From positions 3,330 to 67,329 of the forward strand of contig CAZNZQ010000003.1 in the NCBI GenBank assembly GCA_964577675.1: a DNA stretch of 64,000 nt, given 5' to 3'. The DNA is from an uncultured Candidatus Saccharibacteria bacterium. Its GTDB lineage: Bacteria; Patescibacteriota; Minisyncoccia; Phycocordibacterales; UBA5272. Both the position numbers and the translations under genes were made by a program. This document shows, in pieces, positions 1 to 64,000 of this stretch; the first letter of the stretch is position 1, and each line of letters starts with the position of its first letter. The notes below the pieces were generated by a model. The model searched no databases and was not told where the DNA came from. It worked only from the letters and a program-made list of their open reading frames with translations.

Positions 1-27
1 CAGAAGACAGAAGACAGAAGACAGAAG
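1..27. repeat. Tandem heptamer repeat (CAGAAGA) x ~4 at window edge
   Basis: Direct reading: cagaagacagaagacagaagacagaag. Confidence 0.8.
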
Positions 28-137
28 CGTGCGTCTTGCGTTTATTATAAAAATATGTTATTATATATACATCGACGGCAGTTGTGCCGCCGATTTTCTT
101 TTCTCAAAAAATAGAGGCTTAGGAGTTCTTTGTGCCA

Positions 138-172
138 GTAGCAGTAGCAGACGTAGCAGACGTAGCAGACGT
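138..172. repeat. Tandem 9-mer repeat (GTAGCAGAC) x3 plus partial copy
   Basis: Direct reading: gtagcag tagcagac gtagcagac gtagcagac gtc. The ORFs overlapping it (29..238, 45..314, 132..335) look spurious. Confidence 0.75.
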
Positions 173-350
173 CAAACATATGGGGGCTTTCGAACTTGCC
201 CGCCTCATTCTGAAGAATCACAAGTGCGAGCACGGTGATCCGCGAATGGTTGAGGTTGGGATGGAAGAAATGTGGGGGCGCGCGCAGGCGCACAGTCGGC
301 TGCCCATCCCTCACGATCCGAAATGTAGGTGGTAAGTTCCTCTTCCCACG

Positions 351-380
351 AAAAACGGCCTCCCCGGAGGCCGTTTTTTA
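351..380. terminator. Rho-independent-type hairpin (bidirectional) upstream of murI
   Basis: aaaaaCGGCCTCCccGGAGGCCGtttttt: GC-rich inverted repeat flanked by an A-run and a T-run. Confidence 0.6.
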
Positions 381-401
381 ATTATGTGGTAAGATGGTTC
401 G

Positions 402-1151
402 ATGTCTATTCGTATCGGAGTGTTTGATTCAGGTGTTGGTGGTCTCACTGTCCTAAAGGAAGTAGTAAAAGTTATCCCTTCTGAATATGTTTATATTGGA
501 GATACTCTCCGTGCTCCATACGGTAACAAGTCAAAAGAAGAGCTTCTTGTCTACACGAAAGAGTTATTAGTATTTCTGCAGACCAAGAACGTAGATATTT
601 TTATTAGTGCCTGCAATAGCCTATCCACGCTTGATATTATGCCGATACTAGATGAGCTTGGTATTAAGAAAGAGCAATACTTTGATATGACGATGTTCGC
701 AGAAGGTGCAAGCAGTTCTATTTCTCCTGATTCGCCACTCCTTATCTATGCGACTGAGGCGACGATACGAAGTGGTATTTATCAAGAGCTGTTTTCTTTA
801 TTTTCTCCGCAAGTCCTTGCCTCTACTAACCTCGCAAGAGCGATAGAGGATAAGCATGATATCGAGATAGACGAAGAGGTGGATGTTCTCGTTGACTATG
901 TTCTAGAGAATAATATTAAACAGGTATTTTTAGGCTGCACCCACTACCCGCTCATAGAAGACTACCTGGAGAAGAGATTTTTGGGGAGCGGCGTCACATT
1001 CATTAACCCAGCGGCGTATATTAAAAAAGTTCTCAGTGAAGTCAAGGACGGAGAGCTCAAGGTGTCGCTATTTTTTACAAAACTAACACCACAAGCAAAA
1101 GAGCTATCAGAAGAGTTTTTTGGGAGATCTGGCGAGCACATTTTATTGTAG
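402..1151 (+). CDS. murI: Glutamate racemase
   Basis: N-terminal IGVFDSGVGGLTV motif, the hallmark of MurI; 249 aa, typical length. Confidence 0.9.
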   Translation: MSIRIGVFDSGVGGLTVLKEVVKVIPSEYVYIGDTLRAPYGNKSKEELLVYTKELLVFLQTKNVDIFISACNSLSTLDIMPILDELGIKKEQYFDMTMFAEGASSSISPDSPLLIYATEATIRSGIYQELFSLFSPQVLASTNLARAIEDKHDIEIDEEVDVLVDYVLENNIKQVFLGCTHYPLIEDYLEKRFLGSGVTFINPAAYIKKVLSEVKDGELKVSLFFTKLTPQAKELSEEFFGRSGEHILL

Positions 1152-1179
1152 ACTGGGTGTTGTATGGTAGGATGCACGT

Positions 1180-1866
1180 ATGTCTAAGACGCTCTACATC
1201 GTCCCAACCCCAATAGGGAATCTCGAAGATATGACGTACCGTGCGGTGCGTATTTTGAAAGAAGTGAGTATCGTCTTTTGTGAGGATACCTCCGTTACAC
1301 ATAGATTGTTTAAGGAATACGGTATAGAGACTAAGACTTCTGTCTTTCATGCCAACTCCACAGAGCGCGACTTCAGAAGAATTATTGACGCTCTCACGGA
1401 GGGGGGTGACGTCGCTCTTGTGTCTGACGCAGGGATGCCAACCATCTCTGATCCAGGGGTTTCCATTGTGAAGCGTGTCTATGAAGAGGTGGAAGGTGTA
1501 CAGGTGGTAGCACTTCCTGGGGCGACTGCGCTTACTACAGCTCTTGCTGTATCAGGTATTTCATCTGCTACGTTTACCTTCTTTGGATTTCTCCCGCAGA
1601 AGAAGGGGAGAGAGACAGTCTTTGGAAAAATTGTTGAGAGTGAACGCGCGTCAGCCTTTTATGAGTCGGTACATAGGATAGAAAAGACACTCGAGTCTCT
1701 CAAAGAAAAGTTAGAAGATGGAAGAATGGTGGTTGTGTGTAAGGAGTTAAGTAAGATGCACGAAGAGGTGGTGAGAGGTACAGCTTCACAGGTTGCAGAC
1801 TATTTTACAGTACATAAAGATAAGATACGAGGTGAGTTCGTTGTTATAGTAGAGGGGAGGAGATAA
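1180..1866 (+). CDS. rsmI: 16S rRNA (cytidine1402-2'-O)-methyltransferase, tetrapyrrole-methylase fold
   Basis: LYIVPTPIGNLEDMTYRA...VSDAGMP...DPG matches RsmI along the whole 228-aa length. Confidence 0.9.
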   Translation: MSKTLYIVPTPIGNLEDMTYRAVRILKEVSIVFCEDTSVTHRLFKEYGIETKTSVFHANSTERDFRRIIDALTEGGDVALVSDAGMPTISDPGVSIVKRVYEEVEGVQVVALPGATALTTALAVSGISSATFTFFGFLPQKKGRETVFGKIVESERASAFYESVHRIEKTLESLKEKLEDGRMVVVCKELSKMHEEVVRGTASQVADYFTVHKDKIRGEFVVIVEGRR

Positions 1867-2048
1867 GGTTTACACAGGCTTTAAGACTGAGAGAAAGAGG
1901 ACTTTTAGACTGCGAGCCGTGGTTCGTCTGACTAATCCCTTCATGGAATCTTGCCTAGACAAGACCTGGGTTAAAATAACTATATAAAAAGCTTGAAAAG
2001 TAAGCTTTAAAACTATAAACTAGTAACTATTAACTAACAACTACCTTC

Positions 2049-2261
2049 ATGTCACCACTTGGAATCAAAAGAGCAGTAGCGGTACTCCTTGTACTCTCCC
2101 CATGGATATTCATCCCAGATCTTACTAAAGATGTTATTTTCATCTTTGCTGGAATTCTGCTTTATATAAGCACCCTAGATTTACGAAAAAAGCAGCAAGC
2201 TGTTGCCCCGCACTACCAAGAAACTGAAAGCAAACCTGTAGCGCCTGTGGTCAACTCATGA
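2049..2261 (+). CDS. Small hypothetical membrane protein
   Basis: 70-aa ORF with two hydrophobic segments, in frame-compatible position before the next gene; no recognisable motif. Confidence 0.3.
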   Translation: MSPLGIKRAVAVLLVLSPWIFIPDLTKDVIFIFAGILLYISTLDLRKKQQAVAPHYQETESKPVAPVVNS

Positions 2262-3424
2262 AGCACTATTTTATTGGTGGTGTTTTCTCGCTCATTATCT
2301 TGTTCTCTATTTTCGGCACGCCTTCATCAGTAGAAGTTTACTCCGGGTTTAGTGAAGAGGGATTAGTTACAGATAAGGAAGTGGAGGCTGTGGGTACCGC
2401 AACCACGTCCGAAGCAGTCTTAGATGAGGCAAAAAAAGTTTCTCACCTCAGTACTCCAGAAGTCCTCAAAGCCGTATACATATCAAGCTGGGTTGCGGGC
2501 ACGCCATCTGTCAGAGACAGGATTCTCGCGCTTATTGATGAGACAGAGCTAAACGCAATAGTGATTGATGTAAAAGATAACACAGGGGTCATCACCTGGG
2601 AAGAAAGAATGAAAGAAGAAGACCTGGTGAAACTTATCGAAGATCTTCATACTAAAAACGTATATGTAATAGGTCGCATAGCTGTATTCCAAGATCCTAA
2701 ATATGCAATTGCACATAAAGATCATGCAGTAAAAAAACAAGACGGCTCTCTTTGGAAAAGTAAGAAAGGTGAGTACTGGGTAGATACTGGCTCTAAGAAA
2801 AAGTGGGAAGACACATTAGCATTAAGCGAGCAAGCATACGCTCTCGGTTTTGATGAGATTAATTTAGACTACATACGCTTCTCGACAGAAGGGGTAAAAG
2901 ATAACCTGGTGTTTCCTCAAAGTGGCGCGCGAGCCGTAAACGACAGAGTCGGGGTTGTGAGTGAGTTTTATGCATATATAACCGGCGAGTTACGAAAGAG
3001 AGGGATACCAGTGTCAGGGGACGTCTTTGGGATTATCACTACATCGAGCACAGATATTCCAGTGCTCGGCCAAGACTTACATAAAGCATTAGAATACTTC
3101 GATTACGTTGCGCCTATGGTATACCCATCACACTATGCGCCAGGTACTTTTGGTTTCTCTAACCCAGCAGCCAATCCAGGTGCAGTCATCCGGGAGTCTA
3201 TGCTCGGTGCAGTGAGAATAGCAGATGAGGTGGCGAGCTCAACGGGCCAGTCCACATCCACTGTGCGTGCGAAGCTTCGCCCGTGGTATCAAGACTTTGA
3301 TATGGGCGCAACGTATACAGCTGAGATGGTGCGAGCTCAGATAGAAGCAGGTGAGAGACTTGGCATAACATCATGGATGTTGTGGGATCCGTCCAACAAG
3401 TATACGCGAGGGGCGTTGAGGTAG
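2258..3424 (+). CDS. Putative glycoside-hydrolase-like (GHL/DUF4015-type) TIM-barrel protein, N-terminal membrane anchor
   Basis: N-terminal TM segment; NAIVIDVKD...FDEINLDYIRF pattern typical of GHL/DUF4015 proteins. This is my recollection of the family signature. Confidence 0.45.
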   Translation: MKHYFIGGVFSLIILFSIFGTPSSVEVYSGFSEEGLVTDKEVEAVGTATTSEAVLDEAKKVSHLSTPEVLKAVYISSWVAGTPSVRDRILALIDETELNAIVIDVKDNTGVITWEERMKEEDLVKLIEDLHTKNVYVIGRIAVFQDPKYAIAHKDHAVKKQDGSLWKSKKGEYWVDTGSKKKWEDTLALSEQAYALGFDEINLDYIRFSTEGVKDNLVFPQSGARAVNDRVGVVSEFYAYITGELRKRGIPVSGDVFGIITTSSTDIPVLGQDLHKALEYFDYVAPMVYPSHYAPGTFGFSNPAANPGAVIRESMLGAVRIADEVASSTGQSTSTVRAKLRPWYQDFDMGATYTAEMVRAQIEAGERLGITSWMLWDPSNKYTRGALR

Positions 3425-3542
3425 ACAAGAAGACTCACAGACCTAGTTACGCGAAAGCCTAACAGTTGCAGGATACTTATCCGCTAACGGCTGCCTACTG
3501 TTTCCACTAGCAACTATTAACTATAAACTATAAACTATTCCT

Positions 3543-5348
3543 ATGTCAGATAACCAAAAAGTTACCTATCTCGGTAAGGTGGATTTTCGCAACAAAGAAC
3601 TTACCTTCGGAATCAAAGAAAAAGACCGCACGAAGCACATGTATATCATAGGTAAGTCAGGTATGGGAAAGTCTACCTTACTCGAAAATCTCGCCATACA
3701 AGACATAGAAAATGGTGAAGGTATGTGTTTTATTGATCCTCATGGATCGACCGCAGAGAAGCTACTTGATCATATCCCAGAGTCCCGTATTAAAGACGTT
3801 GTGTATTTTGCGCCATTTGATGGAGAGTGCCCGATAGGATTAAATATGCTTGAGAAGGTTCCTGCCGATAAGCGTTATTTGGTGGCGAATGGTCTTATGT
3901 CTGCATTCAAAAAGATATTTACTGACTCAGACGGCAAAGGAACGTTTTCTGCTCGTATGGAGTACGTTCTCAACAACATTATCCTTGCACTGCTTGAGAA
4001 TGAAAATCAGACACTTCTCGGTGTTAATCGAATGCTCTTTGATAAGGACTTTCGTAAATATATAGTTTCGAATGTGACTGATCCAACAGTAAGAGACTTC
4101 TGGGTAAACGAGTATGCGAACTATACCGAAAAGACGGCCCAAGATCTCGCACCTGCTATTCAGAACAAGATTGGTCAATTCGTCTCTAACCCGCTCATTA
4201 GAAATATTATTGGGCAACAGAAGACGTCATTTGATATTAGGAAAATAATGGATGAGAAGAAAATTCTCATAGTGAATCTCTCCAAGGGTAAGGTAGGTGA
4301 AGGGAATGCTAATCTTCTAGGGTCTCTTTTTATTACCAAGATTTATCTTGCTGCTATGTCGCGTGCCGATGCTGGTCCGTACGAAGTTGAAACACTCCCC
4401 CCATTTTATTTTTACGTAGATGAATTTCAGAACTTTGCCAATGAGTCGTTCGCTAGTATTCTCTCAGAAGCGCGTAAATATAAATTAGCGCTTACAGTCG
4501 CCCATCAGTACGTGGAGCAGATGACCGATGAGGTCAAATCTGCGGTGTTCGGTAACGTAGGCACCATGATTACCTTCAGAGTAGGAGCGACAGACGCTGA
4601 AGTGTTCGAAAAAGAATTCGCTCCGTACTTCATACTAGATGACTTCGTCAATCTTTCTGCATTTCAGATTTACCTGAGACTCATGATTGATAGTCAGGCG
4701 TCCAAACCTTTTTCTGCAAAGACATTAAGTCCTATCCAGAAACCTCCGCAGTCATATGTTCAGATGGTTATAGCGAACTCAAGAGCAACCTACGGCAGAC
4801 CTCGATTTGTTGTCGAAGAAGAAGTGGCCCAGTTCTATGCGCCCGTGGTTATTGAAAAGAAGAAGAAAGAAGAGCCAGTTAAAGAACCTATAAGAGAAGA
4901 AAGGAGAGAGGAGAAAAAGACAGTGATACATTCAGAGACGGCACAAAGCCCCTCAGAAAAAATTGTCAGAGTAAGAAAGATACGAGACGACACACCACTT
5001 CCACCTAGAACAATGCCTAGAAGGGTAGATCAGACAATCGTGTCCAGTGATGGGGGGAGGGCTGTTGAAGAGGCGTTCCATCGACCGCCCAGGTCTGGCG
5101 AACGAGGGAGACAAAGAAACCCTGACTCTCGCGACAGAAGAGTTGAGCAAGTAAAGGCGATAGACACACCTCTATTTGACGAGAAGCCAGCTCTTTCTCT
5201 TAAGGATGCTTTGGCTAAAGCTATGAGCGAACACACCGAAGAAAAGAGCAGAGAGGTTAAAGAAGTCCCTGTGCAAGAAAGTTCAGTTGAAGAAAAAAGA
5301 AAAAGAGAAGTAGAAGAAGAGGTGCTAAGAAAGCTCCTCGAAGAGTAA
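3543..5348 (+). CDS. FtsK/HerA-superfamily (DUF87/TraD-VirD4-like) P-loop ATPase without TM segments, with a long charged low-complexity C-terminal tail
   Basis: Walker A IIGKSGMGKST and Walker-B-like FYFYVDEFQNF. The last ~170 aa are K/E/R-rich (KKKKEEPVKEPIREERREEKK...EEKRKREVEEEVLRKLLEE). Confidence 0.5.
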   Translation: MSDNQKVTYLGKVDFRNKELTFGIKEKDRTKHMYIIGKSGMGKSTLLENLAIQDIENGEGMCFIDPHGSTAEKLLDHIPESRIKDVVYFAPFDGECPIGLNMLEKVPADKRYLVANGLMSAFKKIFTDSDGKGTFSARMEYVLNNIILALLENENQTLLGVNRMLFDKDFRKYIVSNVTDPTVRDFWVNEYANYTEKTAQDLAPAIQNKIGQFVSNPLIRNIIGQQKTSFDIRKIMDEKKILIVNLSKGKVGEGNANLLGSLFITKIYLAAMSRADAGPYEVETLPPFYFYVDEFQNFANESFASILSEARKYKLALTVAHQYVEQMTDEVKSAVFGNVGTMITFRVGATDAEVFEKEFAPYFILDDFVNLSAFQIYLRLMIDSQASKPFSAKTLSPIQKPPQSYVQMVIANSRATYGRPRFVVEEEVAQFYAPVVIEKKKKEEPVKEPIREERREEKKTVIHSETAQSPSEKIVRVRKIRDDTPLPPRTMPRRVDQTIVSSDGGRAVEEAFHRPPRSGERGRQRNPDSRDRRVEQVKAIDTPLFDEKPALSLKDALAKAMSEHTEEKSREVKEVPVQESSVEEKRKREVEEEVLRKLLEE

Positions 5349-5352
5349 TTCT

Positions 5353-6687
5353 ATGAAAAAGCTGCTACTACTTTTGACACTTTGTATAGCAAGCCAAATA
5401 AGAGCAGATGCTCTTATTGTCAATGAAATTTTTTCTAATCCAACAGGAGACGATAATGGTAGAGAATGGGTTGAGATATATAACGACACAGAAAGTCAGG
5501 TGGATCTTTCATCCCTTAGTATCTCGATAAAAGGGGGCGCACCTATAGTAGCAAGTCAGGTATCGGGAGGAACGGTACTGCTCCCTGGCGCATACGCCAT
5601 TATTGGTTCGACAGTAAGTGGCGCAACTAAGTTTTTACAAGATTATCCAACATACAGTGGAATACTTTTAAAAGCAGCAATAAGTTTAGTAAATACCGGA
5701 GTCACATCTATTGATGTCAGAGTCTCGGGGAATGTAGTAGATACAATTTCGTCTTACGCAGCAGCAAAAGAGGGTTCGAGTTATGGTAGGCAAGGCTCAG
5801 GCTCATTTGGGGTTATGAGTCCAACGCCAGGAAAAGAAAACACAGCAGCGACCACGGTAGAGACAACAGAAACAGGCACAGCGCCAACCTCAGGCACGCA
5901 GACGACTATTCCTCAGATGTCTCCGCCTCTTGCGGATATAGTTATATATTTACCAACTGAAAAGACTGTTGTTGCAGGTGCTCCAACAGTGTTTTCTTCG
6001 AGAGCACTTACTCAATCGGGTAAGACGATTGATAACATCCGTTTCGCTTGGGCCTTTGGTGATGGTGGACAGGGCGTAGGAAGCAGCACCACCTACAGTT
6101 ACTTCTACCCCGGAAGATATGTTGCATATGTCGATGCGTCTGACGGGCTCGTGGCAGGTAAGGCGAGAATGCTTGTGAAGGTGGTGGCGCCAGAGCTAGA
6201 GCTTTCTCAAATAAAAAAGTCAAAACACGGGCTATACATAGAAATCTATAACCCTAATGCATATGAGCTAGATATTTCCACATGGAAGCTTGCAATAGAT
6301 GGTTCTCAGTATGTTCTTCCGCTCAACACTGTCGTACTATCAGGCGCCACCATTCTGTCAGGAGTGTCGCTTGGCTTTGCGAGTTCGACGGTGAGCACTA
6401 GTTCGATTATCAAGTTACTATTCCCTAACAATGAAGAGGTGGCAAGAGTACTTCAGCGGGAATTTTTTGAGGTCGGAGGTGCTGCAGCTATAGTCACGGC
6501 AACATCTAATCGAGCTTCCTTGCCAATAGTTTCTGCGCCGGTAAAGATAACCCCTACAACAAAAAGGGTACAAGTTGCTCCTAAATCCATAGCAACTACA
6601 ACAATAAAAGTCACTTCGACAACAACCGTTAGTACCGATAAAAAAGACCGTAGGATTGCCGAATTTTTCCGCTCCTGGCTTAAATAA
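5353..6687 (+). CDS. Secreted protein with two lamin-tail domains (LTD) flanking a PKD-like domain
   Basis: Signal peptide MKKLLLLLTLCIASQIRA. LTD signature VNEIFSNPTGDDNGREWVEIYN and a second copy LYIEIYNPNAYELDISTWKL. PKD-like FAWAFGDGGQG...YSYFYPGRYVAYVDASDG. T/S-rich linkers. Confidence 0.65.
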   Translation: MKKLLLLLTLCIASQIRADALIVNEIFSNPTGDDNGREWVEIYNDTESQVDLSSLSISIKGGAPIVASQVSGGTVLLPGAYAIIGSTVSGATKFLQDYPTYSGILLKAAISLVNTGVTSIDVRVSGNVVDTISSYAAAKEGSSYGRQGSGSFGVMSPTPGKENTAATTVETTETGTAPTSGTQTTIPQMSPPLADIVIYLPTEKTVVAGAPTVFSSRALTQSGKTIDNIRFAWAFGDGGQGVGSSTTYSYFYPGRYVAYVDASDGLVAGKARMLVKVVAPELELSQIKKSKHGLYIEIYNPNAYELDISTWKLAIDGSQYVLPLNTVVLSGATILSGVSLGFASSTVSTSSIIKLLFPNNEEVARVLQREFFEVGGAAAIVTATSNRASLPIVSAPVKITPTTKRVQVAPKSIATTTIKVTSTTTVSTDKKDRRIAEFFRSWLK

Positions 6688-6727
6688 TAAGATGTATTTC
6701 CTTTTTTAATGGGCGTGATATAGTGGA

Positions 6728-7729
6728 ATGATGAAGACAGTTATGGTCACAGGAGGAGCTGGGTTTATTGGTAGTCATTTTATCCGACTGCTGCTCAGTG
6801 CAAAAGAAGATGTGAGGGTTATAAATGTCGATGTGCTTTCTTATGCTGGTAACTTGGAGAATTGTATCGACTACAAAGACAGCCCTCGTTATTCTTTTTA
6901 TAAAGCAGATATCGGAGATTGCGATACTATCTTGGACATTCTCAAAAAAGAGCAGGTAGATACTATTGTAAACTTTGCAGCTGAATCAGATAATAACAAA
7001 GCAATCGGGTCACCGCTTGACTTCGTGAAGACAAACGCGCTCGGTGTAGCAACTTTATTAGAAGCATCTCGAGTAGCTGAAGTTAAGAGATTTCACCACA
7101 TCTCTACATGTGAAGTATTTGGCCAACTTGATTTAGACAGTCAAGATACTTTTACTGAAAATTCTGCGTACAACCCAAGAACTCCATACAACGCCTCAAA
7201 AGCGGCGGGGGATCACATTGTCATGAGCTATTATCACACCTATAATCTACCTGTCACGATAAGCTATTGTGCCAATAATTACGGTACGCACCAATTCCCA
7301 GAAAAGGTAATTCCTGTGTTTGTTGCTAAAGTTGTGGAAGGACAGGCGATTCCTATTTTTGCTTCGAGTGGTAATAAACGAGAGTGGATTCATGTTGCAG
7401 ACCACTGTAGGGCGATTCTAGCGATACTAGAACGTGGGACAATTGGTGAAAAGTATAATATTGGAACAGGGGTTGAGAAGTCTGTTATGGAAATAGCAGA
7501 TACTGTTATCGCAGCGCTAGGTAGAGGAGAAGAACTGAAGCAGATTGTTCCGGACAGAAAGGGTCACGACTCACGGTACCTGCTTGATTCTTCAAAGATA
7601 AGAAATGAACTCGGTTGGAAACCAGAGATTACTTTTGAAGAAGGGATTAAAGACGTCGTCAATTGGTATGTGACTAATGAAAGCTGGTGGAAGCCTCTGT
7701 TAGAAAAATCTCATTCTTGGAATAAATAA
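6728..7729 (+). CDS. rmlB: dTDP-glucose 4,6-dehydratase
   Basis: VTGGAGFIGSHF Rossmann motif, catalytic YNASKAAGDH (YxxxK), ~333 aa, followed by rmlD-like and rmlA genes. Confidence 0.85.
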   Translation: MMKTVMVTGGAGFIGSHFIRLLLSAKEDVRVINVDVLSYAGNLENCIDYKDSPRYSFYKADIGDCDTILDILKKEQVDTIVNFAAESDNNKAIGSPLDFVKTNALGVATLLEASRVAEVKRFHHISTCEVFGQLDLDSQDTFTENSAYNPRTPYNASKAAGDHIVMSYYHTYNLPVTISYCANNYGTHQFPEKVIPVFVAKVVEGQAIPIFASSGNKREWIHVADHCRAILAILERGTIGEKYNIGTGVEKSVMEIADTVIAALGRGEELKQIVPDRKGHDSRYLLDSSKIRNELGWKPEITFEEGIKDVVNWYVTNESWWKPLLEKSHSWNK

Positions 7730-7730
7730 T

Positions 7731-8573
7731 ATGAAAGTCTACATACTCGGAGCTAGTGGTTTTATGGGAGAGAAGTGTGCTGATTATTTTAAAAGCAAAG
7801 GCCATGAAGTATTTACTGAGCGGGTAGACATAACTGACGTCACAGCCTTAAGAAGCGCTTTTGAAAAGTCTTCGCCAGATGTTGTCATTAGCTTCGCAGG
7901 AGTTCGTGCGCACCCAACCATCGACTGGTGTGAAGATCATAAGGAAGAAACAGTGGCAGTGAATGTCGGAGGCGCTATTAATGTTGCTCTGATAGCGATA
8001 GAGAAGGGGATATATCCGATACAGATAGCAAGCGGTTGTATTTACTCTGGCGATGAACATAGAGCGTTCACCGAAGAAGATGAGCCTAACTTTACAGGAA
8101 GCTTCTACTCCCGCATGAGAATCGTCATGCAGAACGCTTTGAAGGAGCTCCCTGTGCTACAGGTTCGTATCAGAATGCCAATATCAATGTCAGCTCACCC
8201 AAGGAATCTTATTACAAAGATTGCTTCGTATAAGAAGGTGATATCAGTACTGAATTCCGTCACCCTGATAGAAGATATGTTTGTTGCTCTCGAAAAGCTT
8301 TGTGAGATGCGCCCAACTGGAATACTTAACCTCACTAACGATGGATATGTAACTCACAGCAATCTACTTTCTGTCTACAAGAAAATCGTCGACCCTACTC
8401 ATGAGTACGAACTAATTGATGTAAAAGAATTAGAAACAAAAGTAATAAAAGCTGGAAGAAGTAACTGTGTCCTCTCAAATATAAAAATGAAGTCACTCAG
8501 TATACAGATGCCAGCACTCGATGAAAAGAGACTGGCTGAGCTTTTGGAGCACTATAAAACGACACTACAATGA
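7731..8573 (+). CDS. dTDP-4-dehydro-6-deoxyhexose reductase (RmlD-like)
   Basis: ILGASGFMG N-terminus, 280 aa, translationally coupled between rmlB and rmlA; RmlD-family architecture. Confidence 0.65.
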   Translation: MKVYILGASGFMGEKCADYFKSKGHEVFTERVDITDVTALRSAFEKSSPDVVISFAGVRAHPTIDWCEDHKEETVAVNVGGAINVALIAIEKGIYPIQIASGCIYSGDEHRAFTEEDEPNFTGSFYSRMRIVMQNALKELPVLQVRIRMPISMSAHPRNLITKIASYKKVISVLNSVTLIEDMFVALEKLCEMRPTGILNLTNDGYVTHSNLLSVYKKIVDPTHEYELIDVKELETKVIKAGRSNCVLSNIKMKSLSIQMPALDEKRLAELLEHYKTTLQ

Positions 8574-10270
8574 AAGGAATTATTTTAGCAGGAGGAACTG
8601 GGTCACGACTGTTTCCGTTGACTAAAATTACCTCCAAACAACTACTGCCGGTTTATAACAAACAAATGGTCTTTTACCCGCTCGAGACCCTGAGAGATTC
8701 CGGTATACGTGAGGTTTTGTTTATTAGTGACAGAAAGAATCTTGATAAATACAAAGAGCTCTTAGGTGACGGTTCAGAAATTGGGCTATCCCTTACCTAT
8801 GTCATTCAAGAAAAACCAGAAGGGCTTCCGCAAGCTTTTCTTTTAGGAGAAGAGTTTATTGGTGACGACGATGTTACTCTCATACTAGGGGATAATATTT
8901 TTGGTTCATCTTTTAAAGAAGAGGTTTCTACATTTAAGAGAGGGGCGAGGATATTCGCAAAGTACGTTAAAGACCCAGAACGTTTCGGAGTGGTAGAATT
9001 CAATAGTGATAACAAAGTGCTATCTCTTGAGGAGAAGCCAGTTAAACCCAAGAGTAGTTTCGCTGTTCCAGGTCTATATATATTTGATAGTAGGGTTGTC
9101 GGATTCGCTAAACAACTCACGCCAAGTAAGCGAGGGGAGCTAGAAATTATTGATATTCAGAAGAGGTATCTAGAGATTAAAGAACTTGAAGCGTACGAAA
9201 TGAAAGGGGATTGGGTTGATGCTGGGACATTTGATAGCTTGGTAGAAGCAGGTATATGGGCCAAGGAAAGAGCCAAGAAAGGTGTGGCGCCATTAGAAGG
9301 AGATTCAGTCACAGTTCTGGTGGCTCTTGCTGCCCAAGATATGTCACAGTTCGACCAGGTTGCTAGCCGGATAAGTATCGAGAAAAATGTCACACACATA
9401 GTCGTCATATGTGAAGTGACTTGTGATGAGTCTCGTATTAAAAAGTTATTAGAAGGATTTGAAGGAGAAGTTATTGTTGCTCCACTTCCCGGCGCTTTTT
9501 CACCAGAGTCAGCATTTGCAGAAGGATTGGCTCGCGCTCAGTCGATTAATACAGATTATGTTTTTCTTATTGAAGGTCACAGTTTACCTGAAGACTCAGC
9601 TGTAGAAACTTTACTTGAGACGAAGAAGCGCTTACCGGAAGATGATGTTATTTTAATTTGTAATCGACCGAATATATCTGGGTCGTCAGCCATCTTTTAT
9701 CAAAAGCCAATAAGTGTTCGTGGTAGACCAATGTCTATGTTCCAGGGGCTTTCTTATGAAAAGATGGTTAGATTTTTTAGCATAGCTGTGAATAAGCATT
9801 TCCAAAGGGGGAGCTTTCAGTTTATGCCTGTTGTTCCGGTTGAAGCTTTTTCCTACACTGGAGCCTTTCTACCGATTGAAGCGGTCAAAATGACGACCTT
9901 GCCACAAGGAGGAGTTGCTTATGGAGCTGACCTTGAGTATTCCTGGAGAATGAGAAAAAAAGGCTATATCAGCTATGTTTGCTATGACCCTAAGCTTTAT
10001 GACCTTAATCATAAGAGTGTTCCAGAAAATGACACCGTCGGACTCTTCTCAGGGAGAGTGTCTCTTACTACTGTTCGCACTAAAATGAGTGACATGGTAC
10101 TTATCTCCAGAAGGAACAGTGAGCAGAATCCTGTAGCTCTTCTTAGTCTCGTTATTATATGGACCTTTTCTTTATCTATTTTAGGTTTGGTGCGGTACGG
10201 TTTAAGAAAGCGTTTCTTAGACACTGTTTTTGCACTTATGTCTGGTATCTATAGTGGGTATAAGCGCTAG
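8570..10270 (+). CDS. Glucose-1-phosphate thymidylyltransferase (RmlA-like) fused to a C-terminal GT2-like domain with a terminal TM helix
   Basis: N-terminus [28 protein letters not shown] is the RmlA signature. At ~240 aa a second domain begins: [11 protein letters not shown]...[14 protein letters not shown], GT2-like. C-terminal hydrophobic helix [18 protein letters not shown]. 566 aa versus ~290 aa for stand-alone RmlA. Confidence 0.7.
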   Translation: [566 protein letters not shown]

Positions 10271-10272
10271 CG

Positions 10273-11019
10273 CTAGTCTTTGTAGCTAAGATAAACATCA
10301 AACAGTCTTTCCACAAACTCGTTACCCTCGTGTGCTCCCACAGACTCAGTGTTCTTAAAATACATAATATGGTCGGCAAGGTCTTGAAGGGAGACTGTAT
10401 ATTTTTTGTTCATTCGATAAAAGCCTTCGTTATCTTGATCAAAGTAAGACGGATTTTTCCCAAGCACTATATCAATACAAGAGCTTATAAAGTCGTCAAC
10501 GTGCGCGAGAACTATTTCTTTTCCAGGGTCAGATATTTCTATTGGTTCGCCGTGTGCAATTTTGTGACAAAAAGTCGCGACTACTGAATGTGCGTTTGGC
10601 TTAGCCCATCTACCAAAAGTATTGGTGAGACGCACGATGTACACCTTGGCGCCGGCCTCTTTTTGGTAACCTAAGAGAGCTTCTTCTGCCCTTCTTTTAC
10701 TTACACCGAAGTCATTTTCTAGTACTGCGTGTATTGAAGAGGTGTAGAGGACGTGGGTTGCAAGCCCTTCTTCTTTTAGGAGGGTAACAATCTTTTCTGT
10801 AAGTTCACTATTACCTTTGTAGAACTCTTTCGGGTCCTGTGGTCGACTGATACCAGCTAGGTGGAATATGTAATCAGCTTTTTTTAGACTGTCACGTAAC
10901 TCTCCGTCTGTTATGTTTCGTGTCACAGTGAGTAGGTTAAAGGAAGGGTTTTCGGCGAGTCTGGCTATTAAGTTTTTACCGATAAACCCAGTGCCACCGG
11001 TGATGAGTATTGTTTTCAT
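10273..11019 (-). CDS. NAD-dependent sugar epimerase/reductase (short SDR-like, CapF/RmlD-like)
   Basis: ILITGGTGFIGKNL Rossmann motif; 248 aa. Confidence 0.6.
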   Translation of the reverse strand: MKTILITGGTGFIGKNLIARLAENPSFNLLTVTRNITDGELRDSLKKADYIFHLAGISRPQDPKEFYKGNSELTEKIVTLLKEEGLATHVLYTSSIHAVLENDFGVSKRRAEEALLGYQKEAGAKVYIVRLTNTFGRWAKPNAHSVVATFCHKIAHGEPIEISDPGKEIVLAHVDDFISSCIDIVLGKNPSYFDQDNEGFYRMNKKYTVSLQDLADHIMYFKNTESVGAHEGNEFVERLFDVYLSYKD

Positions 11020-11024
11020 ATAAT

Positions 11025-11855
11025 TTAGAGAGCTTGGATATTTTTATAAGCAAGGTCAAAGAATTGCCCTGCATCCCAAGCCGTGTAACCTTCTTCTGCT
11101 AGTTCGTAAACGAAAACTTTTGCAGCTGGCCCCATGGATACCATGACGAGCACCTCCTTCGGAGTGTAGTCGTTTTCCTTTACTAGTTCGCGGAATGCTG
11201 TGCGAATTTCTGCTATCTTGTCCCATCCGTCGCTCTTGGGCGCCTCTATGAGATGGGTAGTCTTCCCAAGTGAAATATCTTTAAAGCGTTCAAGGGAAGA
11301 GGTAATGATAACAACGTTCTTTTTCAAAAAGTAGTCTTTTAGTTTCTTGTAATCTATCCCTGTGTTAACAGCAGGGTAGAAGGCAAAAGAGCTACCATAG
11401 ACTCTACCTTTTTGTACGTACTTATGAAGGAGAACTTTGCTGTTAATCCAGTATTTGAATTCATCACCCTTACCAATCTTTTCTAGCTCTTCCCTTGTCT
11501 TTGTCAGATGGTCACCTGGGAGACAGATGATCATATTGGCTGACTTTGAGGACAGGATGCTTAGCAGTCCTTTCTGTAGACTTTTATTAAACTTTTGGCG
11601 CCAGTCGTTGAAGTAGACACTTGCTCCACGCATAAGACCGAATTCTCCGTCACCTAGTCGTACAATAGAGCTGTCGTTATCTATTATGTAATTAAATGTC
11701 TCCTCAGGGGAGAGGAAGTTCAGTCTTTTGTATAATGGGACATGTTTATCGGCTGCGAATTTATCATATAGGTTTCTTTTCAGGAAATAGAAAATTGCAC
11801 GAGGGTTATCAATAAACTTTTGCACACGACTTCCCCATACGCTTGCAGGCATCAT
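11025..11855 (-). CDS. Putative GT-D fold glycosyltransferase (DUF1792-like)
   Basis: RLGDGEFGLMRG motif resembling the DUF1792/GT-D metal-binding DxE region; from memory, not verified. Confidence 0.4.
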   Translation of the reverse strand: MMPASVWGSRVQKFIDNPRAIFYFLKRNLYDKFAADKHVPLYKRLNFLSPEETFNYIIDNDSSIVRLGDGEFGLMRGASVYFNDWRQKFNKSLQKGLLSILSSKSANMIICLPGDHLTKTREELEKIGKGDEFKYWINSKVLLHKYVQKGRVYGSSFAFYPAVNTGIDYKKLKDYFLKKNVVIITSSLERFKDISLGKTTHLIEAPKSDGWDKIAEIRTAFRELVKENDYTPKEVLVMVSMGPAAKVFVYELAEEGYTAWDAGQFFDLAYKNIQAL

Positions 11856-11926
11856 ATACCCTTCATTATAACAGATTTTTTAAGCGTGTTTTTGGCTAAG
11901 AAATAAGCTATAATTAAGCCACATTT

Positions 11927-12880
11927 ATGGAAAAAACTAATAAAAATAAAGTTATTTTCATTACCGGGGCTACTGGGTTTATTGGAAGAGCTCTCACAAA
12001 AAGGCTTCTTTCTAACGTTCAGGTCTCAAAACTTATCGTTCTTTCCCGCCATGATTCTTTTGAAGAGTACAAAGATAATGCCAGAGTAGTTCCTGTCCTA
12101 GGAGATGTTAATAATCTAAGCATGTTGGTTAGAACTCTTGAGGAGCATGATGTCACTCACATATATCATCTTGCGTCAGAGGCCATTGTGTCGACATATA
12201 CTAAGCACCCCCTCGAAGCGTATCTCTCTACTGTACAGGGTGTAACAACGCTACTTGAGGCAGCAAGAGTCGCTAAGATTAAATTAGAAAGAGTGTTAGT
12301 AGGAACGTCATACAAAGTCTACGGCAGCTCTACTCCACCTTATAATGAGTCAACTTGCTTCATGCCGGGGAACACATATGAGACCGCAAAAGCCTGCCAA
12401 GATTTTATTGCCCAAGATTACTACCGTACTTTCAAGGTACCTGTTATCATTTTTAGATCAGTGAATGTATACGGCCCAGGGGATAGTCATCTCACAAGAC
12501 TGGTTCCGAAGGTTTGTAGTGACCTCATCCATGACAGAACTCCAACCGTCTACTCATCTGTAAGAGATAGTCTTCGTGAGTTTATTTATATTGACGACTT
12601 GCTCGATGCTCTATCTGTCATTGAAGATAAAGGAGAAGCTGGTGATGTGTTCTGTATTGGAGGACACCGCGAAACAATTTATAATATTGTTGAAAAAATA
12701 TGTGAGATTGCTGAGCACAAAGAGAAGCCGCTTATTGCGAATGTCGATCGTGCTGCAGAAACAAAAGAGCACGCCCTTGATGACTCTAAGATAAAGAGCC
12801 TAGGGTGGGGGATGAAAGTTTCCTTTGAAGAAGGTTTAGAAAGGACGTTCCAGTTTTACAAGAGTAAACCGCTAGCCTAG
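11927..12880 (+). CDS. NAD-dependent epimerase/dehydratase family protein
   Basis: FITGATGFIGRAL Rossmann motif; YETAK (YxxxK); 317 aa. Confidence 0.7.
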   Translation: MEKTNKNKVIFITGATGFIGRALTKRLLSNVQVSKLIVLSRHDSFEEYKDNARVVPVLGDVNNLSMLVRTLEEHDVTHIYHLASEAIVSTYTKHPLEAYLSTVQGVTTLLEAARVAKIKLERVLVGTSYKVYGSSTPPYNESTCFMPGNTYETAKACQDFIAQDYYRTFKVPVIIFRSVNVYGPGDSHLTRLVPKVCSDLIHDRTPTVYSSVRDSLREFIYIDDLLDALSVIEDKGEAGDVFCIGGHRETIYNIVEKICEIAEHKEKPLIANVDRAAETKEHALDDSKIKSLGWGMKVSFEEGLERTFQFYKSKPLA

Positions 12881-12884
12881 CGGC

Positions 12885-13742
12885 TTAACGTTCGTAGAAT
12901 AAAACTTTTTCTCTAAAGAATCGTGCGTGCAATGCATTATATATTTTTGTATATATTTTGTAGATAGGTTTTGCTTTCTTAAGAATAGTCCTTACTTGCT
13001 TCCAAAGAGTCACACTTTTAACATCAAGCTCTGACTGAGCTCTCTTATATTTTCTTTCCCAAACTTTACATAGTGATATAAAGATTCTCTTCTCACGCTC
13101 AGATTCGGATATCTCCTCATTTCTCGTGAATAAGAATAGGCCCCAGCCACTTGCGTGACAGAGCTCCGTTAAATCCCATTTTGCATAGGGGAGTTTGTCA
13201 AAAAGTATCCCTTTGTCGTTACTCCTGATGTCGTCTATTGCAACCAGTGCTGTGTCTGCTAAGAGATGTTGATAGACTTCAAACTCATCTTCAAGTTGGA
13301 AGTTATAGTGGAGCGTATCTGTAAAGAGGAGGTCAATATTTTTTGGCAGTTGCTTGATAATTTCATAACTACAGACATCACCAAAAAGAAATGATACCTG
13401 AGAATCGGTGAACATCTCTGGTGGGCAAAAGCGCTGGTCCTTCTCCACATCGATTGTATATAAGTGAGCATTATTTTTCTTTATTGCTGCATATAAGGCG
13501 ACGGTCGACATGCCAGTTTGGTTACCCAACTCAACCACTTCTTTAAGGTCCAATTTGGTGACGAGGTTATTCAAGAATTTCATGTAGTAACCACCTGTGC
13601 CGTTAATGTACGAAAGGCAGGCAACGTGCTCCTCGTTGTTGGTATCAAAGCGAGTCAGATATTTTTTATCAATAGTAAGCGAGTCTTTCTCGCTTTGAAA
13701 GTTTTTGATGATTGTGTCAATTGTTTCTTTTGTTGTTTTCAT
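12885..13742 (-). CDS. Class I SAM-dependent methyltransferase (CmcI/sugar O-methyltransferase-like)
   Basis: VVELGNQTGMSTVALYAA methyltransferase motif I; within the glycan cluster. Confidence 0.55.
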   Translation of the reverse strand: MKTTKETIDTIIKNFQSEKDSLTIDKKYLTRFDTNNEEHVACLSYINGTGGYYMKFLNNLVTKLDLKEVVELGNQTGMSTVALYAAIKKNNAHLYTIDVEKDQRFCPPEMFTDSQVSFLFGDVCSYEIIKQLPKNIDLLFTDTLHYNFQLEDEFEVYQHLLADTALVAIDDIRSNDKGILFDKLPYAKWDLTELCHASGWGLFLFTRNEEISESEREKRIFISLCKVWERKYKRAQSELDVKSVTLWKQVRTILKKAKPIYKIYTKIYNALHARFFREKVLFYER

Positions 13743-13751
13743 GGTGATTTT

Positions 13752-14651
13752 CTACGAAGTGATTCCAAGCTTCCCTAAGAGATTTTTATCTTGAAGCTCT
13801 TTGTCCTTATGGAGAAAGAGGTACATGTATACCCCTTGCTTATCAAAGTCAGGAGTTATTTTTTCTAGTTTCCCATTATCTGCGATGTAGGACTCGTATC
13901 CGATATTTTCAAGCGTGCTAAAGATCTCTTTAAAGTTATGGTTGGTAAAGTCTCTGCCAATGTTTGCCAGATGAAGGGCGATTTCAATAAAGAGCACCGG
14001 ACGAGATTTTTCCAACAGTGACAACCCTCCTTTAATGGCAGCATATTCATGCCCTTCTACGTCGATTTTTATAAAATGAGGGTCTGGCAGGTTCTTTTCT
14101 TTCACGTAGCCATCTAGGGTTGCAAGTGTAATCGTCCTCGTAGGACTTTCGCTATTTAGAAAGTCTTTTTCCAGGGTTGAGCCAGAGCCAGCAAGGTGGA
14201 GTGTTGCCTCCCCGGATTTGTCGCTTAATGCAATTTCGTGAAGGGTCACACGCTCCTCGTACCTGTTTAACGTAACTGACTGGCGAAGGGTGTCTAGGTG
14301 CTCCTTAACTGGGTCAAAGCTATGAACTTGTGCCACAGAGGAAAGAGTTAGAGCAAGTAGGGAGTAAGGTCCAGTGTTTGAGCCAATATCATAAAACACG
14401 TACGGCGAACCATGATCGCTATTATTAATAATAGCCTCAACAATAGACATGTCTGCTTCTTCGACTGTGCCATTGTTCGCAAAACCGTAAGCGATATCAG
14501 TATAGTCAAGAACATTCCCACAGTACCAGAACCCAAACTTGGTCTTTACGGCTAAGTTGTTTTCGTTGGCATACTTACCCGTAAAGTAAAGAACATTCTT
14601 ACCAGTAACGGAAGATAGGTATCTCAGTAATGTGATAAATAGGTTTTGCAT
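13752..14651 (-). CDS. FkbM-family methyltransferase
   Basis: VFYDIGSNTGPYSL matches the FkbM-domain DIGAN-G motif. Confidence 0.65.
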   Translation of the reverse strand: MQNLFITLLRYLSSVTGKNVLYFTGKYANENNLAVKTKFGFWYCGNVLDYTDIAYGFANNGTVEEADMSIVEAIINNSDHGSPYVFYDIGSNTGPYSLLALTLSSVAQVHSFDPVKEHLDTLRQSVTLNRYEERVTLHEIALSDKSGEATLHLAGSGSTLEKDFLNSESPTRTITLATLDGYVKEKNLPDPHFIKIDVEGHEYAAIKGGLSLLEKSRPVLFIEIALHLANIGRDFTNHNFKEIFSTLENIGYESYIADNGKLEKITPDFDKQGVYMYLFLHKDKELQDKNLLGKLGITS

Positions 14652-14653
14652 AG

Positions 14654-15898
14654 TTAAGAAAGAATTTCGTTTACAATTGTAAGCATATCACCTTGGTACT
14701 TTTTCTTAGAGAACGTCGACTCTGTTTTACTTTTGGCTGCTTGTACCATTTTTGCCCATACGAGTGGGTCGTTCTTCTTTAATGAGATAAATTCTTTCAT
14801 AAACTCAAGATACTGGGCTACATCATTGCGCTTCGCGATTCTTGCAAAAGAGGAATCGAGGTATTCAAGATGTGCGTTCCATAGATGGGAAATATGACTA
14901 ATAATCGGCTTACCTGCATACATAGATTCGTTGATATTAAGCCCCTGTGTTTCCCCGTCAAACCTAAAGTGCGCAAGAGCGTCTATTCCAAAATAAAAAG
15001 ACCAGAGCTCTTCCTCTTTACCTGTCGGAGGAAGAAAGTGAACGTTTGGTATTTTTCTACTCTCTACAATGTGTATAAATTTAGGAGAAGGGGAAACTAT
15101 CACATAATGAGCAGTGGGCTCATCTTTTACTAACAAGTCAAATGCCTCAATCCCAATCGGGTCGAATATATCATCCGAATTTCTTCCGATTCTTCCAAAG
15201 ATAAAGGATTCGTCGGGGATTGAAAGCTGTTTACGTAAGGATGTTACACCCTCTGCTGTCTGCTCTGTGCTGATTGGAATGTACATGGCTTTATTTCGGG
15301 AGAGGTGGCCAGTGTACTGTTCGGAATGCTTGAGAACTTCTTTCGATATGTAGATAATTTTCTTTACATTTGACTGTAAGCATGGCGCCCCAAAAATATT
15401 GATGAGGATGATGGGGATGTTTTGTATCGTAATGAACGGGTACTCTGATTTTCCTGTTCCTGCGGTAATGAGCAGGTCTATGTCGTAAGCAGAAATGACA
15501 TCTTTAATATGTGGGTTCATCGACTCAATATAATGAGGGTAACTCTTAGATATAGAGTCATATGTAAAATGAATGAGTGTTGCAAATTTTTCGACCTCAG
15601 CCTTGCGATTTGGCTTAGAGACGTCACTTGCGTGAAGAATAAATACATCGTACTCGCGAGAAAGTCCCTCCGCGATTATCTGCAAACTCTTTTCTGTCCC
15701 TGCGTAATATAGTGCTGTTAAGTGATAAATAAGAACCCTCTTTTTACTTTTGACTGGAATAGTTGGCGGAGCTGTTTCCTTGCGCAGGCCTTCCTCTCTG
15801 TACATCTTTGTGCGGTAGAACTGTTCTGTGGCAAGGAGAATGACACGCCTCACACATACGGGCATTTTTTTGTAGAGATTTTTTAGAAAGAATCTCAT
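14654..15898 (-). CDS. Glycosyltransferase family 4 (GT-B, Glycos_transf_1)
   Basis: C-terminal FGRIGRNSDD...ETQGLNINESMYAGKPIIS, an E-x7-E-like retaining GT-B motif. Confidence 0.6.
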   Translation of the reverse strand: MRFFLKNLYKKMPVCVRRVILLATEQFYRTKMYREEGLRKETAPPTIPVKSKKRVLIYHLTALYYAGTEKSLQIIAEGLSREYDVFILHASDVSKPNRKAEVEKFATLIHFTYDSISKSYPHYIESMNPHIKDVISAYDIDLLITAGTGKSEYPFITIQNIPIILINIFGAPCLQSNVKKIIYISKEVLKHSEQYTGHLSRNKAMYIPISTEQTAEGVTSLRKQLSIPDESFIFGRIGRNSDDIFDPIGIEAFDLLVKDEPTAHYVIVSPSPKFIHIVESRKIPNVHFLPPTGKEEELWSFYFGIDALAHFRFDGETQGLNINESMYAGKPIISHISHLWNAHLEYLDSSFARIAKRNDVAQYLEFMKEFISLKKNDPLVWAKMVQAAKSKTESTFSKKKYQGDMLTIVNEILS

Positions 15899-15900
15899 GT

Positions 15901-16626
15901 TTACGGAATTATTTTTATCACAATTCTGCGAATCATATTATAGATTTTATTAAGGAACCATGAGGTTTTTGCCGCAGTACCCATCTCGATGGTAGGGAGC
16001 TTGCTATCTGACCTCACTTTTGTCGCATAGATTCCACTTGGGTAACCGGCAACATCAATATCAAGAAATATAACCTGCCACTCATTAAGATGAGTTCTCC
16101 ACCAATCTTTACTCCTTACATGCCACATGTCCCAGTCGATGTTTTCATCATAACGCTCATCGAAGAAAAGTACAGACCCTGGCGGTAAGGCAGAAAGGGT
16201 TCTCAAAAAGTGTGCGACGTAGTAGTTTTCTATATGATTAAGCACTGTCGCTGTTGTGACAAAGACCGGCCCTTCTAGGTTCATCTTCTCGAAAGCGTTT
16301 ACCATGTCATCGTTAATAAAACTAACGTTTACACAATCTCTGGTTGTATCTTTTGCTACATCTATTCCTTTGCTTGAGGGTTCAATACCAATACTCCTTT
16401 CAAAGTGTTGGTTTAGCGCTTTTAAAAGCCACCCATTCCCAGAGCCTACGTCTATGTGAGTCTTTGGCAGAGAGGAAGTAAGCTGTAGTGCAAGAAGGAA
16501 CCCAACCCTCCTTGCTGTTTCATTCTTCTCGTATTCAGCAACTATTTTTTTAGTAGTAGCTAGGTTGTTGCTCTCTGAGTGGAAGTCTTTATCATGAGCT
16601 AGATAACTTTTAAGATCTTTTTGCAT
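15901..16626 (-). CDS. Class I SAM-dependent methyltransferase
   Basis: HIDVGSGNGWLLKAL motif I. Confidence 0.65.
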   Translation of the reverse strand: MQKDLKSYLAHDKDFHSESNNLATTKKIVAEYEKNETARRVGFLLALQLTSSLPKTHIDVGSGNGWLLKALNQHFERSIGIEPSSKGIDVAKDTTRDCVNVSFINDDMVNAFEKMNLEGPVFVTTATVLNHIENYYVAHFLRTLSALPPGSVLFFDERYDENIDWDMWHVRSKDWWRTHLNEWQVIFLDIDVAGYPSGIYATKVRSDSKLPTIEMGTAAKTSWFLNKIYNMIRRIVIKIIP

Positions 16627-16627
16627 A

Positions 16628-17386
16628 CTATTTTTTCTTTGAGAGAATTTTTTTAAGGTAGGCTAACCATTCGACAAGAATTCCTCGTGGTCCGATATCT
16701 CTGTAAAGCCTCCAAACCTGTTTTTCGTTTAAAGGTGAGCCTGTATAGTATTCGAATATTTCCTTTCCTGAGCCAAGCCAGTTCTCGTAGAAAGTAAAAT
16801 CATTCTGCCACTCCAATCTTAGGAACATAGAGTTTTTGTGCTTAGGGTTCGTTGTATTTTTGTTCACAGTATGCGAGTGAACTTGCATGTATTTAAAAGT
16901 AAAACGAAGTTGCCCTTTTTCATCCAAGTCTACAATCCATCTGTGATGAGAGGCCCCAGCCAAATTTTTAATCTCAATACCGAATGTTGTTTCGTATTGT
17001 CGGGTTGGTACTTCAATATACCCGGCTTTACTAACTCGCATCATTTCTGAGCACACCCACAAAGGGTCGCGGATGTCTTCTAAGACATGAGAACAGACAC
17101 TAAGGTCAAATTGCTTATCTTTAAAAGGCCAAGGTTCTCTGCTGCAAATATCATGTTGGGTAAAATTTTCTTTCTTAACTTTATTTCCATCACCGCCTTT
17201 ACTTTGTGCCCAGTTAATAGACTCGTATGGCACGATATCTATCAGCGCAGTAGCTCTTCCAAAGGGGCTAGATGCTCCTCCAACATCAAGTATTGTCTTG
17301 TCTTTCGGTAATGTTTCTAAGGTTTCAACCAATGGAGTCGTTATTATTTTAATCATAAGAAATGAATGAATTTCATTATACCACAA
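16628..17386 (-). CDS. Class I SAM-dependent methyltransferase (Methyltransf_11/23-like)
   Basis: ILDVGGASSPFG motif I, DLSVCSHVLEDI motif II/III. Confidence 0.65.
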   Translation of the reverse strand: MWYNEIHSFLMIKIITTPLVETLETLPKDKTILDVGGASSPFGRATALIDIVPYESINWAQSKGGDGNKVKKENFTQHDICSREPWPFKDKQFDLSVCSHVLEDIRDPLWVCSEMMRVSKAGYIEVPTRQYETTFGIEIKNLAGASHHRWIVDLDEKGQLRFTFKYMQVHSHTVNKNTTNPKHKNSMFLRLEWQNDFTFYENWLGSGKEIFEYYTGSPLNEKQVWRLYRDIGPRGILVEWLAYLKKILSKKK

Positions 17387-18659
17387 CCTTTTTTAGTTTT
17401 CTTTTTTCATTAAAAAGATGAAAAAGAAAGTAGACTGTAATACAGTTATAGCTAATAACCGTTGCAAGTGCCGCTCCGATTCCTCCATGGTTTGGTATTA
17501 GGTATAGGTTAAGCAGAATATTTACTAAAGCAGGAATGGCAGCGATTACTACTATCTCCCAGATTCTATTACGAAGAAGCAGATCTTGGTACAGGACTCC
17601 AAGAATCAGTGTCCCAACCAAAGAGAATATGTACATATTGAGGAGGGGGATACTCCCATGGAACTGTTCTCCGTACAGAGTAAGCACTAGAGGCTTGCTT
17701 AGTAGTAGCGTTGCTACGCCTATCAAGAGACCTGTGCCAATCAGCCCCAACCCAAGGCCCCCGATTCTTTTAAGGTATTCTTTTGAGTTGCCTTGATTAA
17801 AGGCATTAGCAAGTGCTGGGAAAAAAGTTGTAGAAATGATGAAAGAAACAAAATACCATACTTCTGTTAGCCGCACTGCTCCAGCATAAAGACCGACAGC
17901 AGTTACATTTTGGAGGTTCTTCAACATAACCATGTCGATTTTAGAATATATTTCTGAAAAGACGCTGAAGAGAGTAAGTGGGGCCAGGAACGAGATAAAT
18001 GTTAGAGCTCGCTTCTTTGAAGGAATTAGCCTTAATGGTCGGCCTAGTCTCTTAAGTACATACAGTGACAAGAGACCTGATATGAGAGTTTCGAGACTTT
18101 GAATAAGAATAAAGAGAGCAATAGATTCTGTGTAGTAGAGTGCAGAAATTTTTAGACTACTTGCTATGAAAAGTGTGCTTATTTGAATAAGGCCAACAGT
18201 TTTTGTGTCTCGCTCCTTCAAAAAATCAAAATAGAGCAACGAGAGCGGTTGAGTAAGGTATGTTATTCCAAAGAGAACAATAAGTAGCTTGATAAGCGAT
18301 GTCTCTCCAGAGAAGAAGCTTGCGGCACTTAATGCTAAGAAGGCAATGGATCCGGCAACGATCTTAAGAACAATGGCAGTGCTCAAAATCTCATCCCTGT
18401 GTTCAGGGTCTTCGGTCAATTTTTTGTAGACTAGGTTATCAATACCGAGCCCAACAAAGACAGCTATGATTGTCCCAAAGCTTATAACGTAGTTAATTAT
18501 CCCAAAAGACTCTGGCCCAAGTAATCGGGTCATTATAGACATTGTCCCAAGCGAAATAATAAGAGAACTTATTTTAAAAAAAAGAGACCAGAGTAAGTTA
18601 CGGGAGTAGAGGAGTACACCACTTCGAGGAAGAGTTGGGAGTATGTTGGTAAGCTTCAT
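17376..18659 (-). CDS. wzx: Oligosaccharide flippase (Wzx / MOP superfamily polysaccharide biosynthesis protein)
   Basis: 427 aa with ~12 predicted TM segments, within the glycan locus; typical Wzx architecture. Confidence 0.6.
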   Translation of the reverse strand: MKLTNILPTLPRSGVLLYSRNLLWSLFFKISSLIISLGTMSIMTRLLGPESFGIINYVISFGTIIAVFVGLGIDNLVYKKLTEDPEHRDEILSTAIVLKIVAGSIAFLALSAASFFSGETSLIKLLIVLFGITYLTQPLSLLYFDFLKERDTKTVGLIQISTLFIASSLKISALYYTESIALFILIQSLETLISGLLSLYVLKRLGRPLRLIPSKKRALTFISFLAPLTLFSVFSEIYSKIDMVMLKNLQNVTAVGLYAGAVRLTEVWYFVSFIISTTFFPALANAFNQGNSKEYLKRIGGLGLGLIGTGLLIGVATLLLSKPLVLTLYGEQFHGSIPLLNMYIFSLVGTLILGVLYQDLLLRNRIWEIVVIAAIPALVNILLNLYLIPNHGGIGAALATVISYNCITVYFLFHLFNEKRKLKKVVV

Positions 18660-19600
18660 TGAGATAAAAAGTTACGCACTTTATTTTTTATATCATTACA
18701 ATATAAAAGCAGACCAGGGTATGTTGACGCTCTTGGTGCGCGTCCTGTTTTTTTAAGGAAAAGTTGTCTAAGTTCTTCCAGGTACCAAATGTCGAGTGGT
18801 TCAAAGTATAGGATGCCTTTTTCCTCGAACAGATTAACAATCCTTTGCAGAGGCAAAGAAAAGTCAGCTTCTTTTTGGATGAGCACTTTATTTTCTTCTA
18901 TGAAAGAATCTGTTACCCGTACCGCATTCTTACTAGAAAGATCTTTTGTGAAATCGTAAATCATGTTAATTCTTCTAGGGCTTTTGACCCCCTCTAGTAG
19001 TTCGTTACATCTGTACCATGCCTGTTTGTATTGGTTTCTTTTAAGAGGGATATTTTGGAAGTGATAAACACAACCTTTTTCAAAATCTATTTTTTTTGCA
19101 GAGTCATTGTTTCCTGGCGTTCTCTCTTCTGATAGTGCTCTATCAATAAAACTGACCTTTTTGTCATCACAGAATGCGAAGTCTTTGTAGTTATCCTCGT
19201 ATTCCTTAGAGTAGACAAAATCTTCTAGAGAGCGGTTAATAAGAATCCAGGGGAGTAATAGCTTTTGTCCTGCCGAAAGTTGGAGCAACTCCCCCCTTAT
19301 ATTTTTAGTTAGACCATCCGATATAACTTCGTCTGCGTCTAAGCATACAAAATGTGTCCCACCGGATGCTCTTCCAGCCTCAAGCAGTTTGGTCCTTCTT
19401 TTAGACATATTGACATGCGGGTCATTATCTTTATAGGGGATGACTTTTACCTTTGGGTATGCGGACGCTACTGCCACCGAGTCATCTTCAGATGCATCAT
19501 CGAGTAGTAGTATCTCATCAGAAAATAAAGAGAAATTCTTTAAAGAAAAATCGAGAATCCAAGATTCGTTTTTTACTGGAACAAGAGTGATTACTTTCAT
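18656..19600 (-). CDS. Glycosyltransferase family 2
   Basis: VITLVPVKNESWILDFSL...LLLDDASEDDS (GT2 DxD region). Confidence 0.7.
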   Translation of the reverse strand: MKVITLVPVKNESWILDFSLKNFSLFSDEILLLDDASEDDSVAVASAYPKVKVIPYKDNDPHVNMSKRRTKLLEAGRASGGTHFVCLDADEVISDGLTKNIRGELLQLSAGQKLLLPWILINRSLEDFVYSKEYEDNYKDFAFCDDKKVSFIDRALSEERTPGNNDSAKKIDFEKGCVYHFQNIPLKRNQYKQAWYRCNELLEGVKSPRRINMIYDFTKDLSSKNAVRVTDSFIEENKVLIQKEADFSLPLQRIVNLFEEKGILYFEPLDIWYLEELRQLFLKKTGRAPRASTYPGLLLYCNDIKNKVRNFLSQ

Positions 19601-20556
19601 AGCTTCTTTATGCTAGGGAATATTCTTAATGTAAGGCTCATTATTTTTTTACCAAAGATAATGGTGAGAAGGGAGTAACTACCAATTAGGTTAATGGCAT
19701 AGAAAGAAATAAGTTTTTTCTTAAGACATCTCCTTAAAAAGTTTAAAAATGAATGCTCCCCCGGGAGATTGATAAACCCAAGCAGTAGCCCGTTTGTAAT
19801 TAACTTCCTTGATGTAAAAGCCGTAGGGAGGTGCTCCTTATAGAAAAGAAAATAGTTAATCAGGTGAAAGTCTTTTGCATTAGTTGACCTGGTGTCCTTC
19901 TCATCTAGCGAGTGGTCGGTTATATAGATGGCGCCTTCTTCTATAAACGCCGCCCTGGAAGAAGAGTTAATGAGAATATTATTGAGGTATATCTTGTCAC
20001 AGAGCGTATAGTAGTTTTCAAGGTCGAATTCACCAGATAGTGTACTTCTCCTGTAGACAATAGAACCGAACATAAAAGGCACACGCGATAAAGACGCCTG
20101 CATAAAATCTACTGCTGTGTATATTTGTGGTGATTTTGAAGAAATCTTCGATAGAACAAACCCCTGCTCACGCCTCGTCCAGATTGGGGCTGCGACAACA
20201 AAGGCAACATCATCTCGACTATCTAGAACCTTTACCGCTTCTTCAAGATAGTTAGACACCAGGAAGTCATCTTCGTGATGAGAGAGAATATATTGAGAGT
20301 TGCAAGGGAAGTTGATACTAAATTCGAGGTTCTTCATTGCGCCAAAGTTTTTCTCATTTGTATGGACTCTGATAGCGAGTCTGTCCCTGAATTCGTTAGC
20401 AATACTTTCTACGTCTATCTGAGAATTATCATCAATGATTATCACCTCAAAGTCCTTGAATGTTTGGTGAGTTAAAGCGGTGAGAGCTCTTCGTAGCTCC
20501 TTAGGTTGTCTGTATGAAGGGATGGTAACCGTAAGCTTTTTGTCCATAGACTGCAT
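19597..20556 (-). CDS. Glycosyltransferase family 2
   Basis: LTVTIPSYRQPKELRRAL...FEVIIIDDNS. Confidence 0.7.
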   Translation of the reverse strand: MQSMDKKLTVTIPSYRQPKELRRALTALTHQTFKDFEVIIIDDNSQIDVESIANEFRDRLAIRVHTNEKNFGAMKNLEFSINFPCNSQYILSHHEDDFLVSNYLEEAVKVLDSRDDVAFVVAAPIWTRREQGFVLSKISSKSPQIYTAVDFMQASLSRVPFMFGSIVYRRSTLSGEFDLENYYTLCDKIYLNNILINSSSRAAFIEEGAIYITDHSLDEKDTRSTNAKDFHLINYFLFYKEHLPTAFTSRKLITNGLLLGFINLPGEHSFLNFLRRCLKKKLISFYAINLIGSYSLLTIIFGKKIMSLTLRIFPSIKKL

Positions 20557-20585
20557 CTCTAAATTATAACATTTTTAAAAGGTTT

Positions 20586-21194
20586 TTGAGGTGTTATACT
20601 TTTTTTATGAACTTCATCTCACAATTCTTCTTCAAGGTACTTATATATATCGGGCACAAGAAAGGAGATTACATATTTGAGAGAAGTAAGCGACATGTTA
20701 CTTCTTGGGGAGAAAAGACATACGGACAACCAGAGATTATTTGTTATGACGGTAGGAGTAAGTTATCTGTAGGTAAGTACGCCTCTATTGCGAGTAATGT
20801 GTCTATTCTTTTAGGTGCGAATCATAAGAGGGGGTTACTTACGACGTACCCACGTTCCCTCATCAATAAAAATATTTCTCAAGAGGAAACTAATGAGCGT
20901 GGAGATGTAACTATTGGTAGTGACGTTTGGATCGGGCACGGTGTTACGATCATCGGGCCTGCTGTAATTGGCGATGGGGCAATCATAGGTGCGTCAGCTT
21001 TAGTTCTCGGAGACGTTCCTCCATACGCAGTTGTGGGTGGTGTGCCGGCCAAGATTATAAAGTATCGCTTCGACGAAGAAAAAATACAGAAGCTGCTTTC
21101 GGTGAAGTGGTGGGATAAAAGTGAGGAGGAGATTGTGGCACTAGAGAATACGCTATATAGCGGTGACGTTGAGAGTCTGTTTAATAAAGCTTAA
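20586..21194 (+). CDS. Hexapeptide-repeat (LbH) sugar O-acetyltransferase
   Basis: Tandem hexapeptides IGSDVWIGHGVTIIGPAVIGDGAIIGASALV...GGVPAKII. The true start may be the internal Met at ~20607. Confidence 0.65.
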   Translation: MRCYTFFMNFISQFFFKVLIYIGHKKGDYIFERSKRHVTSWGEKTYGQPEIICYDGRSKLSVGKYASIASNVSILLGANHKRGLLTTYPRSLINKNISQEETNERGDVTIGSDVWIGHGVTIIGPAVIGDGAIIGASALVLGDVPPYAVVGGVPAKIIKYRFDEEKIQKLLSVKWWDKSEEEIVALENTLYSGDVESLFNKA

Positions 21195-21195
21195 T

Positions 21196-22188
21196 TTAAG
21201 CTAGTCTGTAACCATCTATCGTAGCTCCGATAACTGTCTTCATCCTCCTAAACATAAGCGGGAATGTTGGTGCTTGAATGAGTCCCATCATGCAGACGAT
21301 AGTAGTTCGGATTAAAACGTTAAGGAATAATGTTAGAGAGTTCTGGTAGGTGTGCTTTCTTGAGGTATAGACTGCGTTACGTACATGGTAGTAAACATCC
21401 ATATCTTTTGTGGCTGGATTAAAGATGCCGAACACATGGTTACTCTTTTTCTTGTCAGATGACGGCTTTCTAAAGACAGGTTGTGAGCATGCGAAGAACG
21501 AGTAACCCAGCTCTCCTAACTTCCATGCGTATTCTGTATCTACTCCAAACATTACCAACGATTCGTCAGGTACTGGTGCATCTTTTATAGCTTGGAAAGG
21601 AATGAGTACTCCTCCTCCAATGTATGCGCTAGTTCTAAAAACTGGCAAGTCATGTGACGGGGCGCCAAGACGTAAGAAATGTTTTACAATTGTTACAACT
21701 TTACGGATGCTGAGGATCTCAAAGAGTGTGCCATCGCGGAATTTCTTTCGGTCACTTGTGCTGTAGTATGACTGCTCTCTGTTAAAGATGTCTACGGTAT
21801 TACCTATCATTATTATCTTACCCCTCTCTTCTGGTTTAAAAAATTTGAGATTATCTAAAAAGTTATTTATCCAATTTTCTTCTGGTGTTGACTCATCGTC
21901 TAGGATTGCTACATAGTCAGATGGGTGCTTTTTACTTTCGTCAAAAGCTTTACTAAATAGTTCTGCTTGAGTCAGGCAACTCCCGTCTACTATCAGCAGC
22001 TTTTCTTTATACATCTTCGAGAAGATGGTGACGTCATAAAAGTTCTCATCTTGAGATGAGATGGCAAGGATGTATTTCTTTACTCTTTTTTCGCGGATGG
22101 TGGTGTCAATTACAGGCTTAAAGGAAGACCATTGGAAAGGTTTGAGGAATGTCACTACATTGATGCTGACCGTTGCCGTTATGTTCAT
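21196..22188 (-). CDS. Putative glycosyltransferase (GT2-like)
   Basis: AILDDES region and GVDTEYAWKLGELGYSF resemble GT2 motifs; weak. Confidence 0.4.
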   Translation of the reverse strand: MNITATVSINVVTFLKPFQWSSFKPVIDTTIREKRVKKYILAISSQDENFYDVTIFSKMYKEKLLIVDGSCLTQAELFSKAFDESKKHPSDYVAILDDESTPEENWINNFLDNLKFFKPEERGKIIMIGNTVDIFNREQSYYSTSDRKKFRDGTLFEILSIRKVVTIVKHFLRLGAPSHDLPVFRTSAYIGGGVLIPFQAIKDAPVPDESLVMFGVDTEYAWKLGELGYSFFACSQPVFRKPSSDKKKSNHVFGIFNPATKDMDVYYHVRNAVYTSRKHTYQNSLTLFLNVLIRTTIVCMMGLIQAPTFPLMFRRMKTVIGATIDGYRLA

Positions 22189-22261
22189 GTGCCCATACTA
22201 TCAAATCCTCAGATTTTGGGTAGCAGAAGCCTGTTTGGCTTAAGATTGAGTTTCTGTCCAT

Positions 22262-23236
22262 ATGCTGGTAGTATCAAGGGATATATTAGGTCATATGCTA
22301 AAAGGTGAAAAAATCTTTATAACCGGGGGAGCTGGCTATCTTGGTTCTAATCTCGTTAGGCGATTTTATGATGACAACGAAATCACTATTTTTAGTCGTG
22401 ACGAAGCTAAGCACTATTATCTCAAAAAGAAATTTCCAAAGATTAAATGTGTGGTAGGGGACGTAAGAAATGGTGACCTGCTAACGAGGGCTATGAGAGG
22501 GCACACTATCGGAATATTCACAGCGTCACTAAAACAGATAGAAGCGGTAGACGAAAACATTGAAGAAGCAAACGAAGTGATTATAAAAGGTGCTTTCAAT
22601 TCTCGTCACGCAGCTATCGCGAATGGACTAAAGGCCGCCGCGTTCGTCTCTACTGATAAGAGTCGTGCGCCAACGACGCTTTATGGCGCGATGAAGTTCG
22701 TAGCAGGGGAGGCGTTCATACTAAACGCCGAAGAAGAGAAGACGAAGCTTTCATCTGTTATTTATGGAAATGTTCTTAACTCAACCGGCTCTATCATCCC
22801 CCTCATCTGGGATTCTATTAAGAGAGGGTACGCTCTTAGATTGTACGGTGAATCAATGACGAGGTTCATTATTCATATTGATGAAGCGGTTGACTGCGTC
22901 GTGTATGCTCTAGAGACCACTGGGCATAATGTTATACCTAACCTTAAAGCGCTCAAGGTAAAAGACCTCTTTGAAATTTATGAGGAAGAATTTGGCCTCA
23001 AGTGGACTAAGGGTGAACCTCGTATCTCAGAAAAGATTCATGAACAGATGATTGCCCCACAAGAGATAGATAGAGTGTTCTTTGATAAAAACAAAGACAT
23101 GTACCTAATGCACTATAAAAATATTCACCTCGATTCAGGGCTTCCTACAAGTGGGCTCACTTCAGAAGAGTGCGTTATTAATAAAGAAGAGCTGAAGCAG
23201 CTCCTTCAGAAGGATAACTACTTTAAGCCGGAGTAG
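22262..23236 (+). CDS. Polysacc_synt_2 / CapD-PseB-like short-chain nucleotide-sugar 4,6-dehydratase
   Basis: IFITGGAGYLGSNL followed by ITIFSRDEAKHYYL, the SRDE-K motif typical of CapD/PseB/FlaA1 dehydratases. Confidence 0.6.
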   Translation: MLVVSRDILGHMLKGEKIFITGGAGYLGSNLVRRFYDDNEITIFSRDEAKHYYLKKKFPKIKCVVGDVRNGDLLTRAMRGHTIGIFTASLKQIEAVDENIEEANEVIIKGAFNSRHAAIANGLKAAAFVSTDKSRAPTTLYGAMKFVAGEAFILNAEEEKTKLSSVIYGNVLNSTGSIIPLIWDSIKRGYALRLYGESMTRFIIHIDEAVDCVVYALETTGHNVIPNLKALKVKDLFEIYEEEFGLKWTKGEPRISEKIHEQMIAPQEIDRVFFDKNKDMYLMHYKNIHLDSGLPTSGLTSEECVINKEELKQLLQKDNYFKPE

Positions 23237-23246
23237 TGCAAGGCAG

Positions 23247-24020
23247 TTATTTGCCTAATACAAGTTTTACTAAGCGTACGGACATATAGAGCAAGAAGTG
23301 CACTGAAACTATTTTTTTAGAAGTGGCTTCATAGAATATTTTTGCTAGCGTCTCGTACTTTTCCTCGAAGGTTCTCTTTCTAAAGTTAAGGCCTGACTGT
23401 TCGTCATATCCGTCCGTTATGGTGCTGTTGTGATCAGAGTAAAAGATGCGAGTATTCTTCCCGAGGTGATAAAAGAAGAACCATTCTTCTGCCTGTTTTA
23501 CATGCTTAAGGAAGCGAATGTTGTATTGGGTAATAAGTCTAGTCTCTATGCAGTGTGTTGCGTCACCTTTTATTCTTTTAAGAAAAAGGTAATCCCAAAA
23601 GTATGTATACGTCTTCTCATCTATTGCGCTGGTCGTAAGAGGGGATCCGTTCTTAAGCGCGCGATTAGTCATGAGCCACTTTTCTTCGCCGTGGAGTAGA
23701 ATGAGATCGTGGAAGTTTTTGAGCGTGTCTGGGGCAAGGGTATCGTCATCATCTAAGAAAATAACCCACCTAGAGTCAGCACCCAGGCGGTCTAGCCCAA
23801 AGTTCCTGGAGAAATTGACACCTCTATTCCTGTCGTTAACAAAGTAGCGGATACGTGGGTCGTTAATCGTACCTGAGAAATCGAAGTAACTCTCATCTGT
23901 CGGCGAGTCGTTGATAATCACTAATTCCCAGTCTGTGTATGTCTGTGCTTTTACTGACGCGACCGCACGCATAAGTTGTGTGCTTCTTTTAAAGGTTGGT
24001 GTAATGATACTGAATTTCAT
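23247..24020 (-). CDS. Glycosyltransferase family 2
   Basis: FSIITPTFKRSTQLMRAV...ELVIINDSPTDES. Confidence 0.7.
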   Translation of the reverse strand: MKFSIITPTFKRSTQLMRAVASVKAQTYTDWELVIINDSPTDESYFDFSGTINDPRIRYFVNDRNRGVNFSRNFGLDRLGADSRWVIFLDDDDTLAPDTLKNFHDLILLHGEEKWLMTNRALKNGSPLTTSAIDEKTYTYFWDYLFLKRIKGDATHCIETRLITQYNIRFLKHVKQAEEWFFFYHLGKNTRIFYSDHNSTITDGYDEQSGLNFRKRTFEEKYETLAKIFYEATSKKIVSVHFLLYMSVRLVKLVLGK

Positions 24021-24034
24021 ATGATCAAACTGAG

Positions 24035-24775
24035 CTAAACGAATCGCAAGATTTTTTTAAGTAGGTTCTTGATACGGAGGACTTCAACAACTTTTTTACC
24101 AAGGCCATACACCCCAATTTTTTTGAAAAACTTATTAAGCGGGTGCCCCCAGGAGTAATTCCAGAGGTGTACACCGTAGACATCATCGGGGAGTTTTTGC
24201 CCTGCGTACTTCTTTATACTCTTCTGGTCAAACGGGTAAAAGTAATGAGGGGGATAGACTGTGATGCCACTTTTGTTTTCCATCTGGTTAAAAATCTTGG
24301 TGAGCACTACTGGGATCGTGGCAAGCCCCCCCTCATGCTTGTCATAATACTCTCTAGCTTTTTGTATATACGGATGTTGGGGAATGGCTGCCATCATGCC
24401 AGCACTGATGATGCCTGGCTCTTCCTCACCCAAGATACAATCATTAGTTGAGAGGGGAGACAGTGACCGAAGCAGCAGCATGTCTGTGTCCAGATAGAAA
24501 CCTCCCTCTTTTTCTAGTATCTCTATACGAGCATAGTCTGCAACGAAGGCCCATTTCTTGGACTGGTGCATCTTTTTCGGAAATGGGTGAGCCGAGACGT
24601 CGTAATTTTCTTCCGTCCACTCCTTTATCACAAAGTCTGGACAGTGCACGTGCCAGCTCTCAATGCAGCGTTTTATCAGGGAGTTCTTTTCATTTTTACC
24701 GAACCAGCAATAGTGTATAACTTTAGGGATTGAGCCTTGAGACATTGGGTTAGTATAACATTCACTGTCCTTCAC
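24035..24775 (-). CDS. GT32-like glycosyltransferase (Gly_transf_sug, DXD)
   Basis: IPKVIHYCWFG...FVADYARIEILEKEGGFYLDTDMLLL, the OCH1/capsule GT32 pattern. Confidence 0.6.
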   Translation of the reverse strand: MKDSECYTNPMSQGSIPKVIHYCWFGKNEKNSLIKRCIESWHVHCPDFVIKEWTEENYDVSAHPFPKKMHQSKKWAFVADYARIEILEKEGGFYLDTDMLLLRSLSPLSTNDCILGEEEPGIISAGMMAAIPQHPYIQKAREYYDKHEGGLATIPVVLTKIFNQMENKSGITVYPPHYFYPFDQKSIKKYAGQKLPDDVYGVHLWNYSWGHPLNKFFKKIGVYGLGKKVVEVLRIKNLLKKILRFV

Positions 24776-24880
24776 CTCGAATTTTATTATTGGTCAATAT
24801 AGAGGTGGAGGCGAGGGCGTGCTACACTTTGTGGCAACTCTTTATTTAACCAAGAGACCTTATATTGTAGCGATTATTCT

Positions 24881-27091
24881 ATGCAAAGTTATATTAAAAA
24901 AATAGTATGGGCGTGTCTCCTTGTGGTGCCGTTTATTGCGCTCCATGTGGCAAATGGTGGGCCGTTCGACGTCGTGAGTTGGTTTACAGGAAGCTCACTT
25001 TTCTTCCCGTTCATTTCTGGTAAGAATCTCATCTTTAGAATCTTGGTTGAGATAGCTCTTGCCGGATGGGCAATACTCGCGCTTTCTGATCCCCACTATC
25101 GTATCAATATCAGAAAGTCTCCAATTATCTTGGCATACATGGCGTTCATGGCTGTACTCTTCTTTGCTAACCTTTTTGGTGTAGACACAGAAAGAAGTAT
25201 GTGGAGTAACTTTGAGCGTATGGAGGGATTCGTTGGACATATCCACCTCTTCGCGTATTTCTTCGTACTCACTGTGATGGTGAGATCGCTTGAAGAGTGG
25301 CAGCGCATGTGGAAGTTTTTCATCGCAGGCAACGTTTTAGTTCTCATCTATGGTTTCTTCCAGTTCTTGGGGGCAAAAGGTCTTATTGTCTCAAAGATCC
25401 TCCCTGGTCTTTCTCTTTGGTTCGGTGAACGCTTCCAGATTCACCAGAGTCTTAATCGTATTGATGCTACGATTGGTAACTCTGCGTACTTTGGTGTTTT
25501 CTGTCTCATGTACACGTTCATCGCTGCGATGATGTGGTCACAGTCGGCGAATCCTAAGAAGTCATGGGGTTACCCAGTCCTTATTGCCGCTAACCTTCTT
25601 GGAGTGTTTTACTCTGGAACTAGAGGCTCGATTATTGGTCTCATTATTGGAGGTCTCGTAACGCTCGGACTCCTTGCTCTCGTAGAGAAGGGTAAGATGC
25701 GAACACTCTTTATCAAAACACTTGTTGCGGTCGCGATACTCGTCTCAGCGATATTTGTTTTCAAAGAAACTTCTCTCATTAAATCATCGCCAACACTCTA
25801 CCGTTTCGCTAGTATCTCTCTTAACGATATAACAACAGCGAGCCGTTTCTCAATCTGGAAGATAAGTTACGAAGCGTGGAAGGAAAGACCCGTCTTGGGA
25901 TACGGACAGGATAACTTTAGCCACATCTTCGCACGTAAGTTCATCCCAACTGAAATGTGCAATCTCGAGCCTTGGTACGACAGATCACACAATGTGTTCT
26001 TCGACTGGTTGGTAGCGGGAGGTATCCTTGGGCTTGTCACATATCTCTCGCTCTACGGAGTAACGCTATGGTTCATGTGGCGTAAGGAGAATGACATGAC
26101 GACCCTCGAGAAAGCTATTATTACAGGGGCTCTCGCTGGGTATTTCATCCATAACGTGTTCGTGTTCGATAACCTCACTAGTTATATCCTATTCTTCGCA
26201 CTTCTCGCGTACGTAACTGTCAGGACAAAGCATGGTGTTGCTCACGGTAAGCCTGTGGTATCTGGCGACTCACTTAACTACTTGGTTGCACCTTTGATTG
26301 GTGTCGTACTTCTTGTGACTTTGTATTACGTCAACTACAGACCACTTGTCGTGAACGGTCTAGTGATTAAGGCGATGAGTATCAGTCAGTATATGCAGAC
26401 AATGCCTTTTGCTGATGCTGTAAAGATTCAGCAGGACGCATTTACTAACGCTATCGCTATGAATACTCTCGGAAGCATTGAAGCTCGCGAGCAGTTCCTT
26501 CAGATGGTCCCACGCATGGCCCAGATTAAGCTCCCAGACACCATGCCACAAGGGGATAAGCAGGCAGCCGTTCAAGCACTTAATAATCTCATCATAGCTG
26601 CACGAAAGGATGTAACTGACTCATATCCTAAGTACCAGGAAGATGTCAGAATGCTCTCGCTCTACGGACTATTCTTTAACGGTATAGGAGACGGAGTGTC
26701 TGCTGATGAGGTGCTCACTAAGGGCCATACTATCGCCCCTAATAAGCAGCTTCTCACATTCGATCTTATTCGTTCTAAGTTACTACAGCAGAAGTTCGCA
26801 GAAGGGTACGCTCTTGGAAGAGAGACATATGACCTAGACATCAAGTGTCAGAATGCTCAAAAGTGGTTCCTCATTAGTGCTGCGTACGCAGGCGCTTATA
26901 AGGAGGCGAGAGATTACTCTATCTCTAAGGGGCAGCCTGTAGTTGCGGACCCCGATATTATCTCAGGCCTTTTGGCTACTAATCAGACCACTCTTGTGAT
27001 AGAGCTCCTACAGGAAATCAAGAAGCAGAGACCAGAAGAGGCCGCATCAATTGATGCTTACATAAAGCAATTGCTTACGCCAGCTAGGTAG
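24881..27091 (+). CDS. O-antigen ligase/polymerase-family (Wzy_C) membrane protein with ~280-aa C-terminal extracytoplasmic domain
   Basis: ~10 TM helices; YSGTRGSIIGL and SHNVFFDWLVAGGILG match Wzy_C conserved motifs. Confidence 0.6.
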   Translation: MQSYIKKIVWACLLVVPFIALHVANGGPFDVVSWFTGSSLFFPFISGKNLIFRILVEIALAGWAILALSDPHYRINIRKSPIILAYMAFMAVLFFANLFGVDTERSMWSNFERMEGFVGHIHLFAYFFVLTVMVRSLEEWQRMWKFFIAGNVLVLIYGFFQFLGAKGLIVSKILPGLSLWFGERFQIHQSLNRIDATIGNSAYFGVFCLMYTFIAAMMWSQSANPKKSWGYPVLIAANLLGVFYSGTRGSIIGLIIGGLVTLGLLALVEKGKMRTLFIKTLVAVAILVSAIFVFKETSLIKSSPTLYRFASISLNDITTASRFSIWKISYEAWKERPVLGYGQDNFSHIFARKFIPTEMCNLEPWYDRSHNVFFDWLVAGGILGLVTYLSLYGVTLWFMWRKENDMTTLEKAIITGALAGYFIHNVFVFDNLTSYILFFALLAYVTVRTKHGVAHGKPVVSGDSLNYLVAPLIGVVLLVTLYYVNYRPLVVNGLVIKAMSISQYMQTMPFADAVKIQQDAFTNAIAMNTLGSIEAREQFLQMVPRMAQIKLPDTMPQGDKQAAVQALNNLIIAARKDVTDSYPKYQEDVRMLSLYGLFFNGIGDGVSADEVLTKGHTIAPNKQLLTFDLIRSKLLQQKFAEGYALGRETYDLDIKCQNAQKWFLISAAYAGAYKEARDYSISKGQPVVADPDIISGLLATNQTTLVIELLQEIKKQRPEEAASIDAYIKQLLTPAR

Positions 27092-27577
27092 GGTATACTT
27101 TTCTTGTGAGTGCGCAAAAGTTTGCTCACAACAAAGATAAATAAATGCCAACGCAAATAGTCATCGAAAGATGGCTATTTACGTTTCTCGAAGAGTGAAG
27201 AACGACGAAGATGTCCGTAGACAGCGGTCGAAGGACGGCGCTTCTTGATCTACTTTGTTATTACAGAACTTTTTATCGTCAATATAGCGCTAACTACACC
27301 TCCTCAAAAAAGTTCCTATACTCCTAGCATCTTAAGATGTTTTAGGGCAAAAAGTTTTTTGTATTTGCGGGTTGAATAAAATATGTCGTCTAGTTCGACG
27401 GAAAAGCAAAGAAGAAAAGTTTTAAAATAAGAAAATAAAAGGTTGAATGAAATATGCGGGTATAGTACACTCACTACAGTCGGTTGCGCTTACCTTTGGT
27501 GGGCGACCGCACTCACATAGGCATTTATCTTTGGAGCAAGCTACTGCTCACCAAAAGTGAGCGTAACCTAGAGATAG

Positions 27578-27606
27578 CAAAAAATTCCCGAAAGGGAATT
27601 TTTTGC
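27578..27606. terminator. Rho-independent terminator hairpin downstream of tsaD (bidirectional)
   Basis: aaaaAATTCCCgaaaGGGAATTtttt. Confidence 0.7.
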
Positions 27607-27645
27607 TACTTACTTCTTTCTATTTCTAAAATCTACTACCTCTCC

Positions 27646-28827
27646 CTAACAGTCTCCCACAGACCATGACCCTTTGGCAGATAGTTTTACGCGAGGCTTC
27701 TCGTCATTTGCGATATGGAGTAGCCCAGCTGAAGCAATCATGAGAGCATTATCGGTGGAAAGGTTTCTGTTTGGAATAAATAGTGAAAAGCCTTCGCTGT
27801 CAGCTAGTTGCTTAAGGGCGAACCTAATATGTGTGTTGGCACTTACTCCACCACCAATAATGAGACTCTTAGCCCCAGTCTCGTAGATTGCTTGCCTCAC
27901 TTTCGCCACCAGGACGTCAGTCACTGAGTTTTCGAACTCAAGCGCGAGCATCTTCTTCACTTTGTCGTCGAGCTCTCCCTCCTTTTTCACTTTGGTAAGT
28001 ACGGAGGTCTTTAATCCGCTAAAAGAAAAGAACAGGTCTTTGCTGTGAAGCATCGGACGTGGGAGTCTCAGGTCTTCTCTAACAACGAGACTTTCTTTTC
28101 TTGCTTGTTCTGCGAGACGAGAGATTTCTGGTCCTCCGGGGTAAGGGAGTGAGAGCATGCGTGCCACCTTATCAAAAGCTTCACCGACCGCATCATCTTT
28201 TGTCTTTCCTATAACTTTGTACGAACGGAGGCGAGGGATGTGAGCTATCTCCGTGTGTCCACCTGAAATGAGTAGTGCGCACGCCGGGAGTTCAAAATCA
28301 GTTAACTCAAAGAACGTGTCATTTTGCGAGAGGAGAGCTGCGATAATGTGCCCTTCCATGTGGTTCACTGGGTAGATAGGGATATCCCAGACTGTGTTTA
28401 GGGCGAGGGCTGCATTAATCCCAACCCAGAGCGCAGGCTCAAGGCCTGGGCCTTCTGTAACTGCAATCGCGTCAATCGCTGGCTTTTGTATTCCTTCAAA
28501 GAGCACTTTCATAGCATTTAGCATCTCAGGCTCCTTCTCAAGTAAAACCTCTAGTTTTTTCCTGTCTCCGTTTGGAATGTGGTAAGTATTAGTTCTCTCT
28601 ACTAAGACTTCAGCTTCACCGAGTGCCTCTGCGATAAGTTGTGTGATTGCTTTTGCATGCTCACGCTTGGCGAGAGCAGGGAAGACGCCGCCGTATTGTT
28701 TATGAAGATCTATCTGTGAAAGTATGCGATGAGACAATACCTCGAAGCGGACATTCTTTCCGCGCACACGCTTTACTATGGAGATGGCTGTCTCGTCACA
28801 GCTAGTTTCTATTGCGAGAAGTAACAT
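27646..28827 (-). CDS. tsaD: tRNA N6-adenosine threonylcarbamoyltransferase
   Basis: MLLLAIETSCDETAISIV N-terminus and the overall Kae1/TsaD pattern. Confidence 0.85.
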   Translation of the reverse strand: MLLLAIETSCDETAISIVKRVRGKNVRFEVLSHRILSQIDLHKQYGGVFPALAKREHAKAITQLIAEALGEAEVLVERTNTYHIPNGDRKKLEVLLEKEPEMLNAMKVLFEGIQKPAIDAIAVTEGPGLEPALWVGINAALALNTVWDIPIYPVNHMEGHIIAALLSQNDTFFELTDFELPACALLISGGHTEIAHIPRLRSYKVIGKTKDDAVGEAFDKVARMLSLPYPGGPEISRLAEQARKESLVVREDLRLPRPMLHSKDLFFSFSGLKTSVLTKVKKEGELDDKVKKMLALEFENSVTDVLVAKVRQAIYETGAKSLIIGGGVSANTHIRFALKQLADSEGFSLFIPNRNLSTDNALMIASAGLLHIANDEKPRVKLSAKGSWSVGDC

Positions 28828-28959
28828 AAGGTAGATCGTTAGAGATTAGACTTTAGCCTGTTAGGCGATGAGAAACCTAACAAATATGGTAAAAGTATAC
28901 TACATTTCAGATTTTTTATATTAGTTGCACTGCGACCATCTTTGCCATAGAGTATAGGT

Positions 28960-29406
28960 ATGAAAATTACAGTTATAAGTGTTGGGAAAAGTCACATGGA
29001 TGATACTACAGACCTTATCTCATATTACCAGCTGAAAATCCTGAGACATTTACCGCTAGAGTGGGTATTTATCCCGCACGAGGCGACGAAAGAAAAAGAG
29101 GCGGTAAAGATAATTGCGCAACTAAAGAAAGACGACTATGTAGTTCTTTTGGATGAGAAGGGAAGAGAGATGAAGAGTGAAGCATTTGCAGAACTTCTCG
29201 AGAATCGCATGGTGGACTCGGTGAGGAGAGTGGTGTTTATTATTGGAGGCGCCTACGGCGCCTCCAAAGAAATAGAAGAGCGTGCGAACTATGTATGGAA
29301 GTTATCTACACTTGTCTTCCCTCACATGCTCGTAAGAGTCATCCTCGTAGAGCAGCTCTATAGAGCTCTCTCAATATTAAAAGGGGAGAAGTATCATCAC
29401 GAGTAA
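28960..29406 (+). CDS. rlmH: 23S rRNA (pseudouridine1915-N3)-methyltransferase (SPOUT)
   Basis: 148 aa; C-terminal FPHMLVRVILVEQLYRALSI...YHHE aligns with the E. coli RlmH tail. Confidence 0.85.
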   Translation: MKITVISVGKSHMDDTTDLISYYQLKILRHLPLEWVFIPHEATKEKEAVKIIAQLKKDDYVVLLDEKGREMKSEAFAELLENRMVDSVRRVVFIIGGAYGASKEIEERANYVWKLSTLVFPHMLVRVILVEQLYRALSILKGEKYHHE

Positions 29407-29409
29407 CCG

Positions 29410-29458
29410 TTCTTATCGTTATAAGAAAAATATCAGCCGCTTAGCTGATATTTTTCTT
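29410..29458. terminator. Two consecutive hairpins then a T-run after rlmH
   Basis: TTCTTATcgttATAAGAA then aaaaATATCAGCcgcttaGCTGATATttttt. Confidence 0.65.
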
Positions 29459-29613
29459 TGTTGTGAGCCTTCTCGTGATAGAACCTAGGATGTTCGTTAC
29501 GGGGTAAGGCTTATTGGTTATATTTTAGCATATCGTTTTGACCCTTCTCGAGAGTAGATAAAAAGTGACAAAAGTGACACAAATAAGACTTATAAGGTTA
29601 CAGTTAGGTGTAA

Positions 29614-29991
29614 CTATTTCTTAAAGATTTTCCTTACAATAACAAAAGCAACTATACCTACCACAGCCCATATGATTTCAAAGTAATCACTAGCAAATAC
29701 TTCTGGACCAAAGATAAGTCCAATAATAAAGAGGATTCCAAAAAAGAAGTATCGGTTAAGTACACTACCAAGCATTGCCCATCTTCCTGTAAGAATAAAG
29801 ACCAGTAATGCTACTCCAAGAAGACTTAAAAGAATTTCACCAACACCAACCCAATGAGCTTTTAGAAAGGTTATCAGTATGCCCCAAAGAATCTTGAAAG
29901 CATTTATAGTGCCTTCTTGAATTGCATTTAGCATCATAGTAACCATTTGTGCCGGAAAATCTACCCCTAGCGGTTGTGTTGTTGTTCCCAT
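29614..29991 (-). CDS. Hypothetical small membrane protein (3 TM)
   Basis: Hydrophobic segments; no motif. Confidence 0.35.
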   Translation of the reverse strand: MGTTTQPLGVDFPAQMVTMMLNAIQEGTINAFKILWGILITFLKAHWVGVGEILLSLLGVALLVFILTGRWAMLGSVLNRYFFFGILFIIGLIFGPEVFASDYFEIIWAVVGIVAFVIVRKIFKK

Positions 29992-30072
29992 CCTGCAATC
30001 CTATCAAAACTGTAGGAAAATAGGAATTATTTCCTTATAAAAGAAGTACTCACAAAATGCTATAATACTCTC

Positions 30073-31428
30073 ATGAAAAAACCAGGAATAGTATATATTT
30101 TAGGTGCTGGAGCAAGTGCAAATGCTCTTCCTGTTGTAAGTGAAATGATTGAAAGGTTGCAGATTTTTTATCTTACGCTTTTCATTTTAAGCATCTCTGA
30201 TAGTTTAGAGCCTGAAAATAGTGAACGAACGAAGAAGCTGATGAAAGAACTTAAAGATCTTCTTGGTAATTTGAAAAATAAAAGATCTATTGATACTTAT
30301 GCGAAGGAACTATATATCAAAAAAGACACAAATAAATTAGATATACTAAAAGCATTACTCGGCACATATCTTTCTTTTGAGGAGATGTTTTCTGACGATG
30401 AAATGAGATCTTTTTTTGAAACAAAGTTTCCTAATATCATAGATTCTGACGGTTTAAATGATGACAAGAGAAGTCCTGGAGTATTAAACTCACTTAACAC
30501 AGAAACAAAAAATAAACTTAAACAGCCAGGTAATTCTGGACCAGAATACATTGATGAGTTAAGTTGCTTAAGATATTTATACAGAAAGAATATATCAACT
30601 CAAAAATATCAAAATAATAAAACAAAGATCGACCAAAGATACATTAACTTTTTGATTGATGTTATGGAAGAAGTTGATTCATTTCCTTCTAATATTAAAT
30701 TCTTTTCATGGAATTATGATTCTCAATTTCTCCATGCAATAAAAAATTTAGAGTTTAAAATACCCGTCAAAGATGGGGTTATTGATTACCTTTTTTTGAA
30801 AAGACTAAATGGTGTTGCTGCAAGAAAAGGAATAAATCCTGCCACTATTAGTTCTGGATTAAAAATAGAAGACAAAATTATTGAAGCATCGGACTGTTTC
30901 TGGAGATTAAGCCATCCTGATAGTAGAGACGACAATCTGTTAGTTAAGTTTGCTTTCGAACAAGATCAAAATATAGAGAAACTGGAAGTCTCTTCTCACC
31001 TAGATGATTTTGATTCAGTATCTGACCTAGTTATTATTGGCTATTCTTTTCCATTATCAAATAGAAATATTGATAAAAATGTTTTTGAAGCAATTCTTAA
31101 GAAGGTTGAATATACGAGAGATAAAATAATTAACCTAAAAATTTATATACAAGTTCCACCTGATTCAGATGTAAATAACGATCAGTATATAATTACAAAA
31201 GCAAAAATTACGACAGTTGTTAATTCAATTATTCCTGAACTCGATTTATCAAGCGATGGGAATGAATTATCTCACACAAGAAAAGTCACTCCACAACCAT
31301 GGCCGGAGTCAGATGTTGTTGTTCCTGGGTACAATAAAGCTCCTAAAGACGAAATATTTGAAACACTGAAAATTAAATTTTACAGGCAGTGGGATCCTGT
31401 TAACTTCTATATACCACAATCCTTTTAG
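30073..31428 (+). CDS. SIR2-like (SIR2_2 family) domain protein, candidate NADase-type defence protein
   Basis: N-terminus IVYILGAGASANALP (GAGxS), FFSWNYDSQF (NYD), DLVIIGYSFPLS (GYS). These three motifs characterise the SIR2_2 fold (recollection). Unique ~150-aa C-terminal region. Confidence 0.5.
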   Translation: MKKPGIVYILGAGASANALPVVSEMIERLQIFYLTLFILSISDSLEPENSERTKKLMKELKDLLGNLKNKRSIDTYAKELYIKKDTNKLDILKALLGTYLSFEEMFSDDEMRSFFETKFPNIIDSDGLNDDKRSPGVLNSLNTETKNKLKQPGNSGPEYIDELSCLRYLYRKNISTQKYQNNKTKIDQRYINFLIDVMEEVDSFPSNIKFFSWNYDSQFLHAIKNLEFKIPVKDGVIDYLFLKRLNGVAARKGINPATISSGLKIEDKIIEASDCFWRLSHPDSRDDNLLVKFAFEQDQNIEKLEVSSHLDDFDSVSDLVIIGYSFPLSNRNIDKNVFEAILKKVEYTRDKIINLKIYIQVPPDSDVNNDQYIITKAKITTVVNSIIPELDLSSDGNELSHTRKVTPQPWPESDVVVPGYNKAPKDEIFETLKIKFYRQWDPVNFYIPQSF

Positions 31429-32681
31429 TTTCCGTCTTTTCCAACCTCCACTACTTTAATGTAGTTCATGATCTTATATTTCTCCACTTTCTTACGAAGA
31501 TCTGCATACTTGTACCATTCAGCAGATGTGTGCCAAGTCTTACCATCTTTTTCGTAACTATATCCTCTTGAGTTAGTGAACTTCTTTGGAGGTAAAAAGT
31601 CTTCATTATCTTTTATAAGAAAAACCTGTGCCCAAGTACCTTTACCATAATGGCTTATGGTTCGAGCTTTAAGTATTCCTTGTCTAATCCATTTCTGTAT
31701 CGTTGGGCTTTTTAGATTAAATCTATTTTGAATATCAAAACTTGAATACCAACTATCTCTGAATTTCATCAGTGATCCAGGTATCTCTTTTTTATCAATA
31801 GCTCTCTGACACACAAGACATTTAACACCCCACTTGTCATACCAAAAATCTCCATCTTGATTATATTGACCACAGAGTGAACAAGAAGATCCTCCGTGTC
31901 CTTCAACCGCAAAACCATTTGGTTCCTCTTTCAGTCTTTCTTGCTTCGCTTTTTCATCTTCTTGAAACTCCTTTGTAATCTTGGTTAAGCCTTCTAGACT
32001 CCATTTGGCATCTAGGTACTCTTTACCTTCTTCTTCGGTAAGGCAGTATTTATCTCTATCAGTGGCAAAATTCTCGTCATAGTTATCTTCTTTGTGTCGC
32101 CATGTGTAATCTTCAGATCTCTTATATTTACACTTAGCACATGAATATGTCGTAGTACTTACTTTACCATCATCTTTCATGGTAACTGCTAGTGGTTTAT
32201 CACAATGAGGACACAGGTCTGGTTTTGATCTCCATTCTTCACCATCAGAATAAAAAGCTCTACGAGGGAAACACTTATTTGGACACTCAAACATAAAGAG
32301 TATTCTGTCTTCTTTGTCTAAGTTAGACATTAGCTCTTTGAATATTGGAGTAAGTCTATTTCTGCAAGTAAGACATCTAACATTCTCCGGTGGTTCTGCC
32401 GATTCATACAGCTCATCTTTTTTCCTGTCAGCATCCATCCGTTCTTGAACAGTTTTGTCTCTATTTGCATACCGCTCTCCTTTCTCAAAATAGAGTTGCA
32501 TGTCATGGACCCATTTATTAACTTGCTTCGCTTCCTTCTTAGTTATCTTTTTATCTTTAAGAGCTTTTGGGTCAATATCATCGTCATAAGGTCTATCTAT
32601 TCTACGACAATGATCAACAGTAAATCGGTCATAGCGATCGAGGTATTCTTGTCTATCTTTAAGATAGAGGATTCTCTCCAT
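31425..32681 (-). CDS. Hypothetical multi-zinc-ribbon protein
   Basis: Six CxxC pairs (CLTC, CPNKC, CPHC, CAKC, CSLC, CLVC) and a W/Y-rich C-terminus. Last gene of the minus-strand operon, 26 nt after the 2TM gene. Confidence 0.4.
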   Translation of the reverse strand: MERILYLKDRQEYLDRYDRFTVDHCRRIDRPYDDDIDPKALKDKKITKKEAKQVNKWVHDMQLYFEKGERYANRDKTVQERMDADRKKDELYESAEPPENVRCLTCRNRLTPIFKELMSNLDKEDRILFMFECPNKCFPRRAFYSDGEEWRSKPDLCPHCDKPLAVTMKDDGKVSTTTYSCAKCKYKRSEDYTWRHKEDNYDENFATDRDKYCLTEEEGKEYLDAKWSLEGLTKITKEFQEDEKAKQERLKEEPNGFAVEGHGGSSCSLCGQYNQDGDFWYDKWGVKCLVCQRAIDKKEIPGSLMKFRDSWYSSFDIQNRFNLKSPTIQKWIRQGILKARTISHYGKGTWAQVFLIKDNEDFLPPKKFTNSRGYSYEKDGKTWHTSAEWYKYADLRKKVEKYKIMNYIKVVEVGKDGN

Positions 32682-32707
32682 AACATACTAATTATACTCT
32701 TCTAGTT

Positions 32708-33256
32708 TTATTTTGATAACTCTTTTTTTATTTCCTTAATCGTTTTAAAAGGTTTCTCATCTAAATACTTTGATATTACTACTTTTTGTAGGTGCTTAGC
32801 TTTATATTTTAAGAAGTCTGTGTCTGATATTAGTGGTGTATCGTCCATTATTCTTTTATAAGAATTCAACAATTCTATGCCTTTAGCAATTACAGTGGAT
32901 TCATCGATTTTTGAAATATCTTCTCCACAAAAAACTTTTGCTTCTCTGATCCAGCTACCCCAAGACTTTACTGCGATACTTCTTTCTAGAATCTTTAAAT
33001 CAAAGTTTAATATTGCAGGCACAATACTTGCGATAAAAACACTCGCTGAAAATAAACCTAGGTAAAATGTCTGTACTGGGTTTAGTGAAGAAAAAATAAA
33101 CATCGAAGAAATAGCTGACCCTATTCCTACATACAGTAAGAATATTTTATTAGTCAAAACTATTCTATCTTTAATATTATTTTGTATACTTCTTGTCTGC
33201 TCTGCTTTCCTACAAAGACTTATAATTTCTTGGTGTGTATTATTTTTTGATTCCAT
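32708..33256 (-). CDS. 2TM membrane protein, candidate pore-forming effector (SLATT-like)
   Basis: Two adjacent hydrophobic helices (ILLYVGIGSAISSMFIFSSL, FYLGLFSASVFIASIVPAIL) with soluble N- and C-termini; 1-nt gap to the upstream gene. Confidence 0.4.
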   Translation of the reverse strand: MESKNNTHQEIISLCRKAEQTRSIQNNIKDRIVLTNKIFLLYVGIGSAISSMFIFSSLNPVQTFYLGLFSASVFIASIVPAILNFDLKILERSIAVKSWGSWIREAKVFCGEDISKIDESTVIAKGIELLNSYKRIMDDTPLISDTDFLKYKAKHLQKVVISKYLDEKPFKTIKEIKKELSK

Positions 33257-33257
33257 A

Positions 33258-33731
33258 TTAGTTAAAGTCTAGTCTATCAACCCCCGCAGATTCATGAGTA
33301 TACATTCTTGATAACTCTTGAGATAAATGCGGGAATTCAACATTAGTGCTCGATGGACTCCAGATACTTTTAAGGTTTTCTGTCTGAAAAGAGTATCTTC
33401 TGTCCTCTGGTAGATTTATGTATTCTTTTGAGTACATTATAACCACACTTAATCCATGTCCTTCACCATCCTCCCAATCTATGCCGCCAGGTCGGTCATT
33501 GTGGACTCTATCCGTACTACCAAGTCTATACTTTTTAGCCTTCAAAGGTACTCCATTCACATCATGCATTATAAGTGAAATAGTTTCTGCGTAACCAAAA
33601 ACCATATACTTTTTTACGTCATGTAAAATCTCATAACAGTAATCAATTGTCCAAAGATCAGTTTTTCTTGCTGCAATTTTAAAATCTGTTGCAATACTTT
33701 TGTGAAGTTTATTTAGTTCAGTTTGTGTCAT
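33258..33731 (-). CDS. Hypothetical 157-aa protein, operonic between nucleotidyltransferase and 2TM protein
   Basis: ORF with 1-nt spacing on both sides; no recognised motif. Confidence 0.4.
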   Translation of the reverse strand: MTQTELNKLHKSIATDFKIAARKTDLWTIDYCYEILHDVKKYMVFGYAETISLIMHDVNGVPLKAKKYRLGSTDRVHNDRPGGIDWEDGEGHGLSVVIMYSKEYINLPEDRRYSFQTENLKSIWSPSSTNVEFPHLSQELSRMYTHESAGVDRLDFN

Positions 33732-33732
33732 A

Positions 33733-34719
33733 TTAGTTTTGGATTATGTCTATATTAAAATCTGAACCAAATATTTCCTTCCATAACTCAACCGTCGGCG
33801 TTAAGTACTCCTCCTCTTCAGCAAGCAAGAGTGTCTCAAAAGCAGTATCTGCTTTAATTCTTACAAGATTCCATTCAGTGTTAGAAACATTTTTAACAAT
33901 GTTGTTTTCTTCATGGGTTGGATCTGCAATATAGACATGACTTCCATCGTGTTGATATGTCCCGTATTTTGCGTTAAAAAGAAGAACAGGGAACTTTTTT
34001 TTACTTACAAGTCTAAAGAATCTTAAGATGGCTTCCTGTATATCAGGAACAACTCCTTTATTTATATCTAAATATGACACTATTAGCTCTATTGCAAAAG
34101 ATGACAGTTTAACATTCTGTACATTTCTCCATTTTTTTAAAATGCGGACTATTGTTGAATAGTTTACATTTTGTAATTTCCTATTCGCAATAAACTCTAA
34201 CTGTTTATCAGGAGATGTAAAATATATAGACCCATTCTCATCTGGTTGAGCTACATAATCTTCATCATTAGTTTTTCCAACGGGAACAATATCAACATTT
34301 AATCCAGATTCAACAAACTCCAATCCAGATGTTTTTGTGTTTGCCCAAAAGTCATCGTCACTTTTCTGATGATAGATACTTTTTAGTATCGGTAGTAGTA
34401 AGTCTTTTGTTTGATGAAGAGTCTCGTAACTGTCCGAGTCAATATTTAAAAAGAAAACTAAATCAATGTCTATAGGCACATCATCCTTTGGCTTTATCAT
34501 TGTACCTTTTTTCCATGAACCAGCCTGTAAAACTCTAAGTACTCTTGTATCAATATGTTCCCTTATTTTAGACTGAACAGAAGACACCAAGTAATCTATC
34601 TGATCTTGATGCCTCTTCTTCTCTTCCTTTGAGAATTTAATTCTATCTTTGTAATTTATTAGTTGTGCATTTGTTAAATTCATAAACCTAGTAAAGATCC
34701 GACGGAAGTATCGCAACAA
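33733..34719 (-). CDS. cGAS/DncV-like nucleotidyltransferase (SMODS / CD-NTase-like)
   Basis: AGSWKKGTMIKPKDDVPIDIDLVFF is the Pol-beta-type GS..GT...[DE]h[DE]h active-site pattern as in CD-NTases; third acidic residue in GLNVDIVPV; 328 aa; followed by a 2TM protein. Confidence 0.55.
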   Translation of the reverse strand: MLRYFRRIFTRFMNLTNAQLINYKDRIKFSKEEKKRHQDQIDYLVSSVQSKIREHIDTRVLRVLQAGSWKKGTMIKPKDDVPIDIDLVFFLNIDSDSYETLHQTKDLLLPILKSIYHQKSDDDFWANTKTSGLEFVESGLNVDIVPVGKTNDEDYVAQPDENGSIYFTSPDKQLEFIANRKLQNVNYSTIVRILKKWRNVQNVKLSSFAIELIVSYLDINKGVVPDIQEAILRFFRLVSKKKFPVLLFNAKYGTYQHDGSHVYIADPTHEENNIVKNVSNTEWNLVRIKADTAFETLLLAEEEEYLTPTVELWKEIFGSDFNIDIIQN

Positions 34720-35308
34720 CTACCCCTTGGATCGTGCAATTATTTGTTAATATGATTGGCTTATGGCTTTTGTCCTTGGACTTTGGTCGAAGAATAACAA
34801 CACCATTACCTTTCTCTAGAATCTTCACGGTTGCTTCATCATTGATAAGAGCAACTACTTTTTGTCCATCATCTGCTGTTTCTTGTTGTCGCACCAATAG
34901 TAAGTCACCATCATTAATTCCTGCATTATTCATTGATGTTCCTTTTGCACGAAGAATGAAATACTTTGAACCTGTCCTTGCTAGTGCAGTTGATACAGGT
35001 ATAAGTGTCTCAATATTTTCTTCTGCAAAAATAGGCATACCACACGCAACCGACCCTACTAGGGGAATGTTAATCGTGCTTATCGATTGTGTTGAATGAG
35101 TGCCTATAAGTTTCAATAACCTTCCTTCTTTCTTTATAACCTTTGCTTTAATTAAGCGGTTGATCAAAAGACTTGCTGAACGAGGAGACGAATCACCAGT
35201 TACTTTATTTATTTCAACTAGAGTTGGACTCTTCCCATAATGGATAATCTTGTTGCGGATAAGAGCAAAAGCTTTCTTGTCTTTGTCACTAAGGTTATTT
35301 GGTATCAT
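34688..35308 (-). CDS. lexA: LexA-type repressor (winged HTH + S24 peptidase)
   Basis: N-terminal LexA-like wHTH; GSVACGMP; LRAKGTSMNNAGINDGDLLLV (Ser nucleophile); ATVKIL (Lys). Its 3' end overlaps the nucleotidyltransferase ORF by 32 nt. Confidence 0.75.
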   Translation of the reverse strand: MIPNNLSDKDKKAFALIRNKIIHYGKSPTLVEINKVTGDSSPRSASLLINRLIKAKVIKKEGRLLKLIGTHSTQSISTINIPLVGSVACGMPIFAEENIETLIPVSTALARTGSKYFILRAKGTSMNNAGINDGDLLLVRQQETADDGQKVVALINDEATVKILEKGNGVVILRPKSKDKSHKPIILTNNCTIQGVVVAILPSDLY

Positions 35309-35367
35309 GGTATAATTTAGTATAAATAACTATATACTTTTATGCAAGTCTTTGTTACAATAAAAAC

Positions 35368-36024
35368 ATGTCAGAAGAAAGTATGAGAATTTTAAAGGAA
35401 TCCTATCAAGCCATATTCAATGGACCCTCTTTTGCTGCCTTTCAAAGAGTTTCAAAAGAAACAGAAGAACACAGAGCTAGAATGCAGAATGTTTTTGAAC
35501 AGATAAAACCAAGTATTGATATTATGTCTAATTTTCAAGAACAAATGCGTGAAGCTAAGGAGTCTTATGTTTTCAAACTACCGTCGTATACTCTCCCCGA
35601 CAGGTCTGTTTTTATACAATCATATAAAGCACCCGAACAAAATATCCCTTCAGTAAAAAATAGAAGCTCGTATCACTTACCTATTGGATCATCGTGGGCA
35701 AAATTAACAATAAAGTTTTTTGATGGTCACACAGTAAAAGTAAGTCACTCAGACCTACCTATAAAAACATTTGATTACAAAGATATGGGATTTGCTGATC
35801 ATAAAACCAATAACCCTAATAATAAATGGAAATTATTGCAGTCCATGGCTGAAAATGGAGGTAGAATAACTAATGCTAAATACGATAGAAAATTTAGTAG
35901 AAATATTAAATATGAACTTAATTTAGGATTAAAAACTTTTTTCAATATGACTGAAAATCCTATATCAAACTACACCAAGAAAGAAGGTTATGTTGCGTCA
36001 TTTGTTCTCATGAAGGAGGGGTAA
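35368..36024 (+). CDS. Hypothetical protein (divergent from lexA)
   Basis: 218-aa ORF, no motif. Confidence 0.4.
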   Translation: MSEESMRILKESYQAIFNGPSFAAFQRVSKETEEHRARMQNVFEQIKPSIDIMSNFQEQMREAKESYVFKLPSYTLPDRSVFIQSYKAPEQNIPSVKNRSSYHLPIGSSWAKLTIKFFDGHTVKVSHSDLPIKTFDYKDMGFADHKTNNPNNKWKLLQSMAENGGRITNAKYDRKFSRNIKYELNLGLKTFFNMTENPISNYTKKEGYVASFVLMKEG

Positions 36025-36064
36025 ATTGTCATTTTTCAATAAAGTTTAATTTTTCTTAAGCACC

Positions 36065-36100
36065 AAAAACTTATTCATTATGAATAAGTTTTTTGTTTTT
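36065..36100. terminator. Bidirectional rho-independent terminator
   Basis: aaaaaCTTATTCAttaTGAATAAGtttttt. Confidence 0.7.
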
Positions 36101-36117
36101 ATCATAACAAAATTGTC

Positions 36118-36139
36118 ATATCGTCATTAATGACGATAT
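36118..36139. promoter_or_regulatory. 22-bp perfect palindrome, candidate operator upstream of the ParB-methyltransferase gene
   Basis: ATATCGTCATTAATGACGATAT reads identically on both strands; 42 bp upstream of the 36181 start. Confidence 0.45.
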
Positions 36140-36180
36140 AGGGTAGGAAAGGCAATAATAATCTTTCCATAAATAGCCCT

Positions 36181-37449
36181 ATGCAAAAATTAGTTTGGAA
36201 AGCAGAAGTAAGGAAAGTTGAAGATTTGGTGATTTGGGATCAAAATCCGAGATCTATAAGCACAGCAAGATTTTCAAAGCTGATTAAGAGAATTAAGGAT
36301 CGTGGTTTTCATAGTTCAATTGTTATTGATACAGATAATACTATTTTATCTGGTAACCAAAGGAAGGAAGCGTTACTTCATCTTGGTATCAAAGAGGTTA
36401 ATGTATTAGTACCTAATCGTAAACTTACCACTGATGAAAGAAATAAAATTGCGCTCGAAAGTAACTTGAACGATGGTGAATGGAATTTTGAAGCATTAAA
36501 GTTATTTGAACTGGATACACTACTGGACATTGGTTTCGATCAAATCGAACTCTCTAAGTTCTGGGATGAAGACAAAGATATTAAAGAAGATACATTTGAT
36601 GTTGAGAAAGAGTTAAAGAAAATTATTAACCCTGTTACAAAACTTGGTGATGTAATTTATCTTGGTAATCATAAGATTATTTGTGGAGACTCTACAAAAA
36701 AAGAAACACTCACAAAGTTATTCAAAGGAGAGAAAGCATCGATGATTTATAGTGACCCTGTCTATAACATTTCTGTGAACTACTCAGGTGGAATTGGGGG
36801 CAAAAAAGACTATGGAGGTAACGTAAATGACACTCGTACTTTTGAAGAGTACAAAACATTTATCAGTGATAGTTTGAAAAGTGCGTTATTTGTATCACAC
36901 GACAATACACACTGCTTTTATTATTGCGATCAGATATTTATCGGACTAATTCAAGAAGTGTATAGGTCTCTCGGAATAAATAACAAGCGTGTATGCCTAT
37001 GGCTAAAAAACTCACAAAATCCAGTCCCTAAGGTGTTCTGCAATAAAGCGTACGAACCTGCAGTATACGGAACTCGTGGAAGACCGTACCTTGCAAATAA
37101 TGTAACAGACCTTAATGAAGTAATGAACAAAGAATTTACTACAGGCAATGATCTCATTTCTCAAGTTGATGACTTCCTTGAAATATGGACAGCAAAACGT
37201 CTTGCTTCTAAAGATTATCAACATGCAACTTCTAAACCAATCACCTTACACGAAAAAGCAATCAAACGCTGTACAAAACCTAATGACATTATTCTCGATA
37301 GTTTCCTAGGCTCAGGTAGCACTCTCCTTGCAGGAGAACAGCTCGGGCGAAGAGTGTATGGGTGTGAGCTAGAGCCAAAATTCTGTGACTTAATTGTGAA
37401 GCGTTATGAGGTACTTACAGGTAAGAAACCGATCTATGAAAAAGAATAA
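36181..37449 (+). CDS. ParB-like nuclease domain fused to N6-adenine/N4-cytosine DNA methyltransferase (phage-type)
   Basis: N-terminal ParB/Srx-like domain (ILSGNQRKEAL). C-terminal MTase motif IV IYSDPVYN (DPPY variant) and motif I DSFLGSGSTLLAGEQLGRRVYGCELEP. Confidence 0.7.
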   Translation: MQKLVWKAEVRKVEDLVIWDQNPRSISTARFSKLIKRIKDRGFHSSIVIDTDNTILSGNQRKEALLHLGIKEVNVLVPNRKLTTDERNKIALESNLNDGEWNFEALKLFELDTLLDIGFDQIELSKFWDEDKDIKEDTFDVEKELKKIINPVTKLGDVIYLGNHKIICGDSTKKETLTKLFKGEKASMIYSDPVYNISVNYSGGIGGKKDYGGNVNDTRTFEEYKTFISDSLKSALFVSHDNTHCFYYCDQIFIGLIQEVYRSLGINNKRVCLWLKNSQNPVPKVFCNKAYEPAVYGTRGRPYLANNVTDLNEVMNKEFTTGNDLISQVDDFLEIWTAKRLASKDYQHATSKPITLHEKAIKRCTKPNDIILDSFLGSGSTLLAGEQLGRRVYGCELEPKFCDLIVKRYEVLTGKKPIYEKE

Positions 37450-37837
37450 AATTCAAGATCAATTCCTAGAAGAGCTTGCGAAAGTGCCAATAGTACAAAT
37501 TGCTTGTGAAAAGTGTAGTTTATCTCGCAATAGTATCTATCGTTGGAGAAAAGAAGATAAAGTGTTTGAAAAGAAAATGGATGAAGCATTATCAAGTGGT
37601 GTTGCTTTTGTGAATGATATGAGTGAATCACAATTACTTACCCTTATCAAAGAGAAGAGTTACTCAGCTATCTCTTTTTGGCTTCGTCATAGAAATGATA
37701 ACTACAAAGATAAAATTGAAATTACTACAAAAGAAGAAAGTGGGGAACTTTCTCCTTCTCAAGCAAAAATTGTAAGACATGCCCTTAAGTTAGCTTCAAT
37801 TACAAAACAGAAATCTATTAGAAAAATTAATAAATAA
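37436..37837 (+). CDS. Putative phage terminase small subunit (HTH)
   Basis: 134 aa with an HTH-like CSLSRNSIYRWRKED, immediately upstream of terL; start chosen at the internal Met (ORF 37406..37837). Confidence 0.45.
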   Translation: MKKNKIQDQFLEELAKVPIVQIACEKCSLSRNSIYRWRKEDKVFEKKMDEALSSGVAFVNDMSESQLLTLIKEKSYSAISFWLRHRNDNYKDKIEITTKEESGELSPSQAKIVRHALKLASITKQKSIRKINK

Positions 37838-37842
37838 CAAGT

Positions 37843-39345
37843 ATGAAATACAACAGCATTGATAAGGGATTATTAAACAAAATGATGAAAGACAAATTAG
37901 TAAGAACGACTATCACTAAAGATAGTTTCTTCTACTTCTTTCATTTCTATTACGCTCACTATGTAAAGTACGAGACGGCAGACTTTCAAAAAGAGATTAT
38001 ACATCTTCTTGAGAAAGGAAATAACGAGAACCTATATGTTGTCGCTTTTCGTGGATCAGGTAAATCAACTATGGCGACAACAGCTTACCCAATATGGGCG
38101 ATACTTGGTAAACAGCAGAAGAAGTTTTGTATCATCTTTTGTCACACACGAATACAAGCAAAACAACATATGATGAATATTAAACAAGAACTAGAGAATA
38201 ATGATTTACTCAAGAAAGATCTCGGACCATTTCAAGAGGAATCTGATGAGTGGGGTTCATATTCTTTGGTGTTCAAAAAACACGGTGCTCGAATTTCTGT
38301 TGCCTCAACCGAACAAAGTATTCGTGGTATTCGTCATAACGAACATCGTCCAGATTTAATAATTTGTGACGATGTGGAAGATGTACAATCGGCTAAAACA
38401 AGGGAAGGTAGAAACAAGACATACAACTGGTTACGAGGTGAGGTAATCCCAACAGGAGACAGAAATACACGGCTTATCCTTATCGGTAACTTGCTTCATG
38501 AAGACTCTCTCCTAATGAGGATTAAAGAAGAGATTAAGAACGGTAAAGCAAAAGGCACTTTTAAGCAGTACCCACTTCTTGATCAAGATAATAACTGTCT
38601 ATGGACTGGGAAGTATCCGACAGAAAAAGATATAGAAGATGAGAAATTAAAAGTGGCTAGTGAAATATCGTGGCAACGAGAGTATCTTCTTCGTATTATA
38701 CCAAGCGATGATCAAGTTATTTATCCTGAATGGATAAAGTTCTACGATGAACTGCACCCCACTTCTCATAAAGCGTACCGTGGTACATATGCAGGTGTTG
38801 ACCTTGCAATATCTACTAGTGACGCCGCTGACTTCACTTCCGTTGTTATGGCTCGTGTATATGGTAGAAGAGATAAATTGCGAATCTATATCCTTCCTAA
38901 TCCTATAAACAAGAAGTTAAACTTTCCTGCTCAGGTTGATCTATTAAAAGATATTAAGAATACTCAAATGCCAAAATCAACAGATAATTTATTTGTTGAA
39001 AGTGTTGCATATCAAGAAGCTCTTCCTCAGATGCTAGAAATGCAAGGAATTAAAGCAGAAGCAATAAAACCTAAAGGAGACAAAAGAACAAGACTTGCAC
39101 TTACTTCTACTTCTATTAAATCAGCGATTGTTAAATTTCCACGACATGGATGTGAAGAATTGATTGAGCAACTGGTAGGTTTTGGTGTAGAAAAACATGA
39201 CGACCTTGCTGATGCTTTTTCTCTGCTTGTTAATACAACACTAGATAAGCATGCAAAAGAAGGAACTATTATTATGGCTTGGATTGGTCCTGGAACAGGT
39301 AGTGACGATATTATTCGTCACTCTGATTATGTAGATGTAGGATAA
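37843..39345 (+). CDS. terL: Phage terminase large subunit (Terminase_6-like)
   Basis: Walker A VVAFRGSGKST, ATPase N-domain, C-terminal RNaseH-like nuclease with acidic residues (DDLADAF); 500 aa. Confidence 0.7.
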   Translation: MKYNSIDKGLLNKMMKDKLVRTTITKDSFFYFFHFYYAHYVKYETADFQKEIIHLLEKGNNENLYVVAFRGSGKSTMATTAYPIWAILGKQQKKFCIIFCHTRIQAKQHMMNIKQELENNDLLKKDLGPFQEESDEWGSYSLVFKKHGARISVASTEQSIRGIRHNEHRPDLIICDDVEDVQSAKTREGRNKTYNWLRGEVIPTGDRNTRLILIGNLLHEDSLLMRIKEEIKNGKAKGTFKQYPLLDQDNNCLWTGKYPTEKDIEDEKLKVASEISWQREYLLRIIPSDDQVIYPEWIKFYDELHPTSHKAYRGTYAGVDLAISTSDAADFTSVVMARVYGRRDKLRIYILPNPINKKLNFPAQVDLLKDIKNTQMPKSTDNLFVESVAYQEALPQMLEMQGIKAEAIKPKGDKRTRLALTSTSIKSAIVKFPRHGCEELIEQLVGFGVEKHDDLADAFSLLVNTTLDKHAKEGTIIMAWIGPGTGSDDIIRHSDYVDVG

Positions 39346-39346
39346 T

Positions 39347-39808
39347 TTAGTGGTTTACACTATAGCCATTATCACTAGCCCATTCCTCAACTGCATCTTC
39401 AATCAAAGATGAATCTATTTCTACATCCCAGTATCCATCCGAACCGTACCCATCTCCTGTTCCATCAGAATTTAATTCTGCATTGACGTATATGTAACCT
39501 CCGTTTGGAAAATGGATTGATTCAACTTCGCCATTTGAAATATCTGCATCTAATGTGTAATAGCCATTACTCTTATGCGAGTACACTTCAACACTTTCAG
39601 TTCCATTGATGTATTCCTTGATCTCATCCCAGTGCTCATCTAAAGCATCATCATAATTGATACTTCTTTCCTTGGAATATCTAGTTGGGGGTTCTTGTTT
39701 ATATTCTGTTTTATAAGAATTATAATTAGTTTTTACTTCTTCTTTTCCAGAATTATGAAATACGGCACTACCAACTATAAGGAGAATAATTATGATAATT
39801 GTAGGCAT
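39347..39808 (-). CDS. Hypothetical secreted/membrane-anchored D/G/Y-rich protein
   Basis: N-terminal hydrophobic anchor IIIIILLIVGSAVF; no motif. Confidence 0.35.
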   Translation of the reverse strand: MPTIIIIILLIVGSAVFHNSGKEEVKTNYNSYKTEYKQEPPTRYSKERSINYDDALDEHWDEIKEYINGTESVEVYSHKSNGYYTLDADISNGEVESIHFPNGGYIYVNAELNSDGTGDGYGSDGYWDVEIDSSLIEDAVEEWASDNGYSVNH

Positions 39809-39870
39809 AATATTTTTAGAATTATAATTACATAAGCTGACATATTAAACCTATTCTACATCTAACTAGA

Positions 39871-41208
39871 TTAGATACAAGTATTCGGTATATGTAATGA
39901 TATTCTTTTATTTGATAACAGTATTTTAGAATTAAGACACTTAAAAAATTCTCTCTTCTCCTCCATTTCTCCCTCTAACAAAATAAACTTAGCATAGTTA
40001 CGAATATCAATATCTTTTACAGATATTGGTGTTTTGTTTCCTAGTAACATATATTGAAACTTTTTGAATCTTTTGACCTCATTAGTTATCTTTTCTTTCA
40101 TTGGCACTATCTGAATATCAAGATCATCAATAAGATCTTTAAGTTGATCTACTAAATCCTCCTCATTAAGAAACCCACAAGGACAATTCTGGTCTCTTGT
40201 TCTCGTGCACTTGTAATAGACGTATCTGTGAACATTACCATTTTGTTGATGTTTAAATTTCTCATCTGCTGTGATACCTGAACCACATAATCCACATGTC
40301 ATTATTCTTGTAAAAGCGAATTCCTTTTGTTCGGTTTTAGGTTCTAATATTTGACTCTTAATTTTCTCTTGAACTAAATCAAAGAGTTCTTTTGTGATAA
40401 TTGGAATGTGTGATCCGTTATACCAATTTCCTGAGTTTTTAGGGAATTCAAACCTTCCGTAATAAAAATGGTTTTGTAGTAATCGATAAAAGTTACCTAA
40501 ACTTAAATGGATATTGTTCTCAGTCTTAAAATCTTTATCATCTTTAAGCCAAGTCCACACCTTTCTACCTGACCATCCGTCATACCCAACTTTTTCAAAC
40601 ATCTCTTTAATAATAGGTGCTCTATCTTTGTCTATAATGGATTCGCATTTCTGATCCATTCTTTTAAACTTGGTATATCCAGTAGGAGGACGACATGGCC
40701 ATAAACCCATCTCTACTCTTGCCCTTAGACCTCTTTTAACATTGATACTTTTGTTATCATTCTCTAACTTTGCTTGAGAACAAAGAATCATAAGTAAAAA
40801 CTTTTCATTAGGAGAATTAGAAAATGTTTGTCCGTATGTTTGTATATGGATTAATTTTCTTTGATCCATTAAATCTACTAAACTTCCTAAATCTCCAGCA
40901 TTACGACTTAATCTATCTGGTGCCCAAGTTAATACTCCATTAAACTTTCCTTGATCTATATCTTGTAACAGCTGTTTATACACTGGTCGCTGACCTGAAG
41001 CTTTAGCACTATGTGATTCTCTTTTAACTTCCACTACATACAACCCTAAACGCTCTGCTATGGCTTCCATTTCTTTAATCTGTGAATCTATCGACAAAGC
41101 TTGCATTTCATCTGATTCAGTAGATTTTCTAGCATATAAACAATATTTAACTCTTACTTCTGACAAAACTATGTTTCCATGAATCTTTCCAATTGTTCTT
41201 GTTTCCAT
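39871..41208 (-). CDS. Large serine recombinase (resolvase/integrase family) with C-terminal zinc ribbon
   Basis: CLYARKSTESDEMQALSIDSQ (catalytic Ser), WAPDRLSRN, recombinase domain, C-terminal CGLCGS...CPCG zinc ribbon; 445 aa. Confidence 0.8.
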   Translation of the reverse strand: METRTIGKIHGNIVLSEVRVKYCLYARKSTESDEMQALSIDSQIKEMEAIAERLGLYVVEVKRESHSAKASGQRPVYKQLLQDIDQGKFNGVLTWAPDRLSRNAGDLGSLVDLMDQRKLIHIQTYGQTFSNSPNEKFLLMILCSQAKLENDNKSINVKRGLRARVEMGLWPCRPPTGYTKFKRMDQKCESIIDKDRAPIIKEMFEKVGYDGWSGRKVWTWLKDDKDFKTENNIHLSLGNFYRLLQNHFYYGRFEFPKNSGNWYNGSHIPIITKELFDLVQEKIKSQILEPKTEQKEFAFTRIMTCGLCGSGITADEKFKHQQNGNVHRYVYYKCTRTRDQNCPCGFLNEEDLVDQLKDLIDDLDIQIVPMKEKITNEVKRFKKFQYMLLGNKTPISVKDIDIRNYAKFILLEGEMEEKREFFKCLNSKILLSNKRISLHIPNTCI

Positions 41209-41555
41209 ATTATATTAATGACAGAGATCACTAGTCTTGCTAAGTCTATGCAGAACTAAAAAAGACGACATTATGAGATTAGGAAGTTACCTACAAAAAC
41301 ACCTTAGCAAAAGACCTTTTATGCGATATAATCAATAGATTAATACAAGAGTATTAAGACGGAACAATTTGCAGTAGCCTAAACCATTGGTTTCCAATGG
41401 CATGGTGAATTAAGTCTAATCAAAGCCAAAAAACCCATCATGTGGGATTTGCTTTGATTAGCCATACCTGGAAACGGGTATGGAGGTCGCAAGACCTCAC
41501 TCACGTGGTGGGCTTTTTGCTTTCCATAAGAGTTTTACCCAAATATAAAAACTTT

Positions 41556-42422
41556 ATGAATATTTTAAAAAAGATACTTTACGGTATAGGAGGGTTATGT
41601 ACATTATTTGTTATTACAGCACTCATCGTTCCGACTCCTAAAAAAGAGGAATCAGTTGCAATTGTAACAACAGCGACAACGACTAAAGAAAAAGAAGTAG
41701 TAGCTACTACAACTAAACCAGTTGTACTTGATAAAAAAGTAGCAGTAACTCAAGCAGTAGTTACAGTTCCAAAAACTGATTCTCAATATACTTATTATTC
41801 TATTACTGATGTCGTAGATGGCGACACAGTTAAGATAAATATTAATGGCACAATCGAAACTTTACGTCTAATTGGTTTAGATACTCCTGAAACTGTTGAT
41901 CCAAGAAAGGAGGTCCAGTGTTTTGGTAAAGAAGCTTCTAATAAAGGAAAGGAGTTACTTACTGGTAAAAAGGTAAGACTTGAAAAAGACACTACTCAAG
42001 GAGAAAAGGATAAGTACGGAAGAACGCTAGCGTATATCTATACTGAAAGTGGAATCTTTTATAACAAGTATATGATCGAACAAGGATATGCTCATGAGTA
42101 TACATATAACTCTGCGTATAAGTATCAAGCAGAATTTAAACAAGCTGAGAAAACTGCTGAAGCAAACAAAGTAGGACTTTGGTCACCAAGTACTTGTAAT
42201 GGCGTTACAACATCAGCACCTAAAACAACTCAAACGACCACATCTACTACTCAAGTCTCTGGGAAATACTACACTTCTTCTGCTTCTAATGCCACAAGAT
42301 ACTACCCTGATACATGCCCAGCGTGGCAAGATCTTTCAAAGTCTAATTTGAGGACATTCAACTCACTTGATGAATTGCTCGCTGTGTATCCTAAGAGAAC
42401 TATTGCTGATAGTTGTAAGTAA
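41556..42422 (+). CDS. Membrane-anchored thermonuclease (SNase-family) with Thr-rich linker and C-terminal extension
   Basis: VVDGDTVKI...LRLIGLDTPET...GRTLAYIY SNase motifs; N-terminal TM; probable start at the internal Met (ORF 41442..42422). Confidence 0.7.
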   Translation: MNILKKILYGIGGLCTLFVITALIVPTPKKEESVAIVTTATTTKEKEVVATTTKPVVLDKKVAVTQAVVTVPKTDSQYTYYSITDVVDGDTVKININGTIETLRLIGLDTPETVDPRKEVQCFGKEASNKGKELLTGKKVRLEKDTTQGEKDKYGRTLAYIYTESGIFYNKYMIEQGYAHEYTYNSAYKYQAEFKQAEKTAEANKVGLWSPSTCNGVTTSAPKTTQTTTSTTQVSGKYYTSSASNATRYYPDTCPAWQDLSKSNLRTFNSLDELLAVYPKRTIADSCK

Positions 42423-42486
42423 AAAAGAAAGCTATTATTTTAAGGTAAAATTTGATAAAATAGCAAGAACAATTTAATAAAACTTT

Positions 42487-43005
42487 ATGGTCACACTATA
42501 CCCCTTAAATACTATTTTAACGGTCGGACTTGTAACAGTTTTTCTCTTTCTCCTGCTTCCTCTCATCTTTAATAAGCGTAGACACAAAAGCGGTACAGAT
42601 AAATTTGAAGAGCTGTATAAAAAAATTAGTGAGGATATCAAATATTCTGTAGCTCCAAAGTTTATAGAATTATCACAAGAAACAAATGATCTTTTCGATC
42701 TCTCCGTTGAGATTTGGCGAATGGAACAACGCATTATTAAATCTTCTTCTGACTTACCAGAGAATCAACTTAAAGGGTTAGAAAATTCTATACAAAAACT
42801 AAAACGATATATTGGTAGATACGATATTGAAGTAGTGGATTATAAAAATGTGAAATACAATGAAGGTCTTAACCTTGAAGTTCTGTCTATAGAAAAAGAT
42901 TCTTCACTATCTGAATCAATTATAAAGGAGACGGTCGAGCCGACGGTTATGCATAAAGGTCAGGTGGTTCGTAAAGCAAAGGTAATTTTAATAAAAAATA
43001 ATTAG
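42487..43005 (+). CDS. GrpE-like nucleotide-exchange-factor domain protein with N-terminal TM anchor
   Basis: TM at residues ~10-30, coiled region, C-terminal HKGQVVRKAKVILI resembling the GrpE beta-domain signature (G..lR.A.V.V); sits directly upstream of the Hsp70-like gene. Confidence 0.4.
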   Translation: MVTLYPLNTILTVGLVTVFLFLLLPLIFNKRRHKSGTDKFEELYKKISEDIKYSVAPKFIELSQETNDLFDLSVEIWRMEQRIIKSSSDLPENQLKGLENSIQKLKRYIGRYDIEVVDYKNVKYNEGLNLEVLSIEKDSSLSESIIKETVEPTVMHKGQVVRKAKVILIKNN

Positions 43006-43011
43006 GACTCT

Positions 43012-45525
43012 ATGTCTAACCAACAAAATATTTCAATAGGTATCGATCTTGGAACAACTAATTCGTCTATTGCAATAAATAACAATGGCAATATTGAGAT
43101 TGTAAAAAAAGCGGGAGGAGTAGAGTACACTCCGTCAGTTTTTGGTTTCAATAAAGCTGGCAATAAGGAGGTTGGACAAAAAGCTTACGACAGTTTTTAC
43201 AAAAGCCCTTCAGAAGAAGATACAAAAAACTATAAGACTGAAATTAAGAGACTGATGGGTACTTCAGAATCTTTTTACTTTGAGAGAGCAAATACAAAAA
43301 TGGGACCAGAAGAAATATCTGCTGAAATTCTAAAGAGTTTAAAAGAGGATGTACTAAGAAAATACCCAGACTTTAATACTATTTCTGCTGTAATAACCGT
43401 CCCTGCAGCTTTTTCTGTCTTGCAATCAGAAGCAACAAAGCGAGCAGGAAATCTTGCTGGATTTAAACACGTTGTTTTGCTACAAGAACCAATCGCTGCC
43501 GCTGTTGCTTATGGATTCACAAACATTAAAAATGAGAACTGGCTTATTTATGATCTTGGGGGTGGTACATTTGACGTTGCGTTAGTTGCCTCAAAAGATA
43601 GAGCCCTGTCAGTACTTGGACATAACGGAGATAACTTTCTTGGTGGTAAAAATTTCGACTTGGAAATTGTAGATAAAGTAATTGTGCCAAAGATTTTGGA
43701 AAAGTTTACTATCAGTAATTTTAATAGAGGTAATGAAAAATATAAAGGAGTATTTTCACAATTAAAATTCTTTGCTGAAACAGCAAAGATTGAACTTTCT
43801 GAGTATGAAAAAACTTCAATCATGGTAGAAAATATTGGAAAGGATGATAATGGAGATGAAATTTTTCTAACCATCAATTTTTTGAGAAAGGACTTTGAAA
43901 ATCTAATCAAACCCATGATTGATCGTACTATTGAGCTTTCAAAAGAAACCCTTAAGGATGCAGGAATTAAAAGTAGCTCCGTTACAAGAGTCGTTCTTGT
44001 TGGTGGACCAACTCAGATTCCTTATATCAGAGAAAGAATAGAAGGAGACCTTAAAGTTATAGCAGATGCAACGGTAGACCCTCTTACTGTTGTTGCAAGA
44101 GGAGCTTGTGTTTTCGGAATTGGTCAAAAAATTCCAAAAGAATTTACAGAAGTTTCTTCTTCAAAAATTGATGAGGGTGTGATTCAAATTAATCTTAACC
44201 ATGAATCGCTCACATCAGATACTGAAGAAACAGTTAGTGGTATCATTGATGACTTAAAAGAATCAAGTGACGAATACTACGTACAGATACAATCAGATAG
44301 TGGTTTTTATAATGGTTCAAAGATTAAGTTAAAAAATGGTAAATTTTTTGACACCGTATCTGTTGAGCAAAATAAATCAAATGTTTACTGGGTCTACCTA
44401 TTTGATAAGGAAGGAAATTCTACTCCTATCAGTCCAGACTCATTTATGATTACACATGGGCTTTCAGTTTCGGGTGCTCCTTTACCTCATTCGATAGGTG
44501 TTATTGTTGCTAAAAAAGATCATGTGAGAAATATTGCCTCAAATGTATGCGAAATTATTTTTGAAAAAGGATCTATTCTTCCCGTAAAAAAAGTTATTGA
44601 TGTATACAAAACATCAAGAAAACTTAAGAAAGGAGAAGATAATAATTTAGATATTACGGTTGTTGAGGGCGAATCTGATATTCCTGATCGTAACTCATAT
44701 TTATGTGATTTAGGTATAAACGGTAAGGATTTACCTCACGATCTTCCAGAAGGAACCCCATTAGAGATATCTATAGAGATGAATGAGTCTCGTGAAGTCA
44801 AAGTTACTACATATATCCCTTTAATTGATATGACTTTTAATGCTCGTTCTACCATGCAAGATGAGTCCGTTGAAGTAAAAACCATCGAGTATGATTTAAA
44901 AGTTCAAACTGAAAGAGCTCAGACCGTTTCTGAGAATTGCTCTAGTGAAGAAAAGAATAAACTCAATACTACAATTAACTCAGTAGCAAATAGTCTAAAA
45001 GGTGCCCATGTTGATGAAGATGAAAAACGCAAAGCAAATAAACAACTTAAGGATCTAAAGGTATCAATTGATCAGCTTGAAAAGGAAAAAGAGATGCCGC
45101 AGTTGATTAATGAGTTTAATGAGAGCTTTGCAAAAGTTCAAAAAATAATAATTGATCTTGGTAATGATAAAGATAAGGTTCAACATGAAGAGCGTCTTAA
45201 AAAGATGAAAGAAGAGGGAGACAAAGCAATATCTGAAAATGATAGTGTTCTCTTAATGAGAGTAAATGAACAGATCGGTGAGCTAGGAACTAAAGCAGTA
45301 TTCTCAAATCCTGCGGCTTGGGTCTACCAATTTGGTCAGATTACGAATGGTAGTAAAAAGTTTATTAATGAAAAAGAAGCTGAATATTATACAGAAAAAG
45401 GAAAGCGTGCAATTGAGCTTAGTGACACCGAGGAACTAAAACGGTGTGTTCATAATTTATTACTTCTTCTTCCTTCTGATAGTTATGAGGGTCCGAAAAA
45501 TCATCTTTCGGGTATATCACGATAA
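43012..45525 (+). CDS. Non-canonical Hsp70-family ATPase (837 aa)
   Basis: Hsp70 NBD motifs IGIDLGTTNSSIA, DLGGGTFDVALV, VVLVGGPTQIPYIRE. The ~450-aa C-terminus is not a canonical DnaK substrate-binding domain/lid. Confidence 0.7.
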   Translation: MSNQQNISIGIDLGTTNSSIAINNNGNIEIVKKAGGVEYTPSVFGFNKAGNKEVGQKAYDSFYKSPSEEDTKNYKTEIKRLMGTSESFYFERANTKMGPEEISAEILKSLKEDVLRKYPDFNTISAVITVPAAFSVLQSEATKRAGNLAGFKHVVLLQEPIAAAVAYGFTNIKNENWLIYDLGGGTFDVALVASKDRALSVLGHNGDNFLGGKNFDLEIVDKVIVPKILEKFTISNFNRGNEKYKGVFSQLKFFAETAKIELSEYEKTSIMVENIGKDDNGDEIFLTINFLRKDFENLIKPMIDRTIELSKETLKDAGIKSSSVTRVVLVGGPTQIPYIRERIEGDLKVIADATVDPLTVVARGACVFGIGQKIPKEFTEVSSSKIDEGVIQINLNHESLTSDTEETVSGIIDDLKESSDEYYVQIQSDSGFYNGSKIKLKNGKFFDTVSVEQNKSNVYWVYLFDKEGNSTPISPDSFMITHGLSVSGAPLPHSIGVIVAKKDHVRNIASNVCEIIFEKGSILPVKKVIDVYKTSRKLKKGEDNNLDITVVEGESDIPDRNSYLCDLGINGKDLPHDLPEGTPLEISIEMNESREVKVTTYIPLIDMTFNARSTMQDESVEVKTIEYDLKVQTERAQTVSENCSSEEKNKLNTTINSVANSLKGAHVDEDEKRKANKQLKDLKVSIDQLEKEKEMPQLINEFNESFAKVQKIIIDLGNDKDKVQHEERLKKMKEEGDKAISENDSVLLMRVNEQIGELGTKAVFSNPAAWVYQFGQITNGSKKFINEKEAEYYTEKGKRAIELSDTEELKRCVHNLLLLLPSDSYEGPKNHLSGISR

Positions 45526-45530
45526 AATAT

Positions 45531-46991
45531 ATGTCTTCAATTTTAAAAAACAATGCTTACCACATTCTAGGACTAGAAACCTCTGCTAGCGAAAAGGATA
45601 TCCTGAAACGTTCAAAAGAAATGATTAACCGTCTTAAGGTTGATGATATTCCTGAATACGATTTAGATTTTAATTCATTGGAAAAACTTCGTACAGAAGA
45701 TGGAGTAAAAGATGCCTTAAGAAGACTTCAAGCTCCAAAAAAGAAGATCGAGGAATATTTCTTTTGGTTTCAAATAGCAGACGGAATAGACGAACAAGCA
45801 TTGGATTTTATTAAGCTTAAAAAATATACAGAGGCTATTGATACTTGGGAAAATGTGTCTAACGGTCAAAGTACAAAAGCATTTTTCTATAAAAAGAATC
45901 TTGCGGTTCTCTACTGCTTATTACTTTCTAATGAAGATAATACTGCTTATTTTCATAGCTCATTAGTTATATGGAAAGAACTAGTAGAATCAGAAAAATT
46001 CTGGGCTTCTTTTTCAAAAGTTTATAAACTGCATGATGAGCAAACAGCTAGTGAAGATATTATTAATGACTTCAAAAAACATATAGTAAAATCTCTTGCT
46101 GATATGTATACGGAGTTACATCATGCTCATAAAAATAATGATTACATCAGTGAGTTTCAGAAAGTTTTTTCAATAAAAGGAGGTAAGGCTGAGGAAAGTG
46201 TCTTGGGTCCAGTTTACCAAATAATTAATGATTCAACAGAGAAGCTAGAAAAACTGAAAGTCAGTGAAGATGGGATTCTTGACGCAGAAGAGAAGAAAAT
46301 TATAAAAGAGTCTATTAGGTTGATTCGACAAGAATTAAATAAATTAATTGACCTTGGTTTATATGAAGATAGTCAAACAAAAGTTATACGAGATAGAGTG
46401 GCAGATGTTTTAAGAAGTCTTAGTATCGACTTGCATAATAATTTAAATGAAACTGAGGTTGCATTAGGTCTCGCTAAAATAGCTGAAGAAATTTCAGGTA
46501 CAGGAGACTCTAAAAGTAAGATACAGGCTGATATTGCTACTTTACAGGGAAATCTTGAATATATAGCTAAAGAAGGTAATTTTAATAAAATTGTTGATCC
46601 AATTATGGCTGACATTAAGTCAGGTAATTCAGATAAGGCTATAGCTAAGATTAATGAATATATTTATAAAGCTGATACAGATCAAGAGTTAAAGAAAATT
46701 TTAACAGAAGTAAAAAGTACTCTAGAAGAACGAATAGTACAGCATGGTAAACCAATTAGCAGTGCCCCTTCTATGTTTTCTATTAATGGTGTTGGTACAA
46801 AGGTTTATGGAGATACCTTGTACTTCGTAGTATTGTTTATTCCTCTTTGCCCAATTTCAAGATATTCACTAACTAATAACAAAGATGGGAGTTTTAATTT
46901 TCATGGAAAACTTGAATTAAAACAATGGCAGACTTATTGGAAGTATTGTTTTATTGGTGTGATTATAATTTGGGTTCTATCTTCTCTTTAA
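45531..46991 (+). CDS. J-domain-like protein lacking the HPD motif, C-terminal TM segments
   Basis: NAYHILGLETSASEKDILKRSKEMINRLKVDDIPE has J-domain helix I-II organisation, but HPD is replaced by DDIPE. C-terminal hydrophobic stretches. Confidence 0.35.
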   Translation: MSSILKNNAYHILGLETSASEKDILKRSKEMINRLKVDDIPEYDLDFNSLEKLRTEDGVKDALRRLQAPKKKIEEYFFWFQIADGIDEQALDFIKLKKYTEAIDTWENVSNGQSTKAFFYKKNLAVLYCLLLSNEDNTAYFHSSLVIWKELVESEKFWASFSKVYKLHDEQTASEDIINDFKKHIVKSLADMYTELHHAHKNNDYISEFQKVFSIKGGKAEESVLGPVYQIINDSTEKLEKLKVSEDGILDAEEKKIIKESIRLIRQELNKLIDLGLYEDSQTKVIRDRVADVLRSLSIDLHNNLNETEVALGLAKIAEEISGTGDSKSKIQADIATLQGNLEYIAKEGNFNKIVDPIMADIKSGNSDKAIAKINEYIYKADTDQELKKILTEVKSTLEERIVQHGKPISSAPSMFSINGVGTKVYGDTLYFVVLFIPLCPISRYSLTNNKDGSFNFHGKLELKQWQTYWKYCFIGVIIIWVLSSL

Positions 46992-46995
46992 AAAT

Positions 46996-47592
46996 ATGTC
47001 AGAACATTTAAATTTTGAAACAGACTTTTTGGATAAAAGCTCTCCTGTAAAAAAGAATCACCCTCAGAAAACCCACACTCCTGATAAGGAGAGTACGGGT
47101 TCATATAATTGGAAAAAGATTTTATGGATTGGAGGAGGAGTGTTATTCTTTATTTTTATAATTGCTTCTGACGATGGTAGTTCAAGTAGCACACCTGCTG
47201 CTTCTAATTCAAATAGTTATAAACCAACATCTAATCTAAATTCCTCTGATGAAGTTGCTACAGGTCAGTATATTTGTTCACGTTCCAACCATACACGAGC
47301 CGGTGAGCTTGAACCGAGTGAGTTTGAAAAAAATAGCTTAGAATCTGAAAAGAATCAACTCTCATCTGAGACTGATAGTTTATCATCAGAAAAAAGCCAA
47401 TTAGAAAATGAGTATGTAGACGAATCAGACCAGTCTGCAATTGATACCCATAATTCAGCTATAGACGATTTAAATAGTAGACTGTCTTCTTACCGTGCTA
47501 GACGTTCACAATATTCTGCTTCTATTGATGCTTATAATGCTAAAGTTGATACATATAATAGCTTTTTAACTCAGAACTGTAGACCAAAATAA
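46996..47592 (+). CDS. Hypothetical single-pass membrane protein with Ser-rich and coiled-coil regions
   Basis: TM ILWIGGGVLFFIFIIA, then S-rich segment and heptad-like SLESEKNQLSSETDSLSSEKSQLENEY. Confidence 0.4.
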   Translation: MSEHLNFETDFLDKSSPVKKNHPQKTHTPDKESTGSYNWKKILWIGGGVLFFIFIIASDDGSSSSTPAASNSNSYKPTSNLNSSDEVATGQYICSRSNHTRAGELEPSEFEKNSLESEKNQLSSETDSLSSEKSQLENEYVDESDQSAIDTHNSAIDDLNSRLSSYRARRSQYSASIDAYNAKVDTYNSFLTQNCRPK

Positions 47593-47598
47593 TTTACC

Positions 47599-48678
47599 AT
47601 GACAACACCAACAAAACCAATTCTTCATAATGGATTTAAAGTACAAAATGATATTGTAGTTAAAAGTAGAATTGAACGTATATTCTTCACTGAAGTGTAT
47701 CTACTTTCTAATGAGAAGTTTTTATATATTTTTACTAATCTTAATCCAGAAGAAATTGTAGATCGAGGAGAGAAATATAATTTAATTACTATTGATATAG
47801 TTGGTAAAAGATACTTAGGTGTAATGACTGATAGTCATTCTAATGAAAATATTAGCGATATAGTAGACGATCTTACAGTACTACGTGGACTTGATTGTGT
47901 TGCAGGTATGAAGCCTCTTAAGGATTTACTCTTTAACGAGGTAATCGGTCCTTTGCTTAACCCAGAAAAGTATCAAAAGTTTAAAGTTGGAATACCAAAC
48001 GGAATACTTCTTTTTGGTCCTCCTGGATGCGGTAAGACGTTCATTGTTAAAAAATTAGCTGAGGAACTTGGCTATAATTTTATTGAAATGGCACCATCAT
48101 CTGTTGCTACTTCCTATGTACATGGAGCGGTTGGTAATATAGGTAAAGTCTTTGAGATGGCAAGACTTCAAGCACCGTCAATAGTTTTTATCGATGAAAT
48201 AGAAGGACTTGTTCCAAAAAGAGAAGACCTTGGGTCTCATGCTGATACTAAAAAGGAGGAGATAAATGAATTTCTTATTCAACTAAATAATGCAGGTCAA
48301 AATAAAATCTTAGTAGTTGGGGCAACGAACAGACCACATATGATTGACACGGCCATACTTCGTGCAGGAAGAATGGATAAAAGAGTGTATGTTGGTGCAC
48401 CAGACTTTGAAGCAAGAAGAGATATGTTTAAAATATGTCTCTCGGGTCGTCCGTACGATAAGAATATTGATTTTGAGAAGCTTTCCCACATGTCAGAGAA
48501 CTATGTTGGCTCAGACATCGAACTAATCGTTACAGAGGCTTCTAGGGCAGCTATAACTCAAGACAAGAATATGGTTGATGAGGAAATGCTGGTTAATGCA
48601 ATTAAGAAGTTTAATCCTTCAATCACATCTGAAGAAATTAAATACTATACACAGTTCTCTGATCTAGAAAGATCATAA
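47599..48678 (+). CDS. AAA+ ATPase (classic AAA family) with unique N-terminal domain
   Basis: Walker A LLFGPPGCGKTF, Walker B IVFIDEIE, SRH ATNRPHMIDTAILRAGRMDKRVYVGAPD. Confidence 0.75.
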   Translation: MTTPTKPILHNGFKVQNDIVVKSRIERIFFTEVYLLSNEKFLYIFTNLNPEEIVDRGEKYNLITIDIVGKRYLGVMTDSHSNENISDIVDDLTVLRGLDCVAGMKPLKDLLFNEVIGPLLNPEKYQKFKVGIPNGILLFGPPGCGKTFIVKKLAEELGYNFIEMAPSSVATSYVHGAVGNIGKVFEMARLQAPSIVFIDEIEGLVPKREDLGSHADTKKEEINEFLIQLNNAGQNKILVVGATNRPHMIDTAILRAGRMDKRVYVGAPDFEARRDMFKICLSGRPYDKNIDFEKLSHMSENYVGSDIELIVTEASRAAITQDKNMVDEEMLVNAIKKFNPSITSEEIKYYTQFSDLERS

Positions 48679-48691
48679 TTACATAACTACA

Positions 48692-49006
48692 ATGATTACC
48701 ACCGAACAATCACATTATAGAGTCCTCTTTTCTAAAATAGCTACCATAGCATTGATGATAGCAGTTATACCAATCTGGCCGTACTTTTTTTATCAGTTCC
48801 TTAAAATTGCAATATTTGGAGCATCGGCATTTTCTGTGTACTTGTATCATAAAGAGAAAAATACAAAATGGATGATGATAATGATTGTTATTGCTATCAT
48901 CTTTAATCCAATTAACCCTCTTTATTTTGGTCACTTCCTCTGGTCAATTGTTGATATTGTTGTTGCTATTCTTTTCTTTAAATCACCCAAACCACATCAT
49001 CACTAA
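48692..49006 (+). CDS. Hypothetical small multi-pass membrane protein
   Basis: 104 aa, 3 hydrophobic segments. Confidence 0.35.
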   Translation: MITTEQSHYRVLFSKIATIALMIAVIPIWPYFFYQFLKIAIFGASAFSVYLYHKEKNTKWMMIMIVIAIIFNPINPLYFGHFLWSIVDIVVAILFFKSPKPHHH

Positions 49007-49030
49007 GGTGACTCTTAATCATCTTCATAT

Positions 49031-49438
49031 ATGTACAGTTATTTACGCAAACGCTTCTTAATGAATGGAAATGAATATAAGTTCTATAAAAAGTTAGACT
49101 CAGCTGTTGGTCTTGAATATAAAATATTACCACAAGTGCATTTTGATGAACTAGTAACTCCAACTAAAGTTTCAGGAGACCGTATTTTTTCTTTTCGACA
49201 CATAAACCAAAAATCAGTTGATTTTGTAGTGTGTAATAAAACCACTTTAGTCCCGCTAGTAGCTATTGAACTTGATGGAAAATCACACTTAAAACAAATG
49301 ACAAAAGACAGGGATGTGGAAGTTGAAAGAATACTAAAAGAGGTAAATTTACCCTTACTTCGTTTTGATAACAATAATGATATGGATATCGTTGGAATTA
49401 GAGAAATAATAAACAAGACCGTATCTTTAAAAGTCTAG
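49031..49438 (+). CDS. DUF2726-like (PD-(D/E)xK nuclease-fold) protein
   Basis: VDFVVCNKTTLVPLVAIELDGKSH, an ExD...K restriction-endonuclease-like core typical of DUF2726. Confidence 0.5.
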   Translation: MYSYLRKRFLMNGNEYKFYKKLDSAVGLEYKILPQVHFDELVTPTKVSGDRIFSFRHINQKSVDFVVCNKTTLVPLVAIELDGKSHLKQMTKDRDVEVERILKEVNLPLLRFDNNNDMDIVGIREIINKTVSLKV

Positions 49439-49446
49439 AAAATAGA

Positions 49447-49481
49447 TAAAAACCTATAGCAGAATGCTATAGGTTTTTATC
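49447..49481. terminator. Rho-independent terminator
   Basis: aaaaACCTATAGCagaatGCTATAGGTtttt. Confidence 0.7.
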
Positions 49482-49514
49482 TACAACCACAGCCTTCTCG
49501 TGCGCGCTGTTGAC

Positions 49515-49588
49515 GGTGACCCCACGGAGAGTCGAACTCCGCTTACCGGCATGAAAAGCCGATGTCCTAACCGATAGACGATGGGGCC
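49515..49588 (-). tRNA. tRNA-Glu (anticodon UUC)
   Basis: Reverse complement folds as a cloverleaf: acceptor GGCCCCA/TGGGGTC, D-arm GTC..GAC, anticodon stem TCGGC/GCCGG with loop TTTTCAT (UUC), T-arm GGAG-TTCGACT-CTCC; CCA not fully encoded. Confidence 0.8.
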
Positions 49589-49702
49589 GTCTTTACCAGA
49601 ATACACCAGAATGATGTGTCCAGTGCAGAAAATACTACCACAAAATGTCAGTGTTTTCAATATCACCATATTCCAATAAGTATGATATAGTTTTCTTTAT
49701 AA

Positions 49703-49777
49703 GGGCGGTTAGCTCAGTTGGTAGAGCGCCACATTGACGTTGTGGATGTCAGAGGTTCGACTCCTCTATCGCCCACC
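49703..49777 (+). tRNA. tRNA-Val (anticodon GAC)
   Basis: GGGCGGTtaGCTCagttggtaGAGCgCCACAttGACgtTGTGGatgtcAGAGGttcgactCCTCTATCGCCCacc; acceptor, D, anticodon (GAC) and T arms all pair. Confidence 0.8.
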
Positions 49778-49790
49778 GAAAAATAATGAA

Positions 49791-49825
49791 CCAGAAGTAA
49801 GACTTCTGGGGATTTATTTTTATGG
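49791..49825 (+). terminator. Rho-independent terminator after tRNA-Val
   Basis: CCAGAAGTaagaCTTCTGG followed by ggatttattttt. Confidence 0.7.
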
Positions 49826-49878
49826 CGATAGAGCAGTCGAACTGAGATGCTAACAAAGTCCATTTTGTAATCAAAATA
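49824..49878 (-). pseudogene. Inverted partial copy of tRNA-Val (D-arm fragment fused to T-arm/acceptor 3' half)
   Basis: Reverse complement reads GTTAGCaTCTCAG-TTCGACTgCTCTATCGCCA. That is a 20/21 match to the tRNA-Val 3' end GTTCGACTcCTCTATCGCC, joined to a D-arm-like GTTAGC-TCAG, with the anticodon arm missing. Confidence 0.5.
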
Positions 49879-49967
49879 GGTAGCATCGAAGCGGGGTCGC
49901 GAAATAAAGAGCGAAGCTGCTATAATTTGGTGACTGACTCCTAAGCGTGGGTATATACTCCTATTAT

Positions 49968-50405
49968 ATGGAACCATATATAACTTTTACAGGGATACTA
50001 TTAGCAACATGTGCAGCATATGTGCTCGGCGCACTCTGGTATTCTCCACTTTTATTCATGAACCTCTGGCTTAAAGGAAAGGGTATTACAGCTGAGGATG
50101 CCCCTAAGCGTTCCAAGCTCTACATGGCTACGACAACGAGCTACGCTTTCGTCGCTCATGCTTGTATCGCTACGGTTCTCGCAGTTGTCTTAGAGATAAC
50201 ACAACCAGAAACGTTAAAGGTGACACTTAGTCTCTCGGCGCTCCTTGCTGTCGGTTTTATGGTGAGTGCGCGTTTTATTGATATGGTCTACACGGTTGAA
50301 GGGAAGCACTATGACCTAAAGAATCAGATTAACTTCGCTGTCACCTCGCTCTACTACGTGGCCATCGTACTTCTCATGGCTGTCGTGCTTTTTTCTCTAC
50401 GATAA
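49968..50405 (+). CDS. DUF1761-family membrane protein
   Basis: LGALWYSPLLF plus four hydrophobic segments; start at the internal Met (ORF 49947..50405). Confidence 0.4.
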   Translation: MEPYITFTGILLATCAAYVLGALWYSPLLFMNLWLKGKGITAEDAPKRSKLYMATTTSYAFVAHACIATVLAVVLEITQPETLKVTLSLSALLAVGFMVSARFIDMVYTVEGKHYDLKNQINFAVTSLYYVAIVLLMAVVLFSLR

Positions 50406-50488
50406 AAGAAGCTTGTTTGTGTATAGCTCTATTAGAATTTTCCTTAGTATTGATATACACTTAGGGTGTATTTACTGTATGTAGCAAC

Positions 50489-50863
50489 ATGAAAGAAACG
50501 GAACAAAAAAGAATTTTAATTATCGAAGATGAAAAACCTCTCGCACACGCCTTACAGCTCAAACTTGAACACGAAGGCTTTTCTGTTGTTGCTCTCGGTA
50601 GTGGGCAAGAAGCGTGTGACATTCTCTCAAAAGAAAAGTTCGACGCAGTGCTCACTGACCTTATCATCCCCGGTGTTGATGGGTTCAGTATTCTTACTCT
50701 CATTAAAGACAAGAAGATGAAAATACCAGTTATTGTCATGACTAATCTCAATCAAGAGGAAGACAAGAAGAAGGTCTTCGACCTTGGTGCGTCAGACTAC
50801 TTTGTTAAGTCGAGTATTTCTATTAGCGATATTGTCGCAAAAGTAAAAGAGAAGGCTTCATGA
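50489..50863 (+). CDS. Single-domain response regulator (CheY-like receiver)
   Basis: ILIIEDE...DAVLTDLIIPGVDG...KIPVIVMT...DYFVK receiver signature; 124 aa. Confidence 0.8.
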   Translation: MKETEQKRILIIEDEKPLAHALQLKLEHEGFSVVALGSGQEACDILSKEKFDAVLTDLIIPGVDGFSILTLIKDKKMKIPVIVMTNLNQEEDKKKVFDLGASDYFVKSSISISDIVAKVKEKAS

Positions 50864-50871
50864 TTATCTAG

Positions 50872-52599
50872 TTGCAATTTACTATACCTATGATCGTTGA
50901 CAACCAAAATATAAAAGAGATTCTCATACAAGGAAACTACATCAGCGAGGAAGACGCTAAGCGGGCTGAAGACCTGGCTAAGAAGGGGGTAATTTCTTTT
51001 GTTGATGCGCTTTTGCGTGACGGTGTGGTCAATAGCGACATTGTTGGTCAGGCGATAGCAGAGAGCTTTAAGGTGCCATACGCAGACCTGAACTCAGCAG
51101 CTATCACCGCTGAACAAATCCGTATTATCCCAGAAGAGGTGGCTAAGAGACTGCGTGTTGTGTTGTTCGATAACAACGATGAGAAAGAGGTAATTATCAC
51201 AACAGATAACCCTCAGCTAGAAGGACTTGAAAAGGAGCTCAAGGAATTATTCAAGGGGAGGAAAATAAACATCTCTTACTCTCTCTCTGATGACATTAAC
51301 AGCTTCTTCGTTCACTACCAAAAGCCACTCGATACTCGCTTTCAAAAAATTATTGAAGAGAGTGATAGAGTCGCCCCAGAAATCCTCGAAGAAATCTTTG
51401 ATGATGCTCTTACATATAAAGCGTCTGATATTCACTTTGAACCACAGGCAAAGATCGTGGTGATTCGTTTCCGCGTGGACGGAGTACTCCACGAAGCGGG
51501 GAATCTTCCAAAAGAAAACTATGAAAACGTTCTTAACCGTATCAAGGTAAAGAGTGCTCTTCGTATTGATGAACATTATGCAGCCCAAGATGGGTCACTC
51601 CACTATGACAGCAAGCTTGGTATATCAGTGGACATGCGTACATCAATCGTGCCTATAGTGGAAGGTGAGAAGGTGGTACTCCGTATCCTTGGTTCATATG
51701 TACAAGGACTTACCTTTAACGACCTCGGTCTCTCTAAGAAGAATCAAGAGCTGTTGCGTGAGGCATCAGAAAAGCCGTTCGGGATGATTCTCGTCGTTGG
51801 TCCAACTGGGTCAGGTAAAACAACTACCCTCTACTCACTTCTTAAGATGCTTAACACGCCAGATACGAACATCACAACTGTAGAAGACCCAGTGGAATAT
51901 AAAGTGCAAGGACTTAACCAGATACAGGTAACCCAAGCAACCGGGCTCACGTTTGCGCGTGGACTACGAGCGATTGTGCGACAAGACCCCGATATTATTC
52001 TCGTAGGTGAAATCCGTGACCTTGAGACTGCAGAAATTTCTGTAAACGCCGCTCTTACGGGGCACATGCTTCTGTCAACGTTCCACGCTAATGACGCAGC
52101 AACTGCGGTTCCTCGACTTCTCGACATGGGAATAGAGCCGTTCCTGCTTTCTTCTACGCTTAACGTTATTGTGGCGCAGCGACTAGTGCGAAAGATATGT
52201 GAGCACTGTAAGGTGAGCGTGGTAAAGAATGCTTCTGATTTTGATACTCCACAATTACAGGGTGTGGCAAGGCACCTAGGGAATAAAGCTATAACGTTAT
52301 ATGAAGGTAAAAAATGTGAAGCCTGCGGCTTCACTGGGTACAAGGGAAGAACTTCTATTTACGAGGTTATTAAGATTACACCCAACCTTCAAGAACTCAT
52401 TATTAAACACCCGTCTGCCCAAGAGATATGGGAGCTCGCGCGAAAGGAGGGTGCAACATCGGTGTTTGATGACGGGCTAGAAAAGGTGAAGAATGGTGTT
52501 ACCTCTATCGAAGAGCTGGTACGTATTGCACCCCCACCTGATAAGGTGTCAGATGACAAGGAAGAAACTAAGTCAAAGTCAAAGAAAGCTTCAAAATAA
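50872..52599 (+). CDS. pilB: Type IV pilus assembly ATPase PilB (GspE family)
   Basis: GspE N-domain, Walker A VVGPTGSGKTTTL, Asp-box/His-box region, C-terminal CxxC (CEHC...CEAC) zinc motif. Confidence 0.85.
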   Translation: MQFTIPMIVDNQNIKEILIQGNYISEEDAKRAEDLAKKGVISFVDALLRDGVVNSDIVGQAIAESFKVPYADLNSAAITAEQIRIIPEEVAKRLRVVLFDNNDEKEVIITTDNPQLEGLEKELKELFKGRKINISYSLSDDINSFFVHYQKPLDTRFQKIIEESDRVAPEILEEIFDDALTYKASDIHFEPQAKIVVIRFRVDGVLHEAGNLPKENYENVLNRIKVKSALRIDEHYAAQDGSLHYDSKLGISVDMRTSIVPIVEGEKVVLRILGSYVQGLTFNDLGLSKKNQELLREASEKPFGMILVVGPTGSGKTTTLYSLLKMLNTPDTNITTVEDPVEYKVQGLNQIQVTQATGLTFARGLRAIVRQDPDIILVGEIRDLETAEISVNAALTGHMLLSTFHANDAATAVPRLLDMGIEPFLLSSTLNVIVAQRLVRKICEHCKVSVVKNASDFDTPQLQGVARHLGNKAITLYEGKKCEACGFTGYKGRTSIYEVIKITPNLQELIIKHPSAQEIWELARKEGATSVFDDGLEKVKNGVTSIEELVRIAPPPDKVSDDKEETKSKSKKASK

Positions 52600-52603
52600 G
52601 TCT

Positions 52604-53932
52604 ATGCCTAAGACAACAGTATCTAAAAAAAATACCCAAGAAGAAAAGCTTAAGAAGAAGGGTGTTAAGAGTGCGGCACAGGAAGAAAAAAAAGAGGTTG
52701 CAGAAGTGACAGAAGTAGAAGATAAGACGAAAGAAAATACAGAGGAAAAGAAAGAAGAGAAAAAGGAAGAGAAAAAGGAGAAGCAAAGGGGGTCACTACA
52801 AGCGCCCATTATTTCTGAACCGGTAAAAGCTACTCCGATAGAAAGAAAAAAGGTAGAACGAAAAGCTATCTCAACATTTGGGCTCTCTAAAGAGCGCGAC
52901 CATTTCATCGAGAACTTGAGCATGCTTGTGCTTTCTGGCATGACGATTACCGAAGCACTCCGTTCTGTAGTAAAGGAGACTAAAGATGACAGGATGAAAG
53001 AAATCCTCAATCGTGTGATGGAGGATATCGAAGCAGGGTCACCAATATGGAAAGCTTTTACCGAGACGAAGCTGTTTCGTGGGTACACACTCTCGCTTAT
53101 TCGCCTCGGAGAAGAATCTGGTAAGCTCGCAGACAACTTAAAAGTGATCGCGATGCAGGAAGAAAAAGATAGAGAGTTCAAAGGTAAGGTGAAGTCTGCT
53201 CTCATGTACCCTATATTCGTGCTCTCTCTCACTGCGTTTATCGGTATCGGTATTTCGTGGCTTATTTTGCCGAAGCTTGCAAAGATCTTTACTGATCTTA
53301 AACTAGATCTCCCGCTCATCACTCGGGTGCTTATTAGTTTCGGTGAGTTTCTCAATAAACATGGACTGATAGCTGTCCCGATAGGAATGATGATTGTCGG
53401 AGGAATATTTTATATCGTCTTTGTTTACAAGAAAACGAAGATAATGGGGGAGTATATTATTTTTGCCATCCCGGGGATCAAGACGCTCATGGGGGAAATC
53501 GAAGTAGCTAGGTTCGGGTACCTCTTGGGTACTCTCTTAGACGCAGGTCTCCCGATAACAAGAGCTATCGAATCGCTAGAGAATGCAACAGAAACCGCTA
53601 GGTATAAGAGATTTTATGCGCATCTAAGAGAATCGGTCGATATGGGGAATTCTTTCCAGAAGAGTTTTGAGTCGTATGCAAAAATAAGAAAAATAATACC
53701 ACAGTCTGTAGAGCAGCTCGTGGTCTCGGGCGAACAATCAGGGAATTTAGTGAAGACACTCATGAAGGTAGGACAGGTGTTAGAAGCTAAGTCAGATCAG
53801 ACCACCAAGAACCTGACCATTATTATGGAGCCGATTCTGCTTGTGATCGTGTGGGCAGGTGTTGTCACCGTTGCATTCGCTGTTATCCTTCCAATCTATA
53901 GTCTTGTAGGAGGGCTTAATCAATTCCAATAA
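52604..53932 (+). CDS. pilC: Type IV pilus platform protein PilC (GspF family) with Lys/Glu-rich N-terminal low-complexity extension
   Basis: Two GspF repeats, 3 TM. The N-terminal ~70 aa is KKEEKKEEKKEKQ-type low complexity. Start placed at the Met just after the pilB stop (ORF begins 52493). Confidence 0.75.
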   Translation: MPKTTVSKKNTQEEKLKKKGVKSAAQEEKKEVAEVTEVEDKTKENTEEKKEEKKEEKKEKQRGSLQAPIISEPVKATPIERKKVERKAISTFGLSKERDHFIENLSMLVLSGMTITEALRSVVKETKDDRMKEILNRVMEDIEAGSPIWKAFTETKLFRGYTLSLIRLGEESGKLADNLKVIAMQEEKDREFKGKVKSALMYPIFVLSLTAFIGIGISWLILPKLAKIFTDLKLDLPLITRVLISFGEFLNKHGLIAVPIGMMIVGGIFYIVFVYKKTKIMGEYIIFAIPGIKTLMGEIEVARFGYLLGTLLDAGLPITRAIESLENATETARYKRFYAHLRESVDMGNSFQKSFESYAKIRKIIPQSVEQLVVSGEQSGNLVKTLMKVGQVLEAKSDQTTKNLTIIMEPILLVIVWAGVVTVAFAVILPIYSLVGGLNQFQ

Positions 53933-53935
53933 CCT

Positions 53936-54373
53936 ATGCGTTCAATAAAAGGCTTCACTATAACAGAAGTACTCCTCTCGGTGGTGCTTCTCAGTATGAT
54001 AGCAGGGATGTCTATCCCGTTGTCTAAAACATATTTAGACAGGAATGAGCTAGACCAAACAACTATGACCCTGGCCCAGACCATGAGACGCGCTCAGTTC
54101 ATGTCTATTGCACAGGATGGGGATAGTGCTTGGGGGGTGAAGGTTAGTACGTCCAGTATACTGCTATTTAAAGGAGCTAGTTACCTCACGAGGGATCAGA
54201 GTTTAGACGAGAGTACTACGCTTGCACCAATACTCGGATTCTCTGGGCTAAGTGAGGTTGTTTTTCAAAAGGGGAGTGGTATTCCATCTACAGCGGGAAC
54301 ATCAACCTTTACTTCTACTAACGACGAAATAAGAAATGTTACTATCAATCAAAAAGGAATGGTCGACTATTAA
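53936..54373 (+). CDS. Prepilin-type (class III signal) pseudopilin/minor pilin
   Basis: MRSIKGFTITEVLLSVVLLSMIAG, the G/FTxxE prepilin cleavage-methylation motif. Confidence 0.75.
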   Translation: MRSIKGFTITEVLLSVVLLSMIAGMSIPLSKTYLDRNELDQTTMTLAQTMRRAQFMSIAQDGDSAWGVKVSTSSILLFKGASYLTRDQSLDESTTLAPILGFSGLSEVVFQKGSGIPSTAGTSTFTSTNDEIRNVTINQKGMVDY

Positions 54374-56639
54374 AACAAGAGGGTTCCTTCTTGTCGAGGT
54401 GCTTTTATCAACGGCACTTTTTGTACTCCTTATCACGGCCTTCTCCGGTGTTTTTTATTATGGTATTGAATCGTCTCACTTCTCAGGTAATAGGTCGCGA
54501 GCTGTAATGTATGCGGAGGAGGGGCAGGAGGCGCTCCGCAATATCAAGAATGCTAACTTCAACAACTTAACAGCTGGTACGTACGGTCTTTCATATGCTA
54601 GCGGTACGTGGAGTTTGATACCAGGACAAGACACAATGGACGGGTATACGCGTACAGTATCTATCACAAATGTTGGGGCACATAGAAAAGACACACTTGT
54701 GACAGTCTCTTGGCAACAGACACCATCTCGTACTGTGACTGTAGCTCTTTCAGGTCGTGTTACTAACTGGAAGACCATACTGAACCCAGGACTTGGGATA
54801 ACTGTTAACAAAGTTCTCATTAATAGGGGTTTAACTCTAACAACAAGCAGCTTCGCACCTTATCGTGTAGGGACAACGACTATCACCCTCGCGTCGTCAA
54901 CTATGTTTCCGCCAGGTACGTACAACGTCACAGAGACGGCAGACGCTAGGTATAACCAGACATTCAGTGGTGACTGTAATGCCTCAGGCCAGATAGTTGT
55001 TACAGCTACGGGAAGTGCTCTTGTGTGTACTATCACTAACGAAGAAAAGCAGGCGTATGTGACAGTTAATAAAACTGTTATTAACCACGGAGGAGTAAAG
55101 ACGAGTGCTAATTTTGCTCCATACCGTGTTGGGTCAACAACAGTTACTCTCGGAAGTCCGACACCTGTAAACTCTGGGTCCTATACGATAACGGAACAGT
55201 ATGACCCAACGTATAACCTTACCTATAGCGGAGACTGTTTTACCAATGGGTCGATTACTATTTTTTCTGGAGATAGCAAAATATGTAACCTAACAAATGA
55301 GCAGATAATAGTTGGCGGAGGACTAGATATAGCGAATGTGCTTATTTATGGTGATGGAAGTAATGTCCCTAAGTACAGAAGTTATAACAAAGTGACAGAC
55401 CTACTCTCTGCAGAGACGGGGACATTCGTAGCAACTGTTGGCCCTACGTGGATTGTTCGTACTGCTCCTAATAGACACATTGCTTTTGCTGGATACTATG
55501 ATTCGACAGGGACGCTTACTATTATGTGTTTTGATGGGAGTAACTGGAATGAAGAGTTTAGAGCTCCGTCAGGTGGAATAGGCAATCGTCATAGATTCGA
55601 TATTGCATATGAAGAGGCAACAGGGGACGCCCTTGTAGTCTACAGTAAAGGGGAGCATGTCTTTAGTCAGTTGGGCTATAGGACGAAACCTGGCGCAGAG
55701 GGATGTGGTGCTTCCGCCTGGTCAGGCGAAAGCCTCTTTGACCCAGCGAGAACTGCGAATGACATAATGTATGTAAAGTTGGCATCGGATAAACGTGCGA
55801 GCTCTAACATCATTGCTATGTCTTGGATAGATACAAGCGATGATATATCAGCGGCTATATGGAATGGAAGCGCTTTTGTTAACGAACCGATCGCAGTTAC
55901 TGACAATAACGTCGAGAGGATATCAGCTTCGCACGATGTAGAAAACTTTGATCTAGAGTATGAATCTCTTTCAGGGAACCTAATGCTTGTATGGGGTAAT
56001 GGGAATGGTTCAAACGGTACAAATGGTGTGAGATATAGAAGATGTACAGGCGGAGTGGCGGCTTGTACGTGGGGGTCAGTTACGACACCTCCAACCTTTT
56101 CAGATGACGCTACAAACCTCGACATATCAGCAAACCCAAATACAAATGAAATGGTTTTTGCGTCGATCGGTAACGCCGGCGGAGATCTCCAGATTGGTTA
56201 CTGGAGTGGTACAGCTTGGACCAATACCGCTAATGTCGATACTTCTTGTAACGTGCCATTCACCGGGTCTAAGCTTGTTGCTGTTGGATGGTTAATAGGA
56301 GCTTCTAGTACAAGGTCTGTGGTTGTCTACTCTGACCTTAACTCACGGAATATCAACTGGTATTTAGGTAACGGAGGAACTTTTACCAGACAATCTGACT
56401 TTGTACCTACTCCACTTATGGCGACTGGTCGTGGGTATATGGACATACAAATGAGTCCTATTGACAAGAACATGCTTATGTTTGGAACTTCAGATAGTGT
56501 TAATGATTTGCACGTTAAGCGCTTAACTCTGACAAGTGGTGGGGTATTCCAGTGGAGTAATCCTCTCACCGCCGCAGTAGAGACGACATTGCCTCAGATA
56601 ATCTCTTCTCCTTTTTCTTTTGCATGGTGGCGCCGATAA
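54336..56639 (+). CDS. Giant pilin-like protein (767 aa) with prepilin N-terminus, candidate pilus-associated adhesin
   Basis: KTRGFLLVEVLLSTALFVLL prepilin motif, then ~730 aa of beta-rich repeats (repeated ...YRVG(S/T)TT(I/V)TL... modules). Confidence 0.65.
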   Translation: MLLSIKKEWSTIKTRGFLLVEVLLSTALFVLLITAFSGVFYYGIESSHFSGNRSRAVMYAEEGQEALRNIKNANFNNLTAGTYGLSYASGTWSLIPGQDTMDGYTRTVSITNVGAHRKDTLVTVSWQQTPSRTVTVALSGRVTNWKTILNPGLGITVNKVLINRGLTLTTSSFAPYRVGTTTITLASSTMFPPGTYNVTETADARYNQTFSGDCNASGQIVVTATGSALVCTITNEEKQAYVTVNKTVINHGGVKTSANFAPYRVGSTTVTLGSPTPVNSGSYTITEQYDPTYNLTYSGDCFTNGSITIFSGDSKICNLTNEQIIVGGGLDIANVLIYGDGSNVPKYRSYNKVTDLLSAETGTFVATVGPTWIVRTAPNRHIAFAGYYDSTGTLTIMCFDGSNWNEEFRAPSGGIGNRHRFDIAYEEATGDALVVYSKGEHVFSQLGYRTKPGAEGCGASAWSGESLFDPARTANDIMYVKLASDKRASSNIIAMSWIDTSDDISAAIWNGSAFVNEPIAVTDNNVERISASHDVENFDLEYESLSGNLMLVWGNGNGSNGTNGVRYRRCTGGVAACTWGSVTTPPTFSDDATNLDISANPNTNEMVFASIGNAGGDLQIGYWSGTAWTNTANVDTSCNVPFTGSKLVAVGWLIGASSTRSVVVYSDLNSRNINWYLGNGGTFTRQSDFVPTPLMATGRGYMDIQMSPIDKNMLMFGTSDSVNDLHVKRLTLTSGGVFQWSNPLTAAVETTLPQIISSPFSFAWWRR

Positions 56640-57148
56640 AAAAAACAAACAACAAAGGATTTACTCTCATAGAGATGATACTGTATGTAGCTATTTGCTC
56701 GGTGCTACTATTTTCTTTATCTGCTATGTTTTCGTACCTTCTCTCATCTCGAGTGAAGAGTCAAGCAATAACAGAGGTAAATCAGCAAGGATTCTTCGCT
56801 ATGCACCTTATTACTTCAACGATTAGAAATGCAAAGAGTATAGATATTCCAACTATGAGCAATAGCAGTAGCTCGTTATCAGTGACAGCTCAATCTCCAC
56901 TTGTTAGTCCTACGGTATTTACTACTAGTAGCTCAACATTATTTATTCGTGAGGCGAGCGGTGCAAATGTGCCTCTTACTAGTTCACGCATTTCTGTAAG
57001 TTCTCTGTTGTTCGAGAATGTCTCATCAGCAAGTTCCACGGATAGAATTATTCGTATCAGGTATACACTTTCGTATCGATCTGGTAGTCCGCGTCAGGAA
57101 TACGCTTACTCAAAAACTTTTACAGGCAGTGCTACACTAAGACAATAA
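56624..57148 (+). CDS. Prepilin-type pseudopilin/minor pilin
   Basis: NNKGFTLIEMILYVAICSVLL. Confidence 0.75.
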   Translation: MVAPIKKTNNKGFTLIEMILYVAICSVLLFSLSAMFSYLLSSRVKSQAITEVNQQGFFAMHLITSTIRNAKSIDIPTMSNSSSSLSVTAQSPLVSPTVFTTSSSTLFIREASGANVPLTSSRISVSSLLFENVSSASSTDRIIRIRYTLSYRSGSPRQEYAYSKTFTGSATLRQ

Positions 57149-57154
57149 ATAAAG

Positions 57155-57559
57155 ATGAAGAGTTTTATTACTAAACACAATAAGGGGTATATAGCACTGA
57201 TCTCTGTTATCTTGATGGGCGCTCTCGGAGCTGCGGTTATGGTTTCAGTCATTGCGCAAGGTGTAACAAGTGGTAAAACAGAGCTCAGTCTTCAGCGGGC
57301 AGGGCAAGCTAGAGTCTTGGCAACTTCGTGTGTTGAGGAGGCTCTTCAGATAATTCTTGAGACTGCAACAACCTCGAGAACAGCCTCTCTTATACTTGGG
57401 GATGGAAGCTGTGCATATGTTATAACCAAGCCTGCTTCCTCAGTAATCATTAACTCTACGGGGAATTACGGCACCTTAGTAAAGCGTGTTCAGGTAGTAC
57501 TCTCGACAAGCTCCCCATCCATTGTGTTATCCTCATGGCAAGATGTTTCTGACTTTTAA
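57155..57559 (+). CDS. Pilin-like protein (PilX-like N-terminus)
   Basis: HNKGYIALISVILMGALGAAVMV hydrophobic N-terminus after a short leader. Confidence 0.5.
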   Translation: MKSFITKHNKGYIALISVILMGALGAAVMVSVIAQGVTSGKTELSLQRAGQARVLATSCVEEALQIILETATTSRTASLILGDGSCAYVITKPASSVIINSTGNYGTLVKRVQVVLSTSSPSIVLSSWQDVSDF

Positions 57560-57691
57560 TTAAAAAAAGTCTGATATACTCTTTAGTATAGGTTTCTAAA
57601 GGATTTTCCTGTAATTTTTAAGTAGCTTAAAAATCCTGACTATTATTAATAAAAATAAAAAGAGTACTATTCTAAGTATTCATTCATACAT

Positions 57692-58141
57692 ATGAAAACA
57701 CTACTTCGTAGTCAGAAAGGGTTTACACTCATTGAAATCCTTCTCGTGGTTGCAGCTATTGCGATCCTAGCTGGTATTGTAATCGTTGCTATCAACCCTG
57801 CTAAGCAGCTCGGGGATACTCGTAATGCAGAGCGTAAGTCTGCTGTTAACACTATCCTTAATGCGGTAACTCAGTATGCGGTAGATAACAACGGTGTGCT
57901 TCCAACTGGTGTTGGAACAACAACTGTTGAAATCTGTGCCACTGGAGCTCCTTCATGTGCAGGTTTTGCTGATCTTACAGTTCTCACCACCAACGGTAGA
58001 TACTTGGTAAGCATCCCTAACGAGCCGCAGAAGGTTAACGCTAACGGAGCAGGATACCAGATCGTTCGTGATGTGAACGGTCGTATTACTGTATCTGCTC
58101 AGTACCCAGAACAGGGGGCTACTATTTCGGTTACACGCTAA
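57692..58141 (+). CDS. Type IV major pilin candidate (PilA-like)
   Basis: SQKGFTLIEILLVVAAIAILAGIV; 149 aa; own promoter region with a long AT-rich leader. Confidence 0.75.
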   Translation: MKTLLRSQKGFTLIEILLVVAAIAILAGIVIVAINPAKQLGDTRNAERKSAVNTILNAVTQYAVDNNGVLPTGVGTTTVEICATGAPSCAGFADLTVLTTNGRYLVSIPNEPQKVNANGAGYQIVRDVNGRITVSAQYPEQGATISVTR

Positions 58142-58147
58142 TGCCGT

Positions 58148-58918
58148 ATGTTCAGCTGGTTTGAGCGCGTTCTTTACCCTTCATCTAGGTCTAGTCAAAG
58201 TGACTTTGCGTCAATTACCTCTCACGAGTTAAGGACGCCACTTTCGATTGTTAAGTGGTATACAGAAATTCTTCTTGATGAAGATATGGGGCCACTTAAT
58301 GAAGATCAGAAAAAGTATTTACGTGTTATCGAATCCAGTAACGAACGAGCGATCGCGCTAGTAACAGCACTACTAAACGTCTCTCGCCTTGAGCTAGACA
58401 CGTTTAGTGTTTCTCCGGAACCTCTTCTCTTCACTTCGGTGCTTGAAGAGGTTCTCAAGAAGCAAGAAACGAGAATTTTAGAAAAAAAGGTAACCCTTTC
58501 CAAAGAAGTCTCAGGTGATGCATATACTATTCCTTTAGATAAAGGGATAGTGACGCTTATCATACGAAGTATTTTAGAAAACGCAGTTTCCTTTTCAAAA
58601 GAAGGAGGTAAGATAGACATATCTGTTTCTTTTAGTCCATCTTTGCTTACGTATACCGTCAAAGATAATGGTATCGGCATTAAGGCAACTGAGCAGGAAA
58701 AAGTTTTTACTAAGATGTTCAGAGGAAGTAACGTTCAAGATGAGGTGAAAGGGTCTGGGCTTAGCTTATACACAGCTAAGACACTTCTATCTAAAGTTGG
58801 GGGGACCATGTTCTTCAGTTCAAAAGAAGGAGAAGGGTCAACGTTCACTGCTAATTTACCAGCAACTGGTATGAGAAAAAGACGAGGATCGACCAAGTTA
58901 GAAGCGGGACTCTCTTAA
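58148..58918 (+). CDS. Cytoplasmic histidine kinase (HisKA + HATPase_c, no sensor/TM)
   Basis: H-box ITSHELRTPLSIV; N/G boxes (DNGIGI, GSGLSL); 256 aa. Confidence 0.75.
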   Translation: MFSWFERVLYPSSRSSQSDFASITSHELRTPLSIVKWYTEILLDEDMGPLNEDQKKYLRVIESSNERAIALVTALLNVSRLELDTFSVSPEPLLFTSVLEEVLKKQETRILEKKVTLSKEVSGDAYTIPLDKGIVTLIIRSILENAVSFSKEGGKIDISVSFSPSLLTYTVKDNGIGIKATEQEKVFTKMFRGSNVQDEVKGSGLSLYTAKTLLSKVGGTMFFSSKEGEGSTFTANLPATGMRKRRGSTKLEAGLS

Positions 58919-58921
58919 AAA

Positions 58922-60436
58922 TTAAACTCCCTTTATTATCTGTATATCAGCACCGATGCTATTCAAGCGTTCTGCGATATCAGCGTAGCCTCGCTTAATA
59001 GAGTAGACGTTTCGCAAAAGAGATTCTCCTTCTGCTGCCAGCATGGCAATAAGAATAATCGCTGCTGGGCGAAGAGCTGGAGGTGAGACGATCTGAGTGC
59101 CGCGAAGCGTTTTAACCCCAGTGACGAGGGCTCTATGTGGATCAAGTAGCTTAATATCTGCACCCAACCTATTAAGCTCAGTGAAGTAAATAGCTCGGTT
59201 TTCCCATGTCCAGTCGTGGATGAGTGTTTGTCCTTCCGCAAAACATGTTATCGGCACGAAAAAAGGAAGGTTGTCATTGTTAATTCCTGGGAATGGCTGT
59301 GTATGAATTTTGTCGTGCGGAGCAGTGAGTGAAGAAGGGGAGATGGTGATATCTACAAGCCTGGTCCTCTCATTCTTAGCGTAATATTCTTTGCTTTTTT
59401 TAAACCGGAGCCCTATGCGCTTTAGCTTCTCAAGTTCTAGTGTCAAAAACTCTATAGGGCAACGCTTGATGCTGAGGGTGGATTTTGTAACCACGCCTGC
59501 CGCAATAAAGAACATGCTCTCAATAGGGTCTTCTGAGTTATAGTGCTCAATATTAGTGGCGATATCGGCTACACCGTGTACGGTGAGAGTAGTTGTTCCG
59601 ATACCCTCTATTTTCACTCCCATTTTTTCTAGCAAAAAACATACGTCCTGGACCTGGTAGTTAGGTGGGGCGAATTGAATTATTGTTTTACCTGGAATTT
59701 TGGCAGCAGCAATGAGAGCGGTAATTGCCCCTGTGTCAGAAGACTCATAGAGGGGGATAGTTCCAGGGTGTAGTTTTTTGTGTGAGATGACATAGTGATC
59801 ACTCTTTGTTTCAATTGATACACCTAGGTATTCAAGTGCATACTTGTGAGATGCGACAGTTCTTTCTCCCATCTTACAGCCGCCAGAGTGTGGCAGATGA
59901 AATGTTTCTGCATAGTGTATGAAAGCCCCTGCGAACGTAAATGAGCGGATTCTCTCAGCAACGCCTTTATTCATCTTAGAAAGTAAAAATTTCTTCGGTG
60001 GGGTGATTTCGAGCGCAGTATCACTGTGCGCCCATTTGATAGTAACACCCACACTCTCTAGTAACTCTTTATACCTATGTACTTCTTCGATGTGGGGGAT
60101 ATCTCGTAGGGTTGTGGTGCCACGGTTAACGAGAGCTGCTACCATCATGTTGACCGCACCATTTTTGGACGGGTTAGTTACAATCTCTCCGTGCAGTTTT
60201 TTACCCCCTTTTACCTTAAAGTCTATAGTGTCTTGGATGGAGACAATATTATGGTTGAGGACCCCGCTCATTTTCATGAGTTGATCAATGGTGACGTTTT
60301 GATTCCCAGACTCAATACGAGCGACAGCAGACTGTGATGTTTTGAGACGTTTAGCGAATTCACCCTGAGTAATCCCTTTTTCTTCTCGAAGTTTTTTAAT
60401 AAAAAGCCCTATTTTTTCTTGATCAGATGATGGCAT
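58922..60436 (-). CDS. murA: HTH_XRE DNA-binding domain fused to UDP-N-acetylglucosamine 1-carboxyvinyltransferase (MurA)
   Basis: N-terminal ~70 aa Cro/C1 HTH (KGITQGEFAKRLKTSQSAVARIESG). The remainder aligns with E. coli MurA: EIVTNPSKNGAVNMMVAALV vs [20 protein letters not shown]; catalytic-Cys loop LPHSGGCKMGERTV vs LPGGCTIGARPV; C-terminal RGYADIAERLNSIGADI vs RGYERIEDKLRALGANI. Confidence 0.8.
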   Translation of the reverse strand: MPSSDQEKIGLFIKKLREEKGITQGEFAKRLKTSQSAVARIESGNQNVTIDQLMKMSGVLNHNIVSIQDTIDFKVKGGKKLHGEIVTNPSKNGAVNMMVAALVNRGTTTLRDIPHIEEVHRYKELLESVGVTIKWAHSDTALEITPPKKFLLSKMNKGVAERIRSFTFAGAFIHYAETFHLPHSGGCKMGERTVASHKYALEYLGVSIETKSDHYVISHKKLHPGTIPLYESSDTGAITALIAAAKIPGKTIIQFAPPNYQVQDVCFLLEKMGVKIEGIGTTTLTVHGVADIATNIEHYNSEDPIESMFFIAAGVVTKSTLSIKRCPIEFLTLELEKLKRIGLRFKKSKEYYAKNERTRLVDITISPSSLTAPHDKIHTQPFPGINNDNLPFFVPITCFAEGQTLIHDWTWENRAIYFTELNRLGADIKLLDPHRALVTGVKTLRGTQIVSPPALRPAAIILIAMLAAEGESLLRNVYSIKRGYADIAERLNSIGADIQIIKGV

Positions 60437-60500
60437 ATGAATGGCAGTATATCATATATGATATATTCTTTGACAAGAGATAAGTCGTAGCTCATATTAT

Positions 60501-61148
60501 TTATTTTTTGATAACCAAGAATATGATCCAAGAAGCAAGGACGAAAAGAAAAACAGTCCCAAGATAAGAGATGATAGTCATGCCTAAGAAGTATGTAACC
60601 ATCCCCCAAAATGATGACCAGAGCACTGTGGCAATAGTGGAGTAGAGCAGGAAGTGTGAAAAGGGTGTACGCAGTATTCCTGCACTAGTAGCGACCAGGG
60701 TGCCAAGGTTAGGCTGCCAGTAGGAAAAGAAAATACTTTTGCACAGATGTTTTTCTACCCCAGGTTTCACTTCTTCTAAAGCTCCCTTTAGTCCAAAACG
60801 AGTAAAAAGTCTGTACCATCCGAATCTTCCCAAGAAGTAGTTGATGGTATACGCTAACAAGAATCCAAGAATCGTAGCTCCTACAGAATATACAGCAAGC
60901 AATGCATTGTTAGCGGAAAGGATAACACCCAAAAAAACAACAAGCCCGCCAGGAAGATACCATCCTACAACTAGTAACCCTTCGATCAGCGCCGCAAGGA
61001 AAACCGTAATGACGCCATACTCTAGGTAATATGTTCTTATTGTTTCGATTAACTTTTGCTCTTCAAATGTCGGGAATAGTTGCCTTAGCAATAAAAGGAA
61101 GCAGAAGACTCCAAGAATGATAAGTGGGAGCTGTATCCTTTTAAGCAT
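60501..61148 (-). CDS. DedA/TVP38-family membrane protein
   Basis: Multi-TM; GWYLPGG and LVATSAGILRTPF motifs resembling DedA. Confidence 0.5.
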   Translation of the reverse strand: MLKRIQLPLIILGVFCFLLLLRQLFPTFEEQKLIETIRTYYLEYGVITVFLAALIEGLLVVGWYLPGGLVVFLGVILSANNALLAVYSVGATILGFLLAYTINYFLGRFGWYRLFTRFGLKGALEEVKPGVEKHLCKSIFFSYWQPNLGTLVATSAGILRTPFSHFLLYSTIATVLWSSFWGMVTYFLGMTIISYLGTVFLFVLASWIIFLVIKK

Positions 61149-61159
61149 ACTGTGTATAG

Positions 61160-62500
61160 TTATCTCACCATGCTTTCGATGACGAATAGTGAGATGACGG
61201 CCATGACAAAGGTTGTAATACCGACTAAGATATTACTCATCCTTCCATTTACTTTGTCTCCCATCACTCGTCTGTTATTAGCTATAAAGAGAATAATAAA
61301 AAGAATAGGGGCAGCCAGGAGTCCATTAGCAGCAGCTGAGTAGTAGAGCATATGTATAGGATCTATATCTATGAAATTAAGGATGACTCCTACAAGCATT
61401 GAGATAATAAGGACGGCATAGAACCCAGTTGCCTGCATGAATGTTTTACCAAGACCTACCTTCATATCAAAAGTTTCACCAATAGCATAAGCAAAAGACC
61501 CGGCAAGTATAGGGACCGCAAGAAGGCCTGTACCAATAATTCCATAAGCAAAGAGGTGTACTGCGTAGTCTCCAGCAAAAGGGCGGAGTGCCTCAGCCAG
61601 CTGAGCCGCTGTAGCTATTTCTCCTGTGTTAGTAGCATGGAGTGTTCCGGCTGCGGTTATCATGATAAAGAAGGCAACCAGGTTAGAAAGTGTCATTCCG
61701 ATCACTGTGTCTACTTTCATTTGCTCAATATCTTGTTTTGTTACTTTTGGTCGCCCTTTTCCAAAACCTAGAAGTCTCCCTTTTTCTATTTCTTCTTCTA
61801 CTTCCTCGTCAGCTTGCCAGAAGAAAAGGTAAGGGGAGATGGTGGTCCCCAAGAATGCCATCATGTTAAAAAGAAACTGCTCGTTCCAGATAATTTGAGG
61901 GATGAGGAGTGATTTAAATATGAGTAGCCAGTCATAGTTGATGAAAAATGCAGTGATGACATAAGCAAAAACAGTGAGTGCGAGATACTTGAGAATGCGG
62001 GCGTAGAGTGGGTAAGGGATGAGAATAGCTGTAATGAGGCTAAACGCGGTAATACAAATGAGTGCTACACCTGTTGAGACTGGTAGTATCATGTGTGCAG
62101 CCTGCCCCATTGCCCCAAGGTCCGCACCTATATTAATGATATTGGCTACACCGAGAAGAAGGACAGCGATAAAAAGAACTGGTTTAGAGTAATGAGACTT
62201 GATGATGCCGGCGAGACCTCTTCCTGTCGTCATTCCTATACGAGCGCACATTTCTTGTACTGCGATCATGAAAGGCAAGGTATATAGTGCTAACCATAGT
62301 TGTGTAAGGCCGAATATGGCACCAGTTTGGCCGTATGTTGCGATACCGGAAGGATCGTCATCTGCAACGCCCGTTATAACGCCTGGTCCGATAGACTTTT
62401 TGAGACGGTTCCAGGTGAATTTCATGACGTTAGTATAGTACAGCTTTTGGCTGTTGACCATCAGCTTTTGGCGGTATACTTTTGTCATGGCAAAAACCAC
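61160..62500 (-). CDS. mntH: Nramp-family divalent metal (Mn2+/Fe2+) transporter
   Basis: GPGVITGVADDDPSGIATYGQTGA Nramp signature; 11-12 TM. Start may be an internal Met (~62461), which would avoid overlap with the divergent tfoX-like gene. Confidence 0.8.
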   Translation of the reverse strand: MVFAMTKVYRQKLMVNSQKLYYTNVMKFTWNRLKKSIGPGVITGVADDDPSGIATYGQTGAIFGLTQLWLALYTLPFMIAVQEMCARIGMTTGRGLAGIIKSHYSKPVLFIAVLLLGVANIINIGADLGAMGQAAHMILPVSTGVALICITAFSLITAILIPYPLYARILKYLALTVFAYVITAFFINYDWLLIFKSLLIPQIIWNEQFLFNMMAFLGTTISPYLFFWQADEEVEEEIEKGRLLGFGKGRPKVTKQDIEQMKVDTVIGMTLSNLVAFFIMITAAGTLHATNTGEIATAAQLAEALRPFAGDYAVHLFAYGIIGTGLLAVPILAGSFAYAIGETFDMKVGLGKTFMQATGFYAVLIISMLVGVILNFIDIDPIHMLYYSAAANGLLAAPILFIILFIANNRRVMGDKVNGRMSNILVGITTFVMAVISLFVIESMVR

Positions 62501-62813
62501 CCCGTTTCTTGAGTACGTGCTTTACGACCTCTTCGGTGAGAATGAACCAATCACTTGGCGAGCCATGATGGGTGCACGGTTGCTTTATTACGAAGGTAAA
62601 CCATTCGCAATAGTTGAACAAGATGAACTGTACTTTAAGGGCTCAAAAGAAACGAAGGATTGGTATCTAGAAAGAGGAGGGAGGCAATTTACGTATAAAA
62701 AGAAAGGGGAGGATGCGTGCCTTTACTACTTTTTCGTACCGGAAGATGTGTGTGAGGACAGAGACGTTTTTGCTGAATGGAAAGAAAAAGTATTAGATAT
62801 CGCAGGTGTCTAA
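62487..62813 (+). CDS. TfoX N-terminal domain protein (competence-regulator-like, N-domain only)
   Basis: WRAMMGARLLYYEGKPFAIVEQDELYFKGSKE...YYFFVPEDVCEDRDVFAEW fits the TfoX_N pattern; start at the internal Met of ORF 62454..62813. Confidence 0.5.
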   Translation: MAKTTPFLEYVLYDLFGENEPITWRAMMGARLLYYEGKPFAIVEQDELYFKGSKETKDWYLERGGRQFTYKKKGEDACLYYFFVPEDVCEDRDVFAEWKEKVLDIAGV

Positions 62814-62817
62814 GTTT

Positions 62818-64000
62818 TTAAACTTGGTGGGCAATGAGGTTTTTGTAGACCTCATTACTTTTCACAAGCTCTTCGTGAGTTCCTTCTCCAACAACCTTTC
62901 CTTTATCCATGACAATGATTTTATCCGCGTCACGTACAGTTGATAGTCGATGAGCAATGATGATAGTAGTTTTACCTTTTGAAACGTCGTTGATGGCTTC
63001 CATTACCTTCGCTTCGTTCTCGGTATCTAGTGAGGATGTTGCTTCATCGAAGATAAGGATTTCTGGGTCCTTGATAATAGCTCTCGCAATGCCGACACGT
63101 TGGCGTTCTCCGCCTGATAGTTTAATGCCGCGCTCTCCGACAATGGTATCGAATCTCTCCTCGCCAAGTCGGTTATAGAACTCTGTGATTCTTGAGTGCA
63201 TAGCAACTTCTTCTAACCTGGTCTCCGCAGACTTTCTTTCGTGCTCAGGAACGCCAAGTAGGATATTTTCTTTTATTGTGTCGTCTAGAAGATCAACATG
63301 TTGCTCAACATATCCGATATGCTCACGTAGGTATCTTGCGTCTATGTCCTTAAGTTCTTTTCCTCCGACTAAGATGGATCCTTCACTGTAGTCGTATGCT
63401 CGCAAAAGAAGCTTAACGATTGTCGATTTTCCAGATCCAGACGAGCCAACAAACGCAGTCTTTTTATTCGATTGTATGCTACACGACACATCTTGTAAAA
63501 CCAGCGATTTACTTTGTGGGTAAGAAAAGGAAAGGCCTTTAACAACGATGTCTTCGTTCAAAGACAGATTTTTTATGCCATCCTCACTGAAACTAGGTTC
63601 TTTTTCTATTGCCTCTAAATACTTTTCGGCCTCTAGGTACCAGACAGGCAGGTCCCTCGCTAATGACGAGAAGTTATTGATATTGAAATAAAGCCGCGAG
63701 GTTAAACTAAACACTAAGTAGAGTATGCCAACGGCAAAGTTTCCTTGTAAGTAGAGAATCGCTGCTATGCCCAGTGAAATAAGCTCCGCTGCATCTTGTA
63801 TGTTCGAGCGCTTAAAGACGTGAGAGACACTCAACATTCTTGTTGTGAGGTGATGTTCGACTGCGGCTTCTCTTTTTTCTAAATACTTTTTAATAAAGTA
63901 GTTTTCTCTCCCGAAGAACTTTGCAAGAGTGAGGTGCGTAAAAGATTCAGTCCTCCTCTTGTTTTGTTCCACCCAGTTGTCTCTATTTTGTAGTACGTAC
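62818..64000 (-). CDS. ABC transporter permease/ATPase fusion (exporter type), truncated by window end
   Basis: Walker A GSSGSGKST, signature LSGGERQRVGIARA, Walker B ILIFDEATSSLD, H-loop IIIAHRLS. The upstream part has the last TM helices, and the ORF runs to the window edge. Confidence 0.8.
   Translation of the reverse strand, partial: YVLQNRDNWVEQNKRRTESFTHLTLAKFFGRENYFIKKYLEKREAAVEHHLTTRMLSVSHVFKRSNIQDAAELISLGIAAILYLQGNFAVGILYLVFSLTSRLYFNINNFSSLARDLPVWYLEAEKYLEAIEKEPSFSEDGIKNLSLNEDIVVKGLSFSYPQSKSLVLQDVSCSIQSNKKTAFVGSSGSGKSTIVKLLLRAYDYSEGSILVGGKELKDIDARYLREHIGYVEQHVDLLDDTIKENILLGVPEHERKSAETRLEEVAMHSRITEFYNRLGEERFDTIVGERGIKLSGGERQRVGIARAIIKDPEILIFDEATSSLDTENEAKVMEAINDVSKGKTTIIIAHRLSTVRDADKIIVMDKGKVVGEGTHEELVKSNEVYKNLIAHQV

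Follow-up and report, generated by a model that had tools for sequence, protein, structure and literature searches.

Architecture of HTH-murA

The HTH-murA gene occupied positions 58922..60436 on the minus strand of the window (the whole 64-kb stretch of DNA that was analyzed) and comprised 504 codons plus a stop codon, beginning with ATG. It was a single, unbroken open frame and was monocistronic within the window. An XRE/Cro-C1-type helix-turn-helix domain (Pfam HTH_3, PF01381) was readily detected by HMM at residues 13-61 (60254..60400, minus strand), scoring 47.4 bits against a cut-off of 23. Helices were predicted at residues 5-19, 24-31, 35-42 (helix 3) and 50-60, and the recognition-helix segment S34-Q-S-A-V-A-R-I-E42 was encoded at 60311..60337 (minus strand). 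A linker at residues 62-72 (60221..60253, minus strand) preceded the first MurA strand; the pLDDT of the AlphaFold model fell below 50 at residues 66-68, indicating that the linker is probably flexible. The MurA (UDP-GlcNAc enolpyruvyl transferase) domain followed at residues 73-504 (58925..60220, minus strand), and the EPSP_synthase profile (Pfam PF00275) matched residues 75-491 with 138.9 bits and was covered end to end (1-417 of 417 positions). The first-pass annotation had described a Cro/C1-type HTH joined to a full-length MurA that retains its catalytic Cys, and the Pfam, NCBIfam and PDB matches within the one ORF bore this out.

An assembly or sequencing artifact joining a small XRE regulator to murA could in principle produce the same picture. 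However, a continuous ORF of about 504 aa with both domains was present in 120 of the best 120 homologue clusters, which were drawn from NCBI, JGI, ENA and Logan assemblies. Query residues 1-504 were aligned throughout in 80 species-level genome loci, and about 70 metagenome contigs carried the ORF, as did RefSeq genomes of cultured Nonomuraea, leaving an artifact with a negligible probability. A frameshift separating the XRE regulator from murA was ruled out by the continuous ORF in hundreds of independent assemblies. When databases were searched for the HTH-MurA architecture, hundreds of clusters of proteins showed the same fusion, both in Patescibacteria and in cultured Nonomuraea. The fusion had been called unusual for this enzyme; that description fits MurA in general but not Patescibacteria, across which the fusion is the common form.

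The MurA domain

MurA is UDP-N-acetylglucosamine 1-carboxyvinyltransferase (EC 2.5.1.7), the first committed enzyme of peptidoglycan synthesis. The NCBIfam MurA model NF006873 matched residues 73-501 with 312.3 bits (cut-off 297), whereas the scores for the equivalog models TIGR01072 (291.5 vs. 392.7 bits) and NF009470 (219 vs. 552 bits) were below threshold. PDB MurA chains were aligned over residues 73-503 with E values down to 7e-46. The AlphaFold (AF2) model had a pLDDT of 89.8; its top Foldseek matches were 43 MurA structures (TM 0.85-0.91, normalized to target), which ranked above NikO and AroA. The Cys loop read H-S-G-G-C187-K-M-G-E-R192 and had a low pLDDT, as expected of a mobile loop. 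Cys187 (codon 59876..59878, minus strand) is the equivalent of E. coli MurA Cys115, the catalytic and fosfomycin-target residue, and was invariant within G-G-C-K-M-G-E-R across 79 orthologues.

Like canonical MurA (E. coli, PDB 1UAE), the protein has the Cys115 loop and the phosphate-binding triad K22/R120/R397 together with N23, R91, D305, R331 and R371, and its predicted fold is that of a two-lobed enolpyruvyl transferase (TM about 0.9). It differs in that its MurA domain is only about 26% identical to the E. coli enzyme, in the additional N-terminal 70-residue HTH, in the missing Asp369 equivalent and in the score below the TIGR01072 cut-off. The equivalents of K22, N23, R91, C115, R120, D305, R331, R371 and R397 (E. 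coli numbering) were invariant in the 79 orthologues, and over more than 190 fused sequences all catalytic or ligand residues other than Asp369 were present, invariant or nearly so. The ten-position active-site signature of the window protein was kept in 113 of 120 more distant proteins, 108 of which were scored as HTH-fused. The position of Asp369 read Pro-Pro-Ala (S-P-P-A-L-R-P), and all of the fused family, along with stand-alone sister sequences, had Pro/Ala there. Judging from the intact active site, the C-terminal 430 residues are probably a working MurA, belonging to a separate subfamily with no counterpart of Asp369.

The missing Asp369 equivalent and the low TIGR01072 score would also suit a protein that acts purely as a transcription factor, in which the MurA-like domain is a ligand-sensing pseudoenzyme and a working MurA is encoded elsewhere in the genome. 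A minority clade of HTH-fused relatives has in fact lost the catalytic loop while keeping the HTH and the operator described below; these proteins are clearly non-catalytic and coexist with a separate murA. However, a pseudoenzyme would not be expected to keep the other catalytic and ligand residues in more than 190 fused sequences, and the Ala369 subfamily also has stand-alone members with no HTH (P0121, P0123, P0124, L136-L167). E. coli MurA D369N occurs in viable fosfomycin-resistant clinical isolates (PMC4790336), indicating that Asp369 is not strictly needed for MurA function. The first-pass annotation had also raised the question of a stand-alone murA. The search took in the whole 64-kb window and, at each locus, at most 6 kb on either side, and to that extent allows for a copy elsewhere. 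Within this range neither the window nor the 850 kb of flanking sequence contained a second murA, and a separate murA flanked 0 of about 160 intact fused loci in both sets. A separate murA adjoined the fused gene only where the fused copy had lost Cys115/R120, and there (L083-86, L088) it was found in the flank at every locus. In addition, the divergent partner gene of many fused loci, murB, uses the product of MurA. Taken with the conserved residues, this makes the pseudoenzyme explanation unlikely for the intact copies.

Gene neighborhood

The genes for PilB (50872-52599), PilC (52493-53932) and pilins (up to 58141) lay near HTH-murA. Between these pilus genes and HTH-murA was a convergent histidine-kinase gene, which ended 3 nt past the HTH-murA stop codon. 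On the other side, a DedA/VTT gene ended 64 nt upstream of HTH-murA, a position unique to the window among the loci compared. The reported adjacency to a type IV pilus locus was therefore correct as to position, since PilB, PilC and pilins are nearby, but pilus synteny was found in only 13-24 of 80 loci, all from close relatives. A functional link between HTH-murA and the type IV pilus was rejected on that ground.

No other mur genes were found in the 64-kb window. Among deeper lineages, murB is the neighbor that is both conserved and informative. It adjoined HTH-murA and was divergent from it in 29 intact fused loci, with start codons a median of 37 nt apart. This median is the robust value for the spacing; the operator palindrome contains CAT, so that some automatic murB starts fall inside it, and intergenic values of 16-24 nt are artifacts.

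A predicted operator on the HTH-murA promoter

A perfect 18-bp palindrome, TATATCATATATGATATA, was found at 60448..60465, ending 11 nt upstream of the ATG. Its half-sites, ATATCA and TGATAT, are 10 bp apart center to center, and no further copy was present in the 64-kb window at up to 3 mismatches. Of 78 upstream regions of orthologues, 76 contained an operator-like site in which 13 or more of the 18 positions matched, and the information content was 1.4-2 bits across the 18-mer compared with about 0-0.6 bits in the flanks. In the first set of loci, the degenerate motif occurred 74 times directly upstream of HTH-murA and once elsewhere in 850,513 bp, with 0-1 occurrences in shuffled sequences. 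In an independent second set, 46 occurrences were upstream of HTH-murA and 2 elsewhere in 573,544 bp. Overall, the operator was found upstream of HTH-murA in about 90% of 150 fused loci and was nearly absent elsewhere in 1.4 Mb. These counts were made with the strict pattern, because a relaxed 16-mer was too permissive (40 off-target matches). The operator was retained at 29-48% protein identity, Nonomuraea included. In about 10% of fused loci it was degenerate or missing (e.g., L089 and L094), and no recognizable operator was found upstream of the L089 gene (P0141). The three off-gene matches lay upstream of a Nudix-like ORF beside an amidase (L053:9948), upstream of a 145-aa ORF without known function (L098:7736), and at L093:9415.

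The palindrome overlapped a putative promoter. Its last 4 nt together with CT form a -10-like hexamer, TATACT (60446..60451, minus strand), which lies 9 nt before the ATG and was assigned from this geometry. No Shine-Dalgarno motif was found between the hexamer and the ATG, which together with the short distance suggests a leaderless or near-leaderless mRNA. The same arrangement recurred across species: the operator ended within 20 nt of the start codon in 64 of 76 loci, none of these leaders contained an SD-like motif, and CT or AT directly followed the operator in 51 of 76 loci, yielding TATACT or TATAAT. A weak -35-like element, TTGTCA (60471..60476, minus strand), was tentatively read from the sequence 19 nt upstream of the -10-like hexamer. 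A simple sigma-70 scan with a 16-18 nt spacer rule made no minus-strand promoter call at HTH-murA, so that the promoter is assigned from geometry and from conservation between species; the 19-nt spacer is outside the rule of the scan, and Patescibacteria promoters are uncharacterized. In many lineages the operator was centered in the divergent murB/HTH-murA region of about 37 nt, which in L053 was a 40-nt perfect palindrome.

Co-variation of the recognition helix and the operator

Residue 34 of the recognition helix (Ser or Thr) co-varied with an operator base (T or G), and residues 37/39 also co-varied with operator bases. The operator TATAGC..GCTATA was accompanied by Thr34 at 13 of 13 loci, in separated clades, and was found at none of the loci with Ser34 or Ala34. 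The pairing was repeated in the second set (8/12 vs. 0/48, Fisher p = 1.9e-7), in which a second co-varying pair, the helix SQSSIPR with the operator ATCTC..GAGAT, was also observed. These data leave room for a recognition code in which residue 34 may correspond to operator position 5 and residues 37/39 to operator position 4.

An AT-rich palindrome that overlaps a -10-like box could owe part of its conservation to promoter function, and it might serve as an element of the promoter or of an RNA, or be bound by another regulator, with the fused HTH acting elsewhere or binding no specific DNA. However, symmetric changes in the half-sites co-varied with residues 34 and 37/39 in two independent sets. 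Sixty of 67 fused loci carried the operator, compared with 0 of 10 relatives lacking the HTH, although these relatives need a promoter too. The operator also traveled with the fused gene into a high-GC actinomycete. An AT-rich 18-bp palindrome without a loop would presumably form a poor RNA hairpin, and a terminator scan at the HTH-murA gene detected no terminator-like site. We therefore regard these other explanations of the palindrome as very unlikely. The 18-bp palindrome is very probably the target of the fused HTH on the gene's own promoter, as predicted from its position and co-variation. The autoregulation suggested in the first-pass annotation is thus supported by sequence comparison, since the promoter of the gene has a conserved palindrome, the predicted operator, whose variants change together with the recognition helix of the HTH.

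Proposed mechanism

Taking these results together, we consider it likely that HTH-MurA is a bifunctional "trigger enzyme", both a competent MurA and, through its HTH, a repressor of its own promoter acting via TATATCATATATGATATA. Architecture, intact active site, operator position, specificity, conservation and helix co-variation all support this reading at the level of sequence comparison; from them we infer repression by binding and dimerization of HTH-MurA. The XRE-type HTH would bind TATATCATATATGATATA, most likely as a dimer. Because the palindrome overlaps the -10 region of the putative leaderless promoter, bound HTH-MurA would cover that region and repress its own synthesis. In lineages with a divergent murB, the palindrome is central in the shared region of about 37 nt, and one bound dimer would silence both genes and with them the first two committed steps in making peptidoglycan precursors. 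MurA is generally regarded as a monomeric enzyme, and the need of a palindromic operator for a dimer is in tension with this; the AlphaFold monomer model gave no confident docking of the HTH on MurA and no dimer interface.

DNA binding may in turn be tuned by the ligand that occupies the MurA domain (UDP-GlcNAc, or UDP-MurNAc, a known feedback ligand of MurA). A hint of such control is that Cys-less HTH-MurA-like paralogues have survived, which keep the fold, the HTH and the operator and lie beside murA-murB. A further, more tentative reading, which we hold to be possible rather than probable, is that HTH-MurA by itself provides feedback control over the supply of peptidoglycan precursors, an arrangement that would be ancestral to much of Patescibacteria. 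The MurA body would sense the UDP-sugar pool, for example with UDP-MurNAc as a co-repressor locking the closed state, and would set transcription of murA and divergent murB from a symmetric, back-to-back pair of leaderless promoters. In lineages that gained a foreign murA, the fused copy would then have become a pseudoenzyme acting as sensor and regulator for the mur cluster.

Comparison with known systems

BirA (biotin ligase and bio repressor), PutA (proline dehydrogenase and put repressor) and NadR are bifunctional enzyme-repressors, or trigger enzymes. HTH-MurA resembles them in that a metabolic enzyme and a DNA-binding domain that would target the promoter of its own pathway are joined in one polypeptide; as far as can be read from sequence, both domains are intact and the operator lies on its own promoter and, in relatives, on a promoter shared with murB. 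The ligand state of BirA controls its DNA binding, and a similar control is proposed here by analogy. HTH-MurA differs from BirA and PutA in its enzyme (MurA), in its pathway (peptidoglycan precursors) and in its XRE HTH fold, in place of the winged HTH of BirA and the ribbon-helix-helix of PutA.

The closest solved relatives of the HTH (E about 1e-4 to 1e-5) were dimeric operator binders of the XRE family, namely restriction-modification controller C-proteins (e.g., PDB 3CLC), SinR, HipB and 434 Cro/repressor; MBF1 was also among the nearest. HTH-MurA shares with C-proteins, SinR, HipB and 434 Cro/repressor the place of the recognition helix and an inverted-repeat operator that overlaps the promoter, with half-sites one helical turn apart. 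However, those XRE binders are small stand-alone proteins or have dedicated dimerization domains, whereas the HTH of HTH-MurA is tethered to a 430-residue enzyme. The HTH region also matched NF006015/PRK08154 ("anaerobic benzoate catabolism transcriptional regulator", E = 1.2e-5), a family with an N-terminal XRE HTH fused to shikimate kinase. This family is likewise an XRE HTH on a metabolic enzyme but has a different enzyme domain, and we know of no conserved autoregulatory operator or catalytic/pseudoenzyme split described for it.

MurA in Firmicutes is controlled by ClpCP proteolysis via ReoM/ReoY and the PrkA/PASTA kinase. That control serves the same goal, flux at the first committed step, but is post-translational and uses separate proteins, whereas control by HTH-MurA would be transcriptional and built into the enzyme. 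UDP-MurNAc binding and feedback inhibition are established properties of MurA and could supply the signal; 3SWD and 3SU9, among the structural matches, are UDP-MurNAc-bound "dormant" MurA. To our knowledge, there is little documentation of transcriptional control dedicated to the committed step in peptidoglycan synthesis, and the MurA controls known to us are proteolytic or allosteric. A full-text literature search found nothing on an HTH-MurA fusion or on MurA as its own repressor. What appears to be new here is the conserved predicted operator upstream of HTH-murA: repression seems to be exerted by the enzyme itself, its predicted operator is clearly defined, and changes in protein-DNA recognition can be read from the sequences. 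The putative circuit spans a large share of the Candidate Phyla Radiation, whose members have very small genomes with few regulators and have seen hardly any experimental genetics, and it offers a concrete and testable regulatory circuit for uncultured bacteria. If true, a simple and evolvable recognition code would let regulons be predicted across thousands of uncultured species.

Cys-less relatives and Nonomuraea

Probably active fused enzymes and catalytically dead regulators are both labeled plain MurA in databases, a point for correction, and the family appears to grade naturally from bifunctional enzymes to regulators that are pseudoenzymes. The fused gene and its operator were also found in Nonomuraea (protein WP_214634277.1), a high-GC actinomycete, where the copy appears to have been horizontally acquired and may serve as an inhibitor-responsive backup MurA. 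Since Nonomuraea is cultivable, its module makes direct experiments feasible.

Domain organization and active site of HTH-MurA

The HTH-murA gene (58922-60436, minus strand) was a single, uninterrupted ORF of 504 aa. In Pfam, residues 13-61 matched the XRE-type HTH_3 domain well above its cut-off (47.4 vs 23 bits), and residues 75-491 matched a full-length EPSP_synthase/MurA-type domain. The NCBIfam MurA model NF006873 matched residues 73-501 (312 bits; cut-off 297), residues 73-503 aligned with solved MurA structures with E values down to 7e-46, and the catalytic loop read H-S-G-G-C187-K-M-G-E-R192, showing that the first-pass annotation had correctly described an XRE HTH and a complete MurA with its catalytic Cys loop in one ORF. 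The protein fell below the cut-off of the stricter equivalog TIGR01072 (291 vs 393 bits), and NCBIfam held no dedicated HTH-MurA model, the best matches being generic MurA models. The AlphaFold2 model, built with 132 sequences, was confident (pLDDT 89.8, pTM 0.82), with HTH helices predicted at residues 5-19, 24-31, 35-42 and 50-60; the linker at 61-69 was of low confidence, and the MurA body was complete, its Cys loop mobile. When this model was searched with Foldseek, 43 MurA chains ranked on top (target-normalised TM 0.85-0.91) and NikO and AroA ranked lower. Assignment of the N-terminal domain to the XRE HTH family was supported. Assignment of the protein to MurA was well supported, Asp369 and the equivalog cut-offs being the exceptions.

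When aligned with E. coli MurA (from NC_000913; 26% identity), the equivalents of K22, N23, R91, C115, R120, H125, D231, D305, E329, R331, L370, R371 and R397 were invariant in 79 orthologues. Of 120 more distant proteins, 113 shared a ten-position active-site signature with these orthologues, and 108 of the 113 scored as HTH-fused. The Asp369 equivalent was absent in the family, the region reading S-P-P-A-L-R-P. Its replacement was shared by the stand-alone sister sequences P0121, P0123, P0124 and P0144, indicating a subfamily trait within MurA that is independent of the fusion. According to a review, D369N has been reported in MurA from fosfomycin-resistant clinical isolates of E. coli (PMC4790336); Asp369 is therefore not strictly essential.

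Distribution of the fusion

The best 120 homologue clusters, from NCBI, JGI, ENA and Logan assemblies and comprising Paceibacterota, Parcubacteria and Nomurabacteria MAGs, all encoded proteins of about 504 aa with both domains (77-100% identity). In 80 species-level reference genomes the ORF aligned across residues 1-504 of the query (59-93% identity). An assembly or sequencing artefact was rejected on the basis of this identical architecture, the continuous ORF recurring in many assemblies with no frameshift. A search of 50%-identity representatives returned fused proteins at 29-48% identity together with close relatives without the HTH, and a search seeded with a distant member added 120 further proteins from Liptonbacteria, Taylorbacteria, Colwellbacteria, Doudnabacteria and others, 113 of which scored as HTH-fused in a motif test. 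All of these were named plain 'UDP-N-acetylglucosamine 1-carboxyvinyltransferase' by the naming sources. One fused cluster of 246 members came from the cultured genus Nonomuraea (Actinomycetota), where RefSeq names the protein MurA or 'helix-turn-helix domain-containing protein'. HTH-MurA architectures were thus numerous in Patescibacteria MAGs and also present in a cultured genus; the fusion, called unusual for this enzyme in the first-pass annotation, was not rare among relatives.

HTH-less sequences were interspersed among fused ones in a rough neighbour-joining tree, tentatively suggesting that the HTH was lost secondarily and repeatedly. The Nonomuraea protein nested inside a Patescibacteria clade in the same crude tree, and in Nonomuraea sp. 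NEAU-A123 (JAHFZZ010000002.1, 6001-8605) the genes next downstream encoded a phage-integrase-family protein and a small XRE protein, tentatively suggesting that the whole regulator-operator module reached this genus by horizontal transfer. A 529-aa homologue (P0126) carried a 70-residue N-terminal extension resembling a decayed HTH with no Pfam match, possibly an intermediate in HTH loss. A 1204-aa protein (P0183), with a MurA-like domain at residues 756-1200, was a different fusion. The MAG CAYWEW01 contained two fused copies on separate contigs (82% and 78% identity to the query), each with its own operator, which points to a mixed bin or to a genuine duplication.

A predicted palindromic operator upstream of HTH-murA

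A perfect 18-bp palindrome, TATATCATATATGATATA (60448-60465), was located 11 nt upstream of the HTH-murA ATG as a predicted operator; the window held no further copy with up to 3 mismatches. When the upstream regions of 80 orthologous loci were aligned at their start codons, the palindrome was conserved and the surrounding sequence was variable; a site with at least 13 of 18 matching positions was present in 76 of 78 loci. The 160 nt upstream of the fused genes contained the degenerate motif 74 times and the remainder of the 850,513 bp a single time, compared with 0-1 occurrences in shuffled sequence. A second, independent collection of 80 loci from metagenomes (49-64% identity; 573,544 bp) contained the strict motif 46 times upstream and twice at other positions. 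Information content was 1.4-2 bits over the 18-mer but fell to about 0-0.6 bits on either side. Of 67 fused loci, 60 carried the motif, whereas all 10 HTH-less relatives lacked it, several of their genes directly following a tRNA gene; in about 10% of fused loci the operator was degenerate or unrecognisable. Very distant fused genes were preceded by the same element, which read ATCTCATATGTGAGAT in high-GC Nonomuraea (48% identity), ATATCATATATGATAT in L083 and L084 (36-39%) and ATATCAGATATGATAT in L087 (29%).

Rare extra copies lay at a distance from the fused gene in relatives. One (L053, 9948-9965) abutted a Nudix-like ORF (9393-9947, minus strand) adjoining a predicted cell-wall amidase with a peptidoglycan-binding domain (9967-11193); another (L098, 7736-7751) lay 62 nt upstream of a 145-aa ORF (7237-7674, minus strand). 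These genes may be additional regulon members. In one clade with the helix T-S-Q-S-A-I-N-R-I-E (L139, L150, L151, L157, L165, L168), a second operator-like site, ATATCAG(C/T)CT(T/A)GA(T/G)AT, lay within the HTH coding region at exactly +142 from the start codon, reading ATATCAGCCTTGATAT in four of these six. The site may serve as an auxiliary operator, or it may arise simply because a conserved peptide is encoded in an AT-rich genome.

At 64 of 76 loci no more than 20 nt, and mostly 8-12 nt, separated the end of the palindrome from the start codon; these 64 short leaders all lacked an SD-like motif. CT or AT directly followed the operator in 51 of 76 loci, converting its outer TATA into TATACT or TATAAT, which we infer to be a -10 box overlapping the operator and driving a leaderless mRNA. 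Because of this presumed overlap, bound HTH-MurA would block RNA polymerase. A -35-like TTGTCA in the window had a 19-nt spacer. A simple sigma-70 scan called no promoter at HTH-murA.

Operator variants changed symmetrically in both half-sites and in step with the recognition helix. All 13 loci with a TATAGC..GCTATA operator had Thr34 (K-T-T-Q-S) and none had Ser34 or Ala34, and these Thr34/G-C pairs occupied separated clades in a rough tree of MurA domains. In the metagenome set, G was present in both half-sites at 8 of 12 Thr34 loci vs 0 of 48 Ser34 loci (Fisher p = 1.9e-7), and a second pair combined an ATCTC..GAGAT operator with the helix S-Q-S-S-I-P-R. Residue 34 caps the recognition helix (35-42) predicted in the AlphaFold2 model. 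The nearest solved HTH relatives were dimeric operator binders (controller C-proteins, SinR, HipB), which, together with the co-variation, provides strong indirect evidence that the HTH reads the palindrome. The possible autoregulation put forward in the first-pass annotation is backed by this conserved, co-varying predicted operator at the gene's own putative promoter.

Gene neighbourhood

No other mur genes were found in the window. The adjoining pilus locus noted in the first pass was present, but like the histidine-kinase, Nramp, TfoX and ABC neighbours it was common only to closer relatives. A DedA/VTT-domain membrane protein gene (60501-61148, minus strand) lay immediately upstream of HTH-murA and had no counterpart in the flanks of 80 orthologous loci. 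The next genes (Nramp, TfoX_N, ABC ATPase) were syntenic in 30-37 of these loci, so the DedA gene appears to be a lineage-specific insertion unique to the window. At 29 intact fused loci of deeper lineages, murB lay immediately upstream on the opposite strand, with a median of 37 nt between the start codons and the palindrome central, as in CAT-attgcaat-TATATCATATATGATATA-aaatgctagac-ATG; at L053 the entire divergent region was a 40-nt perfect palindrome. From this central position, one dimer would control two back-to-back leaderless promoters in these lineages and so govern the first two committed precursor steps.

Cys-less forms and stand-alone MurA

A minority of proteins (P0132, P0133, P0134, P0136, P0141, P0179, P0198 and a few more) kept the HTH and had lost Cys115, R120 and other PEP-binding residues. 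The operator or a close variant was upstream in four of five inspected Cys-less loci (P0136 and P0198 were outside this count); none was seen upstream of P0141 (L089). P0132, P0133 and P0134 lay in mur clusters ordered murB-murA, divergent HTH-pseudoMurA, then ddl or a Mur ligase. A second MurA-like gene was present in the flank at every inspected Cys-less fused locus, whereas no stand-alone murA was found in the window or in the flanks of about 160 catalytically intact fused loci. The separate murA was of a divergent type (25-27% identity to the fused MurA domain). This pattern fits a history in which the intact fused protein is the cell's MurA and arrival of a foreign murA turned the fused copy into a dedicated regulator, suggesting a sensing role for the MurA fold. 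The stand-alone proteins at L083 (95-1411), L084 (4624-5940) and L088 (3768-5126) had intact Cys115 and R120, with G-I-I-Q in place of the D369-L-R371 motif and Gly at R331; Patescibacteria appear to conserve the textbook set of MurA active-site residues less strictly.

Proposed role of HTH-MurA

We propose HTH-MurA as a trigger enzyme that would make enolpyruvyl-UDP-GlcNAc and, as a dimer, would repress its own promoter and, in relatives, murB. The simplest consequence would be homeostatic control of the MurA level. Enzyme-repressor fusions are a known kind, including BirA, PutA and NadR. If BirA is a guide, DNA binding may be modulated according to whether the ligand state of the MurA body is open or closed. 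MurA enzymes bind UDP-MurNAc tightly, and UDP-MurNAc complexes of MurA were among the Foldseek matches. A full-text literature search found no described MurA example of such a fusion.

Other features of the window

A low-GC block (30000-49500; 0.32-0.37 vs 0.41-0.45 elsewhere), closed by tRNA genes at 49517-49588 (minus strand) and 49703-49775 (plus strand), looked like an integrated mobile defence island. It encoded a SMODS nucleotidyltransferase (33733-34719), an N6/N4 DNA methylase (36181-37449), a DEAD/ResIII helicase (37843-39345), a large serine recombinase (39871-41208), an Hsp70-like protein of 837 aa (43012-45525) and an AAA ATPase (47599-48678). Within this block and beside the recombinase, a LOOT RNA (41376-41498, plus strand; Rfam RF03000, 91 bits vs a gathering score of 46) overlapped the beginning of a staphylococcal-nuclease-domain ORF (41442-42422). 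A large surface-polysaccharide cluster (400-27100) encoded RmlA/B/D-like enzymes, several family-2 glycosyltransferases, four methyltransferases, a Wzx/MurJ-like flippase (17376-18659) and a 736-aa Wzy_C/O-antigen-ligase-like protein (24881-27091).
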